In this document: one piece after another, positions 1 to 64,000 of the stretch
Layout of the letters: every line of letters starts with the position of its first letter
Numbering within the stretch: position 1 is the stretch's first letter
Assembly: GCA_008632985.1 (NCBI GenBank)
Contig: QPGO01000073.1
Coordinates: forward strand, 62,001 to 126,000
Direction of reading: 5' to 3'
DNA length: 64,000 bases
From: Psammoneis japonica
Lineage: Eukaryota
Translations under genes and position numbers: made by a program
The notes under the pieces: generated by a model
The model's input: only the letters and a program-made list of their open reading frames with translations
Database searches by the model: none
What the model was told of the DNA's origin: nothing

Positions 1-1251
1 TGTCCACAGGCAAGGATGGATGTACGGCGCCGAATGGTGTAATCCTGTACTTCGAGGGTCTCGATTGTTCGGGTAAATCAAGCACCGGCGGTTTGATTCA
101 ACAAGCACTCGCAGATGCAGGGTTTGAAGTTTCAATGGAGCAGTACAATAGGCCGCCCACGGAAGAGCAGAAGCGACACGAATGGATGTGGCGATTTGCA
201 TTACCCAAGACGGAAGCGGGGAGTGACGAAGATGGCGATGACTGTACCGGTCATCGCCACCGAGCTGTTGTTTGGGACCGCGGCCCCGCTGGTGACTTTG
301 TCTACGGCGCTCTGACGACGGCACCGGAATCGGTAAAGCGTGAGCGATGTAAGTCGGACTCATTCCTATCTATCGCGATGCAACTGTGCCCTTGGGGTAT
401 TAAAGACTCGCTTTCTTACCAACACCCCGCCTCTCTTTGCACACTACACAGACCGCGAGTTCATGGAGTTCGACGCGGAATGTTTCAGGAACAACATTCT
501 TTTCATCAAGTTGATGTTTGTAACAAACCGGGACTCCATTGCCAGCACCCTAGGAAAGCGTCTCGCGCAGAGAATGATGGTCAAGGATCTTCGCACGTGG
601 TTAAAGGCTAGTCACGGTGGCGAATTGGCCAACACTGACGTTCCCATGGAGGGTCTGGACTTTATCGACATGCACATTGATCCAACCGATGTACGTACGA
701 TTGTTACTCCTGTCAATGCCAATATTTTGTATTTTGCTGCGTGTCTGATATTGCTGACTTGATTTTCCTACCGTTTCGTTTGAAAGTTTGTTGCATTCAA
801 CATGTACCAGAAAAATCTTCACAAGTTCGTCAACTTTGCGCTCAATACAGACACGGAGTCCAACCCGTGGATTGTGGTGAATACTAGCGATCGTTTCTCG
901 GCGCGGAAGCAACTGCTACGAGTGTTTGAAGCCCAGCTCAATGCTTACGCAAGTGCTAAACGGGCAGGAATGAGTAGATGCTTTGGCCTGCTTCCGCCCG
1001 CGGCGGAGGAGTCTGGTACGGTGACTCACGAAACTCCTGGTATCACGGAAGCAGAAATGATTGAGAGAAAGATCAAGAAGGGTCTGTCGATGGGCACGGT
1101 TCTAGCGCTCACAGGTCTCTTGCTTCTTGTGTTTTACTATTGTGAGAATACAGTCTTCTTTGAAAACGCGACGAGATTCTTTGAACACCTCAACGGGCCT
1201 TCTGATACCGAGTCGCAAGATAGCACGCCCGGGTTGGAAGTGGATGGATAA
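1..1251 (+). CDS. Polyphosphate kinase 2 (PPK2)-family protein with C-terminal hydrophobic segment; 5' end lies outside the window; probably two short introns (~340-440, ~700-800)
   Basis: Frame upstream of ORF 93 reads VILYFEGLDCSGKSSTGG (PPK2 Walker A-like). It is followed by RPPTEEQKRHEWMWRF, VVWDRG, FIKLMFVT and NTDTESNPWIVVNTSDRFSAR, all matching PPK2 motif order. The hydrophobic stretch VLALTGLLLLVFYY lies near the end. Confidence 0.75.
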
Positions 1252-1836
1252 GATTTCTTTGGGTGGTTTATGCGTTGCTTGCTTTGTTTGAGGGGAAGTC
1301 AATCCCATGATCCCCCCTCTGTGTTTACCAAGCATTTGGAGTGATTTTTGTTTTGAAATTTGTGGTGGCTCATGCTCTGTACGAAGGAAACGGTTGCCTC
1401 ATAGCGGCCCCTTTTGTAATGTACACAGCAAGAAATCTCTAAGCCTCGGTTGTGTAGTGTAATGTCTGTACCAGTGTGTTTATAATGAAACGGTGATGTT
1501 CTTTAATCGGCACGCTCCCTCTCTCTAGCCCCAGTAGTAGAGGTGATTAAGCTGCAACACTATTGCAGCGCCGCCGCGACTGCTCCCCACACCTACACGA
1601 TTCTTGAAATGCCGTCCTACCTATCATCATTCTTCAGAATACAGCGACACTATTAAGGTGCGATAGTTGCTTTTTTAAAAATACGGCACCATCTCTAGAG
1701 AGAGAGGTGAGTTAGATTCAAAGGTATTTCACTATCTCCTCGACTGCTCTCTAGAAAAGCTCGTAGGCCACAAACACCACGCCAATGATATCTTTTGAAA
1801 TCTTTGAAACAACACATGTTGATTTACTCCTGTTTC

Positions 1837-2718
1837 TTAGCAACAATCACCAGCGCCAGTGGAAATTGTTGACGATTGTTGATGCCGCAAGTCAATTGGA
1901 TCTTGCTCTGGTGGAATAAATAACTGTGGCTGCATTCGCTTCCTCTTTTCCTCCTGTACTAGCGCAAGACTTGCCGCTTGATAAAACGCTTCTTCCACGT
2001 TGACAGCGGACTTGGCACTCGTTTCATAATGAGGCAAACTATGAAAAGTCGGCACGCCGCCAGCTAGTCCACCAGACGCTGCCTTGGCGCACCATTCATC
2101 GGCTCGTTCTTTCGGAACCAGTCTATCCGATTCCTTATAAAAGACATTAGCCATAGAATACAAGCGTAAGAACAATAATCTCGGGCACATAATTTTTTAC
2201 AGGCAACATACCGTATTCTCACCTTATCTACCTTGTTACCAAGAACGACAAAGGGAAACGAGTTGTCTCCAAGCAAGCCTCCTACATTGTTTAGAAATTC
2301 TGTCCGCCAATGGTCCAAGTTATCCAGAGAACCAGGATCCGTAATGTCATAAACCAGAATCACAGCATCGGCTCCCCTGTAAAAGCCGACTCCCAAACTC
2401 TGAAAACGCTCTTGGCCTGCGGTATCCCAAATCTGAAGCGTCGCCACTCGTCGTTGCCCAAACTGATCCGTCACAACAATTTCCTTTGTGAGAAAATCTG
2501 CTCCGATTGTGGCCTTGTATTGACCCGTAAATTTGCCCGTGCTATAACGATTCATCAAGGACGTCTTTCCGACCCTGGGCGAACGAGAAACAAAAAACAT
2601 ATTTCAGATAAGATGCAGCCCCGCATATCATCTGAACAACCAGCGCAGAGCATAGTACATACCCAGAGTCCCCAAGCAGAATAATTTTGAGCATTTGCTT
2701 CTTTGGGCGAGACGACAT
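1837..2718 (-). CDS. RAB7: Rab7-family small GTPase, 3 exons (2718-2663, 2574-2223, 2133-1837)
   Basis: [62 protein letters not shown] and C-terminal CC prenylation motif. GT-AG introns restore the frame. Confidence 0.92.
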
Positions 2719-2949
2719 GGTTCAGAGCAGTTGCAGTGGAAGGTTGCTGCGTGTTTCAGTTTGTTGTCGTGTTGCGTTGCCGCTTTACTGTATTATTGTG
2801 CGGCAAAACTCCAAGAGGCAACCGCAGGCAGGCGAGTTCTGCGCGAGCGACGCGAAGCGAAGATGAAGAGCGAGCTCGCACTCTTTTTCTGGTCTCACTG
2901 ACGAAACTCCTCATCTTCTTTTGCAAAAACCATGAAGAAATTAAACCAT

Positions 2950-5900
2950 CGACAGCACTGTCAAGCCACTGCCAAAGCGAGACCACAGCACATGTCATGC
3001 TGTCAAAGCTTGCTTTTGCCCTCTCCACTGGCCACTGGACTGGCTGGGGCAACTGCGCACTCAAAAACGGCGAGCATGTGGTGGACACCAAGAATCTTTG
3101 CCAAGTGCACAGATGGGGCACTGAGTGCTCAGCCGCAAACACTGGCAACATGCAAAGCACAAGCTGCTGTGGTTTTTCTCCCCCAAGAGCACATTGTGGC
3201 CAGCATCTCTCTTGCTGTGTGCTGTGGCACCTCGTGCAAAAGCACTTGCGCTGCATTTTGCTGCTGCGCACGAAGTGAAAAACGAACATTTCCACAAACA
3301 AAGTGACCCCAGAGTGTCACTCCCTTGGCAACAAAAGCCAGTGTTGAGAGAACACACATGAAACACTCATGAGTGTGATGGACTCCTCATCAGAGCAGAG
3401 TGTGTTGCTTGAAGCACCACAGGAACCTTGTGCACGACAATCAAAACGCCCAGCAGTTGCTCCAGACTGTCACAAACCAAATGGAGTGAAAGCATCAATC
3501 ATGCGTTGACCACATCCACAGTTGTTTCACCAAGTGATGAATTTTTGAGTGTCTGAGAAATGGAAAAATGACCATTCACAGCTCTGCTCACATTTTGAAA
3601 GAGATCATGTGAACTTTGAATCATCCAGAAAAGGGCGAGTGCAGCCAACAACTGCAGCAACTGTCTGTTTTCTCTGATTTGAACAAAACACAATGACAGC
3701 TTTGTTTGATTGTTTTGCTTTTGCCATGTTGCATCACATGTGGTTGGATTGACGACCCCTCAATGCTGGCTCTTGTTGCTGTGCATGCATTCATCTGCTT
3801 GCACTTGTCTTTGTTGGCATGCCAGCTGGTGCCCTGGTGTTCATGGCAACAATGCAAAGTTTGCTTGAACTGCTCACATTGTTTGCTCAACTTTTCATTG
3901 TTGATCAGGTTGCAATTGGCACAAATGTCCTTGTCTCAAAAAATGAAGCACAGCAAGTTCAACACTGAAATGGGTTGAGGATGGGAGCAAACAAGTGCTT
4001 TCTGCTCCAATGTGAGATCTGCGCCCCAGTCAACAATCCAGTTGTCAACATGTTGCAGGGCAACAGCCAAATCAACTTGCCCAAACAATTCTCCAAAAGA
4101 CACAGCCAAGTTTGTTCTTCTCAACAAATTGAGCTGCCTTTTGTCCACCAAATTTTGATTGTAGACTGGAGTGCACAAGCTCATCTTGACCTTCTGGCAC
4201 AGATTCATGGCTGTTCCCCAGGCTGCTGGCCAGTCAAATCCAAATTGAGGAAGAAGCTCAAACAGCCACACCTTCTCATTCACTGCAGTTGCACATGCAC
4301 ATGTGCAAGAGTTCTGCCTTGCGCTTGCCTTCAATCAGCTTGGTCAGAAAATCAACCCTGTTGCTTCTGGCTGCATCCCCATGTTTGATCATCACATGTG
4401 TGGCCAAAAGTGCACAGTGCTGGCAATGAATTCAGGACATCCAAGCAGATTGTCACAGCTGCAATCAAAGCCAAAGGCATCCTCAGGATTGCTGACACAT
4501 GGAATCTTGAAGTCTCCCATCATCACTCTTGTTTGCAAGCACGCACATCTGTTTGGCAGATGGGATGCTTTCAGCTTGGCTTCATTGTTGCCATCAGCTG
4601 ACCTTTTTTGTGTTTGTTTGTCATGGTTGCCCACATTCTTGTCACAAACTCAGGTCTGGAATCTGCCACATGCTGCTGTTGGCAACAAAAAATGGTGCAG
4701 CAGGTTCAGGACATGTTGCAACCTTCTTGCCACTCCGTCACATCATGGGTGAATCTGTTGATCTGGAAGTGGTTGAGTTCTCAACACTGGATTACAACAT
4801 GCTGCTTTTGCTCCTGCTGCCAAAAGAAGAGAGCATGTCAACAACAGCCTGCTCTGCCTTTTGTTTTGCTTCAAAAGCAAGGGTTTGAAGCAAGCAAAAC
4901 CATGAGACAGCAAGTGGAGAAGAGCAAATTTTGCTCTCAAGCAGAGGTGAGAATGGAGCCATCCATGAGTTCCTCCTCAAGACATGCAAGCATGTTGTGC
5001 CACCCTCAGCACTGACAATGGCAGCAACAACAATGTGAAACTTGGCATTTTTCTTAACCTCCAGCTCAAGTGATGTCATTGCGTGGCACTGCAAAATTTG
5101 ATGAAAGAGTTGCTGCACCCCACAACCAAATTGCAGTGCAAACGTTTCTCTTGTGAGTGGCAAGAAACATTTCTGGCAAGTGGTGGCTGAGACACACATC
5201 TGGTGAGTGGCAAGAAATGTTTCTAGCCAGACTGCCATTCAGAAAAAATCTGGTGAGTGGTTGAGACATTTCTCTGGCAAGTGGTGAGAAACATCTCTGG
5301 TCAGTGACAAGAAACACTTCTGGTGAGTGGCAAGAATTGTTTTGGTTGAGTGGTGAGAAACATTTTTGGCAAGTGGTGCTGAGAAACCTTTTTGGTGAGT
5401 GGAAAGAAAAAATTCAGGCAAGTGGTGAGAAACATTTCAGGTGAGTGGCAAGAAATGTTTCTGGCAAGTGACAAGAAGTGTTTCTTGTGAGTGGCTGAAA
5501 ATGAGTTGCATTTCTGGCAAGTGGTGAGAGCGCTTCTGATGAGTGGCGAGAGATGTTTCTCTGGTCAGTGGTGAGAAATGTTCTGGCAAGTGGTGCAAAA
5601 TGTCTTCATTCAGTGGTGAGAGACATTTCTGGTGATTGGTGGGAGTTGCATTTCTGGCGAGTGGCGAGAAACATTTCTGGAGAGCGGGGCGAGAAATGTT
5701 CCTGGAGAGTGGCAGCAAGAAACATTTCTGGTGAGCAGAGAGGAACATTTTAGGTCATTGATGAGAAATGCTTCTGGTGAGTGGTGAGAAACACCTCTTG
5801 CCAGCGGCGAGAAACATTTCTGGCTGGAGCATTTTTTGGGGAGTGGCGAGAAACTGTCCTTTTGATGCAGGTCCAAGTGATCAACAATGGCTCAGATCTC

Positions 5901-6260
5901 ACCTGGACAAAGCACTTGCAGTGCACAAGAGAAAGCAAACAAGTGCCAAATGTTGATCTCTGCCCCTCTTTTGTTTGACCTTCCAGCCCACAAACCTGCC
6001 AGCACGCAGCATGCGCAGAGGACATCCTGGAAAAAGGCAAACTCACGAACGACAGCTCATCACTCCTGCAAGCAATGACATCAACACAACTCTGAAAACA
6101 ACAAAAATGATGCACAACAAAGTCTCGGCCTGCAGTGAGAGTGAGGTAGACTCCACCTGTCACCTGCCTGTGTCACTCTTGCTGTTCACATCTGTCGCAT
6201 GTTGTGGTGTCGCAAAGCACACGGTCAATCCCAGGACGGAAGGACAGACACAAAGGAGTT
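2950..6260. mobile_element. Degenerate TE/repeat-derived domain A, depleted of TpA and CpG
   Basis: TA is almost absent and TG/CA is very abundant. Overlapping Cys/His-rich ORFs occur in all frames and a tandem array is present. The element family is not recognisable. Confidence 0.6.
5140..5855. repeat. Degenerate ~23-bp tandem repeat array (consensus approx. CTGGCGAGTGGCGAGAAACGTTT)
   Basis: Recurrent variants ggtgagtggcaagaaacatttct, ggcaagtggtgagaaatgtttct and ggcgagtggcgagaaacatttct. Confidence 0.85.
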
Positions 6261-6368
6261 GGCAATTCTATTTTTTGAATGTTTGTGTTGGCAATTCACA
6301 ATGGTGCGTGTCGCCGCCGCCGACGTTCAGCATTGGCATAGTTCTATTGCAAAAGCGTCCAATCTGCA

Positions 6369-7124
6369 ATGTCATCTACAGCAACAGAAGGCTGCGATAT
6401 CAAGGATAAGGTAATTCTTGTGACGGGAGCAAATCGAGGGATTGGAAAAGCCTTTGTCGACGTTTTGTTGCAGCATGAAGCGGGCAAAATCTACGCCGCA
6501 GTCCGTGACCTGGAGACGGGCAATAAGGTCTTTGCGGGAGAGGACCGTGTGGTGCCACTTTACATCGAGTTGGCCAAGCCCGAGTCAATCCAACAAGCTG
6601 CAAAGCAAGCGACCGATGTGGAAATTGTCATTAATAATGCTGGTGTGCTTACACGGACTAACCCACTTTCTCCTGACGCGGTTGCAAGCTTGCAGCACGA
6701 AATGAGTGTCAATGTGTTTGGCTTGATCTATATGGCTCAAGCGTTTGTCGATATTTTGAAAGCAAATGGAGGTGGCATCTTTGTACAGATAAACTCGGTT
6801 GCTTCTCTTCGCTGTGGGGCACCCGACGTTGGCACCTACTCGGCAAGCAAGGCCGCGGCCTACAGCATTACGCAGGCATTGAGGCAAACACTCAAAGAAA
6901 CCCGAGTTGTCAGCGTCCATCCCGGTCCGATTGATACGGATATGATAAAGGAAGCTGGATTAAGTCATTTGGCAGAACCTCCAGAGCAAGTGGCTGAAGA
7001 ACTGGTACGGGCTCTTCGAGATCCAAGTATCATGCATGTCTTTCCGGATTCAAAGAGTAAGCGGTTGGGAGAAGCTTATCAATCTTTTGCAACCGACATT
7101 ATTGAGGGACAGAGAATGTACTAG
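6369..7124 (+). CDS. Short-chain dehydrogenase/reductase (classical SDR), intronless
   Basis: TGANRGIG nucleotide-binding motif, INNAG, catalytic YSASK, VHPGPIDTDM. Confidence 0.93.
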   Translation: MSSTATEGCDIKDKVILVTGANRGIGKAFVDVLLQHEAGKIYAAVRDLETGNKVFAGEDRVVPLYIELAKPESIQQAAKQATDVEIVINNAGVLTRTNPLSPDAVASLQHEMSVNVFGLIYMAQAFVDILKANGGGIFVQINSVASLRCGAPDVGTYSASKAAAYSITQALRQTLKETRVVSVHPGPIDTDMIKEAGLSHLAEPPEQVAEELVRALRDPSIMHVFPDSKSKRLGEAYQSFATDIIEGQRMY

Positions 7125-7199
7125 AGAAAAGTTTAAGGACAGTTATTATAAAGAAGGCTATGTTCTGATTGTATTCATCATTAGACTACTCGAACGAAG

Positions 7200-9570
7200 T
7201 CAAGACCTTCTTCTATGCTGTACGGTATGCTATTCATCCCTTATGTTCTTCTATTCTTCCAAATCTTGCTCCACATATACTCCATTTGCCAAATTCCTGA
7301 CTCCTACAATCCTTTCGGTCTCAGATAGTTAAAAGAGCGGAGGTCATTTGCTTGACGAAGTCGCCCCAGCTACATTAGATAACCCCGATAAACACAGAGC
7401 GATACGTCAAGGAAAGACAAGATATAGTTCATTGTGGGTGGCACACCGCACTGAGCTTTGGTATCGAAAGAGGATTATCGCGTGTGCTCATCCAACGATG
7501 CGTGAAACGAATCCCGAATCGTGGCATGACAGTTCGATTTCACCATTTCAACGGGATCTTTGGACCAGTGGAGCACGACACCCGTCAATTAATTAAACTA
7601 AGCCATCTGCTTGTCACGCCAACCGCCGGGTATATTATAGATGAAGATTTCACCTTAGGATCTAGATCTACCGTAAGTTGCGAATCAGTTCTTAAACGAA
7701 TCGAAGAAATTTGAATTACATGCTTTTGGAATCGTTGTTTCATCGCCATGGAATAAGTGCCAGAGGCAAAAACTGTAGCAACCGCGCGCAGTCAATCACG
7801 CTTCAGAAAGGACTGATCTCTAAAGAGATTCGACAATAGTGGTATCTAGATAAAGTCTTGACTCGGAGAACGTTCACTAGCGGAATGATCAGGGGGGCTT
7901 GAGTTGCCGATGTGGCACTCATAATTATACCCGCATGGTTCTCTTTGACACTGAAAAAGTCGCACACAACAACTGACGTACATGTTTGCTTCCACCTTCA
8001 TCAAGTCAACAAGTCAAACGCGCGTCCATAAAGATCTTCTGTTTCGAAAGAATGGCGGATACGTAGGCAGTGTATCCATATGTGTGCCCGGATCGTTCGC
8101 CGGCGATGGCACAATGCCGAGCCTCGGAGAGTTGGCATGCGACATTTTTCGTCCTTTGCAGCGTCGTGAGACGTTCCCTTACCGTCATGGTCTGTTTTCA
8201 GACGGATAAGCCACTATTCTCCCGTTCGGGACATGACTGCATCGAGCAACAAGCCCACGTGCACGTCTGTCTATGACTTACCGCATGTTCATCCTGACTG
8301 CCCACATCGACCCCTAACGAGCCACCTGCACCGACTCGGACATCACAAGCAGCAAAGACGAAATCAAAATCATCACTTCGCGATCCAACCGCAAAGGCGA
8401 TGGAGAAAATCATCAAATGAGCCCAGTCAAACATTGCGCGAGTATCAACCGGTAGTCATGTGTGACTTACCATCATGATCTCTAGTCAGAAGGATAAGCC
8501 ACTCTTCTCCCGCTCGGGACATGACTGCATCGAGCAACGAACCCACGCACTAGTCTGTCTGAATTACCGCATGTGCTAATCCTGATGACTGTGCACATCG
8601 ACCCCATACGAGCGACCTGCACCATAACGGCACCCAAAAGCAAAGGCGAGATCATAATCGTCATTCGCAATCGCACCGCAAAGGGAAGAGAATCATCAAA
8701 TGGACCCCGTCAAGCATTGTCGTATCAACCGGTAGTCATCTGCGAACTGTACCACCTTTTGTCTCATTGCTGAGTTCACTCTACTCCAAAACGTTTCTAA
8801 ATCACAGACGTTAATAGCCTTGCAATACCGATACGGCAGATGATATGTAAGATGGTGATGCAACAAGACTTACAAAATCAGCCAACGTCTTCCGACTGGC
8901 TACCTACCAATTAGAATCTCGCAATTACGAGCTCCACGAAATGCCTATCGCTGTGGTCGTACGTATTGTAGGGTCAAAAGGGAGGACCGCCATCTCGATA
9001 CATTCAAACACCATAACAACATCCAAGATGCGAATTATCATCAGGACACATTCTTTGAGACTTTGTCCCGCTTTTAGAGGGCCGTATCTGAGGGCGCTTC
9101 ATTCTCTAGCCGGTCCTGGTGGTCATTCGTGGGAGGTCGTGTACCACCCTAACCAATTCCAAAAGCAACCTTCACCAGTCTTAGCCTCACCAAGCCTACC
9201 GACTGACTCCAATACCGAGTCTGAAGCATTCACAAGCCGCTGCTACCGATTTCATGCAAAGGGTTGCAGGTAGGACACCATTTCAGTCGACGTGTCTGGA
9301 TTGGCTTGCATATCCTGTCCCATCAAGTATCTATCCAGTAGGGTCATTCTCTTCAACAGTCGACGCTATTTCGCCGTCAATAGCGTCGCGTCTCGCCTGG
9401 CGCCTGGCAGTCGGAATGGGGTTGTTTTGAAAAAAAGAAAAAAGAAAGATGGGCAATGACGCATGTGTTGAAGCTTGTTCAATCTATTCATAAAAAACAA
9501 CAACAACAACAACACTTGAACGCCGAAAAGTCGCCTCAGCAACTCTCTTTTTCGGCAAAAGAGGAACATC
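7200..9570 (+). repeat. Segmental duplication copy 1 (paired with ~12157-14525); contains an internal ~285-bp tandem duplication (~8199-8480 / ~8487-8770)
   Basis: Colinear shared blocks include ccttcttctatgctgta, aaatcttgctccaca, ctgtgcacatcgaccccatacgagc, ggtcctggtggtcattcgtgg and gggcaatgacgcatgtgttgaagcttgttcaatct. Confidence 0.88.
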
Positions 9571-10424
9571 AGTGCGTAAGAATGCATGTGTTACACAACA
9601 TATGCATGTGGTGTGCAAGTAGTCTACAACCAGTTGCAGATTGTAGAACTCACCTATTCATTTGATTAGCCGACTAGATGCACCGGTCTCCTTCAAAAAT
9701 TTATAGGCCTCATTGACACACAATGGGAGCAGGCTAGAGGGATGCACTTCAAAACATTTATTAGAATGGTGCAAAGAAATGAGAAAATTGGTGGAAGCAC
9801 CATTGAGAATCGAAGTGACACTGACCTGTACTCCAGAATCGCACAGCACATTCTTTCTTTGGCAAACTTTGGGCAAACATTTCTGTGCTTAAAGCTCGAT
9901 GCTACGTAAGGATCCCACACTCTTGGCATCAATTAGAAAATTATCGTTAAGAATGAAACAAGAAACGGGGAAATCGGGGAAAGCGTCATTGAGATATCAC
10001 GCCGTAAAATTTGACACCGACGGCGCACGTGTCATTGTGTGCTCTCAGATTTGAGTTTTGTGTCGGAGGGAGTTTTTTTCTTTGTGTGTGAGTTTGGCAG
10101 TGTGCACCTTCATGTGCTCGCAGTCCCCACTGATTGTGAATGCCTGTCCATCCCCCTGCTCCTGCCAGGGGCGCGGGGGCCCCGCAATTTTCCTGTGATC
10201 GTGCCACGCAGACTCTGCGCAGCACGCAGCATGCACACCAGTGGCCCAAACACATGGGGCCCCAATCGTTCACGCGCAGTGCGGGGCCCCGCTGCGGGGG
10301 TGCCGTCTTTTTTCCAAAATCTGCCCCGCTACATCCAATGGCCTACCCGTGGCTCGCACTTCGCACTCCGCGTTGCTGTTTTGGAGTTTGGAGTTTCAAT
10401 CATCAACGCAGCAGCGAGAGCGCC

Positions 10425-11976
10425 ATGGATATCGATCCAGAACTTCTAGACTCTGATAGGAGTCCACCGCCACATCCCGTCAACATGTCTGTTGAAGAAC
10501 TTGAGCGGATTCTTCGTACCCACAAGGAAGAAGGAACACTTCCGAGATTCCTGGGTGCAAGACCATCTGATGAATATGGAGGAAATTGTTTTACTATATG
10601 GAAACGTTCTTCACTGCGCTTGTCACGATCCTGATGCTCAAAGGCAACTTGAAAAGATCAAAATGATTCTAAATGCTGCAAAGAGAGTCCACCTTGGTTT
10701 TGCACGTTTGCTGTCTTCAGAAGAAGTAATATACAACAGGGTAGGGACGGCCAGGCCCGACGATCACTGGGAAAGGGTGGTAGGGGAATGCATGACTCCG
10801 CTACGTATACTTTTACAAGACATGCGCCAGTGCAACTTGGAATCGGTGAAGCTCCTCTGCGATGCTTGGCCAGATGCTGTTTGCTATCGGCCCACAGGAG
10901 AATACTTCGAATCCACCACTCTCATCGATGTCTTCAACGGCCGTCTTGACTTCAGCGAAGAGGCTGTTGAAAAGCGCGTTGCAGTTTCCAAGATTCTTTT
11001 AGACGCGGCAGAAAAGACTATTCTTGGAGCTCGAGGTCTCGTTTCCGCAAGGCAAAATATGAGATGCGGCGCAATCAAGGAGATTGACGCTGAACCTTGG
11101 AGGGACATTCGAGAAAACCACACCGTCGTCCACATTGTCTGCTCCCGTGAGATTAATCCAGAGCGCTTCCTGCCAACGTTTCTTCAAGCTCGGCCTGGAG
11201 CACTCAAAATATGCGACGAATGCCCTGAATATCATGCATCGTTTCCTTTCCACGACCTTGCACGTTGGGGACACACACGCTTTACAAGATCGTTGGAGGC
11301 AGTTTTGTCGTACTCAACTATTGAAGCCATTGCGGTTGCGTTACTGCGAGCTTCTTTGGTGTGCCGGGTTTTCGTTTAATGCAACAATGCATTGAACAGG
11401 ATTGGAATTGCATTGAACAGGAATGGAATGTCACTACGAAGACACAAATGCAACGTCTCCTCGTCGACTACGTGCACAAGAAGGACCCGCATGGCCGTAG
11501 TCTGCTCCACTATGTGGCAGCTACCAAGCCCACGGTTTCGATATTCAGAGAACCTTCCTTGATGCTCTTGGCACGTCAAGAAGTGCGCGAAACGGTGTCA
11601 CCGTCGACGACGACAAAGACCCTTGCGACGCTGTTATTTGTGTTTTGAGAAGAAGCTTGAAACCGAGAAAGCAAAGCAGAATGAGCTCATAGACGAGGTT
11701 TGCCAGTGGATCCTTGGCATTGATCCATCCCTTGCATACGCAGTCGACAAGGACGGCATGAATCCGTTTCACTTTGCCATACGCCAAGGTAAACAGTGGG
11801 ACGATGGTCTCAAATGTCTTTCAGCGTGTGTCCCGGAGTGGCCAATGTCGCTTGAAAAGTCGAACGGTCTTTTCCCATCCTTGTTGGCGGCTTCCTCTCC
11901 AACCCCGGACCTGAACACGATTTTCGAGCTATTACGCCACAACGTTAGATCGACATTTTCTTCGTTCGGTTGTTAG
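10425..11976 (+). CDS. Ankyrin-repeat-like protein, broken by frameshifts
   Basis: Consecutive ORFs 10140/10492/11361/11623 carry ankyrin-like motifs KDPHGRSLLHYVAA, VDKDGMNPFHFAIRQG and GLFPSLLAA...DLNTIFELLR. Confidence 0.7.
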
Positions 11977-12156
11977 GTCTTCAGTGGTCGGCATGCTATG
12001 ATGAGCTCTATCTAAGTACTCTTACGTGGCTGCATTGATTCGCGCCTTGAATGATCTTTGAAAAGAGAACGGGTTGTAATTTTCTTTTATATGGCACGAC
12101 GAGCCATTATCTGTAGTTCTCCATCGGCGCTAAGAAAATAACGCTTCTTCGTAAGG

Positions 12157-14525
12157 ACAACTCCTTCTTCTATGCTGTAGGCCCTTCATCCCTTATAGTC
12201 TTCTATTCTTCAAAATCTTGCTCCACACAGACTCCATTTGCCAAATTCCAGACTCCCACAATCCTTTCGGACTCAGATACTTCGAAGAGCGATGTACGTC
12301 TAGGAAAGACAAGATATGTCATTGTGGGTGGCATGCCGCGTACTGAATTCTGGCATTTACGATTATCACATCCAACATGTGCTCATCAAACGATGCGTGA
12401 AACAAATCTCGAACCGTGGCACGACAGCTCAAATACACCGTTTTGTTTGTATCTATCCACCACTTGACGCTCAATGCTGATGGACCAAATGGCATTGGAT
12501 ATTTGAAACTAAATGATCTGTTTGCCACGCCAACAGCCGGATATAGATGAAGGTATCACATTAGGATCCAGATTTTATCGTCAGGTGCGAATCAATTCTT
12601 CAAAGAAGCGACGAGTATTGAATGACAATCTTGCGGAATAGTAGTTATATTGCCATGGAATCAATACCAGAAGAAAAACTGTTGGCTCTAGGAGAGCAAC
12701 TACGTGCAGTCAAATTAGTTCCAGGAAGTCGCTGTTCTCTAAAGAGAGTAAACAAAAGTGGTCTCTAGAGAGAGTCTTGATGCAGAGAATAGTTTGCTCC
12801 GGTGGCATTGGTGGCGATTGATGCTTCTCTTTGTAGAAGCGGAATGATTTGGGAGGCTTGAGTCGCTCGTGTAGCACTCCAATATACATCCGTACGGTTC
12901 TCTTTGACACACTGTAAAAGTCGAACAGCACAATGCAGTCGCTTCGCCATCCGCCTTGTTGCTTCCGCCTTTGTCGCACATTCAAAAGAATTCAAAACTG
13001 GATTGCGCTGCGCCGGCGATCCAAACATCAACACGATGCGGGTCAACAAAGTTAAATGAACGTCCATTAAGAGCTCCTAAAACGGGTATTCTGAAAGAAG
13101 TCCGGATCGTTCGCCGGCGCTGCGTCATGAGATGTTCCCCTACCATCATGATCTGTTGTCAGAAGGATAGGTACCCTTCTCCCGTTTGGGACATGAATTT
13201 AGCGAGCAACGAACCCACGTACTACTGTATATAGAGTTTGTCTGCATTACCGCATGTGCTAATCCTGACTGTGCACATCGACCCCATACGAGCAACCTGC
13301 ACCGTAACGGCACCCAAAAGCAAAGGCGAGGTCATAGTCGTCATTCGCGATCGCACCGCAAAGGCAATAGAGAATCATCAAATGGACCCCGTCAAGCATT
13401 ACGAGTATAAACCGGTAGTCATCTGCGACCTGTACCACCTTTTGTCTCATTGCTGAGTTCACTCTAGTCCAAAAGTCTCTAAATAGCATAGACGTTAATA
13501 GCCTTGCAATACTGACACCGGAAATGGTGTGTAAGATTTTGATGTAACAAAGATTTATCATACACATATACCAACGTCCACCGAATGGCTACCTACCAAT
13601 TAGAATCCGCTATTACGAGCTCCTCGAAATGGCTATCGCTGTGGCCGTACGTACTGAGCAGTCCGATGGGAGAACCGCCATCTCGGTACATTCAACAACA
13701 AGGAATGCGCATTATCGTCAAGATACATTCTTCGAGATTGTGGTAACGGCATCGTTTATTGTCCTTCTTTTAGAGGGCCGTATCTTATGGCGCTTCATTC
13801 TCTAGCGGGTCCTGGTGGTCATTCGTGGCAGGTCGTGTACCATCCTAACCAATTCCAGAACAACCTGTACCCGTCATAGCCTCACCAGACCATCCGAGTG
13901 ACCAGCGTATGCAACAGTGACATGTCTAACCTGGCTTCTCCTTTGATTTGGTGACACAAGCAATTCAGCTGAAACGAAAAGTACTGTCCTTCATTATGCT
14001 TGATCCGAAATAAGGGAGACGCCTTTAGCTGTTCCACACTTCCAGGAAATACCAAAGGTCATCTATTGCGGCACCGCGAGGAGAAAGGGGCCATGTGGAT
14101 CCTCCAAATTTGCGACCTAAAAGCCGACATATACATGCCCATCACACAATTAACCGAGTCTGAAGCTTACACCAGCCGCTGCTACCGATTTCACGCAAAG
14201 GGTTGCAGGCAGGACATCATTTCTGTTACAGCGTTTTTGGTTGGCTTGCATCCCCTCTCCTGTCCCCTCGCAAGTATCCATCAAAGTAGGGAGTAGGGTC
14301 ATTCTCTTCGATAGTCGATGCTATTTCGCCGTCAATAATGTCTCGCATGGCGCCTGGCAGTCGGAATGGGGTTGTTTTGAAAAAGAAAAAAGAACGATGG
14401 GCAATGACGCATGTGTTGAAGCTTGTTCAATCTAGTCATAAACTGCGAACTCGAAAAACCCAACAACCACTTGAACGCGAAAAGCCACCGCCGCAGCTGT
14501 CTTTTTCGGCAAACGAAGAACGCCA
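12157..14525 (+). repeat. Segmental duplication copy 2 (paired with ~7200-9570)
   Basis: Same colinear blocks as copy 1. No intact ORF is recognisable. Confidence 0.88.
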
Positions 14526-14873
14526 CATCATCCTTATCGGTATCGACAACCTCTAGTGGCTAGTGAGTACATTATCATGTCGCTTTCTTTTCTTTCGGCA
14601 CCATCCTGTGCTGTTGTGATCATGGTGCACACTACCGTACTTCTCTTTGGCGGCAGGCGGCAACACACGATTCGAATGTCCGTTGAAAATCAAAAAGTTG
14701 GGGGCTTAAGTGTTTTGGAATTTTAGTAGAATTAGTACTGAAAGCAACGACCAATGGTCATTTCCGTGTCACAGACGCATGACTCGGGTAGACTCACACC
14801 CTGCATGCGGCCGCATAGGGCCTACCCTTCCCCTTCTCACTTGTCACCACCCACCCCGTGGTAGCCGTCACCA

Positions 14874-16404
14874 TGGCGTCACCTGTAATTGAAAGCAGTA
14901 TTGATGACCACGACACTTTGCTAGCCAGCGGAAATGTAAATCATCCGAAACAATCTCGTGGAGGCCTTTTCTCATCATTTCGACGTGGAGGGAACGCAGA
15001 AGAACGTGCGCCGCTCACCGAGTCAATGCCAGCAGAAGATCATGACCAGTTCCTGGAGTGCACACCTGGCGTCCAAAAGAAACAATATCTTGGAGATGAA
15101 GCGGATAACAGGCCTGTGTCGGGGGTGAAGGAACTCGTGTCCTGCTCTAATGGCCACGACGAGCAGCAAGAGTCAAGTGAAAAAGAGAACGACCGCATGG
15201 GCAACAACGATGAGGCAAATGAAGAGTCGGAAGAACTAGTGGACTTCAACAAGCTGATCAAGACTGAGGAATACAATGCCGATATGGACCCTTCTTCGTT
15301 GATATTGACTGATAATAAAGCGCGTTCCAATAAACGATTCTGGAGGTTCCGGAGACAAACAAACGGACAAAAGAACAACACGGATCATGTTGAAAACAAG
15401 GAACAAAATGATGCGTTAATCTTTAGTAATAAAGGCGAACAGTCAGATGGTGGCGAATCATCGTCTGACGACGGTTCAAACTCTAGCTGTGGTAGTCAAG
15501 ACGAGGAAGATTCTTCAGATGAAGGTGACGACGAGCCGGAACAACAGGACGAGTCGACAAAAGAAGTATCGCGCGATACCCCATTATACGAAGCACCACA
15601 ACGGAATCCATCCCCCGATCTGATTCATTGTCGGGATTTGAGCCCAGTAGAAGATCTCGTGGCTTTTGGCGCTTTCGTAGACAGCCAAAGGAACAAAAGC
15701 AGAGTCTGCTCGACCATTGTGACGATCTCGACAAAAAGCAACAAGAAGGCGAGAGGCAGCCGGAGCAATTGGAAGGAAGCGGAAGATGCGACTCCAACCA
15801 ACAAAAAGGAAAGCGGATGGGCTTGCCGCTTGGCCAATTTGGTTCGCGGCGCTCTCAAACCAATGGCGGTACGCTCTCGGAGGAAGAAATGGCCGAAATG
15901 GAAAAGAAATTTATGATTGACAAGCGTCGGCTACAACAAATGAAAGTTTCGACGGAACCAAGCAAAGACGATAAGGATTGGAAAGAAAAAACGTCCGATA
16001 CGATTGCCAAAGTTTTGATACCAGAGATATATGCACAAGAGCTTGATGTGGATGGAAACCTAGGAAAGTACCGAGCCATTGAAATGGACCAGTCGTCCGA
16101 TGAGGGATCATCAAGTCAACCGGAAAGCGAGAGGCTTTCTAACGTGCAGCGTTTAAGGCGTCACATTGAGAGCCTTGAGGCTAAAGTGCAGGAGCTGGAG
16201 TCTAAGCTTATGATTAAGGACCTCGAGGCGATGGGCTGGAAAAAGAAGGCAAAAGATTTGGAATATAAGTTGCGACGGCATCGACAGGAAGGAGGCATGG
16301 CAACCTCTTCGCTGTCGTCTGCCGCTTCGGAATCCTCTGAATTCGAAACGGAGGAAATCGGATCTACTGAAAGAGCAAAGGAACAAGATCTGCTAGACTT
16401 GTAA
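14874..16404 (+). CDS. Acidic low-complexity protein with C-terminal coiled coil, one frameshift near 15630
   Basis: ORFs 14858-15916 and 15628-16404 overlap and share the repeated motif RFWRFRRQ/GFWRFRRQ. The heptad segment LRRHIESLEAKVQELESKL is near the end. Confidence 0.6.
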
Positions 16405-17084
16405 CAAGATCCAGGCGACGAAAGCAAGGATACGCTAATTGATTTGAATGTCGTTCCAAGCAACGAGGCGGACATACTACGCGAGAATAACAAGACTACA
16501 GGTACAATCTTATAGAGTTACCCCGTGTAGAGTGAAATGTAACTTTTCGTCGACCCAGATCAGAAAACCCTTACAGCGCAGTTCGTTATTGGGCTTGTAA
16601 TGAAGTAAGATAACGCTATCGTGTCGATTACGACCCCCGAGAAGCGCATGACTGGTTTTATCAGAGATACTATTCAAGACAAACGTCTATGACATTGCCG
16701 TACAGGAATCTGAATCAGTAGTCTTTCGATCTTAATTCTGATATGAAGTGCTTTTACGAAAAATTTATGTAGCATATATCAATGACAGTTCACAGCTTCC
16801 AATCGACATAACGAAATCTTTTGCCGTCAAATTCATTTCTGAATCTGGCAGTGTCATTCTTTCTGAACAAAAGTATACATCATATAAACACGATATATTC
16901 AGCCATCGGTCAGCTATAGCCAATCGAGATTGCTCTCAGGAGGGAACAAATGTGATGGAGCCTGACTCTCGCCACAGCCTTTTGTTTCACAGTCGTGCTG
17001 CGTATCGAACAGGCTTCTCTATGCATTGTGTACTCATCTGCAGTGTAGCATGTAGACACGATGAACTCAACCGTCGATTCATCA

Positions 17085-18275
17085 CTACCAATCCAGATTG
17101 CTCTCAAGAGGCAATACAATGGGGGTAAAAGGAGCGAGCTTGGTTGTTTCCGTAAGCTGGTTTCCAAATCTTGCTTTGTTTTGCATGATGATTCTATCCA
17201 ACTCGACATCGACCAAGGTGGCAATGTGCTCAGGAGTGTCATCATTGAACGTGTAGTATATCCGTCGATCCTTACTACTCTCAATCAAAATCACCCCTCC
17301 CAAACCGCTTGAAGGGGTTTGGAAAGGAAGATTGGACGTATCGATTGGTGGCTCATCAATGATATAGACCCTCTGTTCGCGACGGCTCTTCTCTCGTTGC
17401 ATTTTGACTCCCTTTAGTTGATTTTCCTGTACTTCTTGATAAGTATATCCGCCCTTGGAGTAAAACTTCCGTCGGTGCACGCTCTTGATGGCTGCATTGT
17501 CAAGGGGGGCCAGGATAGGGGTGTACGGAAGAAACTTCGTACGTTCTGTCAAACCTGGAAACCGCTTTTCATTGTGATACAACAAGTCTCGAACATCAAC
17601 ATGAACAAATTCCGCAATGAGGTCAAGCGTATCATTGCGAGAACAGTAGTATATCTGACGGTTCATGTCGTCTTGAATGAAAATACAGCCCTCAACACCG
17701 GCTTCGTAGTGCTGAAGCGGGATATTCTCGGTAGACAGGCGCGGAATGTTCCTCCTCTTTTTGTTGCTACTGCTGCTACCCAGTGACGATAAAGGTGGTT
17801 TTATCAGCCTTTGCCTTTTGGGACAAACAGCGGCACGAGGGGTCCCTGGTCGGTCCGGCGTAACTGGCGTAATAACCATTTCACTCTGAGAGCGTTTCGT
17901 GGATGAAGATCGCTGTGGTGTTGCCGCAACTGGTACAGACTCAAAATCTTGTGATGGAACAACGATTAAGAAGTCGTTCTCGTCAAGAATGTCCCCAATA
18001 GAGAGGCCAGGGTCAATGGGGAATGTCTGGGGGTGAACATCGTGAAGATCTTCTTTGCTCACAAAGCTTCCACTCATTTTGACGTCGGTGTCTAATTTCC
18101 AGTGAATTTGTGGGATCCGCATTCTGTTTAATTTCTCAACTGCATGTTTAACAATGCCATTCTTAGCAGCAACAATGGATGCTACTTTTGCTGTATCTAG
18201 CCCCCCATTATCGAGGACAAGGCGGACACGTTGTGTCAGGGTTGTCATGGCGTACGGCACCAAAAATTGAAACAA
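17085..18275 (-). CDS. Protein with two LysM-like repeats (copy 1)
   Basis: YYCSRNDTLDLIAEFVHVDVRDLLYHN...PILAP and YYTFNDDTPEHIATLVDVELDRIIMQN...PIVLP fit the LysM pattern (DTxxxIA...LxxxN). There is no signal peptide and the linker is basic. Confidence 0.6.
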   Translation of the reverse strand: MFQFLVPYAMTTLTQRVRLVLDNGGLDTAKVASIVAAKNGIVKHAVEKLNRMRIPQIHWKLDTDVKMSGSFVSKEDLHDVHPQTFPIDPGLSIGDILDENDFLIVVPSQDFESVPVAATPQRSSSTKRSQSEMVITPVTPDRPGTPRAAVCPKRQRLIKPPLSSLGSSSSNKKRRNIPRLSTENIPLQHYEAGVEGCIFIQDDMNRQIYYCSRNDTLDLIAEFVHVDVRDLLYHNEKRFPGLTERTKFLPYTPILAPLDNAAIKSVHRRKFYSKGGYTYQEVQENQLKGVKMQREKSRREQRVYIIDEPPIDTSNLPFQTPSSGLGGVILIESSKDRRIYYTFNDDTPEHIATLVDVELDRIIMQNKARFGNQLTETTKLAPFTPIVLPLESNLDW

Positions 18276-18585
18276 TCATAAATTTCTGATTTCTGAGGAT
18301 CCGATCCTTGACCAAGGCCTTGACATTCGATCTGACAAACAGTGACACGTTTCGAAAAATTTTGGAATTTTGATTGGGGCCGCCTCGAGCGAATGCGTAG
18401 AAAATGTACCATCTGTACGTACAACAAGACCAAGAAGATTTGGAATTTTCAACAGGCTGGCGCGAGTGATGTAGGAAAAGTACCAACTTCTCTTACAGCG
18501 TTGATGTGTGAATCCTGTCAACTTCCGGCTTCGGCAACGCATCGCATCTCACAATGAGAGAAGCTACTGTAACTCATTAGCGAAA

Positions 18586-20227
18586 ATGGTCAAGTCGTCG
18601 AACAAGAAGAGGTCCTCATCCGCTGGTAATGGCATTCAGAAGAAAGCAGCAAAAAGCCAGAAAGCTCGTACCGGCGAGGGCGATCGTCAGCTGGTGGAGT
18701 CGTTGGAGAATAACACGTCACATTGAACGAGGATGCCCTGGCGTTAGTTATGAGATTCTTGCCGCCCCGTGACTTTACAACATGGCGTTTACTTGCAAGT
18801 CACTTCGGACACATGTGACTTTGACCATGGTGATCGAGTCTGCCATGATTCATGGAAAACATGCCAAGCAAACGATTGATAAGTTGCAAGAGTTGATGAG
18901 ATGCCGGAGCATTCACCCACCTTCCTCCCTGCGCCTATTGCGACTTGTTAACGGTAGACGGTGTGAATTTTGTCTTGATGCAAAAGTGAACACCGCTCGA
19001 GCGCATCTTGGCGTTTTTGCCTGTTGGGACTGTGTGACAAATCGGCTTGTCACGACGGTTCGATATTCGTCGTGGCCTACCTACAACAGCAGCAGCTCAG
19101 AAGCCTTCAAGAACGTCCTTCAACATGAGCGCATCACTAGAGGCTCTTGCGACGGTCGACGTTATTTGTGGAGTGATACTAAAAGAGATGAAGCAGGAGA
19201 CTTCATTGGACCGCTAGTTATCTACAATGACATACCTCATATGATAGGTCAAGGAGTAGATGGGTATATCGAGAACATGCGACGCGCTCCTTCTGCAGGT
19301 GACTATCAAGATTTCACTAAAGCATATGATGATACAAAAGGCCGTGCCAAGGCGATAAAAGCACAGCGCGATGAGCAGAAGGTGCTTGCTGCAACGAGGA
19401 GGGATGAAGCCCGTCAGCAGAAGCTGGAGTCCATAATCGAAAGCCTTGGGTCTCTTCTTGATGAAAACTTCCGGGACGCAGCTCTCAAAAGAAAGCAAGC
19501 ACGCGCATGGAACAAAAAGGATCCTACTTTTGAATTTTTCTTTCCCTTGGTTGAGGATCTCCTATGCCCTTATCTCTGCGCTCCCAGTAAAATGAGAAAG
19601 AAGACCTTGACAGACTTTGCGAACCAAATCAACGCCAAAATGCGGCTGATTGACAAGACGAACTTCTTGTCATACCACTTCCTAGATGAGGCCGACCCAT
19701 TCGAAAGCATTCTCAGAGAACGTGTGTGTACTGAGTTTTCCGACTATGCCGCGATCTTGGGTGCAAAACAGGTCACCAGGAGTTATGGCGGAACAGATGA
19801 GAAAGATTTGTGCACCGATCAGTTCTTCAACCTCCTGAAACAGAATAGGTTGTTGGCAGCTCTACTTTGTCTCAAGAACAACGATCTTGGTTACTTATTC
19901 TTAGAGGAGGGTGGTTCGAAGTTCAGTGCCATGGCCAAAAACGTGTGGGCAGCGTGCTTATCGGACGCTACACGTAATGGTGACGGCGGCACCGAGGACG
20001 ATACACGATTCAAACGAGCCTTTGAAGCTTGCAAGACTTCTCTACCGATTGCAAAGGCTAGCTATCACGAATACCTCTTGCTGTTAAAAACGAAGAATCG
20101 ACCTCGTCGGGGATATGCCCGAAGGCTCGCACTGGAAAATGATTATCTAGTAAGGTATCTAATGAACAATGATCTTGGTAGCTTGGACCGCCTGGTGGGA
20201 TCTGGTATTTGCGGCTTCAGGAAATAA
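18586..20227 (+). CDS. Hypothetical protein with F-box-like N-terminal motif and CxxC pairs (copy 1; 5' frameshifts)
   Basis: LNEDALALVMRFLPPRD...MAFTCKSLR (F-box-like), RRCEFC and ACWDC in a 481-aa ORF. Confidence 0.55.
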
Positions 20228-20413
20228 CGGCTTTTGTGGCTTTAGGAAAGGCGAGAAGTGAGTTTGCAGGTTAGGACTCAAACATGTTGCATGATACTGT
20301 CAGTCTTCTAACTCCAGGTTAAGACTCAAACAAGTTGCATAATACTGTCAGTCTTCTACGACTCCAGAGGTAGAGAGATAGATGAATGATTGCTTCCCTT
20401 CAATCTCGAGCAC

Positions 20414-20855
20414 CTATTTCATGCTAATTACCCAGTTCTCCAATGCGGATACATTGGGTTTGCAGATAATAAGAACGTTGGTTTTCTTGTCAAAGTCAAA
20501 TTCGAGCGTGTCGCGCTTGCAAGAAATCGTCGTGGGAGCAGAGTCCACCCCCATGACAACAATGCGTTCAATCGTGCGCTGCTCCTTGAGTGCATCCACC
20601 AGACTGGTCCAGCCGGAACCAATCATAATAGTATATCTCATCTTGTTGGCGGTAACCGAAATGTGCGCTTCACCGAACGCTTCTTTCTTGGCATGATCAA
20701 AGGTCTCTTCATCGTCCAAGTACAACATTCCCAAAGTCGCCTTGGTCTTGTCGAGCGCCACAAACAAAGTTTACGGATTGTTCGTCATTAGACTCGAGCT
20801 ACGGCGAAGACGTAGTTTTCTGGGAATCATGGAACCGCCACCTTGACTTCATCAC
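20414..20855 (-). pseudogene. 3' fragment of glucosidase II alpha created by the tandem duplication
   Basis: LFVALDKTKA...KPNVSALENWVISMK is nearly identical to the C-terminus of the gene at 25015. Confidence 0.9.
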
Positions 20856-21450
20856 CGGAGGAAAGCGGATCTACTAGAGTAGCAAAAAGAAAGAAGATCT
20901 GCTAGACTTGTCACAAGGCCAAAGCGATGGTTTCGTTCCAAGCAACGAGGCCGATATACTACACGAGAATAGCACGACTACCGGTACAGCCATAGGCAGT
21001 TTCCCCATGGACCTTTAGTCGACCCAGATCTACCATAGCGCACACCATTACTGGGCTTGCAATGAAGCAAGACAATGCTATCGTGTCGATTACGACAACC
21101 GACAAGCGCATGACTGGCTTTGTCAGAGATACTACTCCTACAACACAGACGTGGTTGACATTGCCTTACAGGAATCCAATCAGTAGTCTTTCTATCTAAC
21201 TGTGTATAAGAAAGTATTTATGTAGCATTTATTAGAATGTCAGTTCTCGGCTACAAATCGCCACAAAACGAAATGTTTTGCCGTCAATTTCGTTTCCGAA
21301 TCTTGCAGTGTCGTCCTTTCTAAAAGCGTATGCAGCTTGCAAACAGGATAGTTTCATCCATCATTACTCTCAGGAGGGAACAAAAATGATGGAGCTGAAC
21401 TCTCACCATATCCCATTTTCCTAGTCTCGCTGGGTGACAAATAGGCATCT

Positions 21451-22551
21451 TCAGTAGCATGTAGACACGATGAGCTCATGCGTCGACTCGCAGCTACAAA
21501 TCAAGGTGGCAATGTGCTCAGGAGTGTCATCATTGAACGTGTAGTATATCCGTCGATCCTTACTGCTCTCAATCAAAATCACCCCTCCCAACCCGCTTGA
21601 AGGGGTTTGGACAGGAAGATTGGACGTGTCGATGGGTGGCTCATCAATAACATAGATTCCTTGTTCTCGACGACGCTTCTCTCGTTGCATTTTGATTCCC
21701 TTTAGTCGATTCTCCTGTTTTTCCTGATAACTGTATCCGTCCTTGGAATAAAACTTCCTTCGGTGCACGCTCTGGAGAGCCGCATTGTCAATAGGGACCA
21801 GAATAGGGGTGTACCGCCAAAACTTCATACTTTCCGTCAAACCTGGAAACCGCTGTTCATTGTGATACAACAAGTCTCGAACATCTACATGAACAAATTC
21901 TGCAATGCGTTTAGGCGTATCGTTGTCATAACAGAAGTATATCTGACGGTTCATGTCGTGTTGAATGACAATACAGCCCTCAACACCGGTTTCGTAGTGC
22001 TGAAGAGGGATGTCCTCACTGGATAGGCGCTGCACGTTCCTCCTTGTTTTGCTTCTACTGTCACAAGATGATGATGGTGGCGGCTGGATCGCCTTATGCC
22101 TTTTGGGACTAACAGCAGCAAGAGGGGTCCCTGATCGGTCTGGACTAACTGGCGTAACCATCTCACTCTGAGAGCGCTTTGAGGAGGAAGATCGTTGTGG
22201 TGTTGCTGCAGCTGGTTCCGACTCAAAATCTTGTGATGGAACGACAATTAGGAAGTCGCTCTCGTCAAGAATATCCCCAATAGAGAAGTCAGGGCCAATA
22301 GGGAATGTCTGGGGGTTCTCATCGTGAAGATCTTCCTTGCTCACAAAGCTCCCACTCATTTCGACTTCGGTGTTTAGCTCCCAATGAATTTGTGGGATCC
22401 TCATTCCGTTCAATTTCTGAACAGCACGCTCCACAATGTCATTCTTAGCGGCAACAATGGACGCCACTTTTGCTGTATCTAGCCCCCCATTGTCGAGGAT
22501 AAGGCGGACACGTTGTGTCGGAGATGTTGGCGTGCCAGGATCTGACACCAT
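21451..22551 (-). CDS. LysM-like repeat protein copy 2, second repeat truncated by a deletion
   Basis: High similarity to 17085-18275. It diverges after DDTPEHIATL where sequence is deleted. Confidence 0.6.
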   Translation of the reverse strand: MVSDPGTPTSPTQRVRLILDNGGLDTAKVASIVAAKNDIVERAVQKLNGMRIPQIHWELNTEVEMSGSFVSKEDLHDENPQTFPIGPDFSIGDILDESDFLIVVPSQDFESEPAAATPQRSSSSKRSQSEMVTPVSPDRSGTPLAAVSPKRHKAIQPPPSSSCDSRSKTRRNVQRLSSEDIPLQHYETGVEGCIVIQHDMNRQIYFCYDNDTPKRIAEFVHVDVRDLLYHNEQRFPGLTESMKFWRYTPILVPIDNAALQSVHRRKFYSKDGYSYQEKQENRLKGIKMQREKRRREQGIYVIDEPPIDTSNLPVQTPSSGLGGVILIESSKDRRIYYTFNDDTPEHIATLICSCESTHELIVSTCY

Positions 22552-22982
22552 GGTTGTCAGAGAGCCAATCTAGCGCAGAGGAAGCGGGTGGGTATGTGGC
22601 TTTGTTGGAACTAGTGTGACAACTGTGACAACCAACTGTCTTTGATTCTCTACCGGCACATGTACATGCTGCATGATCGAAAAAATGAGTTCAGAAGGAT
22701 CTCAATAAATGTTTTCTGATAAATGATTTGGACATTGCAACACTTTAGAGGGGGCCATTGGGACATACAATTTTTCGAATAATTTTGGAAATCTGATTGG
22801 GGCGCGCGCGCTGAAAAAAAAAAAGGAATTTTCGATCGACATGCTGGCGTGATCGATTTTTGCAAGTTCTGCAGGACAACTAAAGTCTTGTTGGTGCTAC
22901 AGGTGTGTTGTACAAACCCCATAGCACTACAAAAAGCTTATTAGTCACCGCTTTGCGGCTCTCCCTACCTTCCTGTTCGAAA

Positions 22983-24741
22983 ATGGCCAACTCGTCGCAT
23001 TAGAAACGCTCTTCAAACGCAGGGAATGGAACCCACAATAAAGAGAAAGCGGCAAAAAGCAAGAAGAACGCTCGCAAGGGTGACCGTCAGCCGGTGGAAT
23101 CGTTGGAGAACACCGTCACGTTGAACGAGGATGCCCTGGTGTTGGTCATGAGATTCTTGCCACCCCGAGAGCTTTACAACATGGCTTTTACTTGCAAGTC
23201 ACTTACGAATCTTGTATAACGACGCCCGTGGTGATCGAGTCTGCCATGATTCATGGAAAACACGCAAAGCAAACGATTGGCAATTTGCGTGTGTTGATGG
23301 GCCACCAGAGCATCCACCCACCTTCCTCGTTGCGCTTGTTGCGACTTGCCAACGGCCGACGGTGTGAATTTTGTCTCGATGCCAAAGTGAACACCGTTCG
23401 GTCACATCTGGGGGTCTTTGCCTGTTGGGGGTGTTTGGGATTTCGGCTAGTCAAGAGGGTTCGAAACTCGTGGACTTCCTACAACTTCAGCAGCTCAGAA
23501 GCATTTCATGGCTTTCTTCGACACGAGCGCGTCACTAAAGGCATGTGGGAAGGTGAACGCTATTTGTGGAGAGATACGAGAAGAGATAAAACAGGTGAAG
23601 TCGTTGGGCCTCTAATTACCTACAAGGACATACGAATGATAGGCCGCAACGTAGATGCCTGCATTCAAAACATGCGGCGCGTTCCTTCTGCAGCCAACTA
23701 TCAAGTTTTCACCAAGGCATATGATGGTACAGAAGGTCGTGCTCAGGCGATTAAAGCGCAGCGCCACGAGCAGAAGGTGCTTGCTGCAACAAGGAGGGAT
23801 GAAGCCCGTCAGCAGAAGCTGGAGTCCATAATCGAAAGCCTGGGATCTCTTCTTGATGAGCCATTCCGGGAAGCGGCTCTTAAAAGAAAGTCAGTACAAG
23901 CATGGAAGAAAAAGTATCCTGCTGTAAATGTTACTGTCCCATGGTTCAGGATCTCCTGCGCCCTTATCTCTGCGCTCCCAGTAAAATGAGAAAGAAAACC
24001 TTAACAGACTTGGCGGACCAAATCAACACCAACGTGCGGCTTATTGCCAAAACGAACTTTTTGTCATTTGACTTTTTAGACGAGGCCGACCCATTCGAAA
24101 ACATTCTCAAGGAACGTGTATACACTGAGTTTTCCGACTATGCTGCGATCTTGGGTGCAGAACACTGCTACGAGACTAGTTCTGGATTGATGGGGCGAGG
24201 TTTATGCACCGAATACTTCTTGAGCCTCCTGAAACAAAATAGATTGTTGGCAGCCCTACTGTGGTTGAAGAACGACATTCTTGGTTACTTATTTTTTGAA
24301 GAGGATGATGCGGAATTCAACGTCATGGCCCAAAACGTATGGGACACTTGCATATCAGACGCTACTGGTAGTGGCGACGGCAACACAGAGGACGATACAC
24401 GATTCAAACGAGCTTTTCAAGCTTGCAAGACTTCGCTACCGGTTGCAAAGGCTAGCTATCGTGAATACCTTTTACTATTACAAAGAAAGTATCCACACAA
24501 CAAGGAAGAGCCTAGCTACTCGGGTCAGAATGACGAGAATCGAAAGCGTCGGGGTTTTGCCAAATATGCCGCACTACAATGGGAAGATCCAGTAACGGTA
24601 AGGTATCTAATGAACAATGATCTTGATGGCTTGGGCCGCCATGTGGTAGCTGAGTTTGAGCTCTTAGGTATGCCTGGCTACCATGCAGAGTACGAGTCTG
24701 ACGACGATGATGATGATGAAGTTGAGGCCGTCGAGCCGTGA
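22983..24741 (+). pseudogene. F-box-like hypothetical protein copy 2 (early in-frame TAG and frameshifts)
   Basis: Paralog of 18586-20227, with atggccaactcgtcgcattag at the start and split ORFs 23192 and 23902. Confidence 0.6.
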
Positions 24742-25014
24742 AAAATTGCGCAACGTGTCGGGTTCGCCACGATAAGATCGCGGAGTGACAAATGAGTATG
24801 TGGGTTAGGGTGGGCATGTGCGGCACTGCGGCGGAGTAGTGGTGTTGGGATTCCGTGAGCAAAATGTTGTTTAGTAGGCCGATCGTCAACAGCTACTGAC
24901 TGCAGTACAGTATTCACAAGAAAAATACATTTTAACCTACATGTTGCATGATCATGTCATTCTTTTACTACACTCCAGAGATTTATCTGTGGCTTTCACA
25001 TCAATCTCGAGCAC

Positions 25015-28000
25015 CTACTTCATGCTAATCTCCCAGTTCTCCAATGCGGATACATTGGGTTTGCGGATCACAAGCACCTTGGTTTTCTTGTCAAACTCAA
25101 ACTCGAGCGTATCGCTCTTGTAAGAAATCGTCTTGGGAGCAGAGTCCACACCCATGACAACAATGCGTTCAATCATGCGCTGCTCCTTGAGCGCATCCAC
25201 AAGACTGGTCCAGCCGGAACCAATCGTTACTGCATTGCTCATCTTGTCGGCGGTAACCGAAAAGTGCGCTTCACCATACATTTCCTTCTTTGCATGATCA
25301 AAGGTCTCTTCATCGTCCATGTACAACATTCCCGAAGCTGCCTTGGTCTTGTCGAGCGCCACAAACAAAGTGTACGGATCGTTCTTCATGAGATTCGAGC
25401 TACGGCGGAGACGTAATTTTCTGGGAATCACGGAACCGCCACGCTGGTAGACTGGAATCTTGTCGATATCACTCGCAACCTTGACTTCAGCACTGCCTCC
25501 CTTTTCCGAATTGGTAACTTTGACTTGTTGCATGGAATCCACATCATACCAAAGGTCAGCCTTGGGAAACACCACGGTCGTTTCCGTCACGTCCGCCTCG
25601 GTAATGGGTTTGACAAGCAAGTCGGAACCTACCAAGTACTGATCATCCAAAGAAAACATGGCATCGACTTGCGGATACTGCATCCACATCATTCTCATGA
25701 CGGGCATGCCGGTCGTTTGCGCTTGATAAAAGACATTGTACCAATACGGTAGGAGCGCATACCTCGCCATGGCGGCACTCCTGAGCCGCACCATGGTTTC
25801 GTCTCCAAACATCCACGGCTCTCGTCTCTTGGAATCGTGATGCGCATGACCACGGAAAAAGGGAGTGTACGCTCCCGCCTGCATCCAACGCGTAAAGAGT
25901 TCGGCATCGGGATTTCCGAAAAAGCCTCCGACATCGGCACCGACAAAGGAGAGTGCCGCAATGTTGAGACTGAGCAACATGGGCGACGCAATCTTGAGAT
26001 GAGACCACTCTGCGGCATTGTCTCCGGTCCAAATGGCCCCGTACTTTTGACTCCCAGCAAAAAAGGCTCGACTAAGAACAAAGGGACGTGTGTTTTCTCC
26101 GTCGGCATTACGCTTGATTTGTCCCTCGGCCGTGGCACGGTGAAAGAGCATTCCATATAAATTGTGCCATTCACGGTGTTCGACATGGTCGAGATTGAGC
26201 AAATCTTTTTGCATGGACACTTCGGGACCGTTGAAGACGGACGGTTCATTCATGTCGTTCCACGTAAAGAGTGATGGAGACGATCCCTTGTAAATGTCAT
26301 ACGAAAAGCGTTGGGCCCACCAATCACGAACTTTTGCCGAGTAAAATCCAATACGACGACGATCCCGGCCAACACCAACCGTCATAATCCTTCTTGCCGT
26401 CCTTGTCCTTGATGTACAATCCCTTGGCCGTCGCTTCCTTGTGAATATAATAATCATTATCCGCTTGATATGCGGATCGACAATGGTCACCATGTTGCGT
26501 CCCTGTGACTTTAAACGCTCTTGCATGTCTTGTGGGTGGGGAAAGAGATTATCGTCCCACGTAAAGTATCGCTTTCCGTCCGTGTGTTCGATATCCAGCC
26601 ACAGTACATCGTACGGGTAATCCAATTCTTCAAACTTGTCGTGGACGTGATACACATCCTTTTCATCTTTGTAATTCCAACGGCATTGATGATAACCGAG
26701 TGAAAACATGGGTGGGAGTGGCATGGTTCCCGTCAAACGAGCATACTGTTGATAGAGTTTGGACGGAGTTGGTCCGGGCAAGAGCATGATATCCATAATA
26801 CCCGATTCACTCATCCAATGCGTCGTAGTTGTTGCTGGGTGGTCCTGTGGTTGCATGACATCGACAAAGGTTTCGGTAGGATTAAACCAAAAGACACCCG
26901 CCGTACCGTGCTTGATCGAATGGGATACAATTAGCGGAACGTGTCCATACAACGCCATGGTTTCATCCAGCTCGTATTCAAAGACGTCGAGATTGTAAAG
27001 ACGGTATGGTTCGGAATAATGCGCACCATCACCCATTGTCGTTTGCAACTGGGTCGAGGATGCGTGTTCGGGCAATCCAAACAAGTGTTGCGCATCAAAG
27101 GAAATATCCATGCCAACCGACATGGGTCCGTTTGGTTTGGAATCGGTATGGGAGGAAAAAGATTCCTCCCAAAGTCCCTCGCGGTCCAATTCGGCCTGGG
27201 TCATGGTCAAGTGACGACGATGGTCCTCGTCATCCACCTTTTTCTCTTCGCGCGTACCATCGGCATAGATTGCCAAGCCATCTTCCCAGTATCCTACAAT
27301 CTCTTTATCCTCCTTCTTCTCGTTGTTGGTTTCATCTGCGTCTTGCTTGTCCTGATCTTGATTTTCAATCGCATCCTGCTCTTGTTGTTCCGTAGTAGCA
27401 TCATCCACCTGTTTACGCCGAACTTCAAAATGCATCATGCCCTGATTCGACATGGTCAGTACGGGTCCAGCATCAATCTTGCGTTCGGCAAAGAGAAATA
27501 CCGAAAAGGGCTTGAGCCGAATCAGTAGGATTTGCATATCGTCATCGTCATCATGATTGCCATAGCGGAGCGCCATGTAATTTCGTGTCTTCTTTCTCCG
27601 ACTGGATCAACTTTTGCAACAATACCTTGCCGCTCTCGTCTTGACTACGAATCCATTCGGCATGTGCCGCCGGAGCGAGATTTTCCTCGAGAATCAATTC
27701 ATCGTACGTGACTCGTGGCTTGCTAAACTCTTTGCTACTACTGCTCTCCACGACTCGCATGCGTACCATTCCATCCTGCATGGCATGGACACTCCATATA
27801 AGGGTTTCCGGTAATCCAGATGATGTCACGGTGGCTGTATTGCTCAATAAGCCTCGAAGCGTTGCCGGTGGGCCACGAAAATACACATCTTGATCATGTT
27901 CAGCGTCATGATGTCCCAAGAGCTTGCGATGAATCGATTGCCAGATACCATCTGCAGCATGATGTTCTTCTTTTTCATCTCAGAAGGAACATGAAAATGA

Positions 28001-28173
28001 ACCGAATCCTTTTCCAATTGATATTGATAAAGAGACGCCGAATGTCCGTCTCGATGACGACGACAAAACGAGGTTTGTTCACAGGTACGAAACTTGGAAC
28101 GATCGACCGCAAAGGAGGACGAGAGAGAGGATGCCCACAGTAGCGCTGTAAAGAGGAGGCAACTCCTAACCAT
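25015..28173 (-). CDS. GANAB: Glucosidase II alpha subunit (GH31), with several apparent frameshifts
   Basis: Signal peptide followed by VDRSKFRTCEQTSFCRR, PYRLYNLDVFEY, GYHQCRWNY, WLDIEH, catalytic WNDMNEPSVF, WTGDN, GADVGGFF and PFFRGHAH. Confidence 0.95.
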
Positions 28174-29745
28174 GGTGCTACTGATGCTTCTTATGGTGGT
28201 ATGATTGATATTACAACAACTCTTGGTATATGTCTGCTACTTCTTGCGATTGTCTGCTATGGTACCGTAGCATCGTCGTCACGAGATAGATACGAGTTCG
28301 GAGTCACGAGCGGATCGAGCTGAGAAAATCTTTGAGGTCATTCTCGAAGGGCAATACTCTAGAGTGACCTGTTTAACGGGATTGATTCACTCGATTACAA
28401 CACCCATAATGTCATTAATGAATGTATAATATAAAACCTCTCACGTGACTCGTAGGGCTACAGCAACACGAAGTGGCTGGGGCGGTCCTTCGAAAATTTT
28501 CTCCAAGTCGAAGAGGCATTTCCCCCTTTACCTGTAGTAAAGGCACCGTATTACGTTTAATTTCCGTTGACTGTGATTCTTTTATAATCATTATGAGTTA
28601 GCCGGGGCAGGGCTAGTTGGTCGCGCACGTTTGGGTTCGATGCAGCCGTGCAACTAGCCACACCCTGCAGGAAGAGCTGTTGGTGGCGCGCGAGCAGAAG
28701 CAACAAAGCAAAGAAAACGGCGTGGGTCAAAACGTTGTAAAATGACGCAACAACAAGCAGCGAGAAGAAACCCAACTTGACCCATGAATGCAGCGCGTGC
28801 ACATTGTCCAACCACTTCAACAGTGTCTCGCATTCCCAGCTTGTAGATGAGGGGACGGCGTTCGCGTTTCTCGCCACAGTGTTGTTGTGCGTTGTCGTGT
28901 TGTTTGCGCGCGAAGACCACGGGATCTATTTATCCGACAGTCACTGTGTTTTGGCAATGGCGGATGTTTCACTGTGTGCAATCTGAAGCCATTTTGAGAA
29001 GTGCTTCGCGACAACCCTGTTCGCACCGTCAAATGGAAATTTTTTTTGTGCAGATTCCAGAGTTCTTTCGGGGTGTTCTGTCAGACTTTTGAGTTGGCAC
29101 ACACATGTGTTAAAGGCATTAGCAAAATCAATGATGTGCAATGGCTTCAGAGACCGACACAAATTTATGTTCCATGTAGACCACGTAGATTGTGCACCGG
29201 CGGAAAATCCACGGCATGTCAATCACTCAGCAGCAATTCTGCGTGTGTCCTGCTTGCACCTCACACACATACACACACCTGCACAGTCTAATGACCGCGC
29301 ACACGTGCGCGAGATTGGATGTTTTTTAAAGATGTCCAAACCAAAATTACAAAAGTGGAATGAACAAGTTCATCACTTGCATTGCCGACATGCATCGTTG
29401 AACATGTGTTTCAAAGTCACACGCAAGAAACTGCAGCAGCACAATGACACGTGCCGCCGGTGTCCCACTTTACGACGTGACATCTCAGCGATGCTTGCAC
29501 GATTTCTCCGTTTCTTTTTCAATGTTGGGAGCAATTGCACAATGCATCCCACTGGGTTGGTCTCGTTGTGTGTCATTGAGAATTATGGATTTCTGTTTTG
29601 TCCAAAAAACACTCTCAGAACTGGCAAGTTAGACAGGCGCGTTGACAACAGAATGAACGATCAAAGCATTTTTGACAATGCTGAACACTTTTAACTAAAC
29701 TGTCCAGTGCTGCTGATCACAAGATGGAGCAGGCAAGACGAAACA

Positions 29746-30141
29746 GATGCATTCCAGACGCAGGTGGGAATCCGTGTGACATTGGGCCCGCAAACTTCTA
29801 CGTGCAAGCTCCGCAGCAAAATCACACGGCAATCAAAATGTCAATGATCGCCAACAGAAAATGAGGCAATTTTGCGAACGCACAAACTCGCCCATGATTG
29901 AAGCACATCATTTTTTACTTGGCCAGTTACATTCTTCAGACATTGAAGAATGCAACTGGCGCATTGTTGTTTCTATGAACTTGTCATGTGGAACGTCTGG
30001 GGCTTCGCAAAACAGCGAGTCTGGACAATTTTTTTTAAATGTCACACGTAGAAAGCTGCGTGCGAAACATGCGACGGATGATAAAAATCATTTGTGTCAC
30101 ACGTCAGCACTGCGAGCTCCCACCTGGGGCTGGAACGCGTC
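29746..30141. mobile_element. ~395-bp repeat unit with 24-bp imperfect terminal inverted repeats (MITE-like), copy 1
   Basis: Left end GATGCATTCCAGACGCAGGTGGGA and right end TCCCACCTGGGGCTGGAACGCGTC. Confidence 0.75.
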
Positions 30142-30361
30142 AACAGAGTCTTGTTGGTGCCAAAGGTGTTTGGCACATTAGAGAACCCCAATGCAGTGGG
30201 CCGCTTTTGTGACACCTCTTGGACCACTTCTTCGGTTGCTCTTGCAAAAGTAAAATGCAATGATGACACTGTGCCAACCAATGACAAAATGTCCAATCAC
30301 TGCCTTTGCATGCAGTTGAACAATGCACACTCAGTTCATTGCTTGCACTCGTCAAGCTGCA

Positions 30362-30758
30362 GATGCACTCCAGACGCAGGTGGGAATCCGTGTGACATTC
30401 GGCCCGTAGACTTCCACATGCGAGCTCCGCAGTAAAATCACACGGCAATTAAAATGTCAATGATCGCCAACAGAAAATGAGGCAATTTTGCGAATGCACA
30501 AACTCACCCATGATTGAAGCACATCTTTCATTACTTGGCCAGTTGCATTCTTCAGACATTGAAGAATGCAACTGGCGCATTGTTGTTTCTGTGGAACTTG
30601 TTGTACAAAATGTCTGAGGCTTCGCAAAACAGCGAGTCTGGACAATTATTTTTAAACATCACACGCAGAAATCTGCATGCGAAACATGCGACGGATGATA
30701 AAAATCACTTGTGTCACACGTCAGTGCTGCGAGCTCCCACCTGGGGCTGGAACGCGTC
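30362..30758. mobile_element. MITE-like unit copy 2
   Basis: Colinear with copy 1 and has the same inverted ends. Confidence 0.75.
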
Positions 30759-31154
30759 TGCAACGTTGCGCACACAAGCAGTGGATGCACTCATTGCAGC
30801 TCTTGTTTTTGCACTTGTGATCAGGAACGGTGCAAAAGCAAGTGCATCCAACAATTGGACACACACCAGGTTGAGTTGGTTTGGTCCCTGCCTCGCCCAT
30901 GCCAACACCAGCACCAGCAGAATTGGAGTCAATCGCACGACCAACTTTTTCGCCATGCGACACTCGTGCCGAAAACAAGTTGTTGCCACAATTCCGTTCA
31001 ATGCCATTCATCTGATGGGCATGAAGAAGAGCACCATCAGCGCCCACTCCATCACCAGTTTGGGCCCGCTCTTTCTGTTGCTGAGCTCATTCTGCCGCCA
31101 TTTCCTGCTCTGCTTCAGCTCTGATTTCTTCGTCTCGCTCACGCATGCGATCTG

Positions 31155-33600
31155 TCATTCTGTCCTCTGCACTACTGAAAGCTTTGGCAAAGGCATCCTC
31201 TTCTCCCACTCTTGATTCTGCCATGCTTTCATTCTCAAGGCGTCTGCATTGGCAACCTGGATGTTTCGCACTGCAAGGACAGCGCTTTCGAGTTGCAGCG
31301 CACCGAGGTTTGTTTGGTTCGCACCAGCTTTCAAAAATCCTTTGTCCGACTCGGCACCACTTTTTAGTGTCATTGAACGACTCACCCTGTTGCTCCAAGT
31401 TCCAAGGCTCCACCCCATGGGATCTCCTTTGGCAAAGCAATGCGAGGCATGCTCCTTCAAGCACGCGACACACTTTTCGTGCAAATCATCAAAATCCGAG
31501 TCGGCGCCGAGCGACTCATCTTGCTCTGACAGTGCATTCTCAATAAAGTGAAAGACAGGACTCCACTGAACAGAGTGAACCTTCCTCACCTCTGGTGGGA
31601 GAGAGGAAGGCACAAGGTCTCAAAAAGGTCGCACAACCTTCGTGCCATCAACTGATGCGGTTTGGCCAGAAAGCCAAAATCTCAGGCCTTCCTTGATTGT
31701 TGTTCCCGATGGAAGACGAAATTGCTTTGGAACCATGCATGTTTTGTTGTCACAGCAAAAGGTGGTTTCCACTGGACCATCATCAGAAGCCACGCCAATG
31801 CGGCCGTTTGTGCACGTGTTGCTGCCGCCCGTGGGAAAGGACCGCAAAATGGTCTTGAAACCGTCCAACTCAGAATGCATCATTTGCGTCATCTCCTCCT
31901 GAAAACTTTTGAATGTCCCTTTCAGACGATCACTTGTCACATGTCCAGAATCCCATGCTTTTTGATCTGTCACATCCGACACTGCTGCCACCAACATCTC
32001 CGTCTGCGAGTCCACATTCGCAAGCATCAAATCGGCTTTGCACATCAACTCGCACAGTTGTCTTGCCATGCCGACATGGGGTGGCATCCCAGTGGGGACA
32101 GTCAATGCCCCTTCTGTGGGCTCTGTTGTCACAAGAGATTGCAACTCCCCCAAAAGTCTCCTGTCGTGGAGGATTGACAGCTTCGAAAAGTCGTGACCCG
32201 GCACGCTCACCACAATTTCAATCAGTGACTCGGAATGATGTGTCATGCATGCAAAGCACCACAGTGGAACAGGAACAAAAGTCTTGTGTTCATTTGTCAC
32301 ATTCTCGCCAAATGTCATCATCACACCAAGTTTCACTTTTTCATTGGACATCAGATCTGCAAGCTTCCAATGAGGTGGAAGCATGTCAAATGACGCATCG
32401 TTCGGATCCAAACCCGCAAGAATGCGTCCAAGACATTGGTTGCCAATGCTGCCAAAATGCCAATGGCAATCAAGGACACTCCAGACAGCCCACTCTCCAC
32501 AATGTGCAACAGCTGGAATTGACCGGGGTGAAGTGGTCCCATTCAAGGCTGCAGGTCCCCGAGCCCTTTCGAATGCCACGCGGATTCACACGACTCGGAC
32601 ATGTGTGATTTGTGGTTTCGTCCAAGTGGGCCTGCAAAATTCCAGCAATCTGCTCACAACACTTGGTTGCACACATTCCTTCCTTCACATCTTCATCCAA
32701 AAAGAGAGCATCGTTGCCAACAAACTTGTCACCATGAAGAGCACAATGAACACCCGTGCCTGTCCAAAAGCACATCATCCAATCCAGTGGGTTGGCATGT
32801 GCATTTTTCTCTGAAAGCCTCTCTCCAGACTTGTCGGCCTTTGCTTCTGCACGCTTTCCAATCAAGCTGTGTTTGGAATTCTTCATCCGCAAGGGATCTG
32901 TGGATGTTGACCGGGCCATGAAATTCCACTGGGCAATGGTCCAGAACCACACAAACACGTTGTTGGCTTCTGTGCTCCATTTCAGCATGAGCTTGCACAA
33001 GGAAACGGGAACAGGATCAGCAGAGTTTTCATCTGCATCCCCTCTCTTTCTTGCTTGAGCATGTTCCTTCTTGCACCCAGCGAGGAACTTGTCAAACATT
33101 GCACGGAAGCTCTCAGGCAAGCACTCGTCTGCCATCTTGGCACCCCACATCATGGCGTCTTTGCATTTTTGGATGTCTTCACATGACTTGAGCTTTCCAT
33201 TGGCCTTCTTCTTGTTTGACACTGAGAAATGCAACACAAACTGGTTGTTCATGCCTGCACACACAAGGTCTTCTCGGTGCCGATTGAAGCAGTGCTCAGT
33301 TGGATCACAAAGGTCTTCAGCAGAAACCTCTCTGACGCCAACAGAACAACATTCAGGGTCATTCTCCTTCCAAAACTTGGCCAAACGTGCAAGTCTCTGA
33401 TGACAGTTTTGTCGGCATTTGTCTCCCATTTCCAACTGGGCGGTTTCATTGCACTTTTCGGCGAGGTCGCCAGGCGCTGACAAGTCACCCCCAAGGATTG
33501 GTGCATCATCATCAGTTTCACGCTGATGGGGGTGCATGCATCCACTGTGCCTTCCAGTTCACCCCCCTGGCATGTTGTGTTGTTGACATTGTCAGGAGAT
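31155..33600 (-). mobile_element. Decayed Crypton-like (tyrosine recombinase) DNA transposon ORF
   Basis: WNFMARS (catalytic Arg box), RGIRKGSGT (HxxRKG box) and SIPAVAHCGEW...VLDCHWHF...GNQCLGRILAGLDP...LPPHW, resembling stramenopile Cryptons. Tyr positions read C/H. Confidence 0.72.
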
Positions 33601-34687
33601 GGCAATGAAATGAACTGTTGCTGTTTGTCGGACTCAGATTGTGGGTTGATTGTTGCGATGGGAATGGCGCGAATGGCAGAAACTTTGATGACACAAATCT
33701 TACGAGTCCCGGGAGGGAGTCTTGTGGTGGCGCACAGGATCTTAAAATGCTGGCATGCACTCTGCGCAGAACACACATGGAAAAGACAAACGGCATCATG
33801 AGGCACTCCGGGAATGTCAGAACAGGCTGTTCTAATTTTCCGGAAGTGCCAACCCGGAGGGACGCAGCTCTGGCAGGTTTTTCCACTGGGAAGCACTTCT
33901 GGTGCTTTGGAACATTGGAGCAGAGTTTTTTGACAGTGACGTGTCAGGGTCATTTCTGTTTTGACATTCCCGAAGACCGCGCAATGCTGGCATGACATCA
34001 GAATTGTTGGCGATCATTGTCATTCCCAAACCGTTTTAACGCACGGCCTGACATGCCCACTCCGTCACAACAAACAGCTGATGCCTTTTTATCAACATCT
34101 GCACTTGCCGGAGGAAGTGTCTTGGTTTGCCGTTTTTGGTGGTCCCAATTTTGGAAGCATCAAAAGCAAAAAGATGCCATTTTTTGATGACCTCCAACAT
34201 TGTCGAGTCCGCTGCTTTATCACAAAGCACCAATGGCAGCTGGAGTGGTGCCGCCAATCCCACAGATGGTGGCGGCAATGATCAACTTGATGCATGTTGT
34301 CTGTGACGATGACTCCACCCAAAGAGAATGTTTGGAAAAATGAAGAATCATCTGGCAAAAACCGCCTTTCGTCGGAGTCACGAGTGCCGAAAGGTGATCC
34401 AGCGGCGGAAATCGATGGAGTGTGTGCCAGCAATTTGTGAGCCGAGACAATGGCATTGAATCGGCAACGAGAAGAACATGCTGTGTTGGGAATTCCTTTG
34501 CTGCTCGAGCTGTTTCCTGCTGGGTGAAAAGGGCCACCGTTTCTGCCACGTCGAGAGTTCGAAGCAGCAAACAACACTCAACCACAATCACTTCACAGAG
34601 ACACATCATGACAACAAGAGATTGCCAATCCGCTCAGGAATGCACCAGAAAATGCCATGAGACCAGCAGTGGCATTGTCAAAATGAT

Positions 34688-35086
34688 GAAGGGTTCCAGT
34701 CCTGGGTGGGACTCCGTGTGACATTGGGCCCGCAGAATTCCACGTGTGAGCTCCACAGCAAATTTGTGCTGCAATGAAAATGCAAATGATCGCCAACAGA
34801 AAAAGAGGCAATTTTACGAATGCATCTCCTCCTCCACACACTTGAAGTGCACCATTGGTGGTTTGCCCGGGTGTGTTCTTCAGACATTAAAGAATGTGCC
34901 CAGAGCATTTTCATTCTCATGAATGTTGAAAATGGAAAGCCTTTGGCTTTGCAAAACAGGGAGCATGAAACAATTTCAGAGAATGTGACATGCAGAAATG
35001 TGCGTGCGCAACATGCGGCGCGATCCAAAAAACTGTTGATGTCACAGTGCAGCAGTGCGAGGTCCCACCTGGAGCTGGAACGCGTC
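34688..35086. mobile_element. MITE-like unit copy 3 (more diverged)
   Basis: ggtgggactccgtgtgacattgggcccgcag...aatgatcgccaacagaaaa...tcccacctggagctggaacgcgtc. Confidence 0.72.
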
Positions 35087-35949
35087 TGGCATTGGCGTGC
35101 GCTCACTTCAATGTGCTGCTTTCTGTGCATGTTGTCTGGGTGCATGGACCGGCTGTTGCTTGTGTTCAATTTTGTAGCAATTGCGGCAGCTGCATGGGCC
35201 AATCATCTTGGAGCTGCGTGTGATGTGTGGGATGGTGTGGACGGTGTCACACTCTCACTGTTTCCCCAAAAAAAGCATCATGAATCACTTTCTCACTGAT
35301 GGCACTCGGCACTCGACTTCTTTGGAGGACTCGCCCTGACGGCTGCAGATTGCAAGTTTGTGTCCTCCGTGTGGAATGACACACACAAGACATGTGATGA
35401 TTCACCAATGACAATGAACGTTGACTGCGCTGCAATCGCGATTCTCCCAATGACACACCACCTGCAATTGTTGCAGCAGATCCATTGAACACATTGCCGC
35501 CAAGGGAGTTTGAACACTTTGACATCTCTGCCTGACGCATCATGGTGGCAGTCTTTGTCCCATTTTCTCTTGACTGACGCCACCCAAAGGGACAGTGTCG
35601 AGAGTGATGCCTTCATCCCCATTCTTTGCACAGCGGCTGGTTGTCTTTGCTCGGGAAGGTCATGGGGTGTGACACTCACATCGCTTGAGGACAACTCTCT
35701 CAAACTGCGTCAATGCATTCCGGCTGCACTGAGTTGATCTCCTGCATGCTCAGAGGGCATTGTTCCGAGCTTGATCATGGCAAGAAGTTCAGTTGCAGTG
35801 CTTTCACAGAATTCAGCTTTTTTGCATTGCCTTGAGGCGCGCGATTGTGGATTTGCATGTCAGTTGTGAGGAGATTGACAACGCACATGCGAGTGTGTGA
35901 TTCAGGAGATCTGGCACTCCAATCAAGTTCAAGTTGATCTTTGAAAAAA

Positions 35950-37520
35950 AAATGCTTGATGTGAACAACCTGCCATGCCCACAATTCAAAGACCAAAAGT
36001 CTGCGATCCGTTCATCGCCAAGAAGAGCTGCACCCCTGATGACAAGGAGTGGACCAGGTTGTCGAGGACCAAGATTGTTGAGGTTCCTCCTCAGCCAAGT
36101 GTCGTCATTGGTGGCAGACCAACTGGTCTGACTGCTGCCATTGACTGCAACGAGAGCTGCTTGACCAGCAAAGGAATGGCACAGTTGTGCGAAGCCCAAG
36201 ATGCATTTGCCAAGAGTGGTTCTGTGTTTGAGAGAGCTCAAATGGTTCGCTTGGACCCCGGGCGGGCATTGTCATGCTCCGCTGTCATTTGTGCACTGGT
36301 TTTTCAGAAGCATGTGCTCCTGCAGGAGGCAAGATTGATTCTCATCTCGGAAACACTTTGCAAGTTTATTGAGTTCCCTGCACTCAAACGGTTTGCTTGG
36401 ACCCCGGGTGGGTGTTGTCATGCTCCGCTGTCATTTGTGCACTGGTTTTTAAGAAGCATGTGCTCCTGCAGGAGGCGAGATGGATTCTCATCTTGGAAAC
36501 ACTTTGTGAGTTTATTGAGTTCCCTGTGCATCGTTTCACATCTTTGTGCTGCTTCAGAATGCTCACAATGGTTGTCATGTCCTGTTGTTGAAATGCAGAC
36601 CAACGCATGGATTCATGGAGATCACAAAGATCTTGAGAACACGCTCCATTTGGAAGTGAGCAAGATGGGCCAACAAATCATCGAGTTGACAACAGCGGCG
36701 CTAGATGCAAAAGATCCACCACCCATGGAGGATGGAGGACATTGAATGCCGTCGGGAACTTGGTCCGGACCAGCTGAGAACTGGTGCAGAGTGTGAAGTC
36801 TGCATTCGTGCTGAGGATGTCATTCGCCCCTTCGTGCTTGTGAGAATTGATTTGCATGGAGGCGCACATGCCTCCAAGCCTCTTGACCCTTCCAAAGAAG
36901 ATGTCAAAGCTTTGCAAGCTTCACTGCCAGCTGTTTGCCCCAAGGGCACCAAGCAGAAGGGCAGTCCAGTGACGGGGGTCATGCGCATGACCGGTTCAAC
37001 CTCCACTTGAAGGGACGTTGAACAGCGAGGCTGTTCAGGGAGGAACTGGTGCCAGCTGCAGAGTTGATGGTGTTTTTGTTTCACCCCAACCATCCCTGTG
37101 ATCGCGGCATTGACTGACTCCACTTCAAGGTCATGGAGAGCAATCAGGATCTTGACAACGTTGTCTCCAGGGACTGTGGATGACAAAGCACGCCATTTTG
37201 ATGGCTCCAAGAGGCATGGAACTCAACAAAAGCTTCGTCATGTGCCTTTACAAGCAACTGAAGAATGCCACCATGGACGAGTTTGTCCAGCAAATCAGAA
37301 ATGAGAAGTGCACCCAAGTGACATGCTCTGACAAAGAGTCTCAAGGCCCATGCTGAAAGTGTGGAAGTCCCAGCCGTGCAGCGGTGTGGCAAGGTCAACA
37401 TCATGCAACAAGTCACCAAAGACACAGGAAGGCAAAGACGAAGATCTCTTGGATGAACCGTTGGAAGATTCAACAACAGGATCATCATCGGGTGACGAAC
37501 CAGCCAAGGGACATTGAGTC
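35950..37520 (+). pseudogene. Decayed FAD-dependent oxidoreductase-like host gene fragment with ~147-bp internal tandem duplication (36241-36385 / 36386-36530)
   Basis: VVIGGRPTGLTAAI (degenerate GxGxxG), EAQDAF and ERAQMVRLD. An apparent intron runs from ~36507 to ~36598. Confidence 0.5.
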
Positions 37521-39540
37521 TTCAAGCATGTGTTCTTTCTGCAGTGGATTTGTCATCGTCCGTTGCTCCCAACACTCCATTCTGCAAATTTGGATTTGGG
37601 ACGACTCCTGCCGACAGTGGCAAAGCTGTGCAGAAGTTGTGCACAACCAAGCCTTGAGTCTCTGTCTTGTCAGATGTGGAGAAATTTTGTCTGACTGTGA
37701 CTGCTGCTGTCAAGAGCTCTCTGCACCAGCACACAATTTTTCCAAATGCGACAACGCTGCTGCATCGGCGCTTTCTCCAAACCTTGAATTTGAGACAATC
37801 AATGGCTGGTGCATTTTTCTTTAGGATGATTTTAAATGATTTCAATTTCTCACCCTCATGGTTGTTGCCACTCGCCTTTAGAATGACTGCACTCCCTGAT
37901 GAGGTGAGTGACATTTCCCCGAAGGTTGCAAGTTGTGGCATGGAGTGCACCACCTGCTCACAATGATTTGATTCTCAAATGGTGTTCAGCTTTGTTGCCG
38001 CCAACTGTTGCGTCTTCTTCAGTGCTTGACACTTTTCTCAACTGCACTGCACCGCAACTTGGTTGTTGCTGTCTTGAGGGACTGTGGCTCAACGAAGAAA
38101 AAGAGGTGGACTGGGCTGGTTCCACTTTTGTGCACGTCGTGCGTGTGTCACCGGGCATCTGCCTTGTCTTGCCCTTCCAGCAGTGGGATTGACGGAGCCC
38201 ATGTTTTTGAAACTTGGTGAGAAGCTTTCATCCCGCAGCAGGAATGTGCACCCGACAGCTTTGCAGCCCACACATTCAGCGTGCTTCATCAGGATTGGGA
38301 CAACCTGATCTTGAGCTTCCAGTGCCCCTGTGGCCCTGTGCCAGGGTTCTGCACATGTCAACTCCATTTTTTCAAGGCAAACGGCTCCACCTCGTGCTCA
38401 CCCCAGTGTCGGGTCTGCCACCCCTCTCACACAGGGCAGGTGCAATGACGTGTCATCTCCTGGGTGCCAAAGGATTGAGCACAATGCTCGCTGCGGTCTT
38501 GACTGAGTGCAAAATCCCAATCCATTCAGATGACATTGCCAACCTGGCGATTGTTGCAGAGGCTGTCAAGGTGCCAATCAATCCTTTCGAATGGGATTTG
38601 CTGCATTCTTGGGGTCGTGGAAGTGCCACTCTCACACTTTCTTGGCATTCCGTCCAATGCTTTGAAACTTGTGGATCCTGGCATTTCATTTGATGTTGCT
38701 GACATTGAACTTGACAATGGCTTTAGTTCGCCTGACCATTTTGATGGAAGGGGGCATTCCAGGCTTGGATGCAATTGTGAATGCAGGACAGTGTAAACCA
38801 TGTGTTGCACTCCACTGCTCGCTTTGCTGGAGAGCTGGAAACGCGTTGAAAGCCCCACAGCTCTGCCAGCATCGGTTGCAAGCAACATCTCCAAAGTGTC
38901 ACTTCGTTTCTTTTTGGGAAGGACAAGTTGAAGAGCGGCGATGATTTTTGGTGCTTCCAAGAGGCAAGAATGGAGAGAACGAGAAAGAGGGTGGGTTGGT
39001 GTGGCAACAGACGAATCAGGAGTTCTAGACCACGCGAGTTTAACTCAAGCGTGGATGAAATTGCAGCAGCAATTGTGAACGCAGAACGCAGATGGTGGCG
39101 ATGATCTAGTGCTGTTGTGTCAATGGAGGAAAATCACACTCGAGCAGAACCGAATCCAGGGAACAATTGTCCTTGCAGTGTGCTGGCACAGAAAGTCAAG
39201 AACTGCATTGTGTTTCATCATAAATGAATTGTGCCTTGTCCTCCAAAGACAGGTTTCAAAAGCAGACTATTTCCAAAAAAGTGGGTGTCTTGGTTGAACT
39301 TCCAACTTCAATTTTCCTTGGCGATGCCAAGAAGAAGGCAGACAAAATCAACCAAATCATCTTTCTTCTTCCCCAAAACGGCAACATTTTCCACGGGAGA
39401 GACGGGATTGTCTGAAAAGCCTCTGGCATCCAACCGGTTCGCAATGCTCCACAGCTTGGGCTTCGTCAACCCATTTGCTTGCCGAAATTCGCGCAGGGGT
39501 GCCGTTGTCCCTTTGCAGATGTCTTCCTGTGTGCAGGTTT

Positions 39541-39783
39541 TGACAGAAAATGAAGGTGACTGGGTGGAAGAAAACAACAACTCCTTGCTGCTGCCTGAAC
39601 AGCAGATGAGTCTCCGTGCAGAGACCGTTGCAGGAGCCGAAAGACTGGTGTCGTGATGTCGGCACTGCTGTCATTGTTCTTGTGAGCCGAGTGGCTTGAA
39701 AGCAAGCTGCATCGCGCAACGCACGCAGAACTGAGAGCACACACACTTGTGTGACAAACTAAAATCTTGTTCAAATCCTGTCA
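39541..39783 (-). repeat. 3' LTR
   Basis: TG...CA ends, adjacent to the PPT, paired with 43705-43948. Confidence 0.93.
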
Positions 39784-39957
39784 CTCCCCAGTTTGCTTGA
39801 GGGGTCAACAGCAATGGATTCAAAGTCGGATTGGTTGAAAGCCTCGGGATCAAAGTTCCAAAACATTAGAGGACAAAGGAGGCTCCAATGTTTGGGAGTG
39901 ACCCCAATGCTTGCTGAGGATGTCAGCTGGGTTGCGGGAGCCTTCGATGAAATGAAG

Positions 39958-41730
39958 CTAAAGGAAACCGGAGGCAATCGCCTCACGCACACGATGGAAT
40001 GAGAGGACGGTGTGTTGCTTGTCTAACTTGGAGTGCGGGATGGCAGCACTGTCCACAACCGACTTGTTGTCTCCAAACATGTGACATGTTTCACGAATGG
40101 GAACGCCAAGGTGACGCAAAGTGATGCACAGATCAATGATCTGCTCAACGCATGTCCTTGCGGCAACAAACTTGGATCCACACGCAGCGGTCTCAACTGT
40201 TGCTTGTTTCTCAGAGAACCAATCAGCCGGAAACTTGTTGAGGAAATGGAGGATGCCGGTGACAGAGCGTCCAGTGAGCATGCAATGGAACAAGTTCGCA
40301 TCAACGCAGTGTGTGGTGGTGAGAAACTTGCCAAGCAGCTTGGGTGCATCTTGCGGGAGCAGCTCTTCTACCTCCCCATGCACAGATTGAGCCCAGTCAC
40401 ACACGGGCTCAGGGAGGTCCGAACAGCCGGGCTCCTCGGTGCGCACTCGGAGGGCGCCATGATGCATCTTGGAGAGGAATCCGCAGATGCGTTTGGCGCG
40501 GTCTGGGTGGCCTTGACGGGGTGCTGCACGGAAGCCAGAAAGGGACATGACAGCCACAGCAATGTCAATGTGACCTGGAGATGCGGCCCATTGCAGGGAT
40601 CCAATCAAGGGTTGGAATTGGTGGATGCCATCCGGTTTGAGCAATTCGGAGGTGTCAAGCTCAGGGTGGTCACCCTTGTCAAGGGGTGAAAGCACATCAG
40701 TGCGGGGCTTCTCCTCAAAAAGGTGCACACAGTTGTCAACCATGTGCCCAGTGTGCTTGCAGGGAGCAAGGCACAGGGTGCCGTCTGGGTCACGGGTGAA
40801 GTCGCAGCCAAGATGGAACTCCAATGGTCCAGTGCCCTTGAGCTTGAACTTGTGTTTCTCCATGAGGGTGTCTGCAAAAGCCTGGGGGTCCTTCATGGCA
40901 AAGGCCAGGTCATCCACACACACTGCCATGCATTCGCAGTGGTCACCATTCCTGCGCAGCCAGATGACGTGTTCAGCTTTGCATGGGAAGAAGCCTTCAG
41001 CATGCAAGCAATCAACAAAGCATTCATGCCATCTGAGTCCGGAGCTGCGGAGTCCATGCAAAGCCTTGTGGATGACAAGGATGTGTCCTTCCAGGCCGCC
41101 AAACTCGGGGCCTGCTGTGATGTGCAGTTTCTCTTTGGTCGCAGCTTCGAGGCAGGCGTTCCCAATGTCAGTGGCCCAGGTCTCTAGTTCGTTGAGTTCA
41201 GCCAGGAAGATCATCATTCGCAGGCCACACAGAGACACTGCTCCGGAATGGACACTGTCGACGGGCACGTCTGTGAGGTGTCCATTGGCAACAAGCCTTG
41301 CTTTGTGCCACCCGTCATGTTTGACGTCACAGACGAGGTGCACCCAGATCTTCTTGTGTCCTGATGGAGCACTGGAATCCTCGTGGTGTCCACAGTCGTG
41401 GAAGACCTTGCACTCATCAAGCTGAGTCATCTTGAGGTCCGTTGCGCCTCCCCACTTGCAGTTGCCATTGCGCTCATCAAGGGCCATGGCATGCTTGCAG
41501 TCCCGTGGCACTTCACACCCATGCTTGCATCGTGGCGCAGCATGAAAGGTGCATGACTTGGCTTGGTTGGCCATGCAGAATGGCTTCTTCTGGCGAAGGG
41601 CTGTCTTGCGAAAACATCTCCATCCTTTGGTTTCTAGAAGGCCGTGCTCACGCACGCAGATGGCACAGGTTGTGGGGTCGTCCTTGGCAATGATGGCAAG
41701 GGGTTGGACGTGATCTCCCCATTCTCCCAT
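39958..41730 (-). pseudogene. pol: Copia reverse transcriptase-RNase H, inactivated (YVDD reads CVDD)
   Basis: HKARLVANG, DIGNACL, KALHGLRSSG, VCVDDL, VDANL, GRSVTG, FGDNKSV. There is no Tyr in 590 aa. Confidence 0.93.
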
Positions 41731-43704
41731 TCAAGCATGATGTTGCAGCTTGAGCCTTTCCAAGAGGGATCATGGGGTTGCAATGGTCCTTCGTGCGATG
41801 CAATGCACTGGAACTTCCAGAGGGTGGTGTCCTCGTCTTCTTGCTCAATGTGGTGCATGATGTCATTGCAGGCCAGCAAGTGAACTTGACCAGTTCAGGA
41901 TTGCCTCCAATTTTCCAGTTGTGGTCCTCAACGGCTTTGACGATGCAGGCTCTGTGGCATTGACCATCCTCTTGTGTCTTCATGAGGAAGGTGCATCCGA
42001 TGACATCCTTGGGGTCAAAGACCGGCATTTTGGGCATCCTGATTGCCTCCCCATCTGGTGAATCTGGCAAATCCTCGGAGTCGTGGTGGGATTTAATGAC
42101 AGGGTCAGCAGTTTTCTCATCAGGAGGATCAAGATGCAGGTTTGGAGCAGACGGATCACGGGCAGAGTGCACGTTGGAACGGCAGAAAATCTTCTGAGTG
42201 TCATCAGAAAGCATCTTGAATGTCATTTGGTGACCAATGTGTTCGGCGATGCCAACGAAGTGACTGCGCAATTCATGAGATTTGGACAGCCAGTCGGAAT
42301 CATCCAGGTGGCAGCACACGGGTTCCCACCATTGAAAGCGGAGGAGTGGGCTGATGTCAGGAGTGGAGCCGGATGGCACCTCGGCAGGGTTGCGCCAGTG
42401 GAGCTTGGCTGACGCCATGTGGTTGAGCACAAAGCACACGCACATCAGGGTGAGCAGTCAGGTGCAAGGCGGGGACTCAAAGCAATCCATGATGGTGTTG
42501 GCCATGGTCTTCACAGTTTGGCAGTGGTGTTCAGCAAAATTCTGATGCTGGTGGTGAGGCTCGCTTTGCCAACTAGAGATGAAGAGGGCACGAAAGATGC
42601 CAAGAACCTTGTTGCTGATTTCAACCTGAGCACGGTCGCTGATGAGCTTGGATGGGGCACCGCGGTTGCGAATGTTGTCCTCGAGGGTGTTGACAAATTC
42701 TTTGTCAGTTTTGGTGCCATGCACGTCAGTGACGAGAGATTCCGTGCCGACAAAGAGCTGGGTGCTGGTGCAACCAGAGTCAACAGCAGGGGTGTCGGAG
42801 CAGACCGTGTTGGCAGCAAAGGGTTCATTGCGTTGGTGGACATTGAGAGCCAGGTTGGGCGATTTGTGTGCCTTTTTCAGGTGCGTGCTGGCTGGCATGC
42901 GGGCGTGCTGCATTGTGCAATCAAAAGTGCGGCAGACAGTGTCCTTCGGGAGAAAGCCAAAGCAGGGGCAGAGGGACTCAAAGTCGGGATCCTTGGGATT
43001 GAGTTCGCGCTCATGGCATTCACAGAAGAAATCAGATGTCGGGAGCAGGTGATCATCAAGGACGGAGCCTCTTCAAGCATGGCGTTGTTGGCAACCGGTT
43101 GCTTGATGACCTGGGCTCGAATCCTGGGTGTTGCATTTTTCAAGTCGTTGGGTCAGATTTGGTCTAGTTGGTCAATCTTGATTAAATCCTGTCATGGTGC
43201 GATTCTCAGAGTGACGCACGCGTCTCTCTGTCTCAAAAACAGGGCATGCCCACCTCGGGGGGATGGCATTGTCGGGAAGCCCCCGTGAAACCATTGGGGC
43301 AGAACAGGGTGTTGCCGGTGTGCAGAGGGCAACCGTCAGTTCAGCGCACTTTGAACGAGGGGGGCGCAAAAAATTGCCCAGGGAATTTGGAATCTGTCAG
43401 TGATGCAGTCAACATCGGTGCGCTGTGGGGAGAGCCATGCATTGCGGCGAGAGTCTGCATTTGGGCCCTGTCTTCAACTCCGGCATCGAAGATGCAAGTG
43501 GGTCCCTTGACAGCAGTGGAGCTTTGTGAGAGGAGCGATTCAACCCACCCTTCCAAATGTTCCTGGGCAACTTAGAAACCTTTTGGGGGCGATTCAGGGA
43601 CAGCCACATCAGACAGATTTGTGACATGTGGGGAGTGACAGAATTTGAAGAAGAACCAAATGCCGGTGTGTCACTCTCTGGCTGAAACACATCCAGTTGC
43701 TGTG

Positions 43705-43948
43705 TGACAGTTTTGAAGATGACTGGGTGGAAGAAAACAACAACTTCTTGCTGCTGTCTAAATGGCAGATGAGTCTCCATGCAGAGACCATTGCAGGAGC
43801 CGAAAGACTGGTGTCATGATGTCGGTGCTGCTGTCATCATTCTTGTGAGCCGAGTGGCTCAAAAGCAAACTACATCGCGCAACGTGCACAGAACCAAGAG
43901 CACACATGATTGTGTGCCACAAACTAAAATCGTGTTCAAATCCTGTCA
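43705..43948 (-). repeat. 5' LTR
   Basis: Paired with 39541-39783 and followed by TSD GGTTT. Confidence 0.93.
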
Positions 43949-45493
43949 GGTTTTGCAGTCAAGTTCTGGGAGTTCAAAATGGCCAGACGGACTCAACAGC
44001 AACGCTCTCTTTTGATGAAGAGCGGCTTGATCATGTGCCAAATCCTTGCGCAGCTCATCCACCTCTTGCCCCATGGTTTTGAGTTCTCGCTTGAGGTTCG
44101 CGCGGCTCGCCAAAAGCATGCGGATGTTTTTCTTTTTCAGTTCCAAGCTCCTTTCCATCTCAAGGATCTCCTTGAAAAGCCTGTCTTGTTGGTCTGGTTG
44201 CGCACCGGCACCATTGGAGTTGGTCAAGTGTTGGTGTGGCTGGAGGGGGATCGGGGAGGGCATGGGAGGGAAAAACTGATTTGCATGAGCAGCTGCTGCT
44301 GGCGCCGGTGCAGAGCACTGGCAGTTGGCAGCTGCAGGCAGTTGGCAGCATCATGGTGGTTGGCAGCAGCAGGATCAAGATGCGGGCTTGTGGCACCCAG
44401 GGCCCTGAGGCAGCGGCACTCGCAATGTCGCAGAAGCAGTCAGCGTTGCAGGGCATGCCATTCACAGTCTGGCTGCTTGCACCAAATGCCGTCTGCCTGT
44501 CTGTCTCAAAGATCGTGGCTGCCGGGCGGCAGTGGAGCCGTGCCCGTCTGGTCACCTGTCAACCGGACCGATGGCGTGAATCCCGCGAACGAGCCGTTTT
44601 GGTTTGGAGCTTGACCACGATGCCCGTCCCCAGCTTGACCATCTTGCATGACGCCGACCAGCCGTTCAAAGACACTGCGATTGGGAGTCTGCATGAAGCT
44701 GTTCGGTCGACTGGGTCATGGTGAACCAAAGCCGTCAAGCAAAGGGGGCAGAAACGCCGACTGCTGCGACGGCGACGAGCCGTTTTGGTTTGGAGCTTGA
44801 CCATGATGCACGGAGCCTTGCCGCGCGGAGTGCTGCTGCAGGTCAAAGCCACCACCAATGTGCTGGAAGTTGTCATTCACATGATTGAGTTGTGGCAAAC
44901 CAATGCCATTGAGCAAAGGGGATGACAATGCCGACCGCTGCGACGGCAACGGATTCAAAAATGCGTTGTCTGAGCTGTGCGGCGAGGGCTGGTGGTTCTG
45001 AAACAAACAATCAGCAAACGACAACAAATGCAAGAGACTGTGTGTTCAACCGACGCGATGGGAAATGGTGAAAGAGACGGGTGTGCACCATTGTGGTTTC
45101 AAATGTTGCGTGTGTTGTGTTTCAAACTTCATGTGTTCTGTGTGTCAGAACGCGAGCTGGGAAAATTATGAGAGAGAAGCAGTGATGCTTTTGAACGCGG
45201 AAAGACCTCGAAGCCGACGGCCGCTGTTTTGAAAAATAACGGCAGAATTCGGATTTGGAGCAACGGCCATGAAGAGGCAAATTGTGTCTTGGTGGCGGCT
45301 GACGCGCCTGCGTTGACTTTGACAACGTCTTTGACGTCACGCTGATTCTAGGTTTTCGAGGTAAACGATTCGAAAATTGCCCTGAGAATGTTTTGACGAC
45401 GGAAGAAGCGCACGAGCTAGATTATCTTGCAATCTAGCATTCAAGCCCTTATCATTGTCAAAGATAATTTTTGAGGGACTACTATAACATCTA

Positions 45494-47016
45494 CTAAATT
45501 GGCGTTGGCTCTTTGGTATTGCCAAGACGAGCCAAGTACACAAAAGCATCTGTTCCGTATCCCTCCATACTCATAATACTCAAATCCCCTCCAAAGTATC
45601 GACAATACGACCGACTAATGGGCAATCCATATCCCAAACCTGCCAATGGCGAATCTACGGCGTGGTCTACATTCTCATTGAACGCCACCATGCCTTCTTG
45701 TACGGTGGGATCGGCAGTAGTAAAGAGATACGACCAAATCTTGTCCATGTTGCTGCGTGGAATTCCGCCACCCTCGTCGCTCACCTTGATGACCACGTCC
45801 TCGTTGTCTGCGCCATCTGCAATAACCACCTTGATAGGAGGATAGTCAGCGTCAATTCCGTGCCAATCTACTGTGGCTCTCATGCTGTTTTTCAAAAGCT
45901 CCAACAAAATGTAATCTACAAAATCAAAAGCAGACCAAGTCAGTCGGTTGTACACATCACCACATTACACAATTCAACAAAGTTCTGAAACTCACGCAAA
46001 TGAGTCGGGACATAGGGAAAAGTCAAATCCAATCGTCCCGTCATGATGACTTCGGGAGCATCACCATATTTTCTTGTACACATAAATGCCGCATCATCCA
46101 CGGCTCGCTTGACCACTTCATACGGACTGGTACGGGAACAAATAATTCCAACATAATTCTCCACAGGCGGTTGTCGCAGTGCCAGATACTGTCCAATCAA
46201 GACACGAATTCCAATACGACATAGATAGAATCGATCCAAAAAGGAATGCGTCGTTTGCATGCGTTCAAATTCGCTACCCGCCGCGTTTCCCTCGCGAATA
46301 GCACTCCGCAACTCAAAGGCACCACGAGCCATTTGTACCAAAACACCGGCGTGGCGTTCGTAAATATTTTCCACAACCGCAGCAAAGTGTTCTTCCTCCT
46401 CCTTGTGAACAATTTTTTGTGGAAGCGAAACGAGTTCGAGAAAGGATGTCGTGTACAATTCCTTGACGGCCGCGACCGACTCCATGTCTCGCATGAGTGG
46501 GACCTTGTCCAGGTCTTCAATACGATGAGCCAAGCGAATAGGGAGTTCTCTTCTGAGAAATCCGGCGACCTTGGAAGAGTGATATAGAGAAATTGATCAG
46601 TTTTAAATTACAGTAAGAAGACTTACAAAAAGAGTAGACCGCAGAGAAGTAACAAGTAGCATACAGAATAATAACACAAAAAATAAACACATACACACCT
46701 GTATCAATACCAATTGAGTTGCCGACTTGTCATCATCTGGGGAAACATCCTTGTACGTTTTGTGCAAAAACTCTCCTCGTCCCGTCTTCATGAGGGTCTG
46801 CAACGAAATTGATGTTTGTGGGTGCATGGCATGTTGATGAATAGATTGCGAGTCTTGCTCCGACACTCCTTCAATCAATGATGAGGATGATGCATAACGA
46901 CAGGAATGACTAGTACGACAAATTGCGTACGTTCTAGTGTCTCTCAGGATACTAGAGACTCGTCTAGTATGGAAATTGTGCCGCAACAGCGTCCGTGACA
47001 CCAAAGGCCGCATCAT
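45494..47016 (-). CDS. PDK: Mitochondrial pyruvate dehydrogenase kinase (PDK/BCKDK family), 3 exons (47016-46699, 46569-45996, 45915-45494)
   Basis: Arg/Ser-rich transit peptide, ELPIRLAHRI, FLDRFYLCRIGIRVLIGQ, ELLKNSMRATV, SDEGGGIP and LAGLGYGLPISR. Confidence 0.93.
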
Positions 47017-47361
47017 GGTTTGACAGCCAAAGAAAAATGATGTCGGTCGGATCGATGACGATGCGATGCTTCAGGATGCGTTGTGTAATTATGTACTGAT
47101 TTACTATGTAGAATTGTACATTGTGACCCGACTCAACGGACGTGTGGAGTTCGCTCGTCCAAAAACTGTATATTCTACTGAATATATATTAAGACGCAAG
47201 TTTTCCCGCCAAAGCTGTACCGCGACCCTCGTACAATGCACACGCTACACATCTTTTCATACAATTTCTACACAGACGTTACTCTAGCCTACGTGGCACC
47301 CAGAGGTGCGCGAGAAAGCACGCTTTTTGTTCACACACACACACACAACAAGAGACAAACC

Positions 47362-49943
47362 ATGGTTGCGAACGGAAATGCACCGTCCAAATGGGACGGC
47401 AACGCCATGACTCAAACAGACATGATGGAGAAGGATACTGTCTTGGTGCTGGACGATAAAGACAATATCATTGGGTCCGAGTCCAAACGTGGTTCTCACG
47501 AATTACTCCACAACAACCCCGTGGTGTCCTTCATCGCGCCTTTTCGGTGTTCTTGTTTGACGAATCCACGGGCGATTTGCTGCTACAAAAGCGCGCGAGT
47601 ACCAAAATTACTTTTCCTAATGTACGTATACAATTTTCCGTTGCGAAGTTCGGGACGTTATTCTGCGGTAATGCTCACACCAATGCACTTTTTCAAAAAA
47701 TACCGTAGGTCTGGACCAACACGTGCTGTAGTCATCCCTTGCATGGAATGGTTCCAAACGAAGTGGATACGCCCAAGGATGTAGCGAATGGTACTGTCAT
47801 GGGAGCCAAGAATGCTGCCGTTCGCAAACTAGACCACGAACTCGGTATTCCTGCGGCAGAGGTGCCTGCCGACCAGTTCAAGTTTCTGACCCGTCTTCAT
47901 TATTGGGCTGCCGATACAGTGACGCATGGAAAGAAAAGGTAAGTCTTGTGGTGTTATTGCATATGGTATATTGTGCCTGGTATATGTTGCAATACTCAAT
48001 CACCTGCTTCTCTCGTCATCATTTTGCAAACTTTATGATCACAGCCCATGGGGAGAACACGAGATTGACTATGTGTTGTTTTTTGTCGTTCCCAACAAGT
48101 CGGCGCTCACCATCAAACCACACCCCGACGAGGTGGATGATACAAAGTGGGTATCCAAATCGGAACTGCTGTCCATGATGGAGGATGAGAATCTCTTGTT
48201 TTCTCCGTGGTTTCGTCTTATTGTGCACAAGTGGCTCATTCCCAAGGGCGGTTGGTGGGATGATTTGAAGGAAACCATGACGACAGACAAGCATTGCGAT
48301 TACGTGTCGATTCATGCCTTTGATCCTCCGGCGGAACATCTTGGTGGAGGTGGTGATGCCGGGTTGCTTTTTGAGAAGAAGGGAGACTCATCGTAAGTTT
48401 TATATAGTTGACGATTGCTAGCTATGGTTGCGGTATCTATTCACTAAACTATGCCTTGCCTGTTTCAATATTGTAGCAAGAAACAGGGAGCATACGGCAA
48501 AATCAAGACACACAAGGAGTCGAAACTCTCGCAGTTTTGTCGTTTGGACGAAATCTGGTCTGCCGTGTTGCTCTTGTACATTAAGCCTCTCCGCTCCAAC
48601 TTGGACTCGGAACACGTTTTGAAAACTTACGATGCCGAAGACTTGGCGTTTTGCGATTACATTTTATGCAAAGTATCACGTAGCTTTGCAGCCGTGATTC
48701 GTCAGTTACCACCCACCATGTTGGTGGACATTATGATTTCTACTTGGTGTTGAGAGCCTTGGATACCATTGAGGATGACACAACGGCGTTTCCTGACAAT
48801 GAGACCAAGGTGAAGCACCTACTCAGTTTCCACAAGAACGCATTGGTGGATCCCAATTGGTCCATGGATGGTGTTGGTGAGGCTGATGAACGTCTCTTGC
48901 TGCAAGAGTTTCCAAAATGCCACTCGGTGTTTGCGGCACTCCGGCCTCAGTCGCGACGCGTCATTTCCGACATTACCCAGCGAATGGCAACCGGCATGGC
49001 TGAGTTCGTCGGCAAGGACCTTGGTCAGGGTACGGTGGATGTGGACCAATACAATCGATACTGTCATTTCGTGGCGGGCTTGGTTGGGGAGGGACTCAGT
49101 CGGTTATTCTCTGAATCCGGTCTGGAGAAACCTTCGTTTGCGCGTGAGTTGCATTTGAGTGACCAAATGGGATTGTTTCTTCAAAAGACAAACATTATTC
49201 GCGACTATCTGGAAGATTACGTCGATGGTCGCGCGTTCTGGCCGCAGTCTGTGTGGAAAAAGTATTCCAAAACGGGCGACCTAGGTTACTTCTCGGAGCA
49301 AAAGGACACTGATGTCCAAGTGAACTCGCTGCAATGCCTGAACGAGCTTGTAACGGATGCCCTTGAGCTTGGCCCCGATTGCCTTGCTTACATGTCAAAG
49401 CTTCAGTGCGCCGAAATCTTTCGCTTTTGTGCCATTCCACAAGTCATGGCGATTGCGACATTGGACAAGCTCTACGCCAATCCCGACGTGTTTACCGGGG
49501 TTGTCAAAATTCGCAAGGGCCTCTCTTGCAAACTCATACTTCATACCAACAACTTGAACGAGGTCCATCAAATATTCTACAACTTTGCTTCGAGCATTGC
49601 CAAGAAGGCCCACCAGGAACGGCGAAACGGTGTCGTTGACCCATCGTTTGAACGAACATTGAAAGCATGCGATGCCATCTGCGAGCTGACCTCTGTCGCA
49701 GCTACCCGCTCACGCATTGCCTTCACACTGACGCTATCAGGCTTGTTTATGCTCCTGTCCATGTTTTGTGGTTGGGTATACTACTCGTCCGGTCGGGATC
49801 AAATGGACTCGTCGGAGAAGGAACAGGCTGATCTAATTGTTCGCGGGATTGCTATTGCCTCCTTAGCTGTCGTTTACTTTGCCTGCACGACGAGAGGACC
49901 TCAGTCAAGCACTATGCTCAAGTCAGCTGATAAGATCTTGTAA
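47362..49943 (+). CDS. IDI-SQS: Isopentenyl-diphosphate isomerase / squalene synthase fusion (multi-exon)
   Basis: IDI motifs [39 protein letters not shown] and FSPWF. SQS motifs [53 protein letters not shown] and [14 protein letters not shown]-terminal TM helices. Confidence 0.95.
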
Positions 49944-50171
49944 GGAAGGAACGGGAGCTCCATGAGTAGCGTATGCCGAAGCGTAGTTCTGGATAGCTCT
50001 TGATTTATGTATGATTCATGAACGTGGGAGTGAGCACTTCTGCACACCCCCTTATCTAGCGTAATTTTCTACAAATGCAATAACTACTACCGGTGTAAAG
50101 AGTAATGAATACAAGTTCCCCGCTCTTCCCGTCTTCACCGATTCCGTTCACCAGGAGATCATTGTAACGCG

Positions 50172-50850
50172 TCAAAACAACCAAGGAATCATTCGATAGG
50201 AACTTCTTGTCGATAATGTTGATATGCCGGACCAAACTCGTCCACCAAAAAGTCCTCTTCGTGATAGGTACACCTCATGAGCACCGGTATGGATAGCATC
50301 GACGCAATGAGGCCTTTCCAAAGAGATCCCATGACCCATGGCCATCCAATCAAGAGAGAATCATGAAGGAATTAAAGGGATGCCGTACGTATCGATATGG
50401 TCCAGTTGTTATCAACTTTTGTCCAGTTTGTTTATACACAACCTTGCCAGCAAACTTGTTGGTTCGCAATACCCAGGCAATCAGGAACAGCGAAACGAGA
50501 ACCAACAAGCTGCCAGAGATATAGATGGCCCATGGCAGATCGTCTTGATTCGTCGCGACTCGTTCTACAGAGTCGTAAGCACTCACAAAGATGGATAGAA
50601 TCATGGTAATCAGGAGGGCCTCCAGAGGCGATGCTGCCACAATGATTGAGGCGAAGCGCACATCAGTGCAGGTTTCTCGAGACTCGAAGGGAAGTGATCA
50701 TCTTCAATCGTCTCGAGACAAGAGAGGAGGGCCAGAATCAGCAACGTTGAGAGAAAGGGAGACTGAAAAACTTTTTGCTGACCATTTTGCAAGAAAGCAA
50801 AGGATGGCAATCACATGTAATCGATATGATGAGAATTTCGGTGGAGGAAT
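50172..50850 (-). CDS. ICMT/PEMT (Ste14)-family membrane methyltransferase, frameshifted; start uncertain
   Basis: KLITTGPYRYVRHP, followed in other frames by HEEDFLVDEFGPAYQHYRQEVP and RMIPWLF-stop. Confidence 0.7.
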
Positions 50851-51839
50851 CCAATATAACATCCTGACGCAACTACTTTTACCGTCTCCGCCGACGCCAA
50901 GGCTCTCCAGGATCCCCTATGCGGATATTATAGTACTCGGATATGCTTGGGCCTTCCCAGGACGCGTCGACGCTACTCTTCCATTGCAGCTGAATCTTTG
51001 ACCGCATGGGCCTAGGTCCATCCAGTAAGAACTTTGGCTGAATGTAGATAGGGCCTACCAAGATCAGCTTTCTGCTTTGTCAGGCCATAATGAAACGGAA
51101 CGTGTTCGCACATTGTCTATACCTTGATACAGATTCTTTAGATCTATCGCGAGCGCATTGTCTTTCCTTTGTTCGAGAGCTGCCCCACCAAAACAGGAAT
51201 CGATGGGTGTGGCGGGCGTCGTCGAAGCGGGAACGCGTCGAAAGCGGTCCAGTGAATTACAGTCCGTGTCTTGTTGCACATCACACGTGCCCATCTAGCA
51301 CCCGATCCAAAAACTTTATGGGAGGAGACAAGAGTATAAATAAACGATGATTTAGAGGACACACAGCCACAGCATTTTCGAATTATGCCTCTTTCTCTGA
51401 CTTCACGGTGTACGTAGCTTGTTGAGCCCAATGAGTTTTGCAGCCAGTGCAGCATCCCCTTCGCAATGACAGAAAGATCTGCAATAATGCTGTGATGCCA
51501 CCAGAATGGTGTATTGTCTTGCCCTCTATACAGGGATCCCCCCCTGGCCATCCGCCACCGATGCCAAAGACCTCGGCACAAACTAAAGCAGAAAGGTCTG
51601 AACGATATGACGGCCTCTAGAACTCCAGAAATTGCAGTGAAGAGTTCTCCACGTTCAGGTTGCCCAGAACATATGGCAATTGATGACTGCGCACGCCCGT
51701 CTCTAGGGTTCGCAGCTTTTTACCACTCTCCAGGTCATGTTCGTCAAGCGTGATAAATTCGCTATCGTCATCGTGGGCAAACACACTCGTTGGCGTGGAC
51801 AACACCACTTTGGCAGGGCACCTAAAGCCATCCTCTAAA

Positions 51840-54800
51840 GAGCCTTGCCGGTGGCACCATTGAATGAGATCTTCTTGCAAAGAACTGAGCATTCATCACA
51901 GAGAATGCAGTTGCTGGCGCATCCGCTCCTGTCGTGGTTTACGTCCATTGTGCCATCTTCAAAGGACGGGACAAAGTCGGTCTGTGACAAGGTGAAACGG
52001 CAAAAGGTGCACACGCCCAGCCCAATGCCAGGAAAAGGACCTTCATCTTCAACATGGTGGGTCATCAAGAGGTGGCTTCCAGTCATGACAAGCCATGCAA
52101 TCGTGCAAGGCGGCAGTCTCGCATTCGCTTCAACATCGGGCATGCGAGTCGTCTTGCTGTTGCGTGTTTCACCAGCTGCAATTGCAATGGACTCGATCAT
52201 GCAGGAGACCACTCCGTCGCCTTGCTTTGACCGCCACAGTGCATGCATGGTTGAGTCACCTGCAGCAACGGCTGCATCTTCAACTGTGTGTCGTGCCAGA
52301 GGCGCTCAATCCTTTGGTGCACAGGAAATGCAAGTCTGCTTGTCCCTCCAATTTCCATGCATGGATCCATTCTGTAGAGGGTTGGGGGCAGCACAGTGCA
52401 GCACAACAATCCATTGGAATGGTGGAGATTGTCCGTGACCCAACTGATGGTGCCTGTCAAGAACCGAATGACTGGGACAAAGCCCAGTTCTGCTTCCCCG
52501 ACAATTGTCATCGGTTTGTGTGTCGAGAATCCGAGTCACATTGTCCGGTTCAGAACAGACAGTCACAACATTCCCATTTGGAAGCACGGCGCTTGGTTCA
52601 ACAAAATTGAACAAAACCAAAATTCTACATTTAAAGTGCTGCTGCGCTTCCACCCTGCAACTCCGGCAACAAGCTGGCCCACACCCCCAGTGCACGCAGG
52701 TCCAATGAAATTAGTGAAGCACTGTTTCAACAGAATTGTGTTCATGCGCAGAGACAAGAGGCGAGGATGAAGAATCATCTGCATGGAAGTGCCAGGCAGG
52801 TGTTGTGGGAAGCCATTTGAAACATTGGTCACCAATCAAGCACCAAAGTCGTTGTCCACAGCATGATTTGCAGCCACTGAAGACAACAGAGACAGCACCG
52901 TTTCTCCGGAAGCTGCCAGAAACTCTTTCAAAACCAAGGCGCTTTGGCAAGGTCCATGAAGGATGCGATTTTTCGAAGACAACCATCATCCAACTCGGGT
53001 GGACGACGCGGCTGCATGCTCTCATTGTTCTCCTTACAGTTGTTCATTCTCTCGCATCACGAGTCAAAGGCCAATGCAGTGCATGGTGACTTTTTTGTTG
53101 TTGCTCATGATGTGTTGCTTTTCTTTGTTTTCTTCGTTGCTTCGCTTGGTCGTTTTTTGGTCGTTGGTTGACCGGTCGTTGGCGCTCTTGATTGCAAACT
53201 CCGCCGTCATGCCTTGTTTCAATTGACGTGTGAATGCACATAAAAGACAATTGAAGAAGTTGAATGAGTCGTCGCTTGTCCGTCACCACATTGAGCCAAC
53301 ATTTTCAAATCATGGTCCAAGTTTCTCCTTCCACTGGGCCGCTGGAATCTTGTGCCAGGAAGTGAAAACTCTTTGTTCTGCTGACTTCCAAAAGTGCTCT
53401 TCACATGGCCCCCAAATGTGCCAGGAAAAACATGCAGCACATCACGGGGTGCCACTGTCACTTGAACTTTGGGCATGGGAGCACCTGATGCAGTGTTTGT
53501 GCATGAAAAAGAGCTTGTGGCAGACATGGCATGAGAACAACAAGCAAGCCAGTCACAGAGCCACAACATGAAATGACTGGGACAAAGGTGCAATGCTCCC
53601 ACTGCTTTGTTTCACCTGAGCCAAAAGGATCTCACATGAGCCAGGCACAAGACTGTCAAAGAATGAGGGCAACTTCTTCAGTTGGCAGCAACACCCAAAT
53701 CTTGGTGAAGACAAGCAGCCAAGAGGTCAAAAGAGCAAGACAAAAAGATCAGCCAGTTGGGCCTCAGGTGATTGCTGCAATTTGATCCAGCAGAAAAGGC
53801 AAAAGGGCACTTCACCTGCTGTGAGAAAGGAAAAGTGGAGTGTGTGCTCTTCAGCATCATGTCAACACCGAGACTGTGATGATGTGCACTTGGCACTTTT
53901 AAAATCCAGCACCCTTTAAAAAACAGCCTGAAAAGTCAGCGCCTTTTTTTCTTTTTTAGCACGTTTTGAAAAAGACGTGCAAATCTGGCACCTTTTTAAA
54001 AATTGAGCACCTTTGTGGCAAAGGTTGCAAGTGGGCAACATCACATCAAACAAAGGTGATGGAATTCAATCCATTCAATAATTTGATGTCATGACGGTGA
54101 TGTGTGTGATCAATTCTGACAGTGACCATGGTCCAGCTGCACCAAGTGCTGACCACATTGATGCTGTTTTAAACCTGTTGCAATGTCACTCAGTCCTTGA
54201 CAGCTCAACACACATGACATTTACACTGGTGCAAGAGAGAGAAAGCAGATGCTTCATGCAAAACATGGAGCTTCTTTTGACACTGCAATTCTGTGCTCGG
54301 GAGTGCCAGTGGCCTTGAGGTGATCATGCCAAAGCAAAACCAGTGCAATGTTGTTGCAGTTGATCTCATTGTCAACATGACTCTTGTTTGCATGTGTCTG
54401 CAGAGTGGCACTCTGAAGCCACCCCACACCTGCATTTCCATCGGAGATGCACTCAGCCAGAATCTTTGGCAACACAAGCCTGTTTGCTGTGCTGTTGTCT
54501 CCAGTGGCAACCAGTGCATTCAGTGAAGAGATTGCAAGACATTGTGTGCAATTGTCTGGTCTCTCTCAAGAGCGGTGGGAAAATCCATTGCACATCCACT
54601 TTGGTGGCATTGCTTGTTGCCACAAGAGCATGTCCAAGCATGGTGCTTGTTTTGTTGAAAAGGGTGAGTCAAAAACCAGTGCCACAGTCCTCAACACCAA
54701 AGCCACACAAAATGCCAGCACAATCTTCGCTCTTGTCTCCAGCCTTTTGGTGCGCCATTTGATGTGGTCAATCTTGTTTGTACTTGACCATGCAACAGAG

Positions 54801-56880
54801 ATGTTCCACAGCTTGCATTTTCCAAAACCACACTGTTGCTTTGTCTTTCCATTTGCTTCCCTCTTAGATTGTGTGCCATCATGGACATCTTGGCTGCTGC
54901 ACCATCAAAGTTGTTGGGCTGGTGGGAACCAGCATTCATGGAGAAGAGCTCATCTTAAGCATCGACTTTGGTTTTTGGTTCGCTGCTTTGCCATCAATCA
55001 AGTCATTGATTTTTTGTTGGCACCCCCATGCATGGCACCAAGGCAAGTGGCATCACCAGCAACCGTGCCAACAGCACTGTGGTTGGAGAGCAAATCTCAT
55101 GGGGGCAAGAAAGAATGGCAGCAGACCAACAAGACAGAGAATTGTGAGATTGTTGTTGTCAAATGGAAGCAACTTTGACTTGGCATGAAAAAACATGCTG
55201 TTTCCTTTTGCTGGAAGGGGACTCATCTCCATTTTCTGTGGCACCCAGTTGGGCAGCAATGCAACAAACTGCACCAGCAGTGTGCTTGCCAGTTTGGCAG
55301 CATCACCACCAATCACACCAAGAGCTCCATTGGTTGGGAGAGGAAATCTCAAAATGGAGCAACAGATGAGCAAGACAACAAATGTGAGATTGCTGTTGTA
55401 AAAAAAAGCAACTCCAGGCCCAGCATGCAAAAGACTTGCCATGTCAGTTCCATGGATTGACTCAAGTGGAAAAATGGCCACCACCATCATGGAAAACAGC
55501 AATGGAATCTGCTGGAGGTGACAGCAAGTGTCTCTCATTGGAGTGTGCTGCTGTCATGAGTGCATTGCAAATGTCAGCAAGCATGCTGCTTGGTGGCATG
55601 CTTCAAAACAGCATGACAATCAACAGCAAAAAAATCCAACATGCCAATCAAAGAAACACTGTCTTGTTGTCATGTGATGGCACTTCCACCCGGTTGATGA
55701 CGCAGCTGTGGACGTGGGAGACGAGGTTTTGTTGCCATTGTCATTGCGTGTTGCAGTGTTGGGTGCAAGCTCAAGTTGTGACATCATGCACATGCTGTGA
55801 AATGTGCAGCTTTTCCATGTGGGTGATGTTTGTTTTTTGCATGTCAAAACCACCCAAAGCTGCTCCCTGATGTGTGGGTTCTTATTTGCCAAAGCCAGGT
55901 GATTTTGCTGCACCCAGCCAGCCAACTGCCAAGCTTGAGAGTGCACTGGCACACCTTTCCATTTGGCCAGTCTTAAATTAAGACTCAACAAGCATGTGCT
56001 GCTCTCATCAAAAGCATGCCTTGATTCTTGACAGAAAACTCCAGGTGAGAGTGCGCGCCAGTGCACTTTGAGATGCTCTGGATGCAGGTGGGAACCCGCG
56101 CAATTCTGGGCCCTCAGAATTCTGCGCACAAGCTCCACAACAAAATCATTTGGCCACAAACACACCAATGATTGTCAACAGAAAAAGGGGCAATTCTGGC
56201 CACATCCAAATGCATGCACGCCTGCACGAGGGTGCACCCATGCTCATGTTTGTTCTCACAAATGGACAAAATAAAAGGGCTGGGCCATGCAAAACAGGGA
56301 GCATGAAACAATTCTGCAGAAAAGACCGCACAAAATGCACATGCAGGACACACAGCATGCAACAACAAAAAACACTCTCTTTCATGTCATGCTCGAGCAG
56401 TGCTGCAAGCAAGACCCCTCCCATCCGGGGGGCTGGAGAAAGCACTTTTCTGGTTGACTCATGTGATGACATTAATTTCAGTGCTTTCATGCTGGTGGTT
56501 GGCTGCAAATGCACACCAGCAAAAATGACCAAAGCCCTTGTTGCTGCGCTGCCTTGTCTGGTGAAAATCTTGCCTGGAGGCCTGGCGGGAATTTTTGTTC
56601 CCCAAGCCTGATGCATGTTCTGTCCCAGGGCCACATTGTAAGTTGCAAATGGTGACTTTTGCAGTCAGCTCCTTCCTTGTGTGGTGACGTCTCACTGAGG
56701 ACTCAGTTCCACTGATGTTGTCTGAGATCCGCTGTGTTTTGGACAGAGGGCATCACACGCATGTGCCAGCTGCAGCATGAGATCGGATGTTTCAATCAAC
56801 TCAACCCTGGTCAACGGTCGCTGCCAATCTGATTGGTTGAAAGTCTTGGGATGTCAACTCCGATTCTCATTCCAACGGAC
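51840..56880. other. Hypermutated repeat domain D (TpA- and CpG-depleted)
   Basis: TA is nearly absent except in TTTAAA-like runs. Cys/His-rich ORFs occur in six frames and a MITE-like copy is present. Confidence 0.85.
56072..56440. mobile_element. MITE-like unit copy 4 (highly diverged)
   Basis: gatgcaggtgggaacc...gggccc...agctccaca...aatgattgtcaacagaaaaaggggcaatt...tcccatccgggggctgga. Confidence 0.55.
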
Positions 56881-57077
56881 GCACGAATGACTACGTAGTG
56901 TCGTACTGACAGTATAAATTCACGTAGTATTCTACACAAACTTGCCACCGCTTCTGACACGCGATGTCGCGCCGCGGTTCTTCACACTTTTTTACTTGCA
57001 TCCTCAACATTCAGCCACAACATTGACCTGGAGATATCAACGTTTGTATTGACAACACATTCCAACAACACTTCATT

Positions 57078-57365
57078 ATGAACAGCCACGTCCCAGTAAT
57101 GAAAGAGCATGATCCTAATGATGATCCCTTTGCGGAACTGAGTGCTGAAATAGACGCCAAACAGCTGGTTTCACCGCTTGAATACGGTTCGGGTGCCAAA
57201 TATGTGGATCCCAACGCAGCTTCCGCCGCCTCAAAAAAGGAAGAAGAGGAGACGGCCATCAAGGAGACCAAGGAACCTAGTAAAATGACGAACGACAAAT
57301 CATCGAGAGATGATGACGAGACACAGGATGAAAAGCCCGTCGAAGAGGATAAAAAGGAAGAATAG
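57078..57365 (+). CDS. Small acidic hypothetical protein
   Basis: 95-aa ORF with normal composition, rich in E/K/D. Confidence 0.5.
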   Translation: MNSHVPVMKEHDPNDDPFAELSAEIDAKQLVSPLEYGSGAKYVDPNAASAASKKEEEETAIKETKEPSKMTNDKSSRDDDETQDEKPVEEDKKEE

Positions 57366-57971
57366 ATCTTGATTCCCGTTTTGTGCGTGACAACGTGGGA
57401 ATCAAGTTCGGTTCAAATGCCTGGGACTCAATGGCTCGCTAAATTCAAGATAGATGCTAACTTTACAGTAGAAATCGAAAATGTGGCTAGAATTGTTGCA
57501 ACAAATCACTCTACGTTCGGTTGTGTGTTGTAGCTGTCTCCATCAGCGGTCGCCCACATCAGGTCAACTGCCAGGGGCGTAATGGCTCCTTGCTGATCAA
57601 GATTGGTGTAAGTCTATAGTAGAAATCGAGCCCATACTACCTATGTTGTTAAGGATATGTTGTTTGGCGTTCTTCGTGCCGCTTTGCGATAGCCAGTAAG
57701 AGCTTCCTAGAAAGTTCAGCTAGTAGAGCCGGCAACCGTGCATGTCGATTGTGCCTTTTTGGAATATGGTACACACAATCAACTGCTTCCATCTTCTCCA
57801 GCATCCTATACAAGTCGTGCAGTACTATCAGCTGCTCAAATGATAAAAGGAGGATATTTTCATGATTTGCAATTTACCGGTACGCCTCCTGCCTACTCTA
57901 GTAGACTGTACTTACTACCTGTACGAGTAGACGCGGATTCTTAGAAATTGAAACGAGTATTATTGTCCAGC

Positions 57972-58866
57972 TCACGACACCATCAAACTCAAGCCGTGCT
58001 GCCGAGAGTCTTGTGAAATATCATCATCATCATCCTCATCGCTGTAGTAGTCACTGTCGCTGTCACTCTCCAGATAGGTATCTTCTTTGGAATCCCCAAC
58101 CATCTGGTCCTCCAAAAAGCGACGAATACCACTGAGCGGTCCTTCTTTTTCTTTTGTACGCATCATTGGGAACATTGCGATAGAGGCGTTTGGAATCCAC
58201 CGAGGCGGGTGTCGAGGCAGTACTCGAGTTGGAGACGGAAATGGTACTCGGAATGACGGCATTCTGTTGTTGTTTCTCCATGGCTTCATTGCGGTTGGTC
58301 GCACTATTGGCCCATACCAACATGCGTTCCGCACGTCTACGAATCTCTTCGGCCGAGTCTGGCGTAGGAGTTGTTTCTTCCGTTTGGTTCTTGTTGGATT
58401 GGTCTTCTTCCTTTTGTTTTGGCTCGTTTCATGCTCATCCACGGGTGCTACTGCCACAGACGAATCGTCCAAGCTTAAATTTTCTACTGCTTCCTTCAGG
58501 TCCTCCGAGTTGATGTCTAAACTCGCCTCTGATTGCTCCCCATCCAGTTCCATATTGGTTTCAACTGGGTTTGAGTCGTCGCTAATTTCTGGCTCCTCGG
58601 CAGTTTCTGCAGCACTCGGCGAGCTCTCTTCGGTTGGTGCTTCTTCTTTTCGTTTATTTTCAGATTTTTTTCTCCTCTTCCGCTCGCAACAATTGCTTAT
58701 GCAGATGAGAGGCAATTTTCTTTGTCATTTTCAATTCCTTGGAGAGCTGTGTAATTTCCTTGTCTCGTACTTGCAGCACCAATCTCAAATCGCTCCGTTC
58801 TTTCGACAAGTTGCGAATCTCTGTTCGGAGCATTTCCATATCCTCCTCCGTGTACGTGATCCTCAT
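57972..58866 (-). CDS. Hypothetical coiled-coil/acidic protein (frameshifted)
   Basis: Overlapping ORFs 58660-58908 (EMLRTEIRNLSKERSDLRL heptads) and 57972-58715. Confidence 0.5.
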
Positions 58867-59407
58867 GGTTGTTATGTTGTTGTTATTGTGGGAAGGGAGT
58901 GACAACAATATAGATCACGTACGTTGGTGTAGTGTAACGAAACTGTTGGTGGCGAAGCAATGCGGTTGAATGATTGATTGCGAGGCCCATCGGTTGAGCG
59001 ATTGGATGAGCGGCGAGCCGTATTTGTGAACGGAAGTTTATCATTTCTTCAGATCCTATTTTATTTATGAAAAATTTCGCCGAATCTTGGCGGAGTCGTG
59101 TTTGATAAGTAAATACATCCTTTAGCAATGAAGGTGAAATATTTTTTATTCATATGCCTTAATCACGTATATTTGTATGACCGCAAAGGAAGAATGAAAA
59201 ACTCCCGCCGCGTCATCGAGGCGTGTTTGATCACTCACCGAGCTTTGACAGTTGCGATGGAAAAGATAGCATAGTGGAAACGAGCCGTGAGCGACTTGGA
59301 ATACACTCTCTAGTGAGAGGACGCAAGGCATCCCACATAGTATGGCATGGTACCCCAGCAGTCTTTTGATGAATGATTTTTCTGACACGACAGAGAATTG
59401 AATAGAC

Positions 59408-60292
59408 ATGGGTACAATTTGTTTTGCGCTGCTTTCGATAGCCTTGTTACGGTATCACCCCTATTGTCACAGACGCTCTCTTGGCATTCAGTTTTCAACG
59501 TCCTCCACGAATCCTTACGACAATAACCACGACGGCTCTTGGGAGGAAGAGTACAAAAGATCGGCGGAGCAGTTGCACCAATCCTTGCAATCCAAGAATA
59601 TATCTGGCTCCCAAAAGCATCAATTGCATTGTGAGCATCGCTACCGGTTTGGTCGTCAACCCAACGTGTGTGAGAATTGTTGGACCTATCGAGACATTTG
59701 TCTTTGCCATAAAATTAGGCCGGTGCACACTTCAGGCGTCGTCTCGAGGATTGTGTTTTGGACCCACCACAAGGAATGGGGATCGCCCTCCAATACGGGC
59801 AAACTGGTGAATCAGTGTATTGGCAATTCCGAAATGCTTCTCAAGGGTTTGGATCGTCACGACGAGCGACTCGATATTATTTTGAGTGATGCGTCGGTCT
59901 TTCCAATTGCGCTTTGGACCAAGGACGACACAAATCAGAAAGGACATCAAACTCACAAATACATGTCGACCAAGGCAATTGTTCGACTATTACAAGAGCG
60001 TCCTATTGTTTTGATTGTAATAGATGGGACATGGCGACAAGCAAGGCGCATGGTCAACAAATTAAACCACGTGCCAAGACTTTGCTTGGAACGCTCGGAA
60101 TTACTGCAATCGCAAAATGCATTACGCAAACCAAAGAGTGATTCCGTCAAGGTCATTAGTGCGTTGTTTCAGTTGGGTGCGCTTGATCTTGTCAATGCGC
60201 AATCTATTTTAAATCTGGTGGACTACAAGATGATCGCCACGATTGACTATCAAGGAAAGACAAAAATGCGATTTCTTCAAGACTCACTCTAG
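59408..60292 (+). CDS. DTW-domain tRNA-uridine aminocarboxypropyltransferase-like protein
   Basis: CENC...CLC, HHKEWGSPSNTG and IDGTWRQARRM. Confidence 0.88.
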   Translation: MGTICFALLSIALLRYHPYCHRRSLGIQFSTSSTNPYDNNHDGSWEEEYKRSAEQLHQSLQSKNISGSQKHQLHCEHRYRFGRQPNVCENCWTYRDICLCHKIRPVHTSGVVSRIVFWTHHKEWGSPSNTGKLVNQCIGNSEMLLKGLDRHDERLDIILSDASVFPIALWTKDDTNQKGHQTHKYMSTKAIVRLLQERPIVLIVIDGTWRQARRMVNKLNHVPRLCLERSELLQSQNALRKPKSDSVKVISALFQLGALDLVNAQSILNLVDYKMIATIDYQGKTKMRFLQDSL

Positions 60293-60499
60293 TGTGCTAT
60301 GGTTCCTGACAGCATGCAGTACGAAGACTGAATCTCACCCCCGCCTGGGGATTTTTAAGGACCATAGTGGACCGTCGGCAATGCCGTTTGATGACCGACT
60401 CTTTTTGCTAGCGATGAGAAAGATAACATAGCTGAAACTTGGGCTATATAATATTATCGACAGAGAGAGGAATGCAAGGTATCCGGCAATGACGGTTTG

Positions 60500-60750
60500 G
60501 TACCCCCATGCACATAGTGCCACAGACGCTCTCTTGGCAATCGCTTTTCAGCAATCTTGATAAACTCTTGCGGCGATCTGTCGGGAAGAATACAGAAAGT
60601 CGGCTGAACAGTTACGCCAATTCCTGCTGTATTACAATATCTCTGGCTCCCAGAAAGTACACTTTGCTTTGTGAGCATCACTACAGATTTGCCGTCGTCA
60701 TCCCAGAAAATAGTCGAAATCCCGCAGAACTGGCGAGGGCACGGTATCGA
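60500..60750 (+). pseudogene. Degenerate duplicate of the DTW gene 5' region
   Basis: cacagacgctctcttggca, aatat.tctggctccca and ttgtgagcatc match ~59460-59665. Confidence 0.7.
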
Positions 60751-60880
60751 TAGCAACAATTCGTTTTGGTAGCTACTAACGATAACACATAATGCTAACT
60801 TAACCTCTGAATCGGTATGAAATGTTGCCCACAGATCTTTTCTGCTTTTGCTATCTTGGCAACATGCTTACTGGTACTTG

Positions 60881-63413
60881 CTACTTCTTTTCTTCTCCTT
60901 TCGGCATCGTGAGGCCACCAGTTTCCAAAAACTCTTGGGGAACTTCATCGTTGGGGATCGTCTTCCAGTTGCCCTTTTTATAGCCCGCAATCCACAAGCG
61001 AGCTGCATCCGCGGGGAGAGCCTCCGAGTGGAACACGGTCGTGGGGAAAATCTCACACTCGGACACGACCATACGAAGATCCGCCACCTTTTCCTCGTAT
61101 GTGCCATTGATGAGGGACGGCGACGTTGACGAAATGCCCACCAGAAAATCCTGAAGTTACAGAGGGGAGAAGAATCCATGAGAGAGGCTGCTCCAAGCGC
61201 ATACGCACAGCTCACGCGTCGCTACCAAACCGCATCTCGTTCGTACTTACCGCTCGGAACATGTCCTTGTGTTTGGCTAGTTCCTCCGCCTGCCTGACAA
61301 GCTCAGGCCAGTTGAGCCAATCAAAGTGAAACTTGTCGGAAGCGCCCTCGGCGGCCGTGCCGTTACGGTAGAGGAAGCCAACAAAGAAACGGTTATCCTC
61401 TTCAATGATATTCATCTGAGCGGCCCACACGCGGCCCCAAATGACGAAAATACAGAGTTCCAGCGGAGAATGATCCCAACGATTGAAATCTACAAGACGC
61501 TCTTCAACGACAAAGCCTGGCTTGACGTTCTTGAGAGCCCACGATTCGTGTGGTTTGGCTTTGCCGTGCAGATTCTTGGCAATACTCTCAGCCACCACCC
61601 AATTGTCGAAGGTCTTGTCCTCATCTGGCTTAAGTTGCTTTGCGACACTACTCACAATCGTCTCGTTGCTTTCCAAGTCACGAGATACCAACCAAATGCC
61701 GTTGGATTCACTGTAATGTCCGGGCTTGGCGGCATAATCCGTATTGTTGGGGAGCATTTGATAAATGACCTTTTTCTCTTGCTCCATGTCCCCTGTTTCA
61801 GTTAATTCATGAGCATAATGCAAGGCGTACAACTTAGGTTGGTCATAGCCATTTAGTGGAAGCCACCGCTTCCGAGCCACCTTGTCGACATAGAAACTCA
61901 ACGAGGGTCGTTCCAGTTTATTACGATAGGCCAAAATCTCCTTCCATCCTTCATGTCCTTGAATCATATCGGAAATATCAAAGTTTTCGTACAATTCGAA
62001 CGGAGGTTCATTCACGTTATCGGGTTTGATATCATTTTGTTCGTCGTGGGTCATTTTGTAAGTTCCCAAATTGACACCGGCCACTTCATAGTCAGTTTGA
62101 GTGAACGTAGACCAGGCGAATGGATCGATTTGAGCCGAAATAACGTTGCGCATGGCCGTAATGAGTGTTGTATGATATTGATAGATCAAAGCACGCTCGT
62201 GTTTGGGAAGATTGACCATGTAGCTGGAACCTGGTAAATACTCCAACAGTGCCTCAAGACGATCCAGTTCATCATGGAGTGGCTCGAGTGCTTTATCATT
62301 ATGTGTTGGACGTCCAGGAGGCCACTCGACAATCAACGTACTCTCTTCGCCATCTGTTTCTTCTCCAGCTTCATGTAATTCAAACGAGATAGAGTGTGCC
62401 AGTCCGTCTTCGTCTTCGACACGAAAATCAAATTGCTGTGGATATTCTTCGATAATTCCACCATCTTGGAAGAGCCGTGGCGTCCCAATGGGTTTTCCTA
62501 ATCCCACACTGCCATGAATCGGTTCACCTTGTTGTATCGTTCGAGCGGCCACAATGATGATATCACTTCCTACCGCATACGTCTTCAACTGGGTATTGTA
62601 GTGGGAACCACCCCGATGCGAATATAGATCAAAGAATGGCATCATGCACTCCTGAAAGGAATCTTGTGTCTGATCAGGTGTCTTGAAGCCATTACTACGA
62701 TAACCTACAGTCAAAAGTGCCGCCTTTTTGCCCAGCTCATCACTCATACTGCCACCACACGCATTGACATACCAATCCAAACTGCCGCCGACATTCTGCG
62801 TTGGAAGAAAATCACCAATCAATCGTTTCAGCAATTCTTGTCCAGATTCACTCCATCCATCCGGGAGAAGCATGGGTCGAGTATAAAAGTCCAGCAATCG
62901 CAAATAGGGAGCATAGAAAGATGCAGAGGGGTCATTATAATATGACTCCAGTTCTCTCTTCAAGACGTGCACTGTTTCACACAAGTCCGTCTCTATGGGG
63001 TCCTTGGGTGAAATAATTAATTTCCAAGGCACGCGGACAAGTGTCGTACCGCCCGGAATAAGTGAACGTGCATAAACCTTTCGCGGAGACGTAATGTCCG
63101 TTGGGTCATCTCGGCGTATCTCCTGACGATCATCGACAGTTCCACCGTTATTACGAATCCACTCAATCAAATCAGCAATCAAGGTTGGTTCTTGTGTTAG
63201 TAATGATGATGAGCCAGCATCCTCCTCATTCTTGTATTCCCCCATAGTTCCATCGGAATTCACTTCCATGAAAGCATCTGGATTCTCTGGCGCTGCTTCC
63301 GTGACAGTCGTTGCCGCTGTATTAGTAGCCTCCGCATAACAATGGGACCCTATCAACAGCACCAGCATCAGCAGCACTGCTGCTGTTCCTGAGTGCTTGC
63401 AGTGAAGCAGCAT
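60881..63413 (-). CDS. Signal-peptide protein with SET/Rubisco-LSMT-like domain fused to a TupA-like ATP-grasp domain; one intron near 61151-61250
   Basis: Hydrophobic N-terminus. SET-like motifs LIEWIRNNGG, VPWKLII, MMPFFDLYSHRG and AARTIQQGE. ATP-grasp-like motifs YVDKVARKRWL, AKPGH.S, PGFVVEE, FVIWGRV, DMFRA|DFLVG and VVSECEIFP. Confidence 0.72.
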
Positions 63414-64000
63414 GGTGATGGAAACGATATCGGTGTAAAGTGCACTTGTTTACGGATTCTAAACACAAAAGTGATGAGAAAAAAGAATTGAGAAGAGGTG
63501 AAATACAAGCACTTATTCTCTCGATAAGCAGTTCACCGCGGTCTGTTATCTCAAGAATAAGCACCAAATCAAGAACAAAGAACTATAACAACTCAGGTAC
63601 AAGACAAAATGTCCTCTGACACATAAAGCAAAGCTATAGGAATATATACTCAGCCAACTAACGACAACAGCCTAGACAAAAGTTTTACTTATTATTACTG
63701 ACGTCTCTTTTGTCATTATGATTGTCACAAGATTTATTATTTATGGGATGGTCGTGTTACCTTGAGAAAATACTTGTCTTCTTTTATTTCCCGCTTCTTT
63801 TTTCTAAGTATCGACTTTGCCTTCCATTTTCAATTTTGTCTGCGCATGTTGAACACGGCGCGCGAAAAAACGCGACGACTTCGCGCAGTACTTCGCACCT
63901 CGCACCCTGCATCCTTCGCATGTCGCATGCCTTCATGTTCTGCTTTTGAGCTTGGAGCGATGTAGATGTTCTGGGTTCACTTCACCTCCTATCTTTGTTC

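Follow-up and report, generated by a model that had tools for sequence, protein, structure and literature searches.

The diatom Psammoneis japonica has a mutational process that converts TpA into TpG or CpA, through A:T to G:C transitions, and the resulting loss of TpA covers whole transposon-rich intergenic domains, together with the single-copy DNA embedded in them and the fragment of a dead cellular gene, ending sharply at the genes. The window analyzed here is a stretch of 64,000 nucleotides (GenBank assembly GCA_008632985.1, contig QPGO01000073.1, positions 62,001 to 126,000), which contains a main domain and two other blocks with the same signature (Table 1). The original prediction had proposed a domain-wide effect on the transposon-rich interval at 28600-45230, which agrees with the measured edges (approximately 28655/28738 and 45167, from the exact TA positions) and with the halt at the neighboring genes, but it had missed the two other blocks.

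The near-absence of TA over approximately 16 kb is confirmed by the 29 consecutive 500-bp windows of 30501-45000, which have 0-5 TAs each and an observed/expected ratio (o/e) of 0.00-0.15; the 500-bp windows of the flanks mostly have 13-38 TAs, with a minimum of six. In the 2-kb windows starting from 30001 to 42001, the TpA o/e is 0.12, 0.02, 0.05, 0.06, 0.08, 0.04, and 0.07, respectively, and it reaches 0.42-0.77 in the gene-bearing windows of this size and mostly 0.4-0.9 in the flanking genes. The same depleted windows have an excess of TG (o/e 1.43-1.77) and CA (1.51-1.88), and only a partial loss of CpG (0.46-0.72), many of which survive, as had been noted. Only 39 TAs remain in 31700-45166, with none in 43926-45166, and 11 were counted between the LTRs of the Copia element, where about a dozen had been estimated by eye. 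Three core blocks have 69 TAs in 21,500 bp, versus 1,502 in 34,990 bp of the flanks, a 13-fold lower density. The GC content rises slightly, being 0.49-0.55 inside the domains versus 0.45-0.51 outside, and the six-frame stops inside comprise 681 TGA, 43 TAA, and 31 TAG.

Table 1. Features of the window (read-contig depth of single-copy DNA, approximately 55).
Feature	Positions	Strand	Evidence or remarks
Second TpA-depleted block, sharp-edged	2943-6146	.	TpA o/e 0.00-0.05; CpG o/e 0.07-0.33
23/46-bp tandem array inside second block	5149-5823
Glucosidase II alpha (GH31) gene, unaffected left neighbor	25015-27606	-	Pfam; composition control
Main TpA-depleted domain	28656-45166	.	Entire interval between two gene regions; TA positions, 500-bp and 2-kb profiles
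Partly depleted left zone, high-copy repeats	28656-30700	.	TpA o/e ~0.2-0.5; summed read-contig depth 3,300-39,000
Repeat pair, copy 1	29744-30141	+	91.5% identical to 30360-30758
Repeat pair, copy 2	30360-30758	+	Partner of 29744-30141
Low-copy repeat with long minus-strand reading frames	31003-34337	-	Summed depth 137-373, ~2.5-7x single copy
Third repeat copy	34694-35086		73% identical
Single-copy TA-free stretch	35672-39006	.	Word depth 56-90, similar to flanking genes; TpA o/e 0.00-0.09
146-bp tandem duplication	36237-36526	+	92% identical
DENN-domain cellular gene fragment, decayed and frameshifted	37511-38913	+	Pfam DENN; tblastn pieces
Target-site duplication GGTTT, left and right copies	39536-39540, 43949-43953	.	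Perfect 5 bp
Ty1/Copia LTR retrotransposon, high-copy family	39541-43948	-	RVT_2 E 2.8e-20; summed depth 900-54,000
3' LTR (element orientation)	39541-39783	-	Termini TGACAG...CTGTCA
Reverse transcriptase/RNase H reading frame	39958-41730	-	Catalytic motif CVDD
5' LTR	43705-43948	-	Compared with 3' LTR 39541-39783
Single-copy flank of Copia insertion	43954-45166	.	0 TA; depth 54.5
Squalene/phytoene synthase family gene, unaffected, right side	48684-49943	+	Pfam; 500-bp profile
Third TpA-depleted block, sharp-edged	51941-56638	.	TpA o/e 0.03-0.11; CpG o/e 0.04-0.71

The direction of the change can be read from the Copia reverse transcriptase (RT), based on 383 conserved columns and 120 RT homologues. 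Tyrosine is retained in none of the 20 conserved Tyr columns, which have become Cys (TGY) in 11 cases, His (CAY) in seven, and Phe in two, while the residue is retained in most or all of the columns of Phe (13/13), Trp (9/9), His (16/17), Leu (36/39), Gly (32/33), Lys (18/22), and Asn (8/9). The inferred single-base changes comprise 13 T[A>G] and 10 [T>C]A, versus four other A>G and two other T>C, and no TpA-type change is found among the 28 and 46 changed columns of two Copia loci that served as controls and whose TpA is normal. The Tyr columns bear out the proposed direction, in which TA is the ancestral state, turned into TG or CA. The whole element has translated matches to 80 Copia loci (39835-43072), and its reading frame, interrupted by one in-frame stop and one frameshift, has no Tyr among 1,066 codons; the RT motif is MAVCVDDL, versus VAVYVDDL in the consensus of 36 aligned sequences.

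The two LTRs of this element differ by seven adjacent TG/CA doublets, two TA/TG, four CG/CA, four other transitions, five transversions, and three indel columns, and retain one and three TAs, versus 10 and seven CpGs. In four control gene duplications, the corresponding figures for TG/CA doublets are 2/143, 4/293, 0/94, and 0/64. Beyond both copies of the target-site duplication, the DNA is also TA-free, including single-copy DNA. Given these LTR doublets and the TA-free single-copy DNA beside the duplication, the process acts on the chromosomal DNA after integration, and it does so equally on both strands, as had been suggested, with the conserved Tyr columns of four pooled Copia copies yielding 25 Cys versus 27 His. 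At the left edge of the domain, the loss is tied to the locus rather than family-wide: among the variants listed (40 of 1,048, picked by support and thus non-random), 15 of the 27 in the left zone have CA or TG in the window where most other copies have TA, and none have the reverse. The repeat pair (29744-30141 and 30360-30758) has 29 differences, including eight TA/TG or TA/CA, four TG/CA doublets, and six of the CpG type, and the nine differences of the tandem duplication comprise five of the CpG type, two TG/CA doublets, and two transversions. The DENN fragment (Pfam E 3.8e-7, 30.6 bits versus a cut-off of 23.4; 45 homologues, the longest with 2,965 aa), whose reading frame shifts near 38600, has, among other changes at conserved columns, two of L to P (CCA), along with L to S (TCA), Y to H (CAC), and R to W/H/Q.

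The decay of CpG alone, which had already been considered insufficient, is ruled out because Tyr codons cannot be derived from CpG. The loss of TpA saturates faster than this decay, and the two are distinct processes that share the same domains: there is no TA in 44501-45000, yet the CpG o/e is 0.95, and many metagenome Copia loci have a CpG o/e of 0.10-0.25 with normal TpA. Conserved Arg has become C/W/H/Q in 11 of the 31 columns of the RT in the window, and is retained in 26/31 in the metagenome locus L031. A modest flank preference also exists, with ATAT/RTAY being lost most completely and TTAA/YTAR least. When the flanking genes are taken to represent the ancestral composition, the inside/outside ratio of TA density is 0.003 for RTAY, 0.04 for RTAR, 0.065 for YTAY, and 0.31 for YTAR (chi-square p = 3e-23), a rank order repeated in three metagenome loci (p = 0.02). 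At the polarized Tyr sites, a purine at -2 accompanies 11/25 Cys versus 8/27 His, which is the predicted direction, but non-significant (p = 0.39).

An artifact of sequencing, base-calling, or assembly caused by modified bases, which the original prediction had named as a possible refutation, is so improbable that it can practically be set aside, even though the read set may be the source of the assembly itself, and the type of library is not recorded. The TA-free single-copy parts are found in exact 31-mer read-contigs at a depth of 55-61, as in the flanking genes, which are normal in the same data, with 3-11 other letters per ~1 kb (three per ~1.1-1.2 kb in the long contigs matching 35672-39006), and one read-contig (44565-47000) crosses from the TA-free Copia flank into the neighboring gene. 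Independent metagenome assemblies also contain TA-free Copia copies: among 80 loci, the TpA o/e is below 0.15 in two and 0.33 in one, all three having the same polarity, with conserved Tyr becoming Cys or His (14/20 in L031 and 13/15 in L066). These loci represent independent events, as shared columns have different outcomes. Homologues with partial or full conversion occur in other protein collections, such as P0325, in which 10 conserved Tyr columns have no Tyr, three Cys, and six His.

The process was initially thought to be undescribed, a view now outdated by a 2026 preprint, which measured A:T-to-G:C hypermutation exclusively at TpA in mutation-accumulation lines of Bigelowiella natans (Mettrop et al., bioRxiv 10.64898/2026.01.13.699255). 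In its hypermutable regions, 230 of the 231 mutations are A>G or T>C, with all the GC-biased changes placed on TpA, at a rate ~1000 times the background; the targets are integrated giant-virus and virophage DNA, and an adenine deaminase is proposed, without proof (10.64898/2026.01.13.699255). As this preprint describes it, B. natans resembles the present case in the yield of TpG or CpA according to the strand, the restriction to certain stretches of foreign or mobile DNA in an otherwise normal genome, the clustering of TpA-poor, CpA+TpG-rich windows, and the enrichment of TpA-poor coding sequences in reverse-transcriptase and DDE domains. It is a chlorarachniophyte (rhizarian), whereas P. japonica is a diatom (stramenopile), and its rate was measured de novo, whereas here the end state of the sequence is read. 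Saturation has been reached in this end state (TpA o/e 0.00-0.1, versus a Rho of 0.45 in the B. natans NCLDV region), and, unlike the targets reported in the preprint, those found here comprise an LTR retrotransposon and other repeats, along with the single-copy DNA embedded among them and a fragment of a dead cellular gene. The co-occurring, separable decay of CpG is another difference from the B. natans account, as is the preference for RTAY over YTAR, given that the main text of the preprint does not mention a tri- or tetranucleotide context, although its Table S2 may bear on this. Targeted mutation that erases TA appears to have been reported only once so far, in this unrelated alga, and the window represents a saturated and new case of the same type in a diatom.

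Fungal RIP is similarly a DNA-level, dinucleotide-specific, and transition-only process that ruins mobile elements in place and can spread into adjoining unique DNA. It nevertheless acts in the opposite direction, from C:G to T:A, typically CpA to TpA, producing AT-rich, stop-codon-filled DNA, whereas the present process destroys TpA, raises GC, and makes the TAA and TAG stops vanish; RIP also depends on duplication, and the host here is non-fungal. The deamination of 5-methylcytosine, which is present in the same blocks, yields the same products (TpG/CpA), but cannot remove TpA, and its extent varies independently of the TpA loss.

The best explanation as a whole, considered probable although far from certain, is an enzyme-driven TpA to TpG/CpA process directed at silenced or foreign DNA, with the deamination of adenine as the most likely chemistry. 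On either strand, a TadA/ADAT-like or some other deaminase would turn the adenine of T-A into hypoxanthine, a base that pairs with C, in what may be a genome-defense-like system of the kind measured in B. natans. A defensive function and a targeting signal would be part of this system, which may be linked to heterochromatin or methylation. The proposed action on TpA on both strands is upheld, but adenine and thymine are indistinguishable as the base attacked: the complement of TpA is again TpA, and all of the counts are therefore equally compatible with T to C and with A to G at T-A. The same targeted process may thus attack the thymine, for example, through a TET/JBP-type dioxygenase, with oxidation to 5-hydroxymethyl- or 5-formyluracil, which would mispair with G. 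Thymine hypermodification is known in protists, and 5-formyluracil is mutagenic, and both count in favor of this route, which is nonetheless rather unlikely. The sequence gives it no preference over the adenine route, a literature search turned up nothing on such bases at diatom TpA sites, and the B. natans authors prefer adenine deamination, likewise unproven (10.64898/2026.01.13.699255).

Without any dedicated mutator, a passive repair bias might gradually turn TA into TG/CA, either by a heterochromatin-specific, GC-biased handling of T:G (VSP-like or MBD4/TDG-like) or by GC-biased gene conversion among repeats. In Escherichia coli, for example, CTAG is depleted by VSP repair, and CpG decay in the same domains would be expected to generate T:G mismatches and their repair, while the slight rise in GC also fits. 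This bias is improbable, however, as hyperactive T:G to C:G repair should spare CpG, yet its o/e is 0.04-0.7, gene conversion is neither dinucleotide-specific nor able to act on single-copy parts, and the TpA loss in the LTRs outpaced both the background change and the loss of CpG. The editing of retrotransposon transcripts from A to I by an ADAR- or ADAT-like enzyme, followed by reverse transcription into DNA, is very improbable, the evidence from the LTRs and the flanks having largely refuted it already, although the best-characterized element is a retrotransposon, and ADARs are described as preferring a U 5' of the edited A. ADAR and APOBEC footprints in animal retroelements are also clusters of deaminase-type transitions, but they arise before integration, on RNA or reverse-transcription intermediates, and are strand-asymmetric, whereas the present changes are post-integration and strand-symmetric, affect LTRs that were identical at integration, and reach non-retroelement DNA, such as the single-copy flanks and the DENN fragment. 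Unlike ADAR, which prefers a 3' G, the present process also disfavors a purine on the 3' side of the A.

An origin of the Pol-eta type (WA to WG), one of the original candidates, is disfavored by the retention of Lys and Asn in the RT and of ApA inside the domain (AA o/e 1.10-1.38). The unaffected glucosidase II alpha gene has a TpA o/e of 0.44-0.72, and its best homologues are diatom proteins, with up to 66% identity, which marks the host as a diatom. Within the low-copy repeat, the frame at 32473-33558 had no match in a Pfam search, even at E<=10, but matches DUF3504/Phage_integrase clusters in protein-atlas features (score 0.97, 180/256 shared), and may be, as a lead only, a tyrosine-recombinase (Crypton/DIRS-like) remnant. 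A 130-bp repeat is common to the third block and the main domain (56071-56198 versus 29745-29874, 73% identical). Part of the TG/CA doublets in the LTRs could come from CpG, as in the 23-bp array of the second block (5149-5823), which has TG in 14 cases, CA in 11, CG in five, and TA in none.

The near-absence of TpA, together with an excess of TG and CA, was the starting observation of the original prediction, and is borne out here by both the observed/expected (o/e) profiles and the exact TA positions. In the main domain, the 2-kb windows from 30 to 44 kb have a TpA o/e of 0.02-0.12, with TG at 1.43-1.77 and CA at 1.51-1.88, and only a partial lowering of CpG (0.46-0.72), while the gene-bearing 2-kb windows have a TpA o/e of 0.42-0.77 and a CpG value of approximately 1. 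There are 0-5 TA in each of 29 consecutive 500-bp windows (30501-45000), and zero TA at 43926-45166. The exact TA positions place the edges of the domain at approximately 28655/28738 on the left, where a zone of partial depletion extends over 28.7-30.7 kb, and at 45167 on the right. Two further blocks, at approximately 2943-6146 and 51941-56638, which the original prediction did not list, carry the same signature. All three are sharp-edged, the adjoining genes having mostly a TpA o/e of 0.4-0.9, and their cores hold 69 TA in 21.5 kb, compared with 1,502 in the 35 kb of the flanks. The GC content is slightly raised, at 0.49-0.55 within the domain versus 0.45-0.51 outside.

The stop codons are affected in turn. 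In six frames, the TA-poor blocks (30501-45000, and also 3001-6000 and 52001-56500) contain 681 TGA, 43 TAA, and 31 TAG, compared with 854, 393, and 408, respectively, in gene DNA. The TAA and TAG triplets are nearly absent because TA is gone, and long open frames are therefore present in all six frames. Gene callers will output Cys/His-rich orphan proteins from these long, TA-free false frames.

The contents of the main domain are listed in the table, in which the copy number classes are based on the depth of the read contigs.

Features of the main TpA-depleted domain (window coordinates)
Feature	Position	Strand	Basis or remark
High-copy repeats	28.7-31.0 and 34.3-35.7 kb		Read-contig depth
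Low-copy repeat	31.0-34.3 kb		Read-contig depth
Single-copy stretch	35.7-39.0 kb		Read-contig depth
DENN-domain cellular gene fragment	37511-38913		Frameshifted, decayed; within single-copy stretch
Ty1/Copia element	39541-43948	minus	RVT_2, E 2.8e-20
Single-copy stretch	43.95-45.17 kb		Read-contig depth

The retrotransposon is identified as Ty1/Copia by its RVT_2 match, its paired LTRs of 243 and 244 bp with TG...CA ends (termini TGACAG...CTGTCA), and the exact duplication of a 5-bp target site (GGTTT). The best protein matches to this family, in the "near" and "shorter" length classes, are just 64-66% identical. When 112 frames from the TA-poor blocks were compared with Pfam, the DENN domain was the sole match above its cut-off. 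One frame of the low-copy repeat resembles the eukaryotic tyrosine-recombinase (Crypton/DIRS-type) proteins in its language-model features, which is only a lead, with no Pfam match for it at E<=10, and a second frame had no usable match in the protein atlas. The parts outside the Copia element, compared in translation with 80 Copia loci on metagenome contigs, returned no matches. The neighboring genes encode a GH31 glucosidase II, the closest relatives of which, in the collection compared, are diatom proteins of no more than 66% identity, and a member of the squalene/phytoene-synthase family. The GH31 matches place the window in a diatom that lacks a close relative among the proteins compared. 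Two tandem segmental duplications, which are gene-bearing and 69-86% identical, are found at 16349-20841 versus 20856-25442 and 7206-9567 versus 12163-14521, and one of them holds a weak LysM-like match; these duplications served as controls for the substitution spectra.

The direction of the change can be read from the Copia reading frames, which contain no Tyr in 1,066 codons, with 5.5% Cys and 6.8% His, compared with 3.3-4.2% Tyr in the flanking genes. The reverse transcriptase (RT) of the element was compared with 120 RT homologues of 54-64% identity, which provided 383 columns with at least 70% agreement. The conserved residues retained include Phe at 13 of 13 columns, Trp at 9/9, His at 16/17, Leu at 36/39, and Gly at 32/33, but Tyr at none of 20, where the outcomes are 11 Cys (TGY), seven His (CAY), and two Phe. 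The catalytic motif is CVDD, with YVDD in the aligned consensus. Conserved Arg is replaced by C, W, H, or Q at 11 of 31 columns, which is the mark of CpG decay.

When the minimal single-base change is assigned to each of the 78 changed columns, 13 are T[A>G] and 10 are [T>C]A, with 14-16 CpG transitions, four other A>G, two other T>C, two other C>T or G>A, 18 transversions, and 13 unresolved cases. The excess of A-to-G at TpA over the other A contexts, on which the original prediction depended, is thus clear (23 TpA-type changes versus 6 other A>G or T>C), and two control Copia loci with normal TpA have zero TpA-type changes in 28 and 46 changed columns. The conversion of the Tyr (TAY) columns to TGY or CAY also upholds the proposed polarity, with TA ancestral to TG and CA. 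The conserved Tyr columns of four affected copies, taken together, have 25 Cys (TGY) and 27 His (CAY) outcomes, and both strands are therefore affected.

The two LTRs of a retrotransposon are identical at the time of integration, and the differences between them record subsequent events. This pair differs by seven adjacent TG/CA doublets, two TA/TG, four CG/CA, and four other transitions, in addition to five transversions and three indel columns. Each doublet goes back to a self-complementary dinucleotide, either TA or CG, that was settled independently in the two LTRs, and some of the TG/CA doublets may derive from CpG, as a tandem array at 5149-5823 (described below) cautions. Four control gene duplications of the window contain such doublets in 2/143, 4/293, 0/94, and 0/64 differences. 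The LTRs retain one and three TA versus 10 and seven CpG, which indicates that the loss of TpA was faster and more complete than that of CpG; for a rough comparison, nine differences in this pair of approximately 243 bp are neither CpG nor TpA. Just inside the LTR starts, one copy has AAAA (39547-39550) and the other TTT (43711-43713), a clustered difference unlike the others.

The TA-free DNA continues on both sides beyond the target-site duplication, and includes the DENN gene fragment. The two single-copy stretches, at a threshold of at least 85% likeness, are as TA-free as the repeated majority of the domain, and their loss of TA could be either spill-over or targeting by domain. Of the 27 variant rows displayed for the left-edge repeat, 15 have CA/TG in the window where most other genomic copies have TA, and none has the reverse, the rows displayed in all being 40 of 1,048, picked by support; judging from these copies, the change appears to be restricted to the locus rather than family-wide. 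The presence of the change on both strands, after integration, beyond the retroelement, and in particular copies of a family points to a process acting on the chromosomal DNA of particular loci. Retrotransposed RNA hyperediting of the ADAR type was considered, and is ruled out by the strand symmetry, the TpA-type differences between the LTRs, and the affected DNA outside the target-site duplication.

The loss of TpA and the decay of CpG are separable. The segment at 44501-45000 has no TA and a CpG o/e of 0.95, and an affected metagenome Copia locus (L031) retains 26 of 31 conserved Arg, while the CpG o/e is as low as 0.04 in the two smaller blocks. The deamination of 5-methylcytosine at CpG is thus rejected as the sole cause, given the conversion of Tyr TAY codons to TGY or CAY and the loss of TpA where CpG is intact, as the original prediction had maintained. 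A tandem array of 23/46-bp units at 5149-5823 varies at one dinucleotide, with TG in 14 units, CA in 11, CG in five, and TA in none. This array was dropped as a test of TpA polarity, given that its variable position is CG in 5/35 units and never TA; it documents, cleanly and within the window, the decay of CpG to TG as well as to CA.

The surviving TA sites are unevenly distributed among flanking contexts. When the tetranucleotide classes are compared by the ratio of the TA density inside the blocks to that in the flanks, RTAY is lowest, at 0.003 (1 inside versus 481 outside), followed by RTAR at 0.04 (10 versus 402), YTAY at 0.065 (16 versus 398), and YTAR at 0.31 (42 versus 221). The classes differ (chi-square p = 3e-23), with TTAA being the most resistant (0.60), and ATAT, ATAC, GTAT, and ATAG extinct. 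The rank order is repeated in three metagenome loci (0.086, 0.17, 0.21, and 0.27; p = 0.02). These values roughly fit two effects of approximately two-fold each, one of a purine at -2 from the adenine and the other of a pyrimidine on its 3' side; at the polarised Tyr sites, the -2 purine has the predicted direction, and is not significant (p = 0.39). This preference favors an enzyme or a structure-reading step over a general bias.

The same signature was found in environmental copies. Among 80 related Copia loci on metagenome contigs, TpA o/e is 0.02 and 0.13 in two and 0.33 in one, and these three loci have Cys or His at 14/20, 13/15, and 7/20 conserved Tyr columns, with differing outcomes at the same columns. 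At least three conserved Tyr columns are Cys or His in 7 of 239 homologous proteins; one of these homologues, P0325, has no Tyr, three Cys, and six His at 10 such columns. Among the environmental Copia copies, heavy CpG decay is common, and TpA erasure is exceptional (3/80 loci). Loci such as L030, L026, L038, L059, and L036, for example, have a CpG o/e of 0.10-0.25 and normal TpA.

The process mirrors the RIP of fungi, rather than being an instance of it. In RIP, C:G is converted to T:A (CpA to TpA), leaving a TpA-rich and AT-rich product, whereas the affected DNA of the window has lost TpA and gained in GC, and its TAA and TAG are scarce. The closest known counterpart is found in the chlorarachniophyte Bigelowiella natans. 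According to a 2026 preprint, 231 of 302 nuclear point mutations in mutation-accumulation lines fell in integrated giant virus and virophage DNA, at a rate approximately 1000 times the background; all but one of the 231 (230) were of the A>G or T>C type, and these GC-biased changes were all placed on TpA (Mettrop et al., bioRxiv 10.64898/2026.01.13.699255). The TpA-poor coding sequences of that species are enriched in reverse-transcriptase and DDE domains (bioRxiv 10.64898/2026.01.13.699255). The window shares the A>G and T>C changes on TpA and both products (TpG and CpA), and is likewise affected in discrete regions of mobile DNA (Copia and other high-copy repeats), with normal neighbors. TpA-only A:T-to-G:C hypermutation is thus already on record in the preprint (bioRxiv 10.64898/2026.01.13.699255), and the original prediction, which took it to be undescribed, is otherwise largely right, except also for its mechanism, which is a proposal. 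The available main text of the preprint makes no mention of diatoms or of wider sequence context (bioRxiv 10.64898/2026.01.13.699255), searches of the literature for diatoms with TpA hypermutation found none, and a term search of diatom papers, in their available parts, returned no mention of TpA or dinucleotide bias. The present case extends the phenomenon to a second lineage, where the end state is saturated, and adds proof of post-integration action, independence from CpG decay, and a flank preference. The observation itself is confirmed, and deserves follow-up.

A targeted activity may turn the A:T pair of TpA into G:C in silenced or foreign DNA. The simplest chemistry would be the deamination of adenine to hypoxanthine, which would be consistent with the T at -1, given that, to our knowledge, ADAT/TadA substrates always carry U before the edited A. 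The authors of the B. natans study likewise propose ADAT2, which they leave unproven (bioRxiv 10.64898/2026.01.13.699255). An attack on the thymine of TpA, for example one that oxidizes it so that it mispairs with G, fits the data equally well, as TpA is its own complement. The error-prone repair of the Pol-eta type (WA to WG) suggested originally is not supported, as ApA is untouched (AA o/e 1.10-1.38 in the domain), and conserved Lys and Asn are kept at 18/22 and 8/9 columns. The case for passive GC-biased mismatch repair is weaker because these domains have lost CpG as well.

Returning to a targeted activity, it is conceivable, if on balance rather doubtful, that diatoms possess a dedicated defense that edits the chromosomal double-stranded DNA of silenced domains by removing the amino group of the adenine at T-A (best at ATAT/RTAY) on either strand. 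Rhizaria would have this defense in common with diatoms, which would make it possibly an old system, widespread across the SAR supergroup. A naturally occurring DNA adenine deaminase, or else a thymine modifier, would act as the effector, and its targets would be set by the state of the chromatin, not by sequence duplication. Nothing was found in the literature on 5hmU at TpA in dinoflagellates. The diatom methyltransferase DNMT4, a relative of the RIP factor RID of fungi, is present in 31 of 60 species, in some with chromodomains, and is described as being of unknown function in the available text (Hoguin et al. 2023, PMC9998398). It is a candidate to be set against the presence of TA-free repeats, along with ADAT2/3- or TadA-like enzymes, further deaminases of the CDA fold, and TET/JBP.

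If the process in the window is what it appears to be, the TpA hypermutation described in one chlorarachniophyte is not a single-species curiosity, and would amount to another major class of genome defense by transitions, in an ecologically dominant group. The findings point to an activity that converts A:T to G:C at a defined dinucleotide of chromosomal DNA, which is of interest for both mutation biology and base-editing technology. Dating by LTR divergence will give inflated ages for such elements, and scans of TpA against CpA+TpG provide a simple means of mapping the process across algal genomes.

The read-derived contigs cover the TA-free single-copy parts at a depth of 55-61, equal to that of the flanking genes, and exact-word read contigs show 3-11 other letters per approximately 1 kb in these parts, although the accurate read set behind these contigs may be the assembly's own. 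This cover, and the TA-poor Copia copies on independent metagenome contigs, speak against an artefact. Run X2, a read set listed as "DNA?", covers little of the TpA-depleted domain, and is confined to gene parts at 45555-47000, with intron-like gaps at 45916-45995 and 46568-46696, which suggests an RNA library and a right-hand neighboring gene that is spliced and expressed. One homologous protein, P0402, a Copia-type RT that is 54% identical to that of the window, is publicly labeled as coming from a Weeksellaceae bacterium MAG, and probably lies on a contig of eukaryotic origin that was assigned to a bacterial bin.

Follow-up and report, generated by a model that had tools for sequence, protein, structure and literature searches.

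RIP, known from Neurospora and other fungi, changes C to T, mainly converting CpA to TpA, and thereby enriches TA and lowers GC; duplication of a sequence is its trigger, and it depends on a protein of the RID/DNMT4 type and on a premeiotic stage. Adenosine deaminases prefer a T on the 5' side of the edited A, and both the tRNA adenosine deaminases of the TadA/ADAT type and the TadA-derived DNA adenine base editors turn A into I, which is read as G, at an A that follows U or T (U33-A34 in the anticodon loop); to our knowledge, no natural member of the TadA/ADAT class acts on chromosomal DNA, and we know of no eukaryotic activity that deaminates adenine there. Polymerase eta mutagenesis is associated with the WA motif, and in retroviral replication the plus-strand strong-stop DNA becomes the 5' LTR. 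In diatoms, according to the accessible part of PMC9998398, transposons are CG-methylated and decay of the methylated CpG is known, and DNMT4 enzymes of unknown function occur that are relatives of RID, the RIP factor of fungi.

We studied an LTR retrotransposon in a single window (the whole stretch of DNA analysed, 64 kb long), which is our evidence base. Its mutations resemble RIP, being transition hypermutation in place, at the DNA level and on both strands, in chromosomal transposon and repeat regions with sharp limits, with reading frames destroyed and changes spilling into neighbouring sequence. They differ from RIP in direction: C>T changes at CpA with TA enrichment are not what we found, since TA is erased (TA>TG/CA at 25 of 28 conserved Tyr columns), A:T becomes G:C at TpA, and GC is near 50%. 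Nor does duplication appear as the trigger, tandem duplicates at 7-25 kb being untouched. Decay of methylated CpG matches the CG>TG/CA component (Arg columns, island CG O/E and four CG/CA sites of the LTRs), and a CG deficit with a matching TG/CA surplus is present in the transposons and not in the genes; but this decay leaves TA untouched, yields no Tyr>Cys/His, does not explain all differences at YR sites between the LTRs (p 0.0075), and does not fit a relative in which TA is lost without loss of Arg. Retroelement copies edited at the RNA/cDNA stage by ADAR (A>G) or APOBEC (G>A) likewise carry clustered transitions with a neighbour-base preference (accessible part of PMC4866542). The marks of these enzymes, however, are strand-specific and precede integration; in our case both strands are changed, the LTRs are unlike each other and flanking non-retroelement DNA is hit. 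The footprint of RNA A-to-I editing, A>G confined to the sense strand and identical in both LTRs, was absent. For TadA/ADAT enzymes the same chemistry would apply, an analogy that may offer a lead for the enzyme class only. Our search of the openly accessible literature, including the accessible parts of PMC2806351, PMC9998398 and 10.1101/2025.10.24.684338, turned up no account of diatom transposons mutated by TA>TG/CA.

Structure of the element and of the TA-free islands

The element is a dead deletion derivative of a Ty1/copia (diatom CoDi-like) LTR retrotransposon (Table 1). Its LTRs are genuine, 243 and 244 nt long, direct, with TG..CA ends (TGACAG...CTGTCA), and flanked by a 5-bp target duplication, as in Ty1/copia; the span, the LTR pair and the intact GGTTT duplication proposed by the sequence-only reading were all recovered by direct reading. 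The orientation is minus, because of the purine tract adjoining 39784 and the strand of the RT frame, so the LTR names of that reading have to be exchanged: its 5' LTR is the element's 3' LTR and vice versa. An RVT_2 reverse transcriptase lies downstream of the integrase region, as P0003 residues 764-1160 (integrase region) match upstream of residues 1228-1832 (RT/RNase H) on the minus strand. The RT/RNase H frame has relatives with 57-66% identity across 98-100% of the query and holds zero Tyr in 590 aa; its motif YVDD now reads CVDD and KALYGL reads KALHGL. A complete gag-protease-integrase-RT-RNase H polyprotein is lacking: the coding part is spread over three frames with in-frame stops, the middle region shifts frame twice (tblastn of P0003), and P0003 residues 1-763, about the first 760 of the ~1900-aa relatives and covering gag and protease, gave no tblastn match. 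The summed depth of the sequencing run X1 is 276-647 in bins of 43169-43639 versus 6,000-47,800 in the eighteen bins of 40029-43011, and the TGA at 42458 is a sense codon in all 39 run X1 contigs covering it (T>C, 3786 of 3786 depth).

Table 1. Features of the element and its surroundings (positions of the window)
Feature	Position	Strand	Remarks
Second TA-free island	3000-6250		CG nearly lost too (O/E 0.14 in 4001-6000)
Intermediate zone	28750-30750		3-5 TA per 250 bp; holds repeat pair 29744-30141 / 30360-30758
TA-free island holding the element	30750-45250		0-4 TA per 250 bp (0-1 in 47 of 58 bins)
DENN-domain gene fragment, non-retroelement	37914-38913	+	Pfam DENN E 3.8e-07, 30.6 bits, cut-off 23.4; frameshifted
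Target-site duplication, left copy	39536-39540		GGTTT read directly; same as 43949-43953
LTR, element's 3' LTR	39541-39783	-	~88% identity to the other LTR
Polypurine-tract side of internal region	39784-39800	-	minus strand ...AAACTGGGGAG directly before LTR
RT / RNase H reading frame	39958-41730	-	590 aa; Pfam RVT_2 E 2.8e-20
Middle polyprotein piece, other frame	41648-42457	-	269 aa; tblastn of P0003 residues 764-1160 and 1170-1238
Integrase-region piece	42458-43072	-	204 aa; ends at in-frame TGA
Short 5' internal region	43073-43704	-	gag and protease missing; low run X1 depth
LTR, element's 5' LTR	43705-43948	-	A/T at all 10 single-difference sites
Target-site duplication, right copy	43949-43953		GGTTT
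Third TA-free island	52000-56750		CG O/E 0.13 in 54001-56000

The window contains three sharp-edged islands with 0-1 TA per 250 bp versus 8-18 outside. Island TA O/E is 0.02-0.08 and CG O/E 0.13-0.6, with GC near 50%. The 14.5-kb island around the element has a CG O/E of ~0.5 and a CA/TG O/E of 1.5-1.7, and at its right edge (45250) TA returns to 12-16 per 250 bp. Within the element TA O/E is 0.06 and CG O/E 0.55 (the LTR 39541-39783, counted over 39541-39785, has 1 TA and 10 CG); the intact relatives L001 and L003 have values of 0.83-0.85 and 1.03-1.14, and three gene ORFs of the window show a CG O/E of 0.95-1.12. The host is a diatom, and for the GH31 ORF of the window the best named relatives are diatoms. 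A dinoflagellate host, which a TA O/E of 0.42 had suggested, was rejected on these relatives and on the lack of any match to the spliced-leader motif.

A Pfam scan of 45 island ORFs gave the DENN fragment as its single match. Its 45 homologues, mapped by tblastn, reveal the changes Leu>Pro (CCA, twice), Leu>Ser (TCA), Tyr>His (CAC), Ala>Val (GTG, twice) and Arg>His (CAT). Both processes, loss of TA and loss of CG, are confined to sharply bounded islands.

Direction of change in the coding part

We compared the coding part with a set of 118 relatives and took as conserved the 546 columns with at least 80% agreement among at least 60 of them. The 28 conserved Tyr columns now hold 16 Cys (13 TGC, 3 TGT), 9 His (5 CAT, 4 CAC), 2 Phe and 1 Trp, and not one Tyr, as opposed to 3095 Tyr, 21 His and 7 Cys at the same columns across the relatives. 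Arg is retained at 26 of 42 conserved columns (22 as CGN) and has become Cys, Trp, His or Gln at the other 16, while other conserved residues are mostly retained at ~75-100% (Val 28/32, Asn 15/15, Lys 26/29, Phe 20/22). At the level of sequence comparison, these columns show the polarity of both processes in the coding part, TA>TG/CA and CG>TG/CA, and the losses of Tyr and Arg separate a near-saturated TA process from a partial CG process. General AT>GC drift or biased gene conversion was ruled out, because Asn, Lys and Phe columns are retained, and WA-motif mutagenesis of the polymerase eta type was set aside, as AA contexts are spared (Lys and Asn). A rule set by the 3' neighbour was not significant for the TA changes at Tyr codons (Cys 6 and His 6 where a purine precedes the codon, Cys 10 and His 3 where a pyrimidine does; p 0.23).

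On the sense strand, the changes at conserved Tyr codons comprise 16 A>G and 9 T>C (binomial p 0.23). This bears on ADAR-like A-to-I editing of the element RNA before reverse transcription, with the changes inherited at insertion, against which the sequence-only reading had already argued. The 5'-U preference of RNA adenosine deaminases would yield TA>TG, and edited retroelement copies are known in vertebrates (accessible part of PMC4866542); but RNA editing alone is contradicted by the strand symmetry, since it cannot yield T>C on the sense strand (9 of the 25 Tyr changes), and the LTRs differ at seven reciprocal sites, the flanks and the DENN fragment are equally hit, and TA is retained in many family copies. 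We regard this origin as extremely improbable, and the earlier argument holds.

The metagenome relative P0011 has lost 9 of 27 conserved Tyr to Cys or His and kept Arg in 39 of the 39 columns read, which indicates that TA loss is independent of CpG decay. Its Cys and His states form same-type runs (CC, CCC, HH; runs test p 0.064, suggestive only). A metagenome scan gave only three distant relatives, with 58-66% identity, and no family copy, and a 24-nt LTR stretch had no match in viral_contigs. Run X1 contains 0.59 of the sampled 31-mers of 39001-44500, and 967 of 6991 aligned contigs are at least 99% alike; its contigs show 3 differences in 379 positions over 43235-43613 and 2 in 241 over 43860-44100. 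Among the differences listed for run X1 (40 of 857, none at an LTR position), four, at 40212, 40505, 40536 and 40919, have CA or TG in the window and TA in 63-87% of the depth.

The element family is very abundant in run X1, where partly mutated copies also exist.

These data also bear on an assembly or base-calling artefact, in which modified bases (5mC at CG, another mark at TA) would be misread as transitions. Some long-read base-callers miscall methylated motifs systematically, and the records do not give the sequencing chemistry used for the assembly or for run X1. Against it, run X1 holds the 31-mers and near-identical contigs just described, no conserved Tyr column reads Arg (CGY), as would sometimes be expected from independent miscalls on both strands, and P0011, a separate data set, has the same pattern; an artefact seems very improbable.

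Differences between the two LTRs

The LTR alignment has 233 columns (39551-39783 versus 43714-43948); the 10 bases after the outer TGACAG, which are divergent (AAAAT versus TTTT), lie outside the count. Besides one 2-bp indel, it contains 26 substitutions, of which 24 are transitions and 2 are transversions. Reciprocal CA/TG pairs occupy seven sites (39600, 39663, 39675, 39697, 39722, 39732, 39744), four are CG/CA (39616, 39627, 39653, 39725), two are TG/TA (39597, 39709), and four transitions lie off YR dinucleotides (39556, 39583, 39594, 39706). When 24 transitions were placed at random on the LTR in 20,000 trials, they produced a mean of 0.49 reciprocal sites, at most 4 and never 7 or more, and on average 12.2 fell at YR dinucleotides (P for at least 20 = 0.00065). 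The earlier statement that nearly all differences are transitions at YR dinucleotides agrees with these counts, and every example it cited of the three pair types is present in the alignment.

The four CG/CA differences are ordinary CpG decay. It might be supposed that decay of methylated CpG accounts for everything, all reciprocal sites having once been CG that was lost in both LTRs, and the TG/TA pairs being G>A. Such decay is real (16 of 42 Arg columns lost through CGN>TGN/CAN, the four CG/CA sites, and the island CG O/E), and at one CG/CA site a paralogue carries TG, which is what a CG ancestor would lead one to expect (aligned by eye). The LTR pair by itself cannot distinguish TA from CG ancestry, and our assignment of the reciprocal sites is based on decay models together with coding-region rates. 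With 6 CG kept in both LTRs, 4 single and 7 reciprocal sites, homogeneous CpG-only decay is rejected (p 0.0075), about 4 reciprocal sites being expected only alongside about 10 single ones, under the premise of an equal rate at all sites, so that the rejection would lose force if CpGs differed strongly in their rates. The TA decay model fits the corresponding counts of 1, 2 and 7 (a = 0.88, p 0.11), whereas the coding-region rate of CpG loss, c = 0.42 (16/38 CGN), predicts only about 1-2 reciprocal sites. As CpG decay alone also leaves the 25 of 28 Tyr>Cys/His changes, the island TA O/E and the P0011 Tyr loss with intact Arg unexplained, we consider it a distinctly improbable account. Probably about 1-2 of the seven reciprocal sites are CpG-derived under the model, and most (~5 of 7) would have been TA at insertion.

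Paralogous copies were aligned by eye. At one LTR site, TG, TA and CA are found across the two LTRs and a paralogous contig, which suggests TA ancestry, as TA is the sole state one step from all three. Five paralogous fragments give nine observations at four reciprocal sites, all TG or CA with zero TA or CG, and these do not decide between TA and CG ancestry; at one of the two TG/TA sites a paralogue carries TG, which makes the ancestry of that site ambiguous.

The repeat pair of the intermediate zone (91.5% identity) has 3 TA/TA, 8 TA-single, 4 CA/TG, 18 CG/CG and 6 CG-single sites; the TA model fits its counts of 3, 8 and 4 (p 0.69), and CpG-only decay is rejected (p 0.0045). Two CA/TA sites of this pair have CA in both outgroup copies, which favours C>T creating TA, in line with CpG decay alone, so the opposite change also occurs. 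In the tandem duplicates at 7-25 kb (0.3-1.5 kb), transitions are about as frequent as transversions, there are 0-3 CA/TG sites per 300-1500 bp, and TA is retained (TA/TA 5-33 per pair).

The sequence-only reading had concluded that each LTR was changed independently in place, at the DNA level and on either strand. The two-stranded Tyr changes, the 14.5-kb island including the DENN fragment and the family copies with TA sustain this conclusion. A qualification concerns the 10 single LTR differences: without exception, G/C stands in the LTR at 39541-39783 and A/T in the one at 43705-43948 (sign test p 0.002), a skew that is not predicted by a symmetric in-place process. Part of the LTR divergence might instead stem from reverse transcription, through deaminated cytosines in the plus-strand strong-stop DNA, which would cover these ten differences and is compatible with mutation after insertion. 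Read on the sense (minus) strand, eight of the ten are C>T and two G>A, with A/T always in the 5' LTR, and the strong-stop route is textbook retroviral replication; but the sample is ten sites only, four of which lie at CpG and fit in-place decay, the route is unable to make reciprocal sites, and we know of no such cytosine deaminase in diatoms. Its contribution seems improbable.

A TA-directed process as the proposed explanation

Taken together, we favour with a probability of roughly 0.6 the reading that a copia derivative within a transposon island was mutated in place after its insertion, at both TpA and CpG. A derivative without gag and protease would have entered such an island on a diatom chromosome, and the inserted DNA would then have been changed on both strands by two dinucleotide-specific transition processes, one converting TpA to TpG or CpA close to saturation, the other converting CpG to TpG or CpA at ~40% of sites, as usually happens to methylated CpG in transposons. 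Either dinucleotide, TA or CG, may end as TG or CA, and the LTRs would have been identical at insertion; the reciprocal CA/TG pairs would arise because the two LTRs often ended in opposite states. On either strand, the chemical step would turn A into G at 5'-TA-3', most simply through deamination of adenine to hypoxanthine, and a candidate actor, as a proposal only, might be an activity that targets the chromatin of silenced transposons.

The loss of island TA to TG and CA points to a DNA-level mutation process aimed at transposons. It is possible, though we regard this as doubtful, that it represents a diatom genome-defence hypermutation and chemical mirror of fungal RIP, in which adenine at 5'-TA-3', on both strands of silenced transposon islands, would become a base read as G, so that every Tyr codon would be erased and the coding capacity of transposons with it. 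Alternatively, the changes could be a passive by-product of base modification or repair bias in silent chromatin (e.g., a mispairing modified T or A at TpA), likewise in place and at the DNA level but with no dedicated mutator. That the whole island is affected, including the non-transposon DENN fragment, that the zone at 28750-30750 is graded, and that repetition as such is no trigger, the tandem duplicates outside the islands being untouched, would suit such a by-product. We know of no TpA modification in diatoms, and the accessible parts of the literature searched on diatom adenine methylation gave none; moreover, loss is near-total while the adjoining intergenic DNA is normal, and the patchy same-type runs of P0011 look more burst-like, so we consider a by-product unlikely.

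If mutation at TpA in place is real, CpG decay is not the only point-mutation process that disables diatom transposons: a second one, specific to TA, acts beside it, and its direction and dinucleotide target are unlike those of RIP, methyl-CpG decay, ADAR/APOBEC and TadA/ADAT as these are generally known. It would open the search for a new class of genome defence, possibly also for a natural activity that edits adenine in DNA, and would explain TA-free, TG/CA-rich blocks of diatom assemblies; the RIP-mirror version, if true, would be the first natural mutator of eukaryotic chromosomal DNA to be directed at adenine. The sharp islands, the abundant family in run X1 and its partly mutated copies make the question open to direct testing. 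Dating of diatom retrotransposons by LTR divergence would also need correction, ages and 'bursts' being too old by a factor of at least 2. The inflated age that had been claimed for this element is borne out by its LTR p-distance, which falls from 0.112 overall to 0.0455 at positions outside YR dinucleotides and to 0.0086 when only transversions are counted.

Structure of the element and differences between its LTRs

The LTR element in the window is 4.4 kb long, its direct repeats measuring 243 and 244 nt, and is coded on the minus strand, so that its left-hand repeat is the 3' LTR and not, as a previous sequence-only reading had labelled it, the 5' LTR (see table). Its RVT_2 frame is 57-66% identical to metagenome polyproteins (most of about 1900 aa) over 98-100% coverage among the matches listed, and 48-51% identical to P0001 and P0002, two relatives from longer contigs. 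In tblastn searches the integrase part of another relative, P0003, aligned upstream of the RT/RNase H part on the minus strand, with three different frames involved, and the first ~760 residues of the relatives (gag and protease) had no counterpart in the element. With gag and protease missing and the coding split over three frames, the element is a dead, non-autonomous Ty1/copia deletion derivative. A purine run (...CTGGGGAG, minus strand) adjoins the LTR at 39784. At the place expected for gag and protease the derivative has much rarer sequence: the summed depth of contigs from sequencing run X1 was 276-647 over 43169-43639 (the 5' internal part) versus 6,000-47,800 in eighteen bins at 40029-43011.

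Features of the element and of the gene fragment upstream of it
Feature	Position	Strand	Characteristics
LTR, element's 3' LTR	39541-39783	-	starts TGACAG, ends CTGTCA, GGTTT outside
LTR, element's 5' LTR	43705-43948	-	starts TGACAG, ends CTGTCA, GGTTT outside
RVT_2 frame, 590 aa	39958-41730	-	Pfam RVT_2, E 2.8e-20
DENN-domain gene fragment, frameshifted	37914-38913	+	Pfam DENN 30.6 bits; 45 homologues mapped

Alignment of the two LTRs over 233 columns shows 24 transitions, 2 transversions and an indel of 2 bp. Seven reciprocal sites (CA in one LTR, TG in the other) account for 14 of the 24 transitions; the remainder comprise 4 CG/CA, 2 TG/TA and 4 outside pyrimidine-purine (YR) dinucleotides, and 6 CG and 1 TA are common to both LTRs and unchanged. 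When 24 transitions were placed at random, the mean was 0.49 reciprocal sites and the maximum 4 in 20,000 trials, seven never being seen, and 12.2 transitions fell at YR positions (P = 0.00065 for at least 20). The pattern of differences described in the sequence-only reading is thus real and far above chance.

The single (non-reciprocal) differences are asymmetric: all ten have G/C in the 3' LTR and A/T in the 5' LTR (sign test 0.002), and for eight of them this amounts to sense-strand C>T in the 5' LTR. Synthesis of strong-stop DNA is a textbook step of reverse transcription, and deamination of the plus-strand strong-stop DNA at this stage predicts exactly such sense-strand C>T changes in the 5' LTR; however, there are ten sites in all, four of them at CpG, and we consider this route a minor possibility that does not exclude others. 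Inside the outer TGACAG, 39547-39551 reads AAAAT and 43711-43714 reads TTTT, a contrast of an A-run with a T-run unlike all other differences between the two LTRs.

Direction of change in the coding region and in the LTRs

A reciprocal CA/TG site may descend from CG, by C>T, or from TA, by A>G, in both cases on either strand; the LTR pair alone cannot distinguish these ancestors, and no further family copies were found in metagenome or viral collections. To polarize the changes, we aligned 118 relatives to the element with tblastn and used 546 columns with at least 80% agreement among at least 60 relatives. None of the 28 conserved Tyr columns is kept in the element: they read Cys in 16 cases (13 TGC, 3 TGT), His in nine (5 CAT, 4 CAC), Phe in two and Trp in one, versus 3095 Tyr, 21 His and 7 Cys in the relatives at the same columns. 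In the element, TA>CA also turned two Leu into Pro (CCA), a Leu into Ser (TCA) and a Val into Ala (GCA). Conserved Arg is kept in 26 of 42 columns (22 as CGN), and the 16 lost ones (8 Cys, 2 Trp, 4 His, 2 Gln) correspond to CGN>TGN or CAN. Other conserved residues are kept at about 75-100% (Asn 15/15, Lys 26/29, Phe 20/22), and a general AT>GC drift is rejected because these columns are mostly intact. The losses at Tyr and Arg columns show that two processes acted, TA>TG/CA and CG>TG/CA, the former essentially saturated and the latter found at 16 of 38 CGN codons. The neighbouring context had no significant effect on TA change at Tyr codons.

The assembly and run X1 come with no record of their sequencing chemistry, which leaves a small probability of base-calling artefacts at modified bases. 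Against this, X1 contains 0.59 of the sampled 31-mers and yields near-identical contigs, and no Tyr column reads Arg. Moreover, P0011, a copia polyprotein of 1888 aa that comes from a metagenome and otherwise looks intact, has Cys or His at 9 of 27 conserved Tyr columns, in runs of the same type (CC, CCC, HH), and keeps Arg at all 39 columns read. P0011 may represent a copy mutated in part, or else an assembly that joins mutated with unmutated copies into a chimera. It shows that the process extends beyond this genome.

For the LTRs we used a model in which a site is lost in each copy with probability p and then becomes TG or CA with equal likelihood, giving sites kept in both copies, kept in one, reciprocal, or concordant (unseen), with site rates assumed equal. 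For the LTR pair a CpG-only model was rejected (both/one/reciprocal 6/4/7, p 0.0075) and a TA model fitted (1/2/7, p(loss) 0.88, p 0.11). The same held for a second repeat pair in an intermediate zone (29744-30141 vs 30360-30758, 91.5% identical), where TA fitted (3/8/4, p 0.69) and CpG-only was rejected (18/6/4, p 0.0045). With the coding-region rates of 0.9 (TA) and 0.42 (CG), and with TA and CG as dense as in intact relatives, a 245-nt LTR should by our arithmetic hold about 5 reciprocal sites derived from TA and about 2 derived from CG.

Five paralogous fragments from X1 contigs were aligned by eye. Site 39597 reads TG, TA and CA in the two LTRs and a paralogue, TA being the sole state one step from all three; at 39616 the corresponding states CG, CA and TG make CG ancestral. 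Nine paralogue observations at four reciprocal sites are all TG or CA, favouring neither ancestor, and at one of the two LTR TG/TA sites a paralogue has TG. In the second repeat pair, two CA/TA sites have CA in both outgroup copies, so that C>T changes creating TA also occur. We infer that most reciprocal LTR sites were TA at insertion; part of the LTR differences is plain CpG decay.

In-place change and the TA-poor islands

Run X1 contains the element family in great abundance (6,991 contigs aligned). Among 40 of 857 differences listed, none of them in an LTR, four sites with CA or TG in the window (40212, 40505, 40536 and 40919) have TA in 63-87% of X1 depth, and six others have CG in 51-90%; many family copies thus retain states lost from this copy. 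The intact relatives L001 and L003 have observed/expected ratios (O/E) of 0.83-0.85 for TA and 1.03-1.14 for CG, versus 0.06 and 0.55 in the element, and the LTRs of L001 have 11 TA in common over 353 nt and zero reciprocal sites. The element's sense strand carries 16 A>G and 9 T>C changes (binomial p 0.23), and since both types occur there, editing of the genomic RNA alone is insufficient. ADAR- or APOBEC-type editing at the RNA or cDNA stage is excluded by strand symmetry, the LTR differences and the affected flanks, and the argument of the sequence-only reading against ADAR-like editing holds on the same grounds. Its broader claim, that each LTR was hit independently in chromosomal DNA and on both strands after integration, is supported with three qualifications: some of the differences are due to CpG decay, a TA ancestor was assigned to most reciprocal sites only indirectly, and the LTR asymmetry does not follow from the claim.

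Three islands (~3000-6250, 30750-45250 and 52000-56750) have sharp edges and contain 0-4 TA in each 250 bp, most bins having 0 or 1; outside, the count is 8-18. In the first and third, CG is nearly all lost too (O/E 0.13-0.14), and 44500-45000 keeps 19-21 CG per 250 bp with zero TA. Three gene ORFs in the window have O/E of 0.48-0.61 for TA and 0.95-1.12 for CG. The DENN fragment, a non-retroelement sequence matching about residues 1026-1379 of a 2713-aa homologue, lies within an island immediately upstream of the element and, as in the surrounding sequence, TA is missing from it; its 80 conserved columns include, in small numbers, Leu>Pro at two positions (both CCA), Leu>Ser (TCA) and Tyr>His (CAC), as well as Ala>Val at two positions (both GTG) and one Arg>His (CAT). 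The 73 residual TA of the islands lie mostly in TTAA, TTAG/CTAA and CTAG: 42 are in YTAR, versus 256 of 1686 outside (p 9e-16), and 1 in RTAY, versus 525 of 1686. Either a purine following on both strands makes TA resistant to the process, or the TA seen here were newly made.

A ~400-nt repeat has four copies over two islands (29744-30141, 30360-30758, 34694-35086, 56071-56198), the two closest showing partial TA depletion, an intermediate stage of the process. The first island also holds a diverged tandem array (5149-5854; copies 67-71% identical, offsets of ~100 bp and multiples) with 3-16 reciprocal sites per pairwise comparison.

Duplication as such does not trigger TA loss: in tandem duplicates at 7-25 kb, 69-86% identical today, transitions about equal transversions, TA is kept, and there are 0-3 CA/TG sites per 300-1500 bp. 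These segmental duplicates (7200-25450; period ~4.4-4.9 kb; e.g., 18581-20102 vs 22978-24496, 80% identical) carry long ORFs without Pfam match except a weak LysM. The host is a diatom: the closest named relatives of an intronless GH31 ORF, 25015-27606(-), come from Attheya, Seminavis, Nitzschia, Pseudo-nitzschia and Odontella (60-66% identity), and the dinoflagellate spliced-leader motif is absent.

Mechanism, known systems and dating

These data show that, alongside CpG decay, TA was changed to TG/CA at the DNA level, regionally and on both strands. The two are separable, as TA but not CG was lost in P0011, and CG was kept and TA lost at 44500-45000. The simplest option would be a single chemical step, A>G at 5'-TA-3' on either strand, in which adenine comes to be read as guanine, as it would be once deaminated to hypoxanthine; for T>C there is no simple route by deamination. 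Targeting would track silenced transposon islands rather than repetition. A 5'-T rule is also that of tRNA adenosine deaminases, which may hint at the enzyme class, no more. A passive route, in which TpA-specific base modification or biased repair in silent chromatin causes the change, competes with such an enzyme as an explanation.

Fungal RIP likewise mutates transposons in place and regionally, by transitions that destroy reading frames, but it acts by C>T and enriches TA, whereas here TA is lost, and it is triggered by duplication, whereas here tandem duplicates are unaffected. Diatoms have RID-related DNMT4 genes whose function is unknown (PMC9998398). The CG component is ordinary methyl-CpG decay. 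Searches of the openly accessible literature gave no report of TA>TG/CA mutation in diatom transposons, nor of the wider pattern of TA-free transposon islands in a diatom.

Over all positions the LTRs are separated by a p-distance of 0.112; it rises to 0.171 at YR positions, falls to 0.0455 at non-YR positions, and is 0.0086 when transversions alone are counted. Standard LTR dating would therefore overstate the age of the element at least 2.5-fold, in line with the inflation that had been predicted from the sequence.

Follow-up and report, generated by a model that had tools for sequence, protein, structure and literature searches.

How can a retrotransposon gene lose every one of its tyrosine codons and still keep its reading frame open? 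The question is raised by an ORF on the minus strand at 39958..41730 of a 64-kb window of diatom DNA (the window being the whole stretch that was analysed), which runs from stop to stop over 590 codons and encodes 33 Cys (5.6%), 42 His (7.1%) and no Tyr. Residues 121-317 of the product match the Pfam family RVT_2 (PF07727, E 2.8e-20), and 1,311 homologs are found at E<=1e-5, the best of them 58-66% identical. What it preserves is the RT/RNase H portion of a Ty1/Copia-type LTR retrotransposon, now degraded, whose host is a diatom, and the description in a first-pass annotation of a 590-residue Copia RT frame with zero Tyr is borne out by the count and by the domain match.

Intact relatives make the absence of Tyr striking. 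Over the same segment, Tyr makes up 4.63% of the residues in 118 of them (range 2.87-5.78), Cys 1.20% and His 3.62%, and the probability of finding no Tyr in 590 residues at their Tyr frequency is 7e-13. None of the 19 alignment columns with Tyr in at least 80% of these relatives has kept it in the ORF (10 are Cys, seven His and two Phe), nor has any of the 28 columns with Tyr in at least 50% (14 Cys, 10 His and four Phe). Thus 24 of the 28 columns have become Cys or His, as had been claimed from the strings VCVDD, DIGNACL, KALHGL, VHSGAVS, THCVDAN, TAACGS and LRHLGV, all of which are present in the translation. The intact relatives carry Tyr, rather than Cys or His, at these sites, and the loss of Tyr is total, whereas all the other residue classes are retained at 59-100% relative to the 118 relatives. 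Arginine is kept in 22 of 33 columns, and its 11 losses (six to Cys, two to Trp, two to His and one to Gln) are all products of CpG decay. These losses, together with a CpG O/E of 0.55 in the ORF, uphold the suggestion that CpG decay acted in parallel, and the strings cited for it (SLCGLR, DGWHKARL, WHECF and DKQH) are likewise all in the translation.

The same loss is seen at the level of nucleotides. The ORF has no TAT, TAC or ATA codon and no T|A codon junction, and its four TpA dinucleotides compare with a mean of 91 (55-122) in 15 intact relatives. The observed/expected ratio (O/E) is 0.06 for TpA, 1.82 for TpG and 1.52 for CpA. TpA O/E ranges from 0.33 to 1.15 (median 0.73) in the 80 best-scoring related metagenome loci, which, being best-scoring, are mostly intact and give no guide to the frequency of hypermutated Copia copies elsewhere. 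The proposed change of TpA to TpG or CpA agrees with these ratios and codon counts, and also with the doublets in repeat pairs and the other copies in the same run that are described below. Such a change never makes a stop out of a sense codon and destroys TAA and TAG, so that frames stay open and long ORFs arise in all six of them.

That the element was inactivated by missense changes rather than by stops is true only in part: the RT frame is indeed open, but pol is also structurally damaged and is interrupted in frame by a TGA at 42458-42460. The pol remnant (39892..43066, minus strand) is colinear by tblastn with residues 764-1832 of an intact 1859-aa relative (P0003), and its integrase-like part, RT and RNase H are spread over three reading frames. 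A tblastn search with intact relatives of 1,859 and 1,916 aa found nothing of gag-protease (residues 1-763) upstream of residue 764, and Pfam detected an rve domain neither in the pieces from the window nor in P0003 and P0008, both of them intact relatives. On the minus strand, an upstream LTR-like repeat of 313 bp (43636..43948) starts with TGACAGG, ends with CTGTCA and has terminal inverted repeats of ~19 bp, and a downstream copy (39551..39783) has 235 bp in common with it at 88% identity and is then truncated or replaced. The purine run GGGGAG at 39784-39790 lies directly 5' of the downstream copy on that strand; neither a target-site duplication nor a PBS was recognised at the LTR-like repeats. 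The part between the repeats falls ~2.2 kb short of its length in intact relatives and, with the downstream copy truncated, the 235-bp repeats may not both be LTRs of one insertion. Diatom Ty1/Copia elements include the CoDi groups of Phaeodactylum and Thalassiosira. The window copy is like them in its RVT_2-type RT, in its diatom host and in a pol colinear with intact Copia-type polyproteins (~1,900 aa) encoded on marine contigs, and unlike them in having no gag-protease and no Tyr.

Extent and contents of the TpA-poor DNA

The loss of Tyr noticed in the first-pass annotation is confirmed for the ORF but is not specific to it, since it belongs to three blocks that make up 22 kb of the 64 kb. 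These sharply bounded TpA-poor blocks, at ~2.9-6.1, 31.0-45.2 and 51.9-56.9 kb, retain 70 TpA in 22,322 bp, or ~7% of the density of the host DNA (1,649 in 38,273 bp). Bins of 500 bp contain 0-5 TpA in the blocks and 6-38 (mostly 13-35) outside them, and the edges fall within one bin. In the blocks TpA O/E is 0.0-0.1, TpG and CpA are raised to 1.3-2.2 and CpG is reduced, whilst the host DNA of the window has a TpA O/E of ~0.6. Depletion in the window is therefore regional, with three blocks low and the rest of the host DNA normal. Stop triplets are skewed in the same way, with 663 TGA, 38 TAA and 31 TAG in block DNA and 819, 368 and 393, respectively, in host DNA, and long ORFs are found in all six frames of the blocks. 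Between 38 and 46 kb the G+C content reaches 0.50-0.55, where most host DNA has about 0.45-0.49.

The content of blocks 1 and 3 is unclassified. Block 1 (2943..6146) has five TpA in 3.2 kb, a CpG O/E down to 0.07 and tandem units of ~100 bp at 5149-5854; block 3 (51941..56891) has 23 TpA in 5.0 kb and a CpG O/E down to 0.04. Block 2 (31000..45166), in which the Copia ORF lies, has 42 TpA in 14.2 kb, and is preceded by a partly depleted zone (28738..30999; TpA O/E 0.15-0.28) of many-copy repeats. A ~400-bp repeat of a many-copy family lies within the block at 34694..35088 (plus strand) and has further copies at 29744-30141 and 30360-30758. At its other end, beyond the upstream LTR-like repeat, the block continues into TpA-free DNA of low contig depth (43949..45166).

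A scan of the blocks against Pfam, covering 118 ORFs with 90 aa or more, 55 shorter ones and seven rescans, and leaving out 12 ORFs under the RT ORF, gave only DENN above the cut-off and no viral genes among the ORFs scanned. RNHCP (22.8 bits, cut-off 24) and Fz (17.2, cut-off 32.1) fell below their thresholds. The DENN-domain gene fragment (38211..38690, plus strand; PF02141, E 3.8e-7) has no Tyr, and 28 of its 30 hits in the Atlas are DENN; a homolog search with this ORF for longer proteins found none at E<=0.001. The fragment lies within a TpA-poor segment of low depth (35404-39105) that is covered by single long contigs. Such segments of low depth could be repeats of old age and low copy number, the other copies of which have diverged beyond 88%; the summed depth of contigs does not give copy number.

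A further gene remnant in block 2 (31308..33552, minus strand) is that of a putative Crypton-like tyrosine-recombinase transposon. It has kept none of 16 ancestral Tyr, nine being now Cys, four His and three Arg; three ancestral Tyr codons are now CGT, for which a single TpA step is insufficient. Amongst 11 homologs, 10 have no Pfam domain, none has an RT domain and one has Peptidase_C48, a domain described for CryptonS (PMC3212892). A tyrosine-recombinase fold is predicted for the family, at weak E: the AlphaFold model of the homolog P0243 (pLDDT 73.8) has as its best PDB matches Ndc10, Cre, XerA, Flp and QRICH1, with probabilities of 0.85-0.99 and E of 7e-3 to 0.5, whilst a sequence-profile search of the PDB with the Crypton-like alignment gave only chance-level rows (E 0.17-0.58). 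Tyr-free Crypton-like proteins with the same replacement by Cys and His occur on other public contigs (ENA, JGI).

Outside the blocks, tandem duplicates in host DNA at 16349-20841/20856-25442 and 7206-9567/12163-14521, with 80-86% identity, have normal TpA, which indicates that duplication as such is not the trigger. A neighbouring GH31 gene had its family confirmed by the Protein Atlas, which was uninformative on the taxon; its named homologs place the host among the diatoms.

Direction, timing and sequence context

The direction of change can be read from other contigs of the same run. Among the 40 best-supported of 582 differences, most of which come from one repeat zone, 22 have TG or CA in the window and TA in the others, with none reversed, and eight have TG or CA in the window and CG in the others, with four reversed. 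In the partly depleted zone, other copies in the run still have TA where the window has TG or CA. Repeat copies also resolve one ancestral TA differently, as CA in one and TG in the other. Six repeat pairs in the blocks have 33 such doublets in 1,672 aligned bp, compared with one in 4,388 bp for six pairs of host duplicates, and doublets between block repeats imply that the changes postdate the separation of the copies. Between the two LTR-like copies there are 19 difference events, seven of them CA/TG doublets; the argument from this pair for mutation after integration is not airtight, because the copies may not be the LTR pair of one insertion.

Both strands are affected, Tyr having changed to Cys 14 times and to His 10 times in the ORF, and TG and CA numbering 1471 and 1383 in block 2. 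Depletion of the Crypton-like remnant and of the DENN-bearing DNA shows in addition that the changes are not tied to reverse transcription. Transversions and other transitions are few in the blocks, even though only ~7% of TpA survives.

The TpA that have survived are not a random sample. In the blocks one is in RTAY and 42 are in YTAR, whereas the corresponding numbers in host DNA are 520 and 246 (p 5e-19). The ratio of the products RCAR and RTGR is 1.29 in the blocks against a host value of 1.08 (p 0.001), and four of four regions agree in direction. A pyrimidine is found at +1 in 16 of 22 polarised sites (p 0.12), and the outcomes for Tyr are 11 Cys to four His after a pyrimidine and 12 to 10 after a purine (p 0.31). 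The product ratios suggest that the mutated A lies in 5'-T-A-Y-3', although whether the deciding flank is the pyrimidine 3' of the A or the purine 5' of the T is weakly resolved. TAY is exactly the Tyr codon, so that a change of the A on the sense strand turns Tyr into Cys and a change of the A on the antisense strand turns it into His.

A probable domain-wide process and its alternatives

It is highly probable that, after insertion, the Copia ORF and its whole neighbourhood were swept by a domain-wide process acting on chromosomal DNA and converting TA to TG or CA, alongside CpG decay. Such a process would change 5'-TA-3' to TG or CA, that is, A to G on either strand, and would act at the level of chromosomal domains rather than single genes, taking in the retrotransposon and the DNA-transposon remnant as well as unclassified repeats and low-depth DNA that carries a gene fragment of host type. 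The Tyr removed include those of the YxDD box of RT and of the recombinase's catalytic region, which is rich in Tyr. As the agent we infer, in line with what has been proposed for the alga Bigelowiella natans (bioRxiv 10.64898/2026.01.13.699255), a targeted DNA adenine deaminase that would convert A to hypoxanthine, read as G, and would be aimed at silenced or foreign DNA. Ordinary decay of CpG to TpG or CpA would have run in parallel; deamination of 5mC alone accounts for the CpG loss only.

A dedicated enzyme might be dispensed with if silenced, methylated and late-replicating chromatin were subject to a passive, context-specific bias against TpA, either spontaneous or linked to repair. The CpG decay in the blocks is as expected of methylated DNA, whole domains are affected, including DNA covered by single long contigs, and the DNA of the window identifies no enzyme. 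However, a passive bias is an unlikely source of a change that is so specific and so nearly saturated, that obeys a strong flank rule and that stops at edges sharp to within a few hundred bp. The B. natans signature, according to the main text of the preprint, is 1000-fold over background and is seen in some lines only, which points to regulated activity.

Less likely again is editing before integration, in which the RNA of the retrotransposon (by ADAR-like A>I) or its cDNA (by a deaminase) was altered and the edited copy then inserted. The most striking case is a retroelement, and A>G after U or T is the 5'-neighbour preference of ADAR, as considered in the discussion of the B. natans preprint (bioRxiv 10.64898/2026.01.13.699255). 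Such editing is hard to reconcile with the near equality of the two strands, with the same loss in a Crypton-like gene whose relatives have no RT domain, with depletion of the DENN-bearing DNA and of 1.2 kb beyond the LTR-like repeat, or with the CA/TG doublets that distinguish the two LTR-like copies. Moreover, the favoured 3' neighbour of ADAR is G, whilst the one favoured here looks to be a pyrimidine. ADAR and APOBEC in animals do resemble the present case in clustering deaminase-type transitions in mobile elements, and ADAR in favouring a 5' U. Their substrates are RNA or single-stranded cDNA, and their footprints are strand-asymmetric and limited to the element. ADAR-type editing was rejected on the involvement of both strands, of a DNA transposon remnant and of flanking DNA.

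It is very improbable that the blocks were never mutated and have avoided TpA all along, as foreign DNA or DNA of distinct composition, through UpA selection or a TpA-poor donor. Host DNA is itself somewhat low in TpA, and related loci reach down to 0.33, but none of the 80 best-scoring loci lies below that value, even catalytic and invariant Tyr positions have been replaced, and, of the best 40 of 582 differing places, 22 still have TA in other copies from the run. In addition, one contig (44565-46500) spans an edge of block 2 with similar depth on either side. An assembly or sequencing artefact, with an A that follows T miscalled as G over certain regions, has a negligible probability, for although the only run containing the stretch may be the window's own source, so that its agreement is not independent, the sharp edges coincide with repeats, Logan contigs agree (3-11 differences over 495-2,596 bp) and Tyr-free Crypton-like proteins are also found on contigs from elsewhere.

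Relation to known systems and implications

The domain-wide TA to TG/CA signature matches the TpA-specific A:T>G:C hypermutation described in 2026 for B. natans. According to that preprint, integrated viral DNA mutates at ~6e-7 per site per generation, almost always by A>G or T>C and always at TpA, TpA-poor coding sequences are enriched for RT and DDE domains, and the long-term footprint, of clusters poor in TpA and rich in CpA and TpG, is read as a RIP-like defence (bioRxiv 10.64898/2026.01.13.699255). Both cases thus involve TpA to TpG or CpA on either strand, regionally and in foreign or repeat DNA. The hosts differ, a diatom (stramenopile) here and a chlorarachniophyte (rhizarian) there, and so do the targets, which here are Copia, Crypton-like and unclassified repeats and flanking low-depth DNA, and in the account of B. 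natans integrated viral DNA. The depletion is deeper here, with a TpA O/E of 0.0-0.1 against 0.45 for the NCLDV region in B. natans, where the virophage region is given as still TpA-rich. The present case has a flank rule, by which RTAY is lost and YTAR kept, and the words trinucleotide, context and flanking are absent from the B. natans main text. The evidence also differs in kind, a sequence footprint here and, in the preprint, a measured mutation rate. No report of TpA-directed hypermutation in diatoms was found in the literature searched, which takes in a minority of the subscription journals.

Fungal RIP provides a second comparison. It changes C:G to T:A, mostly CpA to TpA, and so raises TpA and introduces stops, and it may spill over into unique DNA nearby. 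The present process is like RIP in that saturating transitions in one dinucleotide context, on both strands of chromosomal DNA, inactivate repeats, and opposite to it in eliminating TpA and stops. RIP also hits any duplicated DNA, whereas the host tandem duplicates of the window are untouched. RIP proper was discarded, the direction of change being wrong.

The range of targets, from retrotransposons and DNA transposons to trapped unique DNA, argues for targeting by chromatin domain. The flank rule, with RTAY lost, YTAR kept and TAY probably the context, provides a testable specificity for candidate deaminases. The context of tRNA adenosine deaminases is U33-A34-C35, which a TAY preference resembles, and this likeness would point to an enzyme derived from ADAT/TadA. 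A natural TA-specific editor of DNA adenine would interest those working on base editing. There is also a hazard for annotation, since long, stop-free and Tyr-free ORFs in six frames enter gene finders and protein databases, and public collections already contain Tyr-free Crypton-like 'proteins'.

RIP has long been regarded as a fungal speciality, and an adenine-based hypermutation defence has so far been described once, in one preprint and for one alga. Confirmation in a diatom would extend the process beyond Bigelowiella and into major marine primary producers. We tentatively suggest that diatoms may own a RIP-like defence of opposite chemistry, in which a locus-targeted adenine deaminase acting on 5'-TAY-3' on either strand, possibly shared with chlorarachniophytes and old in SAR, would erase the Tyr codons and the TAA and TAG triplets of silenced transposons and trapped DNA, disabling reverse transcriptases (YxDD) and tyrosine recombinases without stops and raising the local G+C content.

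Conversion of tyrosine codons in a Copia remnant

The reverse transcriptase (RT)/RNase H ORF of the Ty1/Copia-type element at 39958–41730 (−), which the first-pass annotation described as a 590-codon frame with zero tyrosines, does run from stop to stop with 0 Tyr, 33 Cys and 42 His, and its translation contains all the motif strings quoted for it. The expectation of Tyr in these motifs is also borne out, as intact polyproteins show YVDD, NAYL, KALYGL, VYSG, HYVDAN, TYGS and RYLG. An RVT_2 reverse transcriptase domain is recognized at ORF residues 121–317 (Pfam, E 2.8e-20), and 1,311 relatives at E ≤ 1e-5 were retrieved from a large protein collection; among the 120 listed are polyproteins of ~1,850–1,920 aa on 5–8 kb contigs. 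The alignment over the ORF used 118 of these 120, the top-ranked P0001 and P0002 being omitted as apparently internally duplicated. These two are RT fragments with normal Tyr on 1.86 and 1.28 Mb contigs of another public assembly, and are probably gene models mis-joined across tandem or nested Copia copies.

Tyr makes up 4.63% of residues in the 118 aligned relatives (range 2.87–5.78) and 0% in the ORF, whilst Cys stands at 5.59% in the ORF versus 1.20% in the relatives and His at 7.12% versus 3.62%. At the family's Tyr frequency, the probability of no Tyr in 590 residues is 7e-13. Of the 19 columns in which 80% or more of the relatives carry Tyr, none keeps it (10 C, 7 H, 2 F), and the same holds for all 28 columns at a threshold of 50% (14 C, 10 H, 4 F), whereas every other residue class is retained at 59–100%. 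Arg is kept in 22 of 33 columns, and all 11 losses are to C, W, H or Q. The codons TAT, TAC and ATA and T|A codon junctions are absent, and the ORF holds 4 TpA, compared with 55–122 (mean 91) in 15 intact relatives; its TpA observed/expected ratio (O/E) is 0.06, against 0.42 for the whole window. The ORF is a Copia RT/RNase H remnant in which all Tyr codons have been converted.

Neither A to G after T nor T to C before A can make a stop out of a sense codon, and both changes eliminate TAA and TAG; between the two processes seen, only CpG decay (CGA to TGA) can create a stop, as follows from the genetic code. Six-frame stops at 31–45 kb number 663 TGA, 38 TAA and 31 TAG, versus 819, 368 and 393 at 7–28 kb. 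It is this scarcity of TAA and TAG that accounts for the open RT frame and for the many long ORFs in the TpA-poor blocks, which are overlapped by 130 of the 247 ORFs in the window that reach 90 aa. Tyr-poor ORFs of this kind end up in protein databases as hypothetical proteins.

Extent, direction and targets of TpA loss

Counted in 500-bp bins, TpA falls to 0–5 in three blocks, at about 2943–6146 (block 1), 31000–45166 (block 2) and 51941–56891 (block 3), versus 6–38 (mostly 13–35) elsewhere; each edge lies within a single bin, and a zone at 28738–30999 is partly depleted. The blocks hold 70 TpA in 22,322 bp and host DNA 1,649 in 38,273 bp, so that the blocks have ~7% of host density. TpG and CpA O/E rise to 1.3–2.2 in the blocks. 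CpG O/E is lowered to 0.3–0.95 in block 2 and to 0.04–0.2 across much of blocks 1 and 3, where TpA loss is alike; thus CpG decay and TpA loss are out of step in some blocks. CpG is nearly gone at 3501–5500 and 53501–56000 (O/E 0.04–0.18), with TpA loss similar to that of the Copia block; blocks 1 and 3, in which they lie, gave no Pfam match and show no similarity to each other. G+C is 0.50–0.55 at 38–46 kb versus about 0.45–0.49 in most host DNA. Block 1 contains ~100-bp tandem units of 67–71% identity (5149–5854). Some 200 bp beyond the right-hand end of this block an intact short-chain dehydrogenase-like ORF begins (6342–7124 (+); motif TGANRGIG, by eye), and the hypermutated domain thus ends just before a normal gene.

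That TA came first, and that the changes postdate the separation of the copies, is shown by three independent lines of evidence. Positions 28000–46500 were compared with contigs of a single public run containing this DNA, 10,646 of which match at ≥88% identity, and the differing places comprise 514 transitions and 57 transversions. Among the best-supported 40 of 582 differences, the window has TG or CA where others have TA in 22 and the reverse in 0; TG or CA against CG occurs in 8 and CG against TG or CA in 4, alongside 4 transversions and 2 other differences. Doublets in which one repeat copy has CA and the other TG, which are what a single ancestral TA leaves when two copies resolve it in different ways, number 33 per 1,672 aligned bp between repeat pairs in the blocks but 1 per 4,388 bp in host duplicates. 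A 146-bp tandem pair in block 2 (36237–36526, 92% identity) has 2 such doublets and 5 CpG-type changes. TpA O/E is at least 0.33 (median 0.73) in all 80 of the best-scoring related metagenome loci. Both strands are hit, since Cys (sense-strand A) and His (antisense-strand A) outcomes number 14 and 10 and TG and CA counts are similar in each block.

The control for the repeat-pair analysis was provided by two host tandem duplications of 69–86% identity (16349–20841/20856–25442 and 7206–9567/12163–14521), both with paralogous long ORFs, for example 17085–18275/21451–22569 (−) and 18773–20227/23084–24741 (+). TpA is normal in both, so duplication as such is not the trigger. The stretches 35062–39586 and 43860–46500 are each matched by single long contigs with 3–11 differences at a summed depth, which is not copy number, of ~50–78, the Copia and LTR parts reaching thousands in the same run; one contig spans the block edge. 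This hints that hypermutation extends into DNA without obvious repetition.

Flanking bases and the elements of block 2

The share of TTAA among surviving TpA is 7.9-fold its host share (survival about 57%), that of CTAA/TTAG 3.2-fold and that of CTAG 2.6-fold, whilst ATAT and ATAC/GTAT have no survivors (0%). Survivors include 1 RTAY and 42 YTAR sites, the corresponding host counts being 520 and 246 (p 5e-19), and by arithmetic on survivor counts the mixed flank classes are consistent with a simple additive one-flank model. As TA is self-complementary, survivors alone do not identify the decisive flank. The products speak for a pyrimidine on the 3′ side of the mutated A: the RCAR/RTGR ratio is 1.29 within blocks versus 1.08 in host DNA (p 0.001; same direction in 4/4 regions), Y is at +1 in 16 of 22 polarised sites (p 0.12; from the best-supported 40 of 582 differences), and Tyr outcomes are 11 C : 4 H after a pyrimidine and 12 : 10 after a purine (p 0.31). 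All 4 TpA remaining in the RT ORF are NTAG. Were TAY the target, Tyr codons would be an ideal in-frame substrate, which would account for the total loss of Tyr where Ile, Asn and others are just thinned. TAY is similar to U33-A34-C35, the context in which tRNA adenosine deaminases act.

Homology to pol runs from 43066 to 39892, corresponding to residues 764–1832 of P0003, an intact 1859-aa Copia-type relative, in three frames with an in-frame TGA at 42458–42460; residues 1–763 have no match in the window. A 235-bp direct repeat (43714–43948/39551–39783, 88% identity, minus-strand start TGACAGG) may represent the LTRs of a deletion derivative. Upstream, the unit is complete at 313 bp and its ends are inverted, and the downstream copy has GGGGAG in front and is then broken off. 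At 44562–44951, the TpA-free tail past the LTR-like repeat carries direct repeats 174–186 bp apart (44589–44626/44775–44812 and 44709–44777/44883–44951), and an ORF there matches RNHCP below threshold (22.8 bits, cut-off 24).

A further, unrelated remnant of a gene lies at 31308–33552 (−) and has 692 relatives in a representative library. Eleven of these were scanned: 10 had no Pfam family, one had Peptidase_C48 and none had an RT domain. One relative was modelled with AlphaFold (pLDDT 73.8), and the best PDB matches of the model are Ndc10, Cre, XerA, Flp and QRICH1, at weak E-values. On this modelled fold and these domain results, the gene would fit the CryptonS DNA transposons, reported from oomycetes and one diatom (PMC3212892). 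None of its 16 ancestral Tyr is kept (9 C, 4 H, 3 R), VLDCYWHF in relatives being VLDCHWHF here. Of these, the codons at 33105, 32853 and 32580 (−) are CGT (Arg). For this, a single TA has to undergo T>C as well as A>G, so that either a further step (CA>CG or TG>CG) took place or the residues are specific to the lineage; none of the RT ORF's 28 Tyr columns has this pattern. Between the two elements lies a DENN-domain fragment without Tyr (38211–38690 (+); Pfam E 3.8e-7, over the cut-off), 28 of whose 30 Atlas matches are DENN.

Host lineage and precedent

The named best matches of an adjacent 863-aa GH31 glucosidase ORF are all diatoms, at 55–66% identity (overall top match 66%), and include Attheya, Seminavis, Nitzschia, Odontella, Pseudo-nitzschia and Thalassiosira. 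The host is thus a diatom, not Bigelowiella, and has no close relative among the named entries of the collection. In mutation-accumulation lines of Bigelowiella natans, a 2026 preprint reports that two regions of integrated viral DNA change at ~6e-7 per site per generation, nearly all changes being A>G or T>C and every one at TpA, together with 324 TpA-poor CDS enriched in RT and DDE domains and 124 TpA-poor clusters; its authors suggest that an ADAT2-like DNA adenine deaminase acts in a RIP-like defence (10.64898/2026.01.13.699255). This preprint was the sole paper found, and no report of a comparable process in diatoms was found in the literature covered, which excludes most subscription journals. 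Crypton-like proteins on other public contigs (four clusters, five proteins) have 0–1 Tyr, with C, H or F where intact relatives have Tyr; the same footprint exists in further public assemblies and is not unique to this one. The proteins (P0372, P0348, P0359/P0391 and P0357) are on ENA and JGI contigs of 1–4 kb and contain 4–8% each of Cys and His.

The Copia remnant thus belongs to a domain-wide A:T to G:C hypermutation that is specific to TpA, affects both strands, follows a flank rule and lies atop CpG decay in a diatom. The process is likely to be enzymatic, through a DNA adenine deaminase, and to be targeted to silenced or foreign DNA, where it may serve in defence. It operates like the Bigelowiella process, and resembles RIP in logic but differs from it in chemistry. 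To this very recently described precedent it adds a new host lineage, a saturated footprint, a range of targets and a flank rule.
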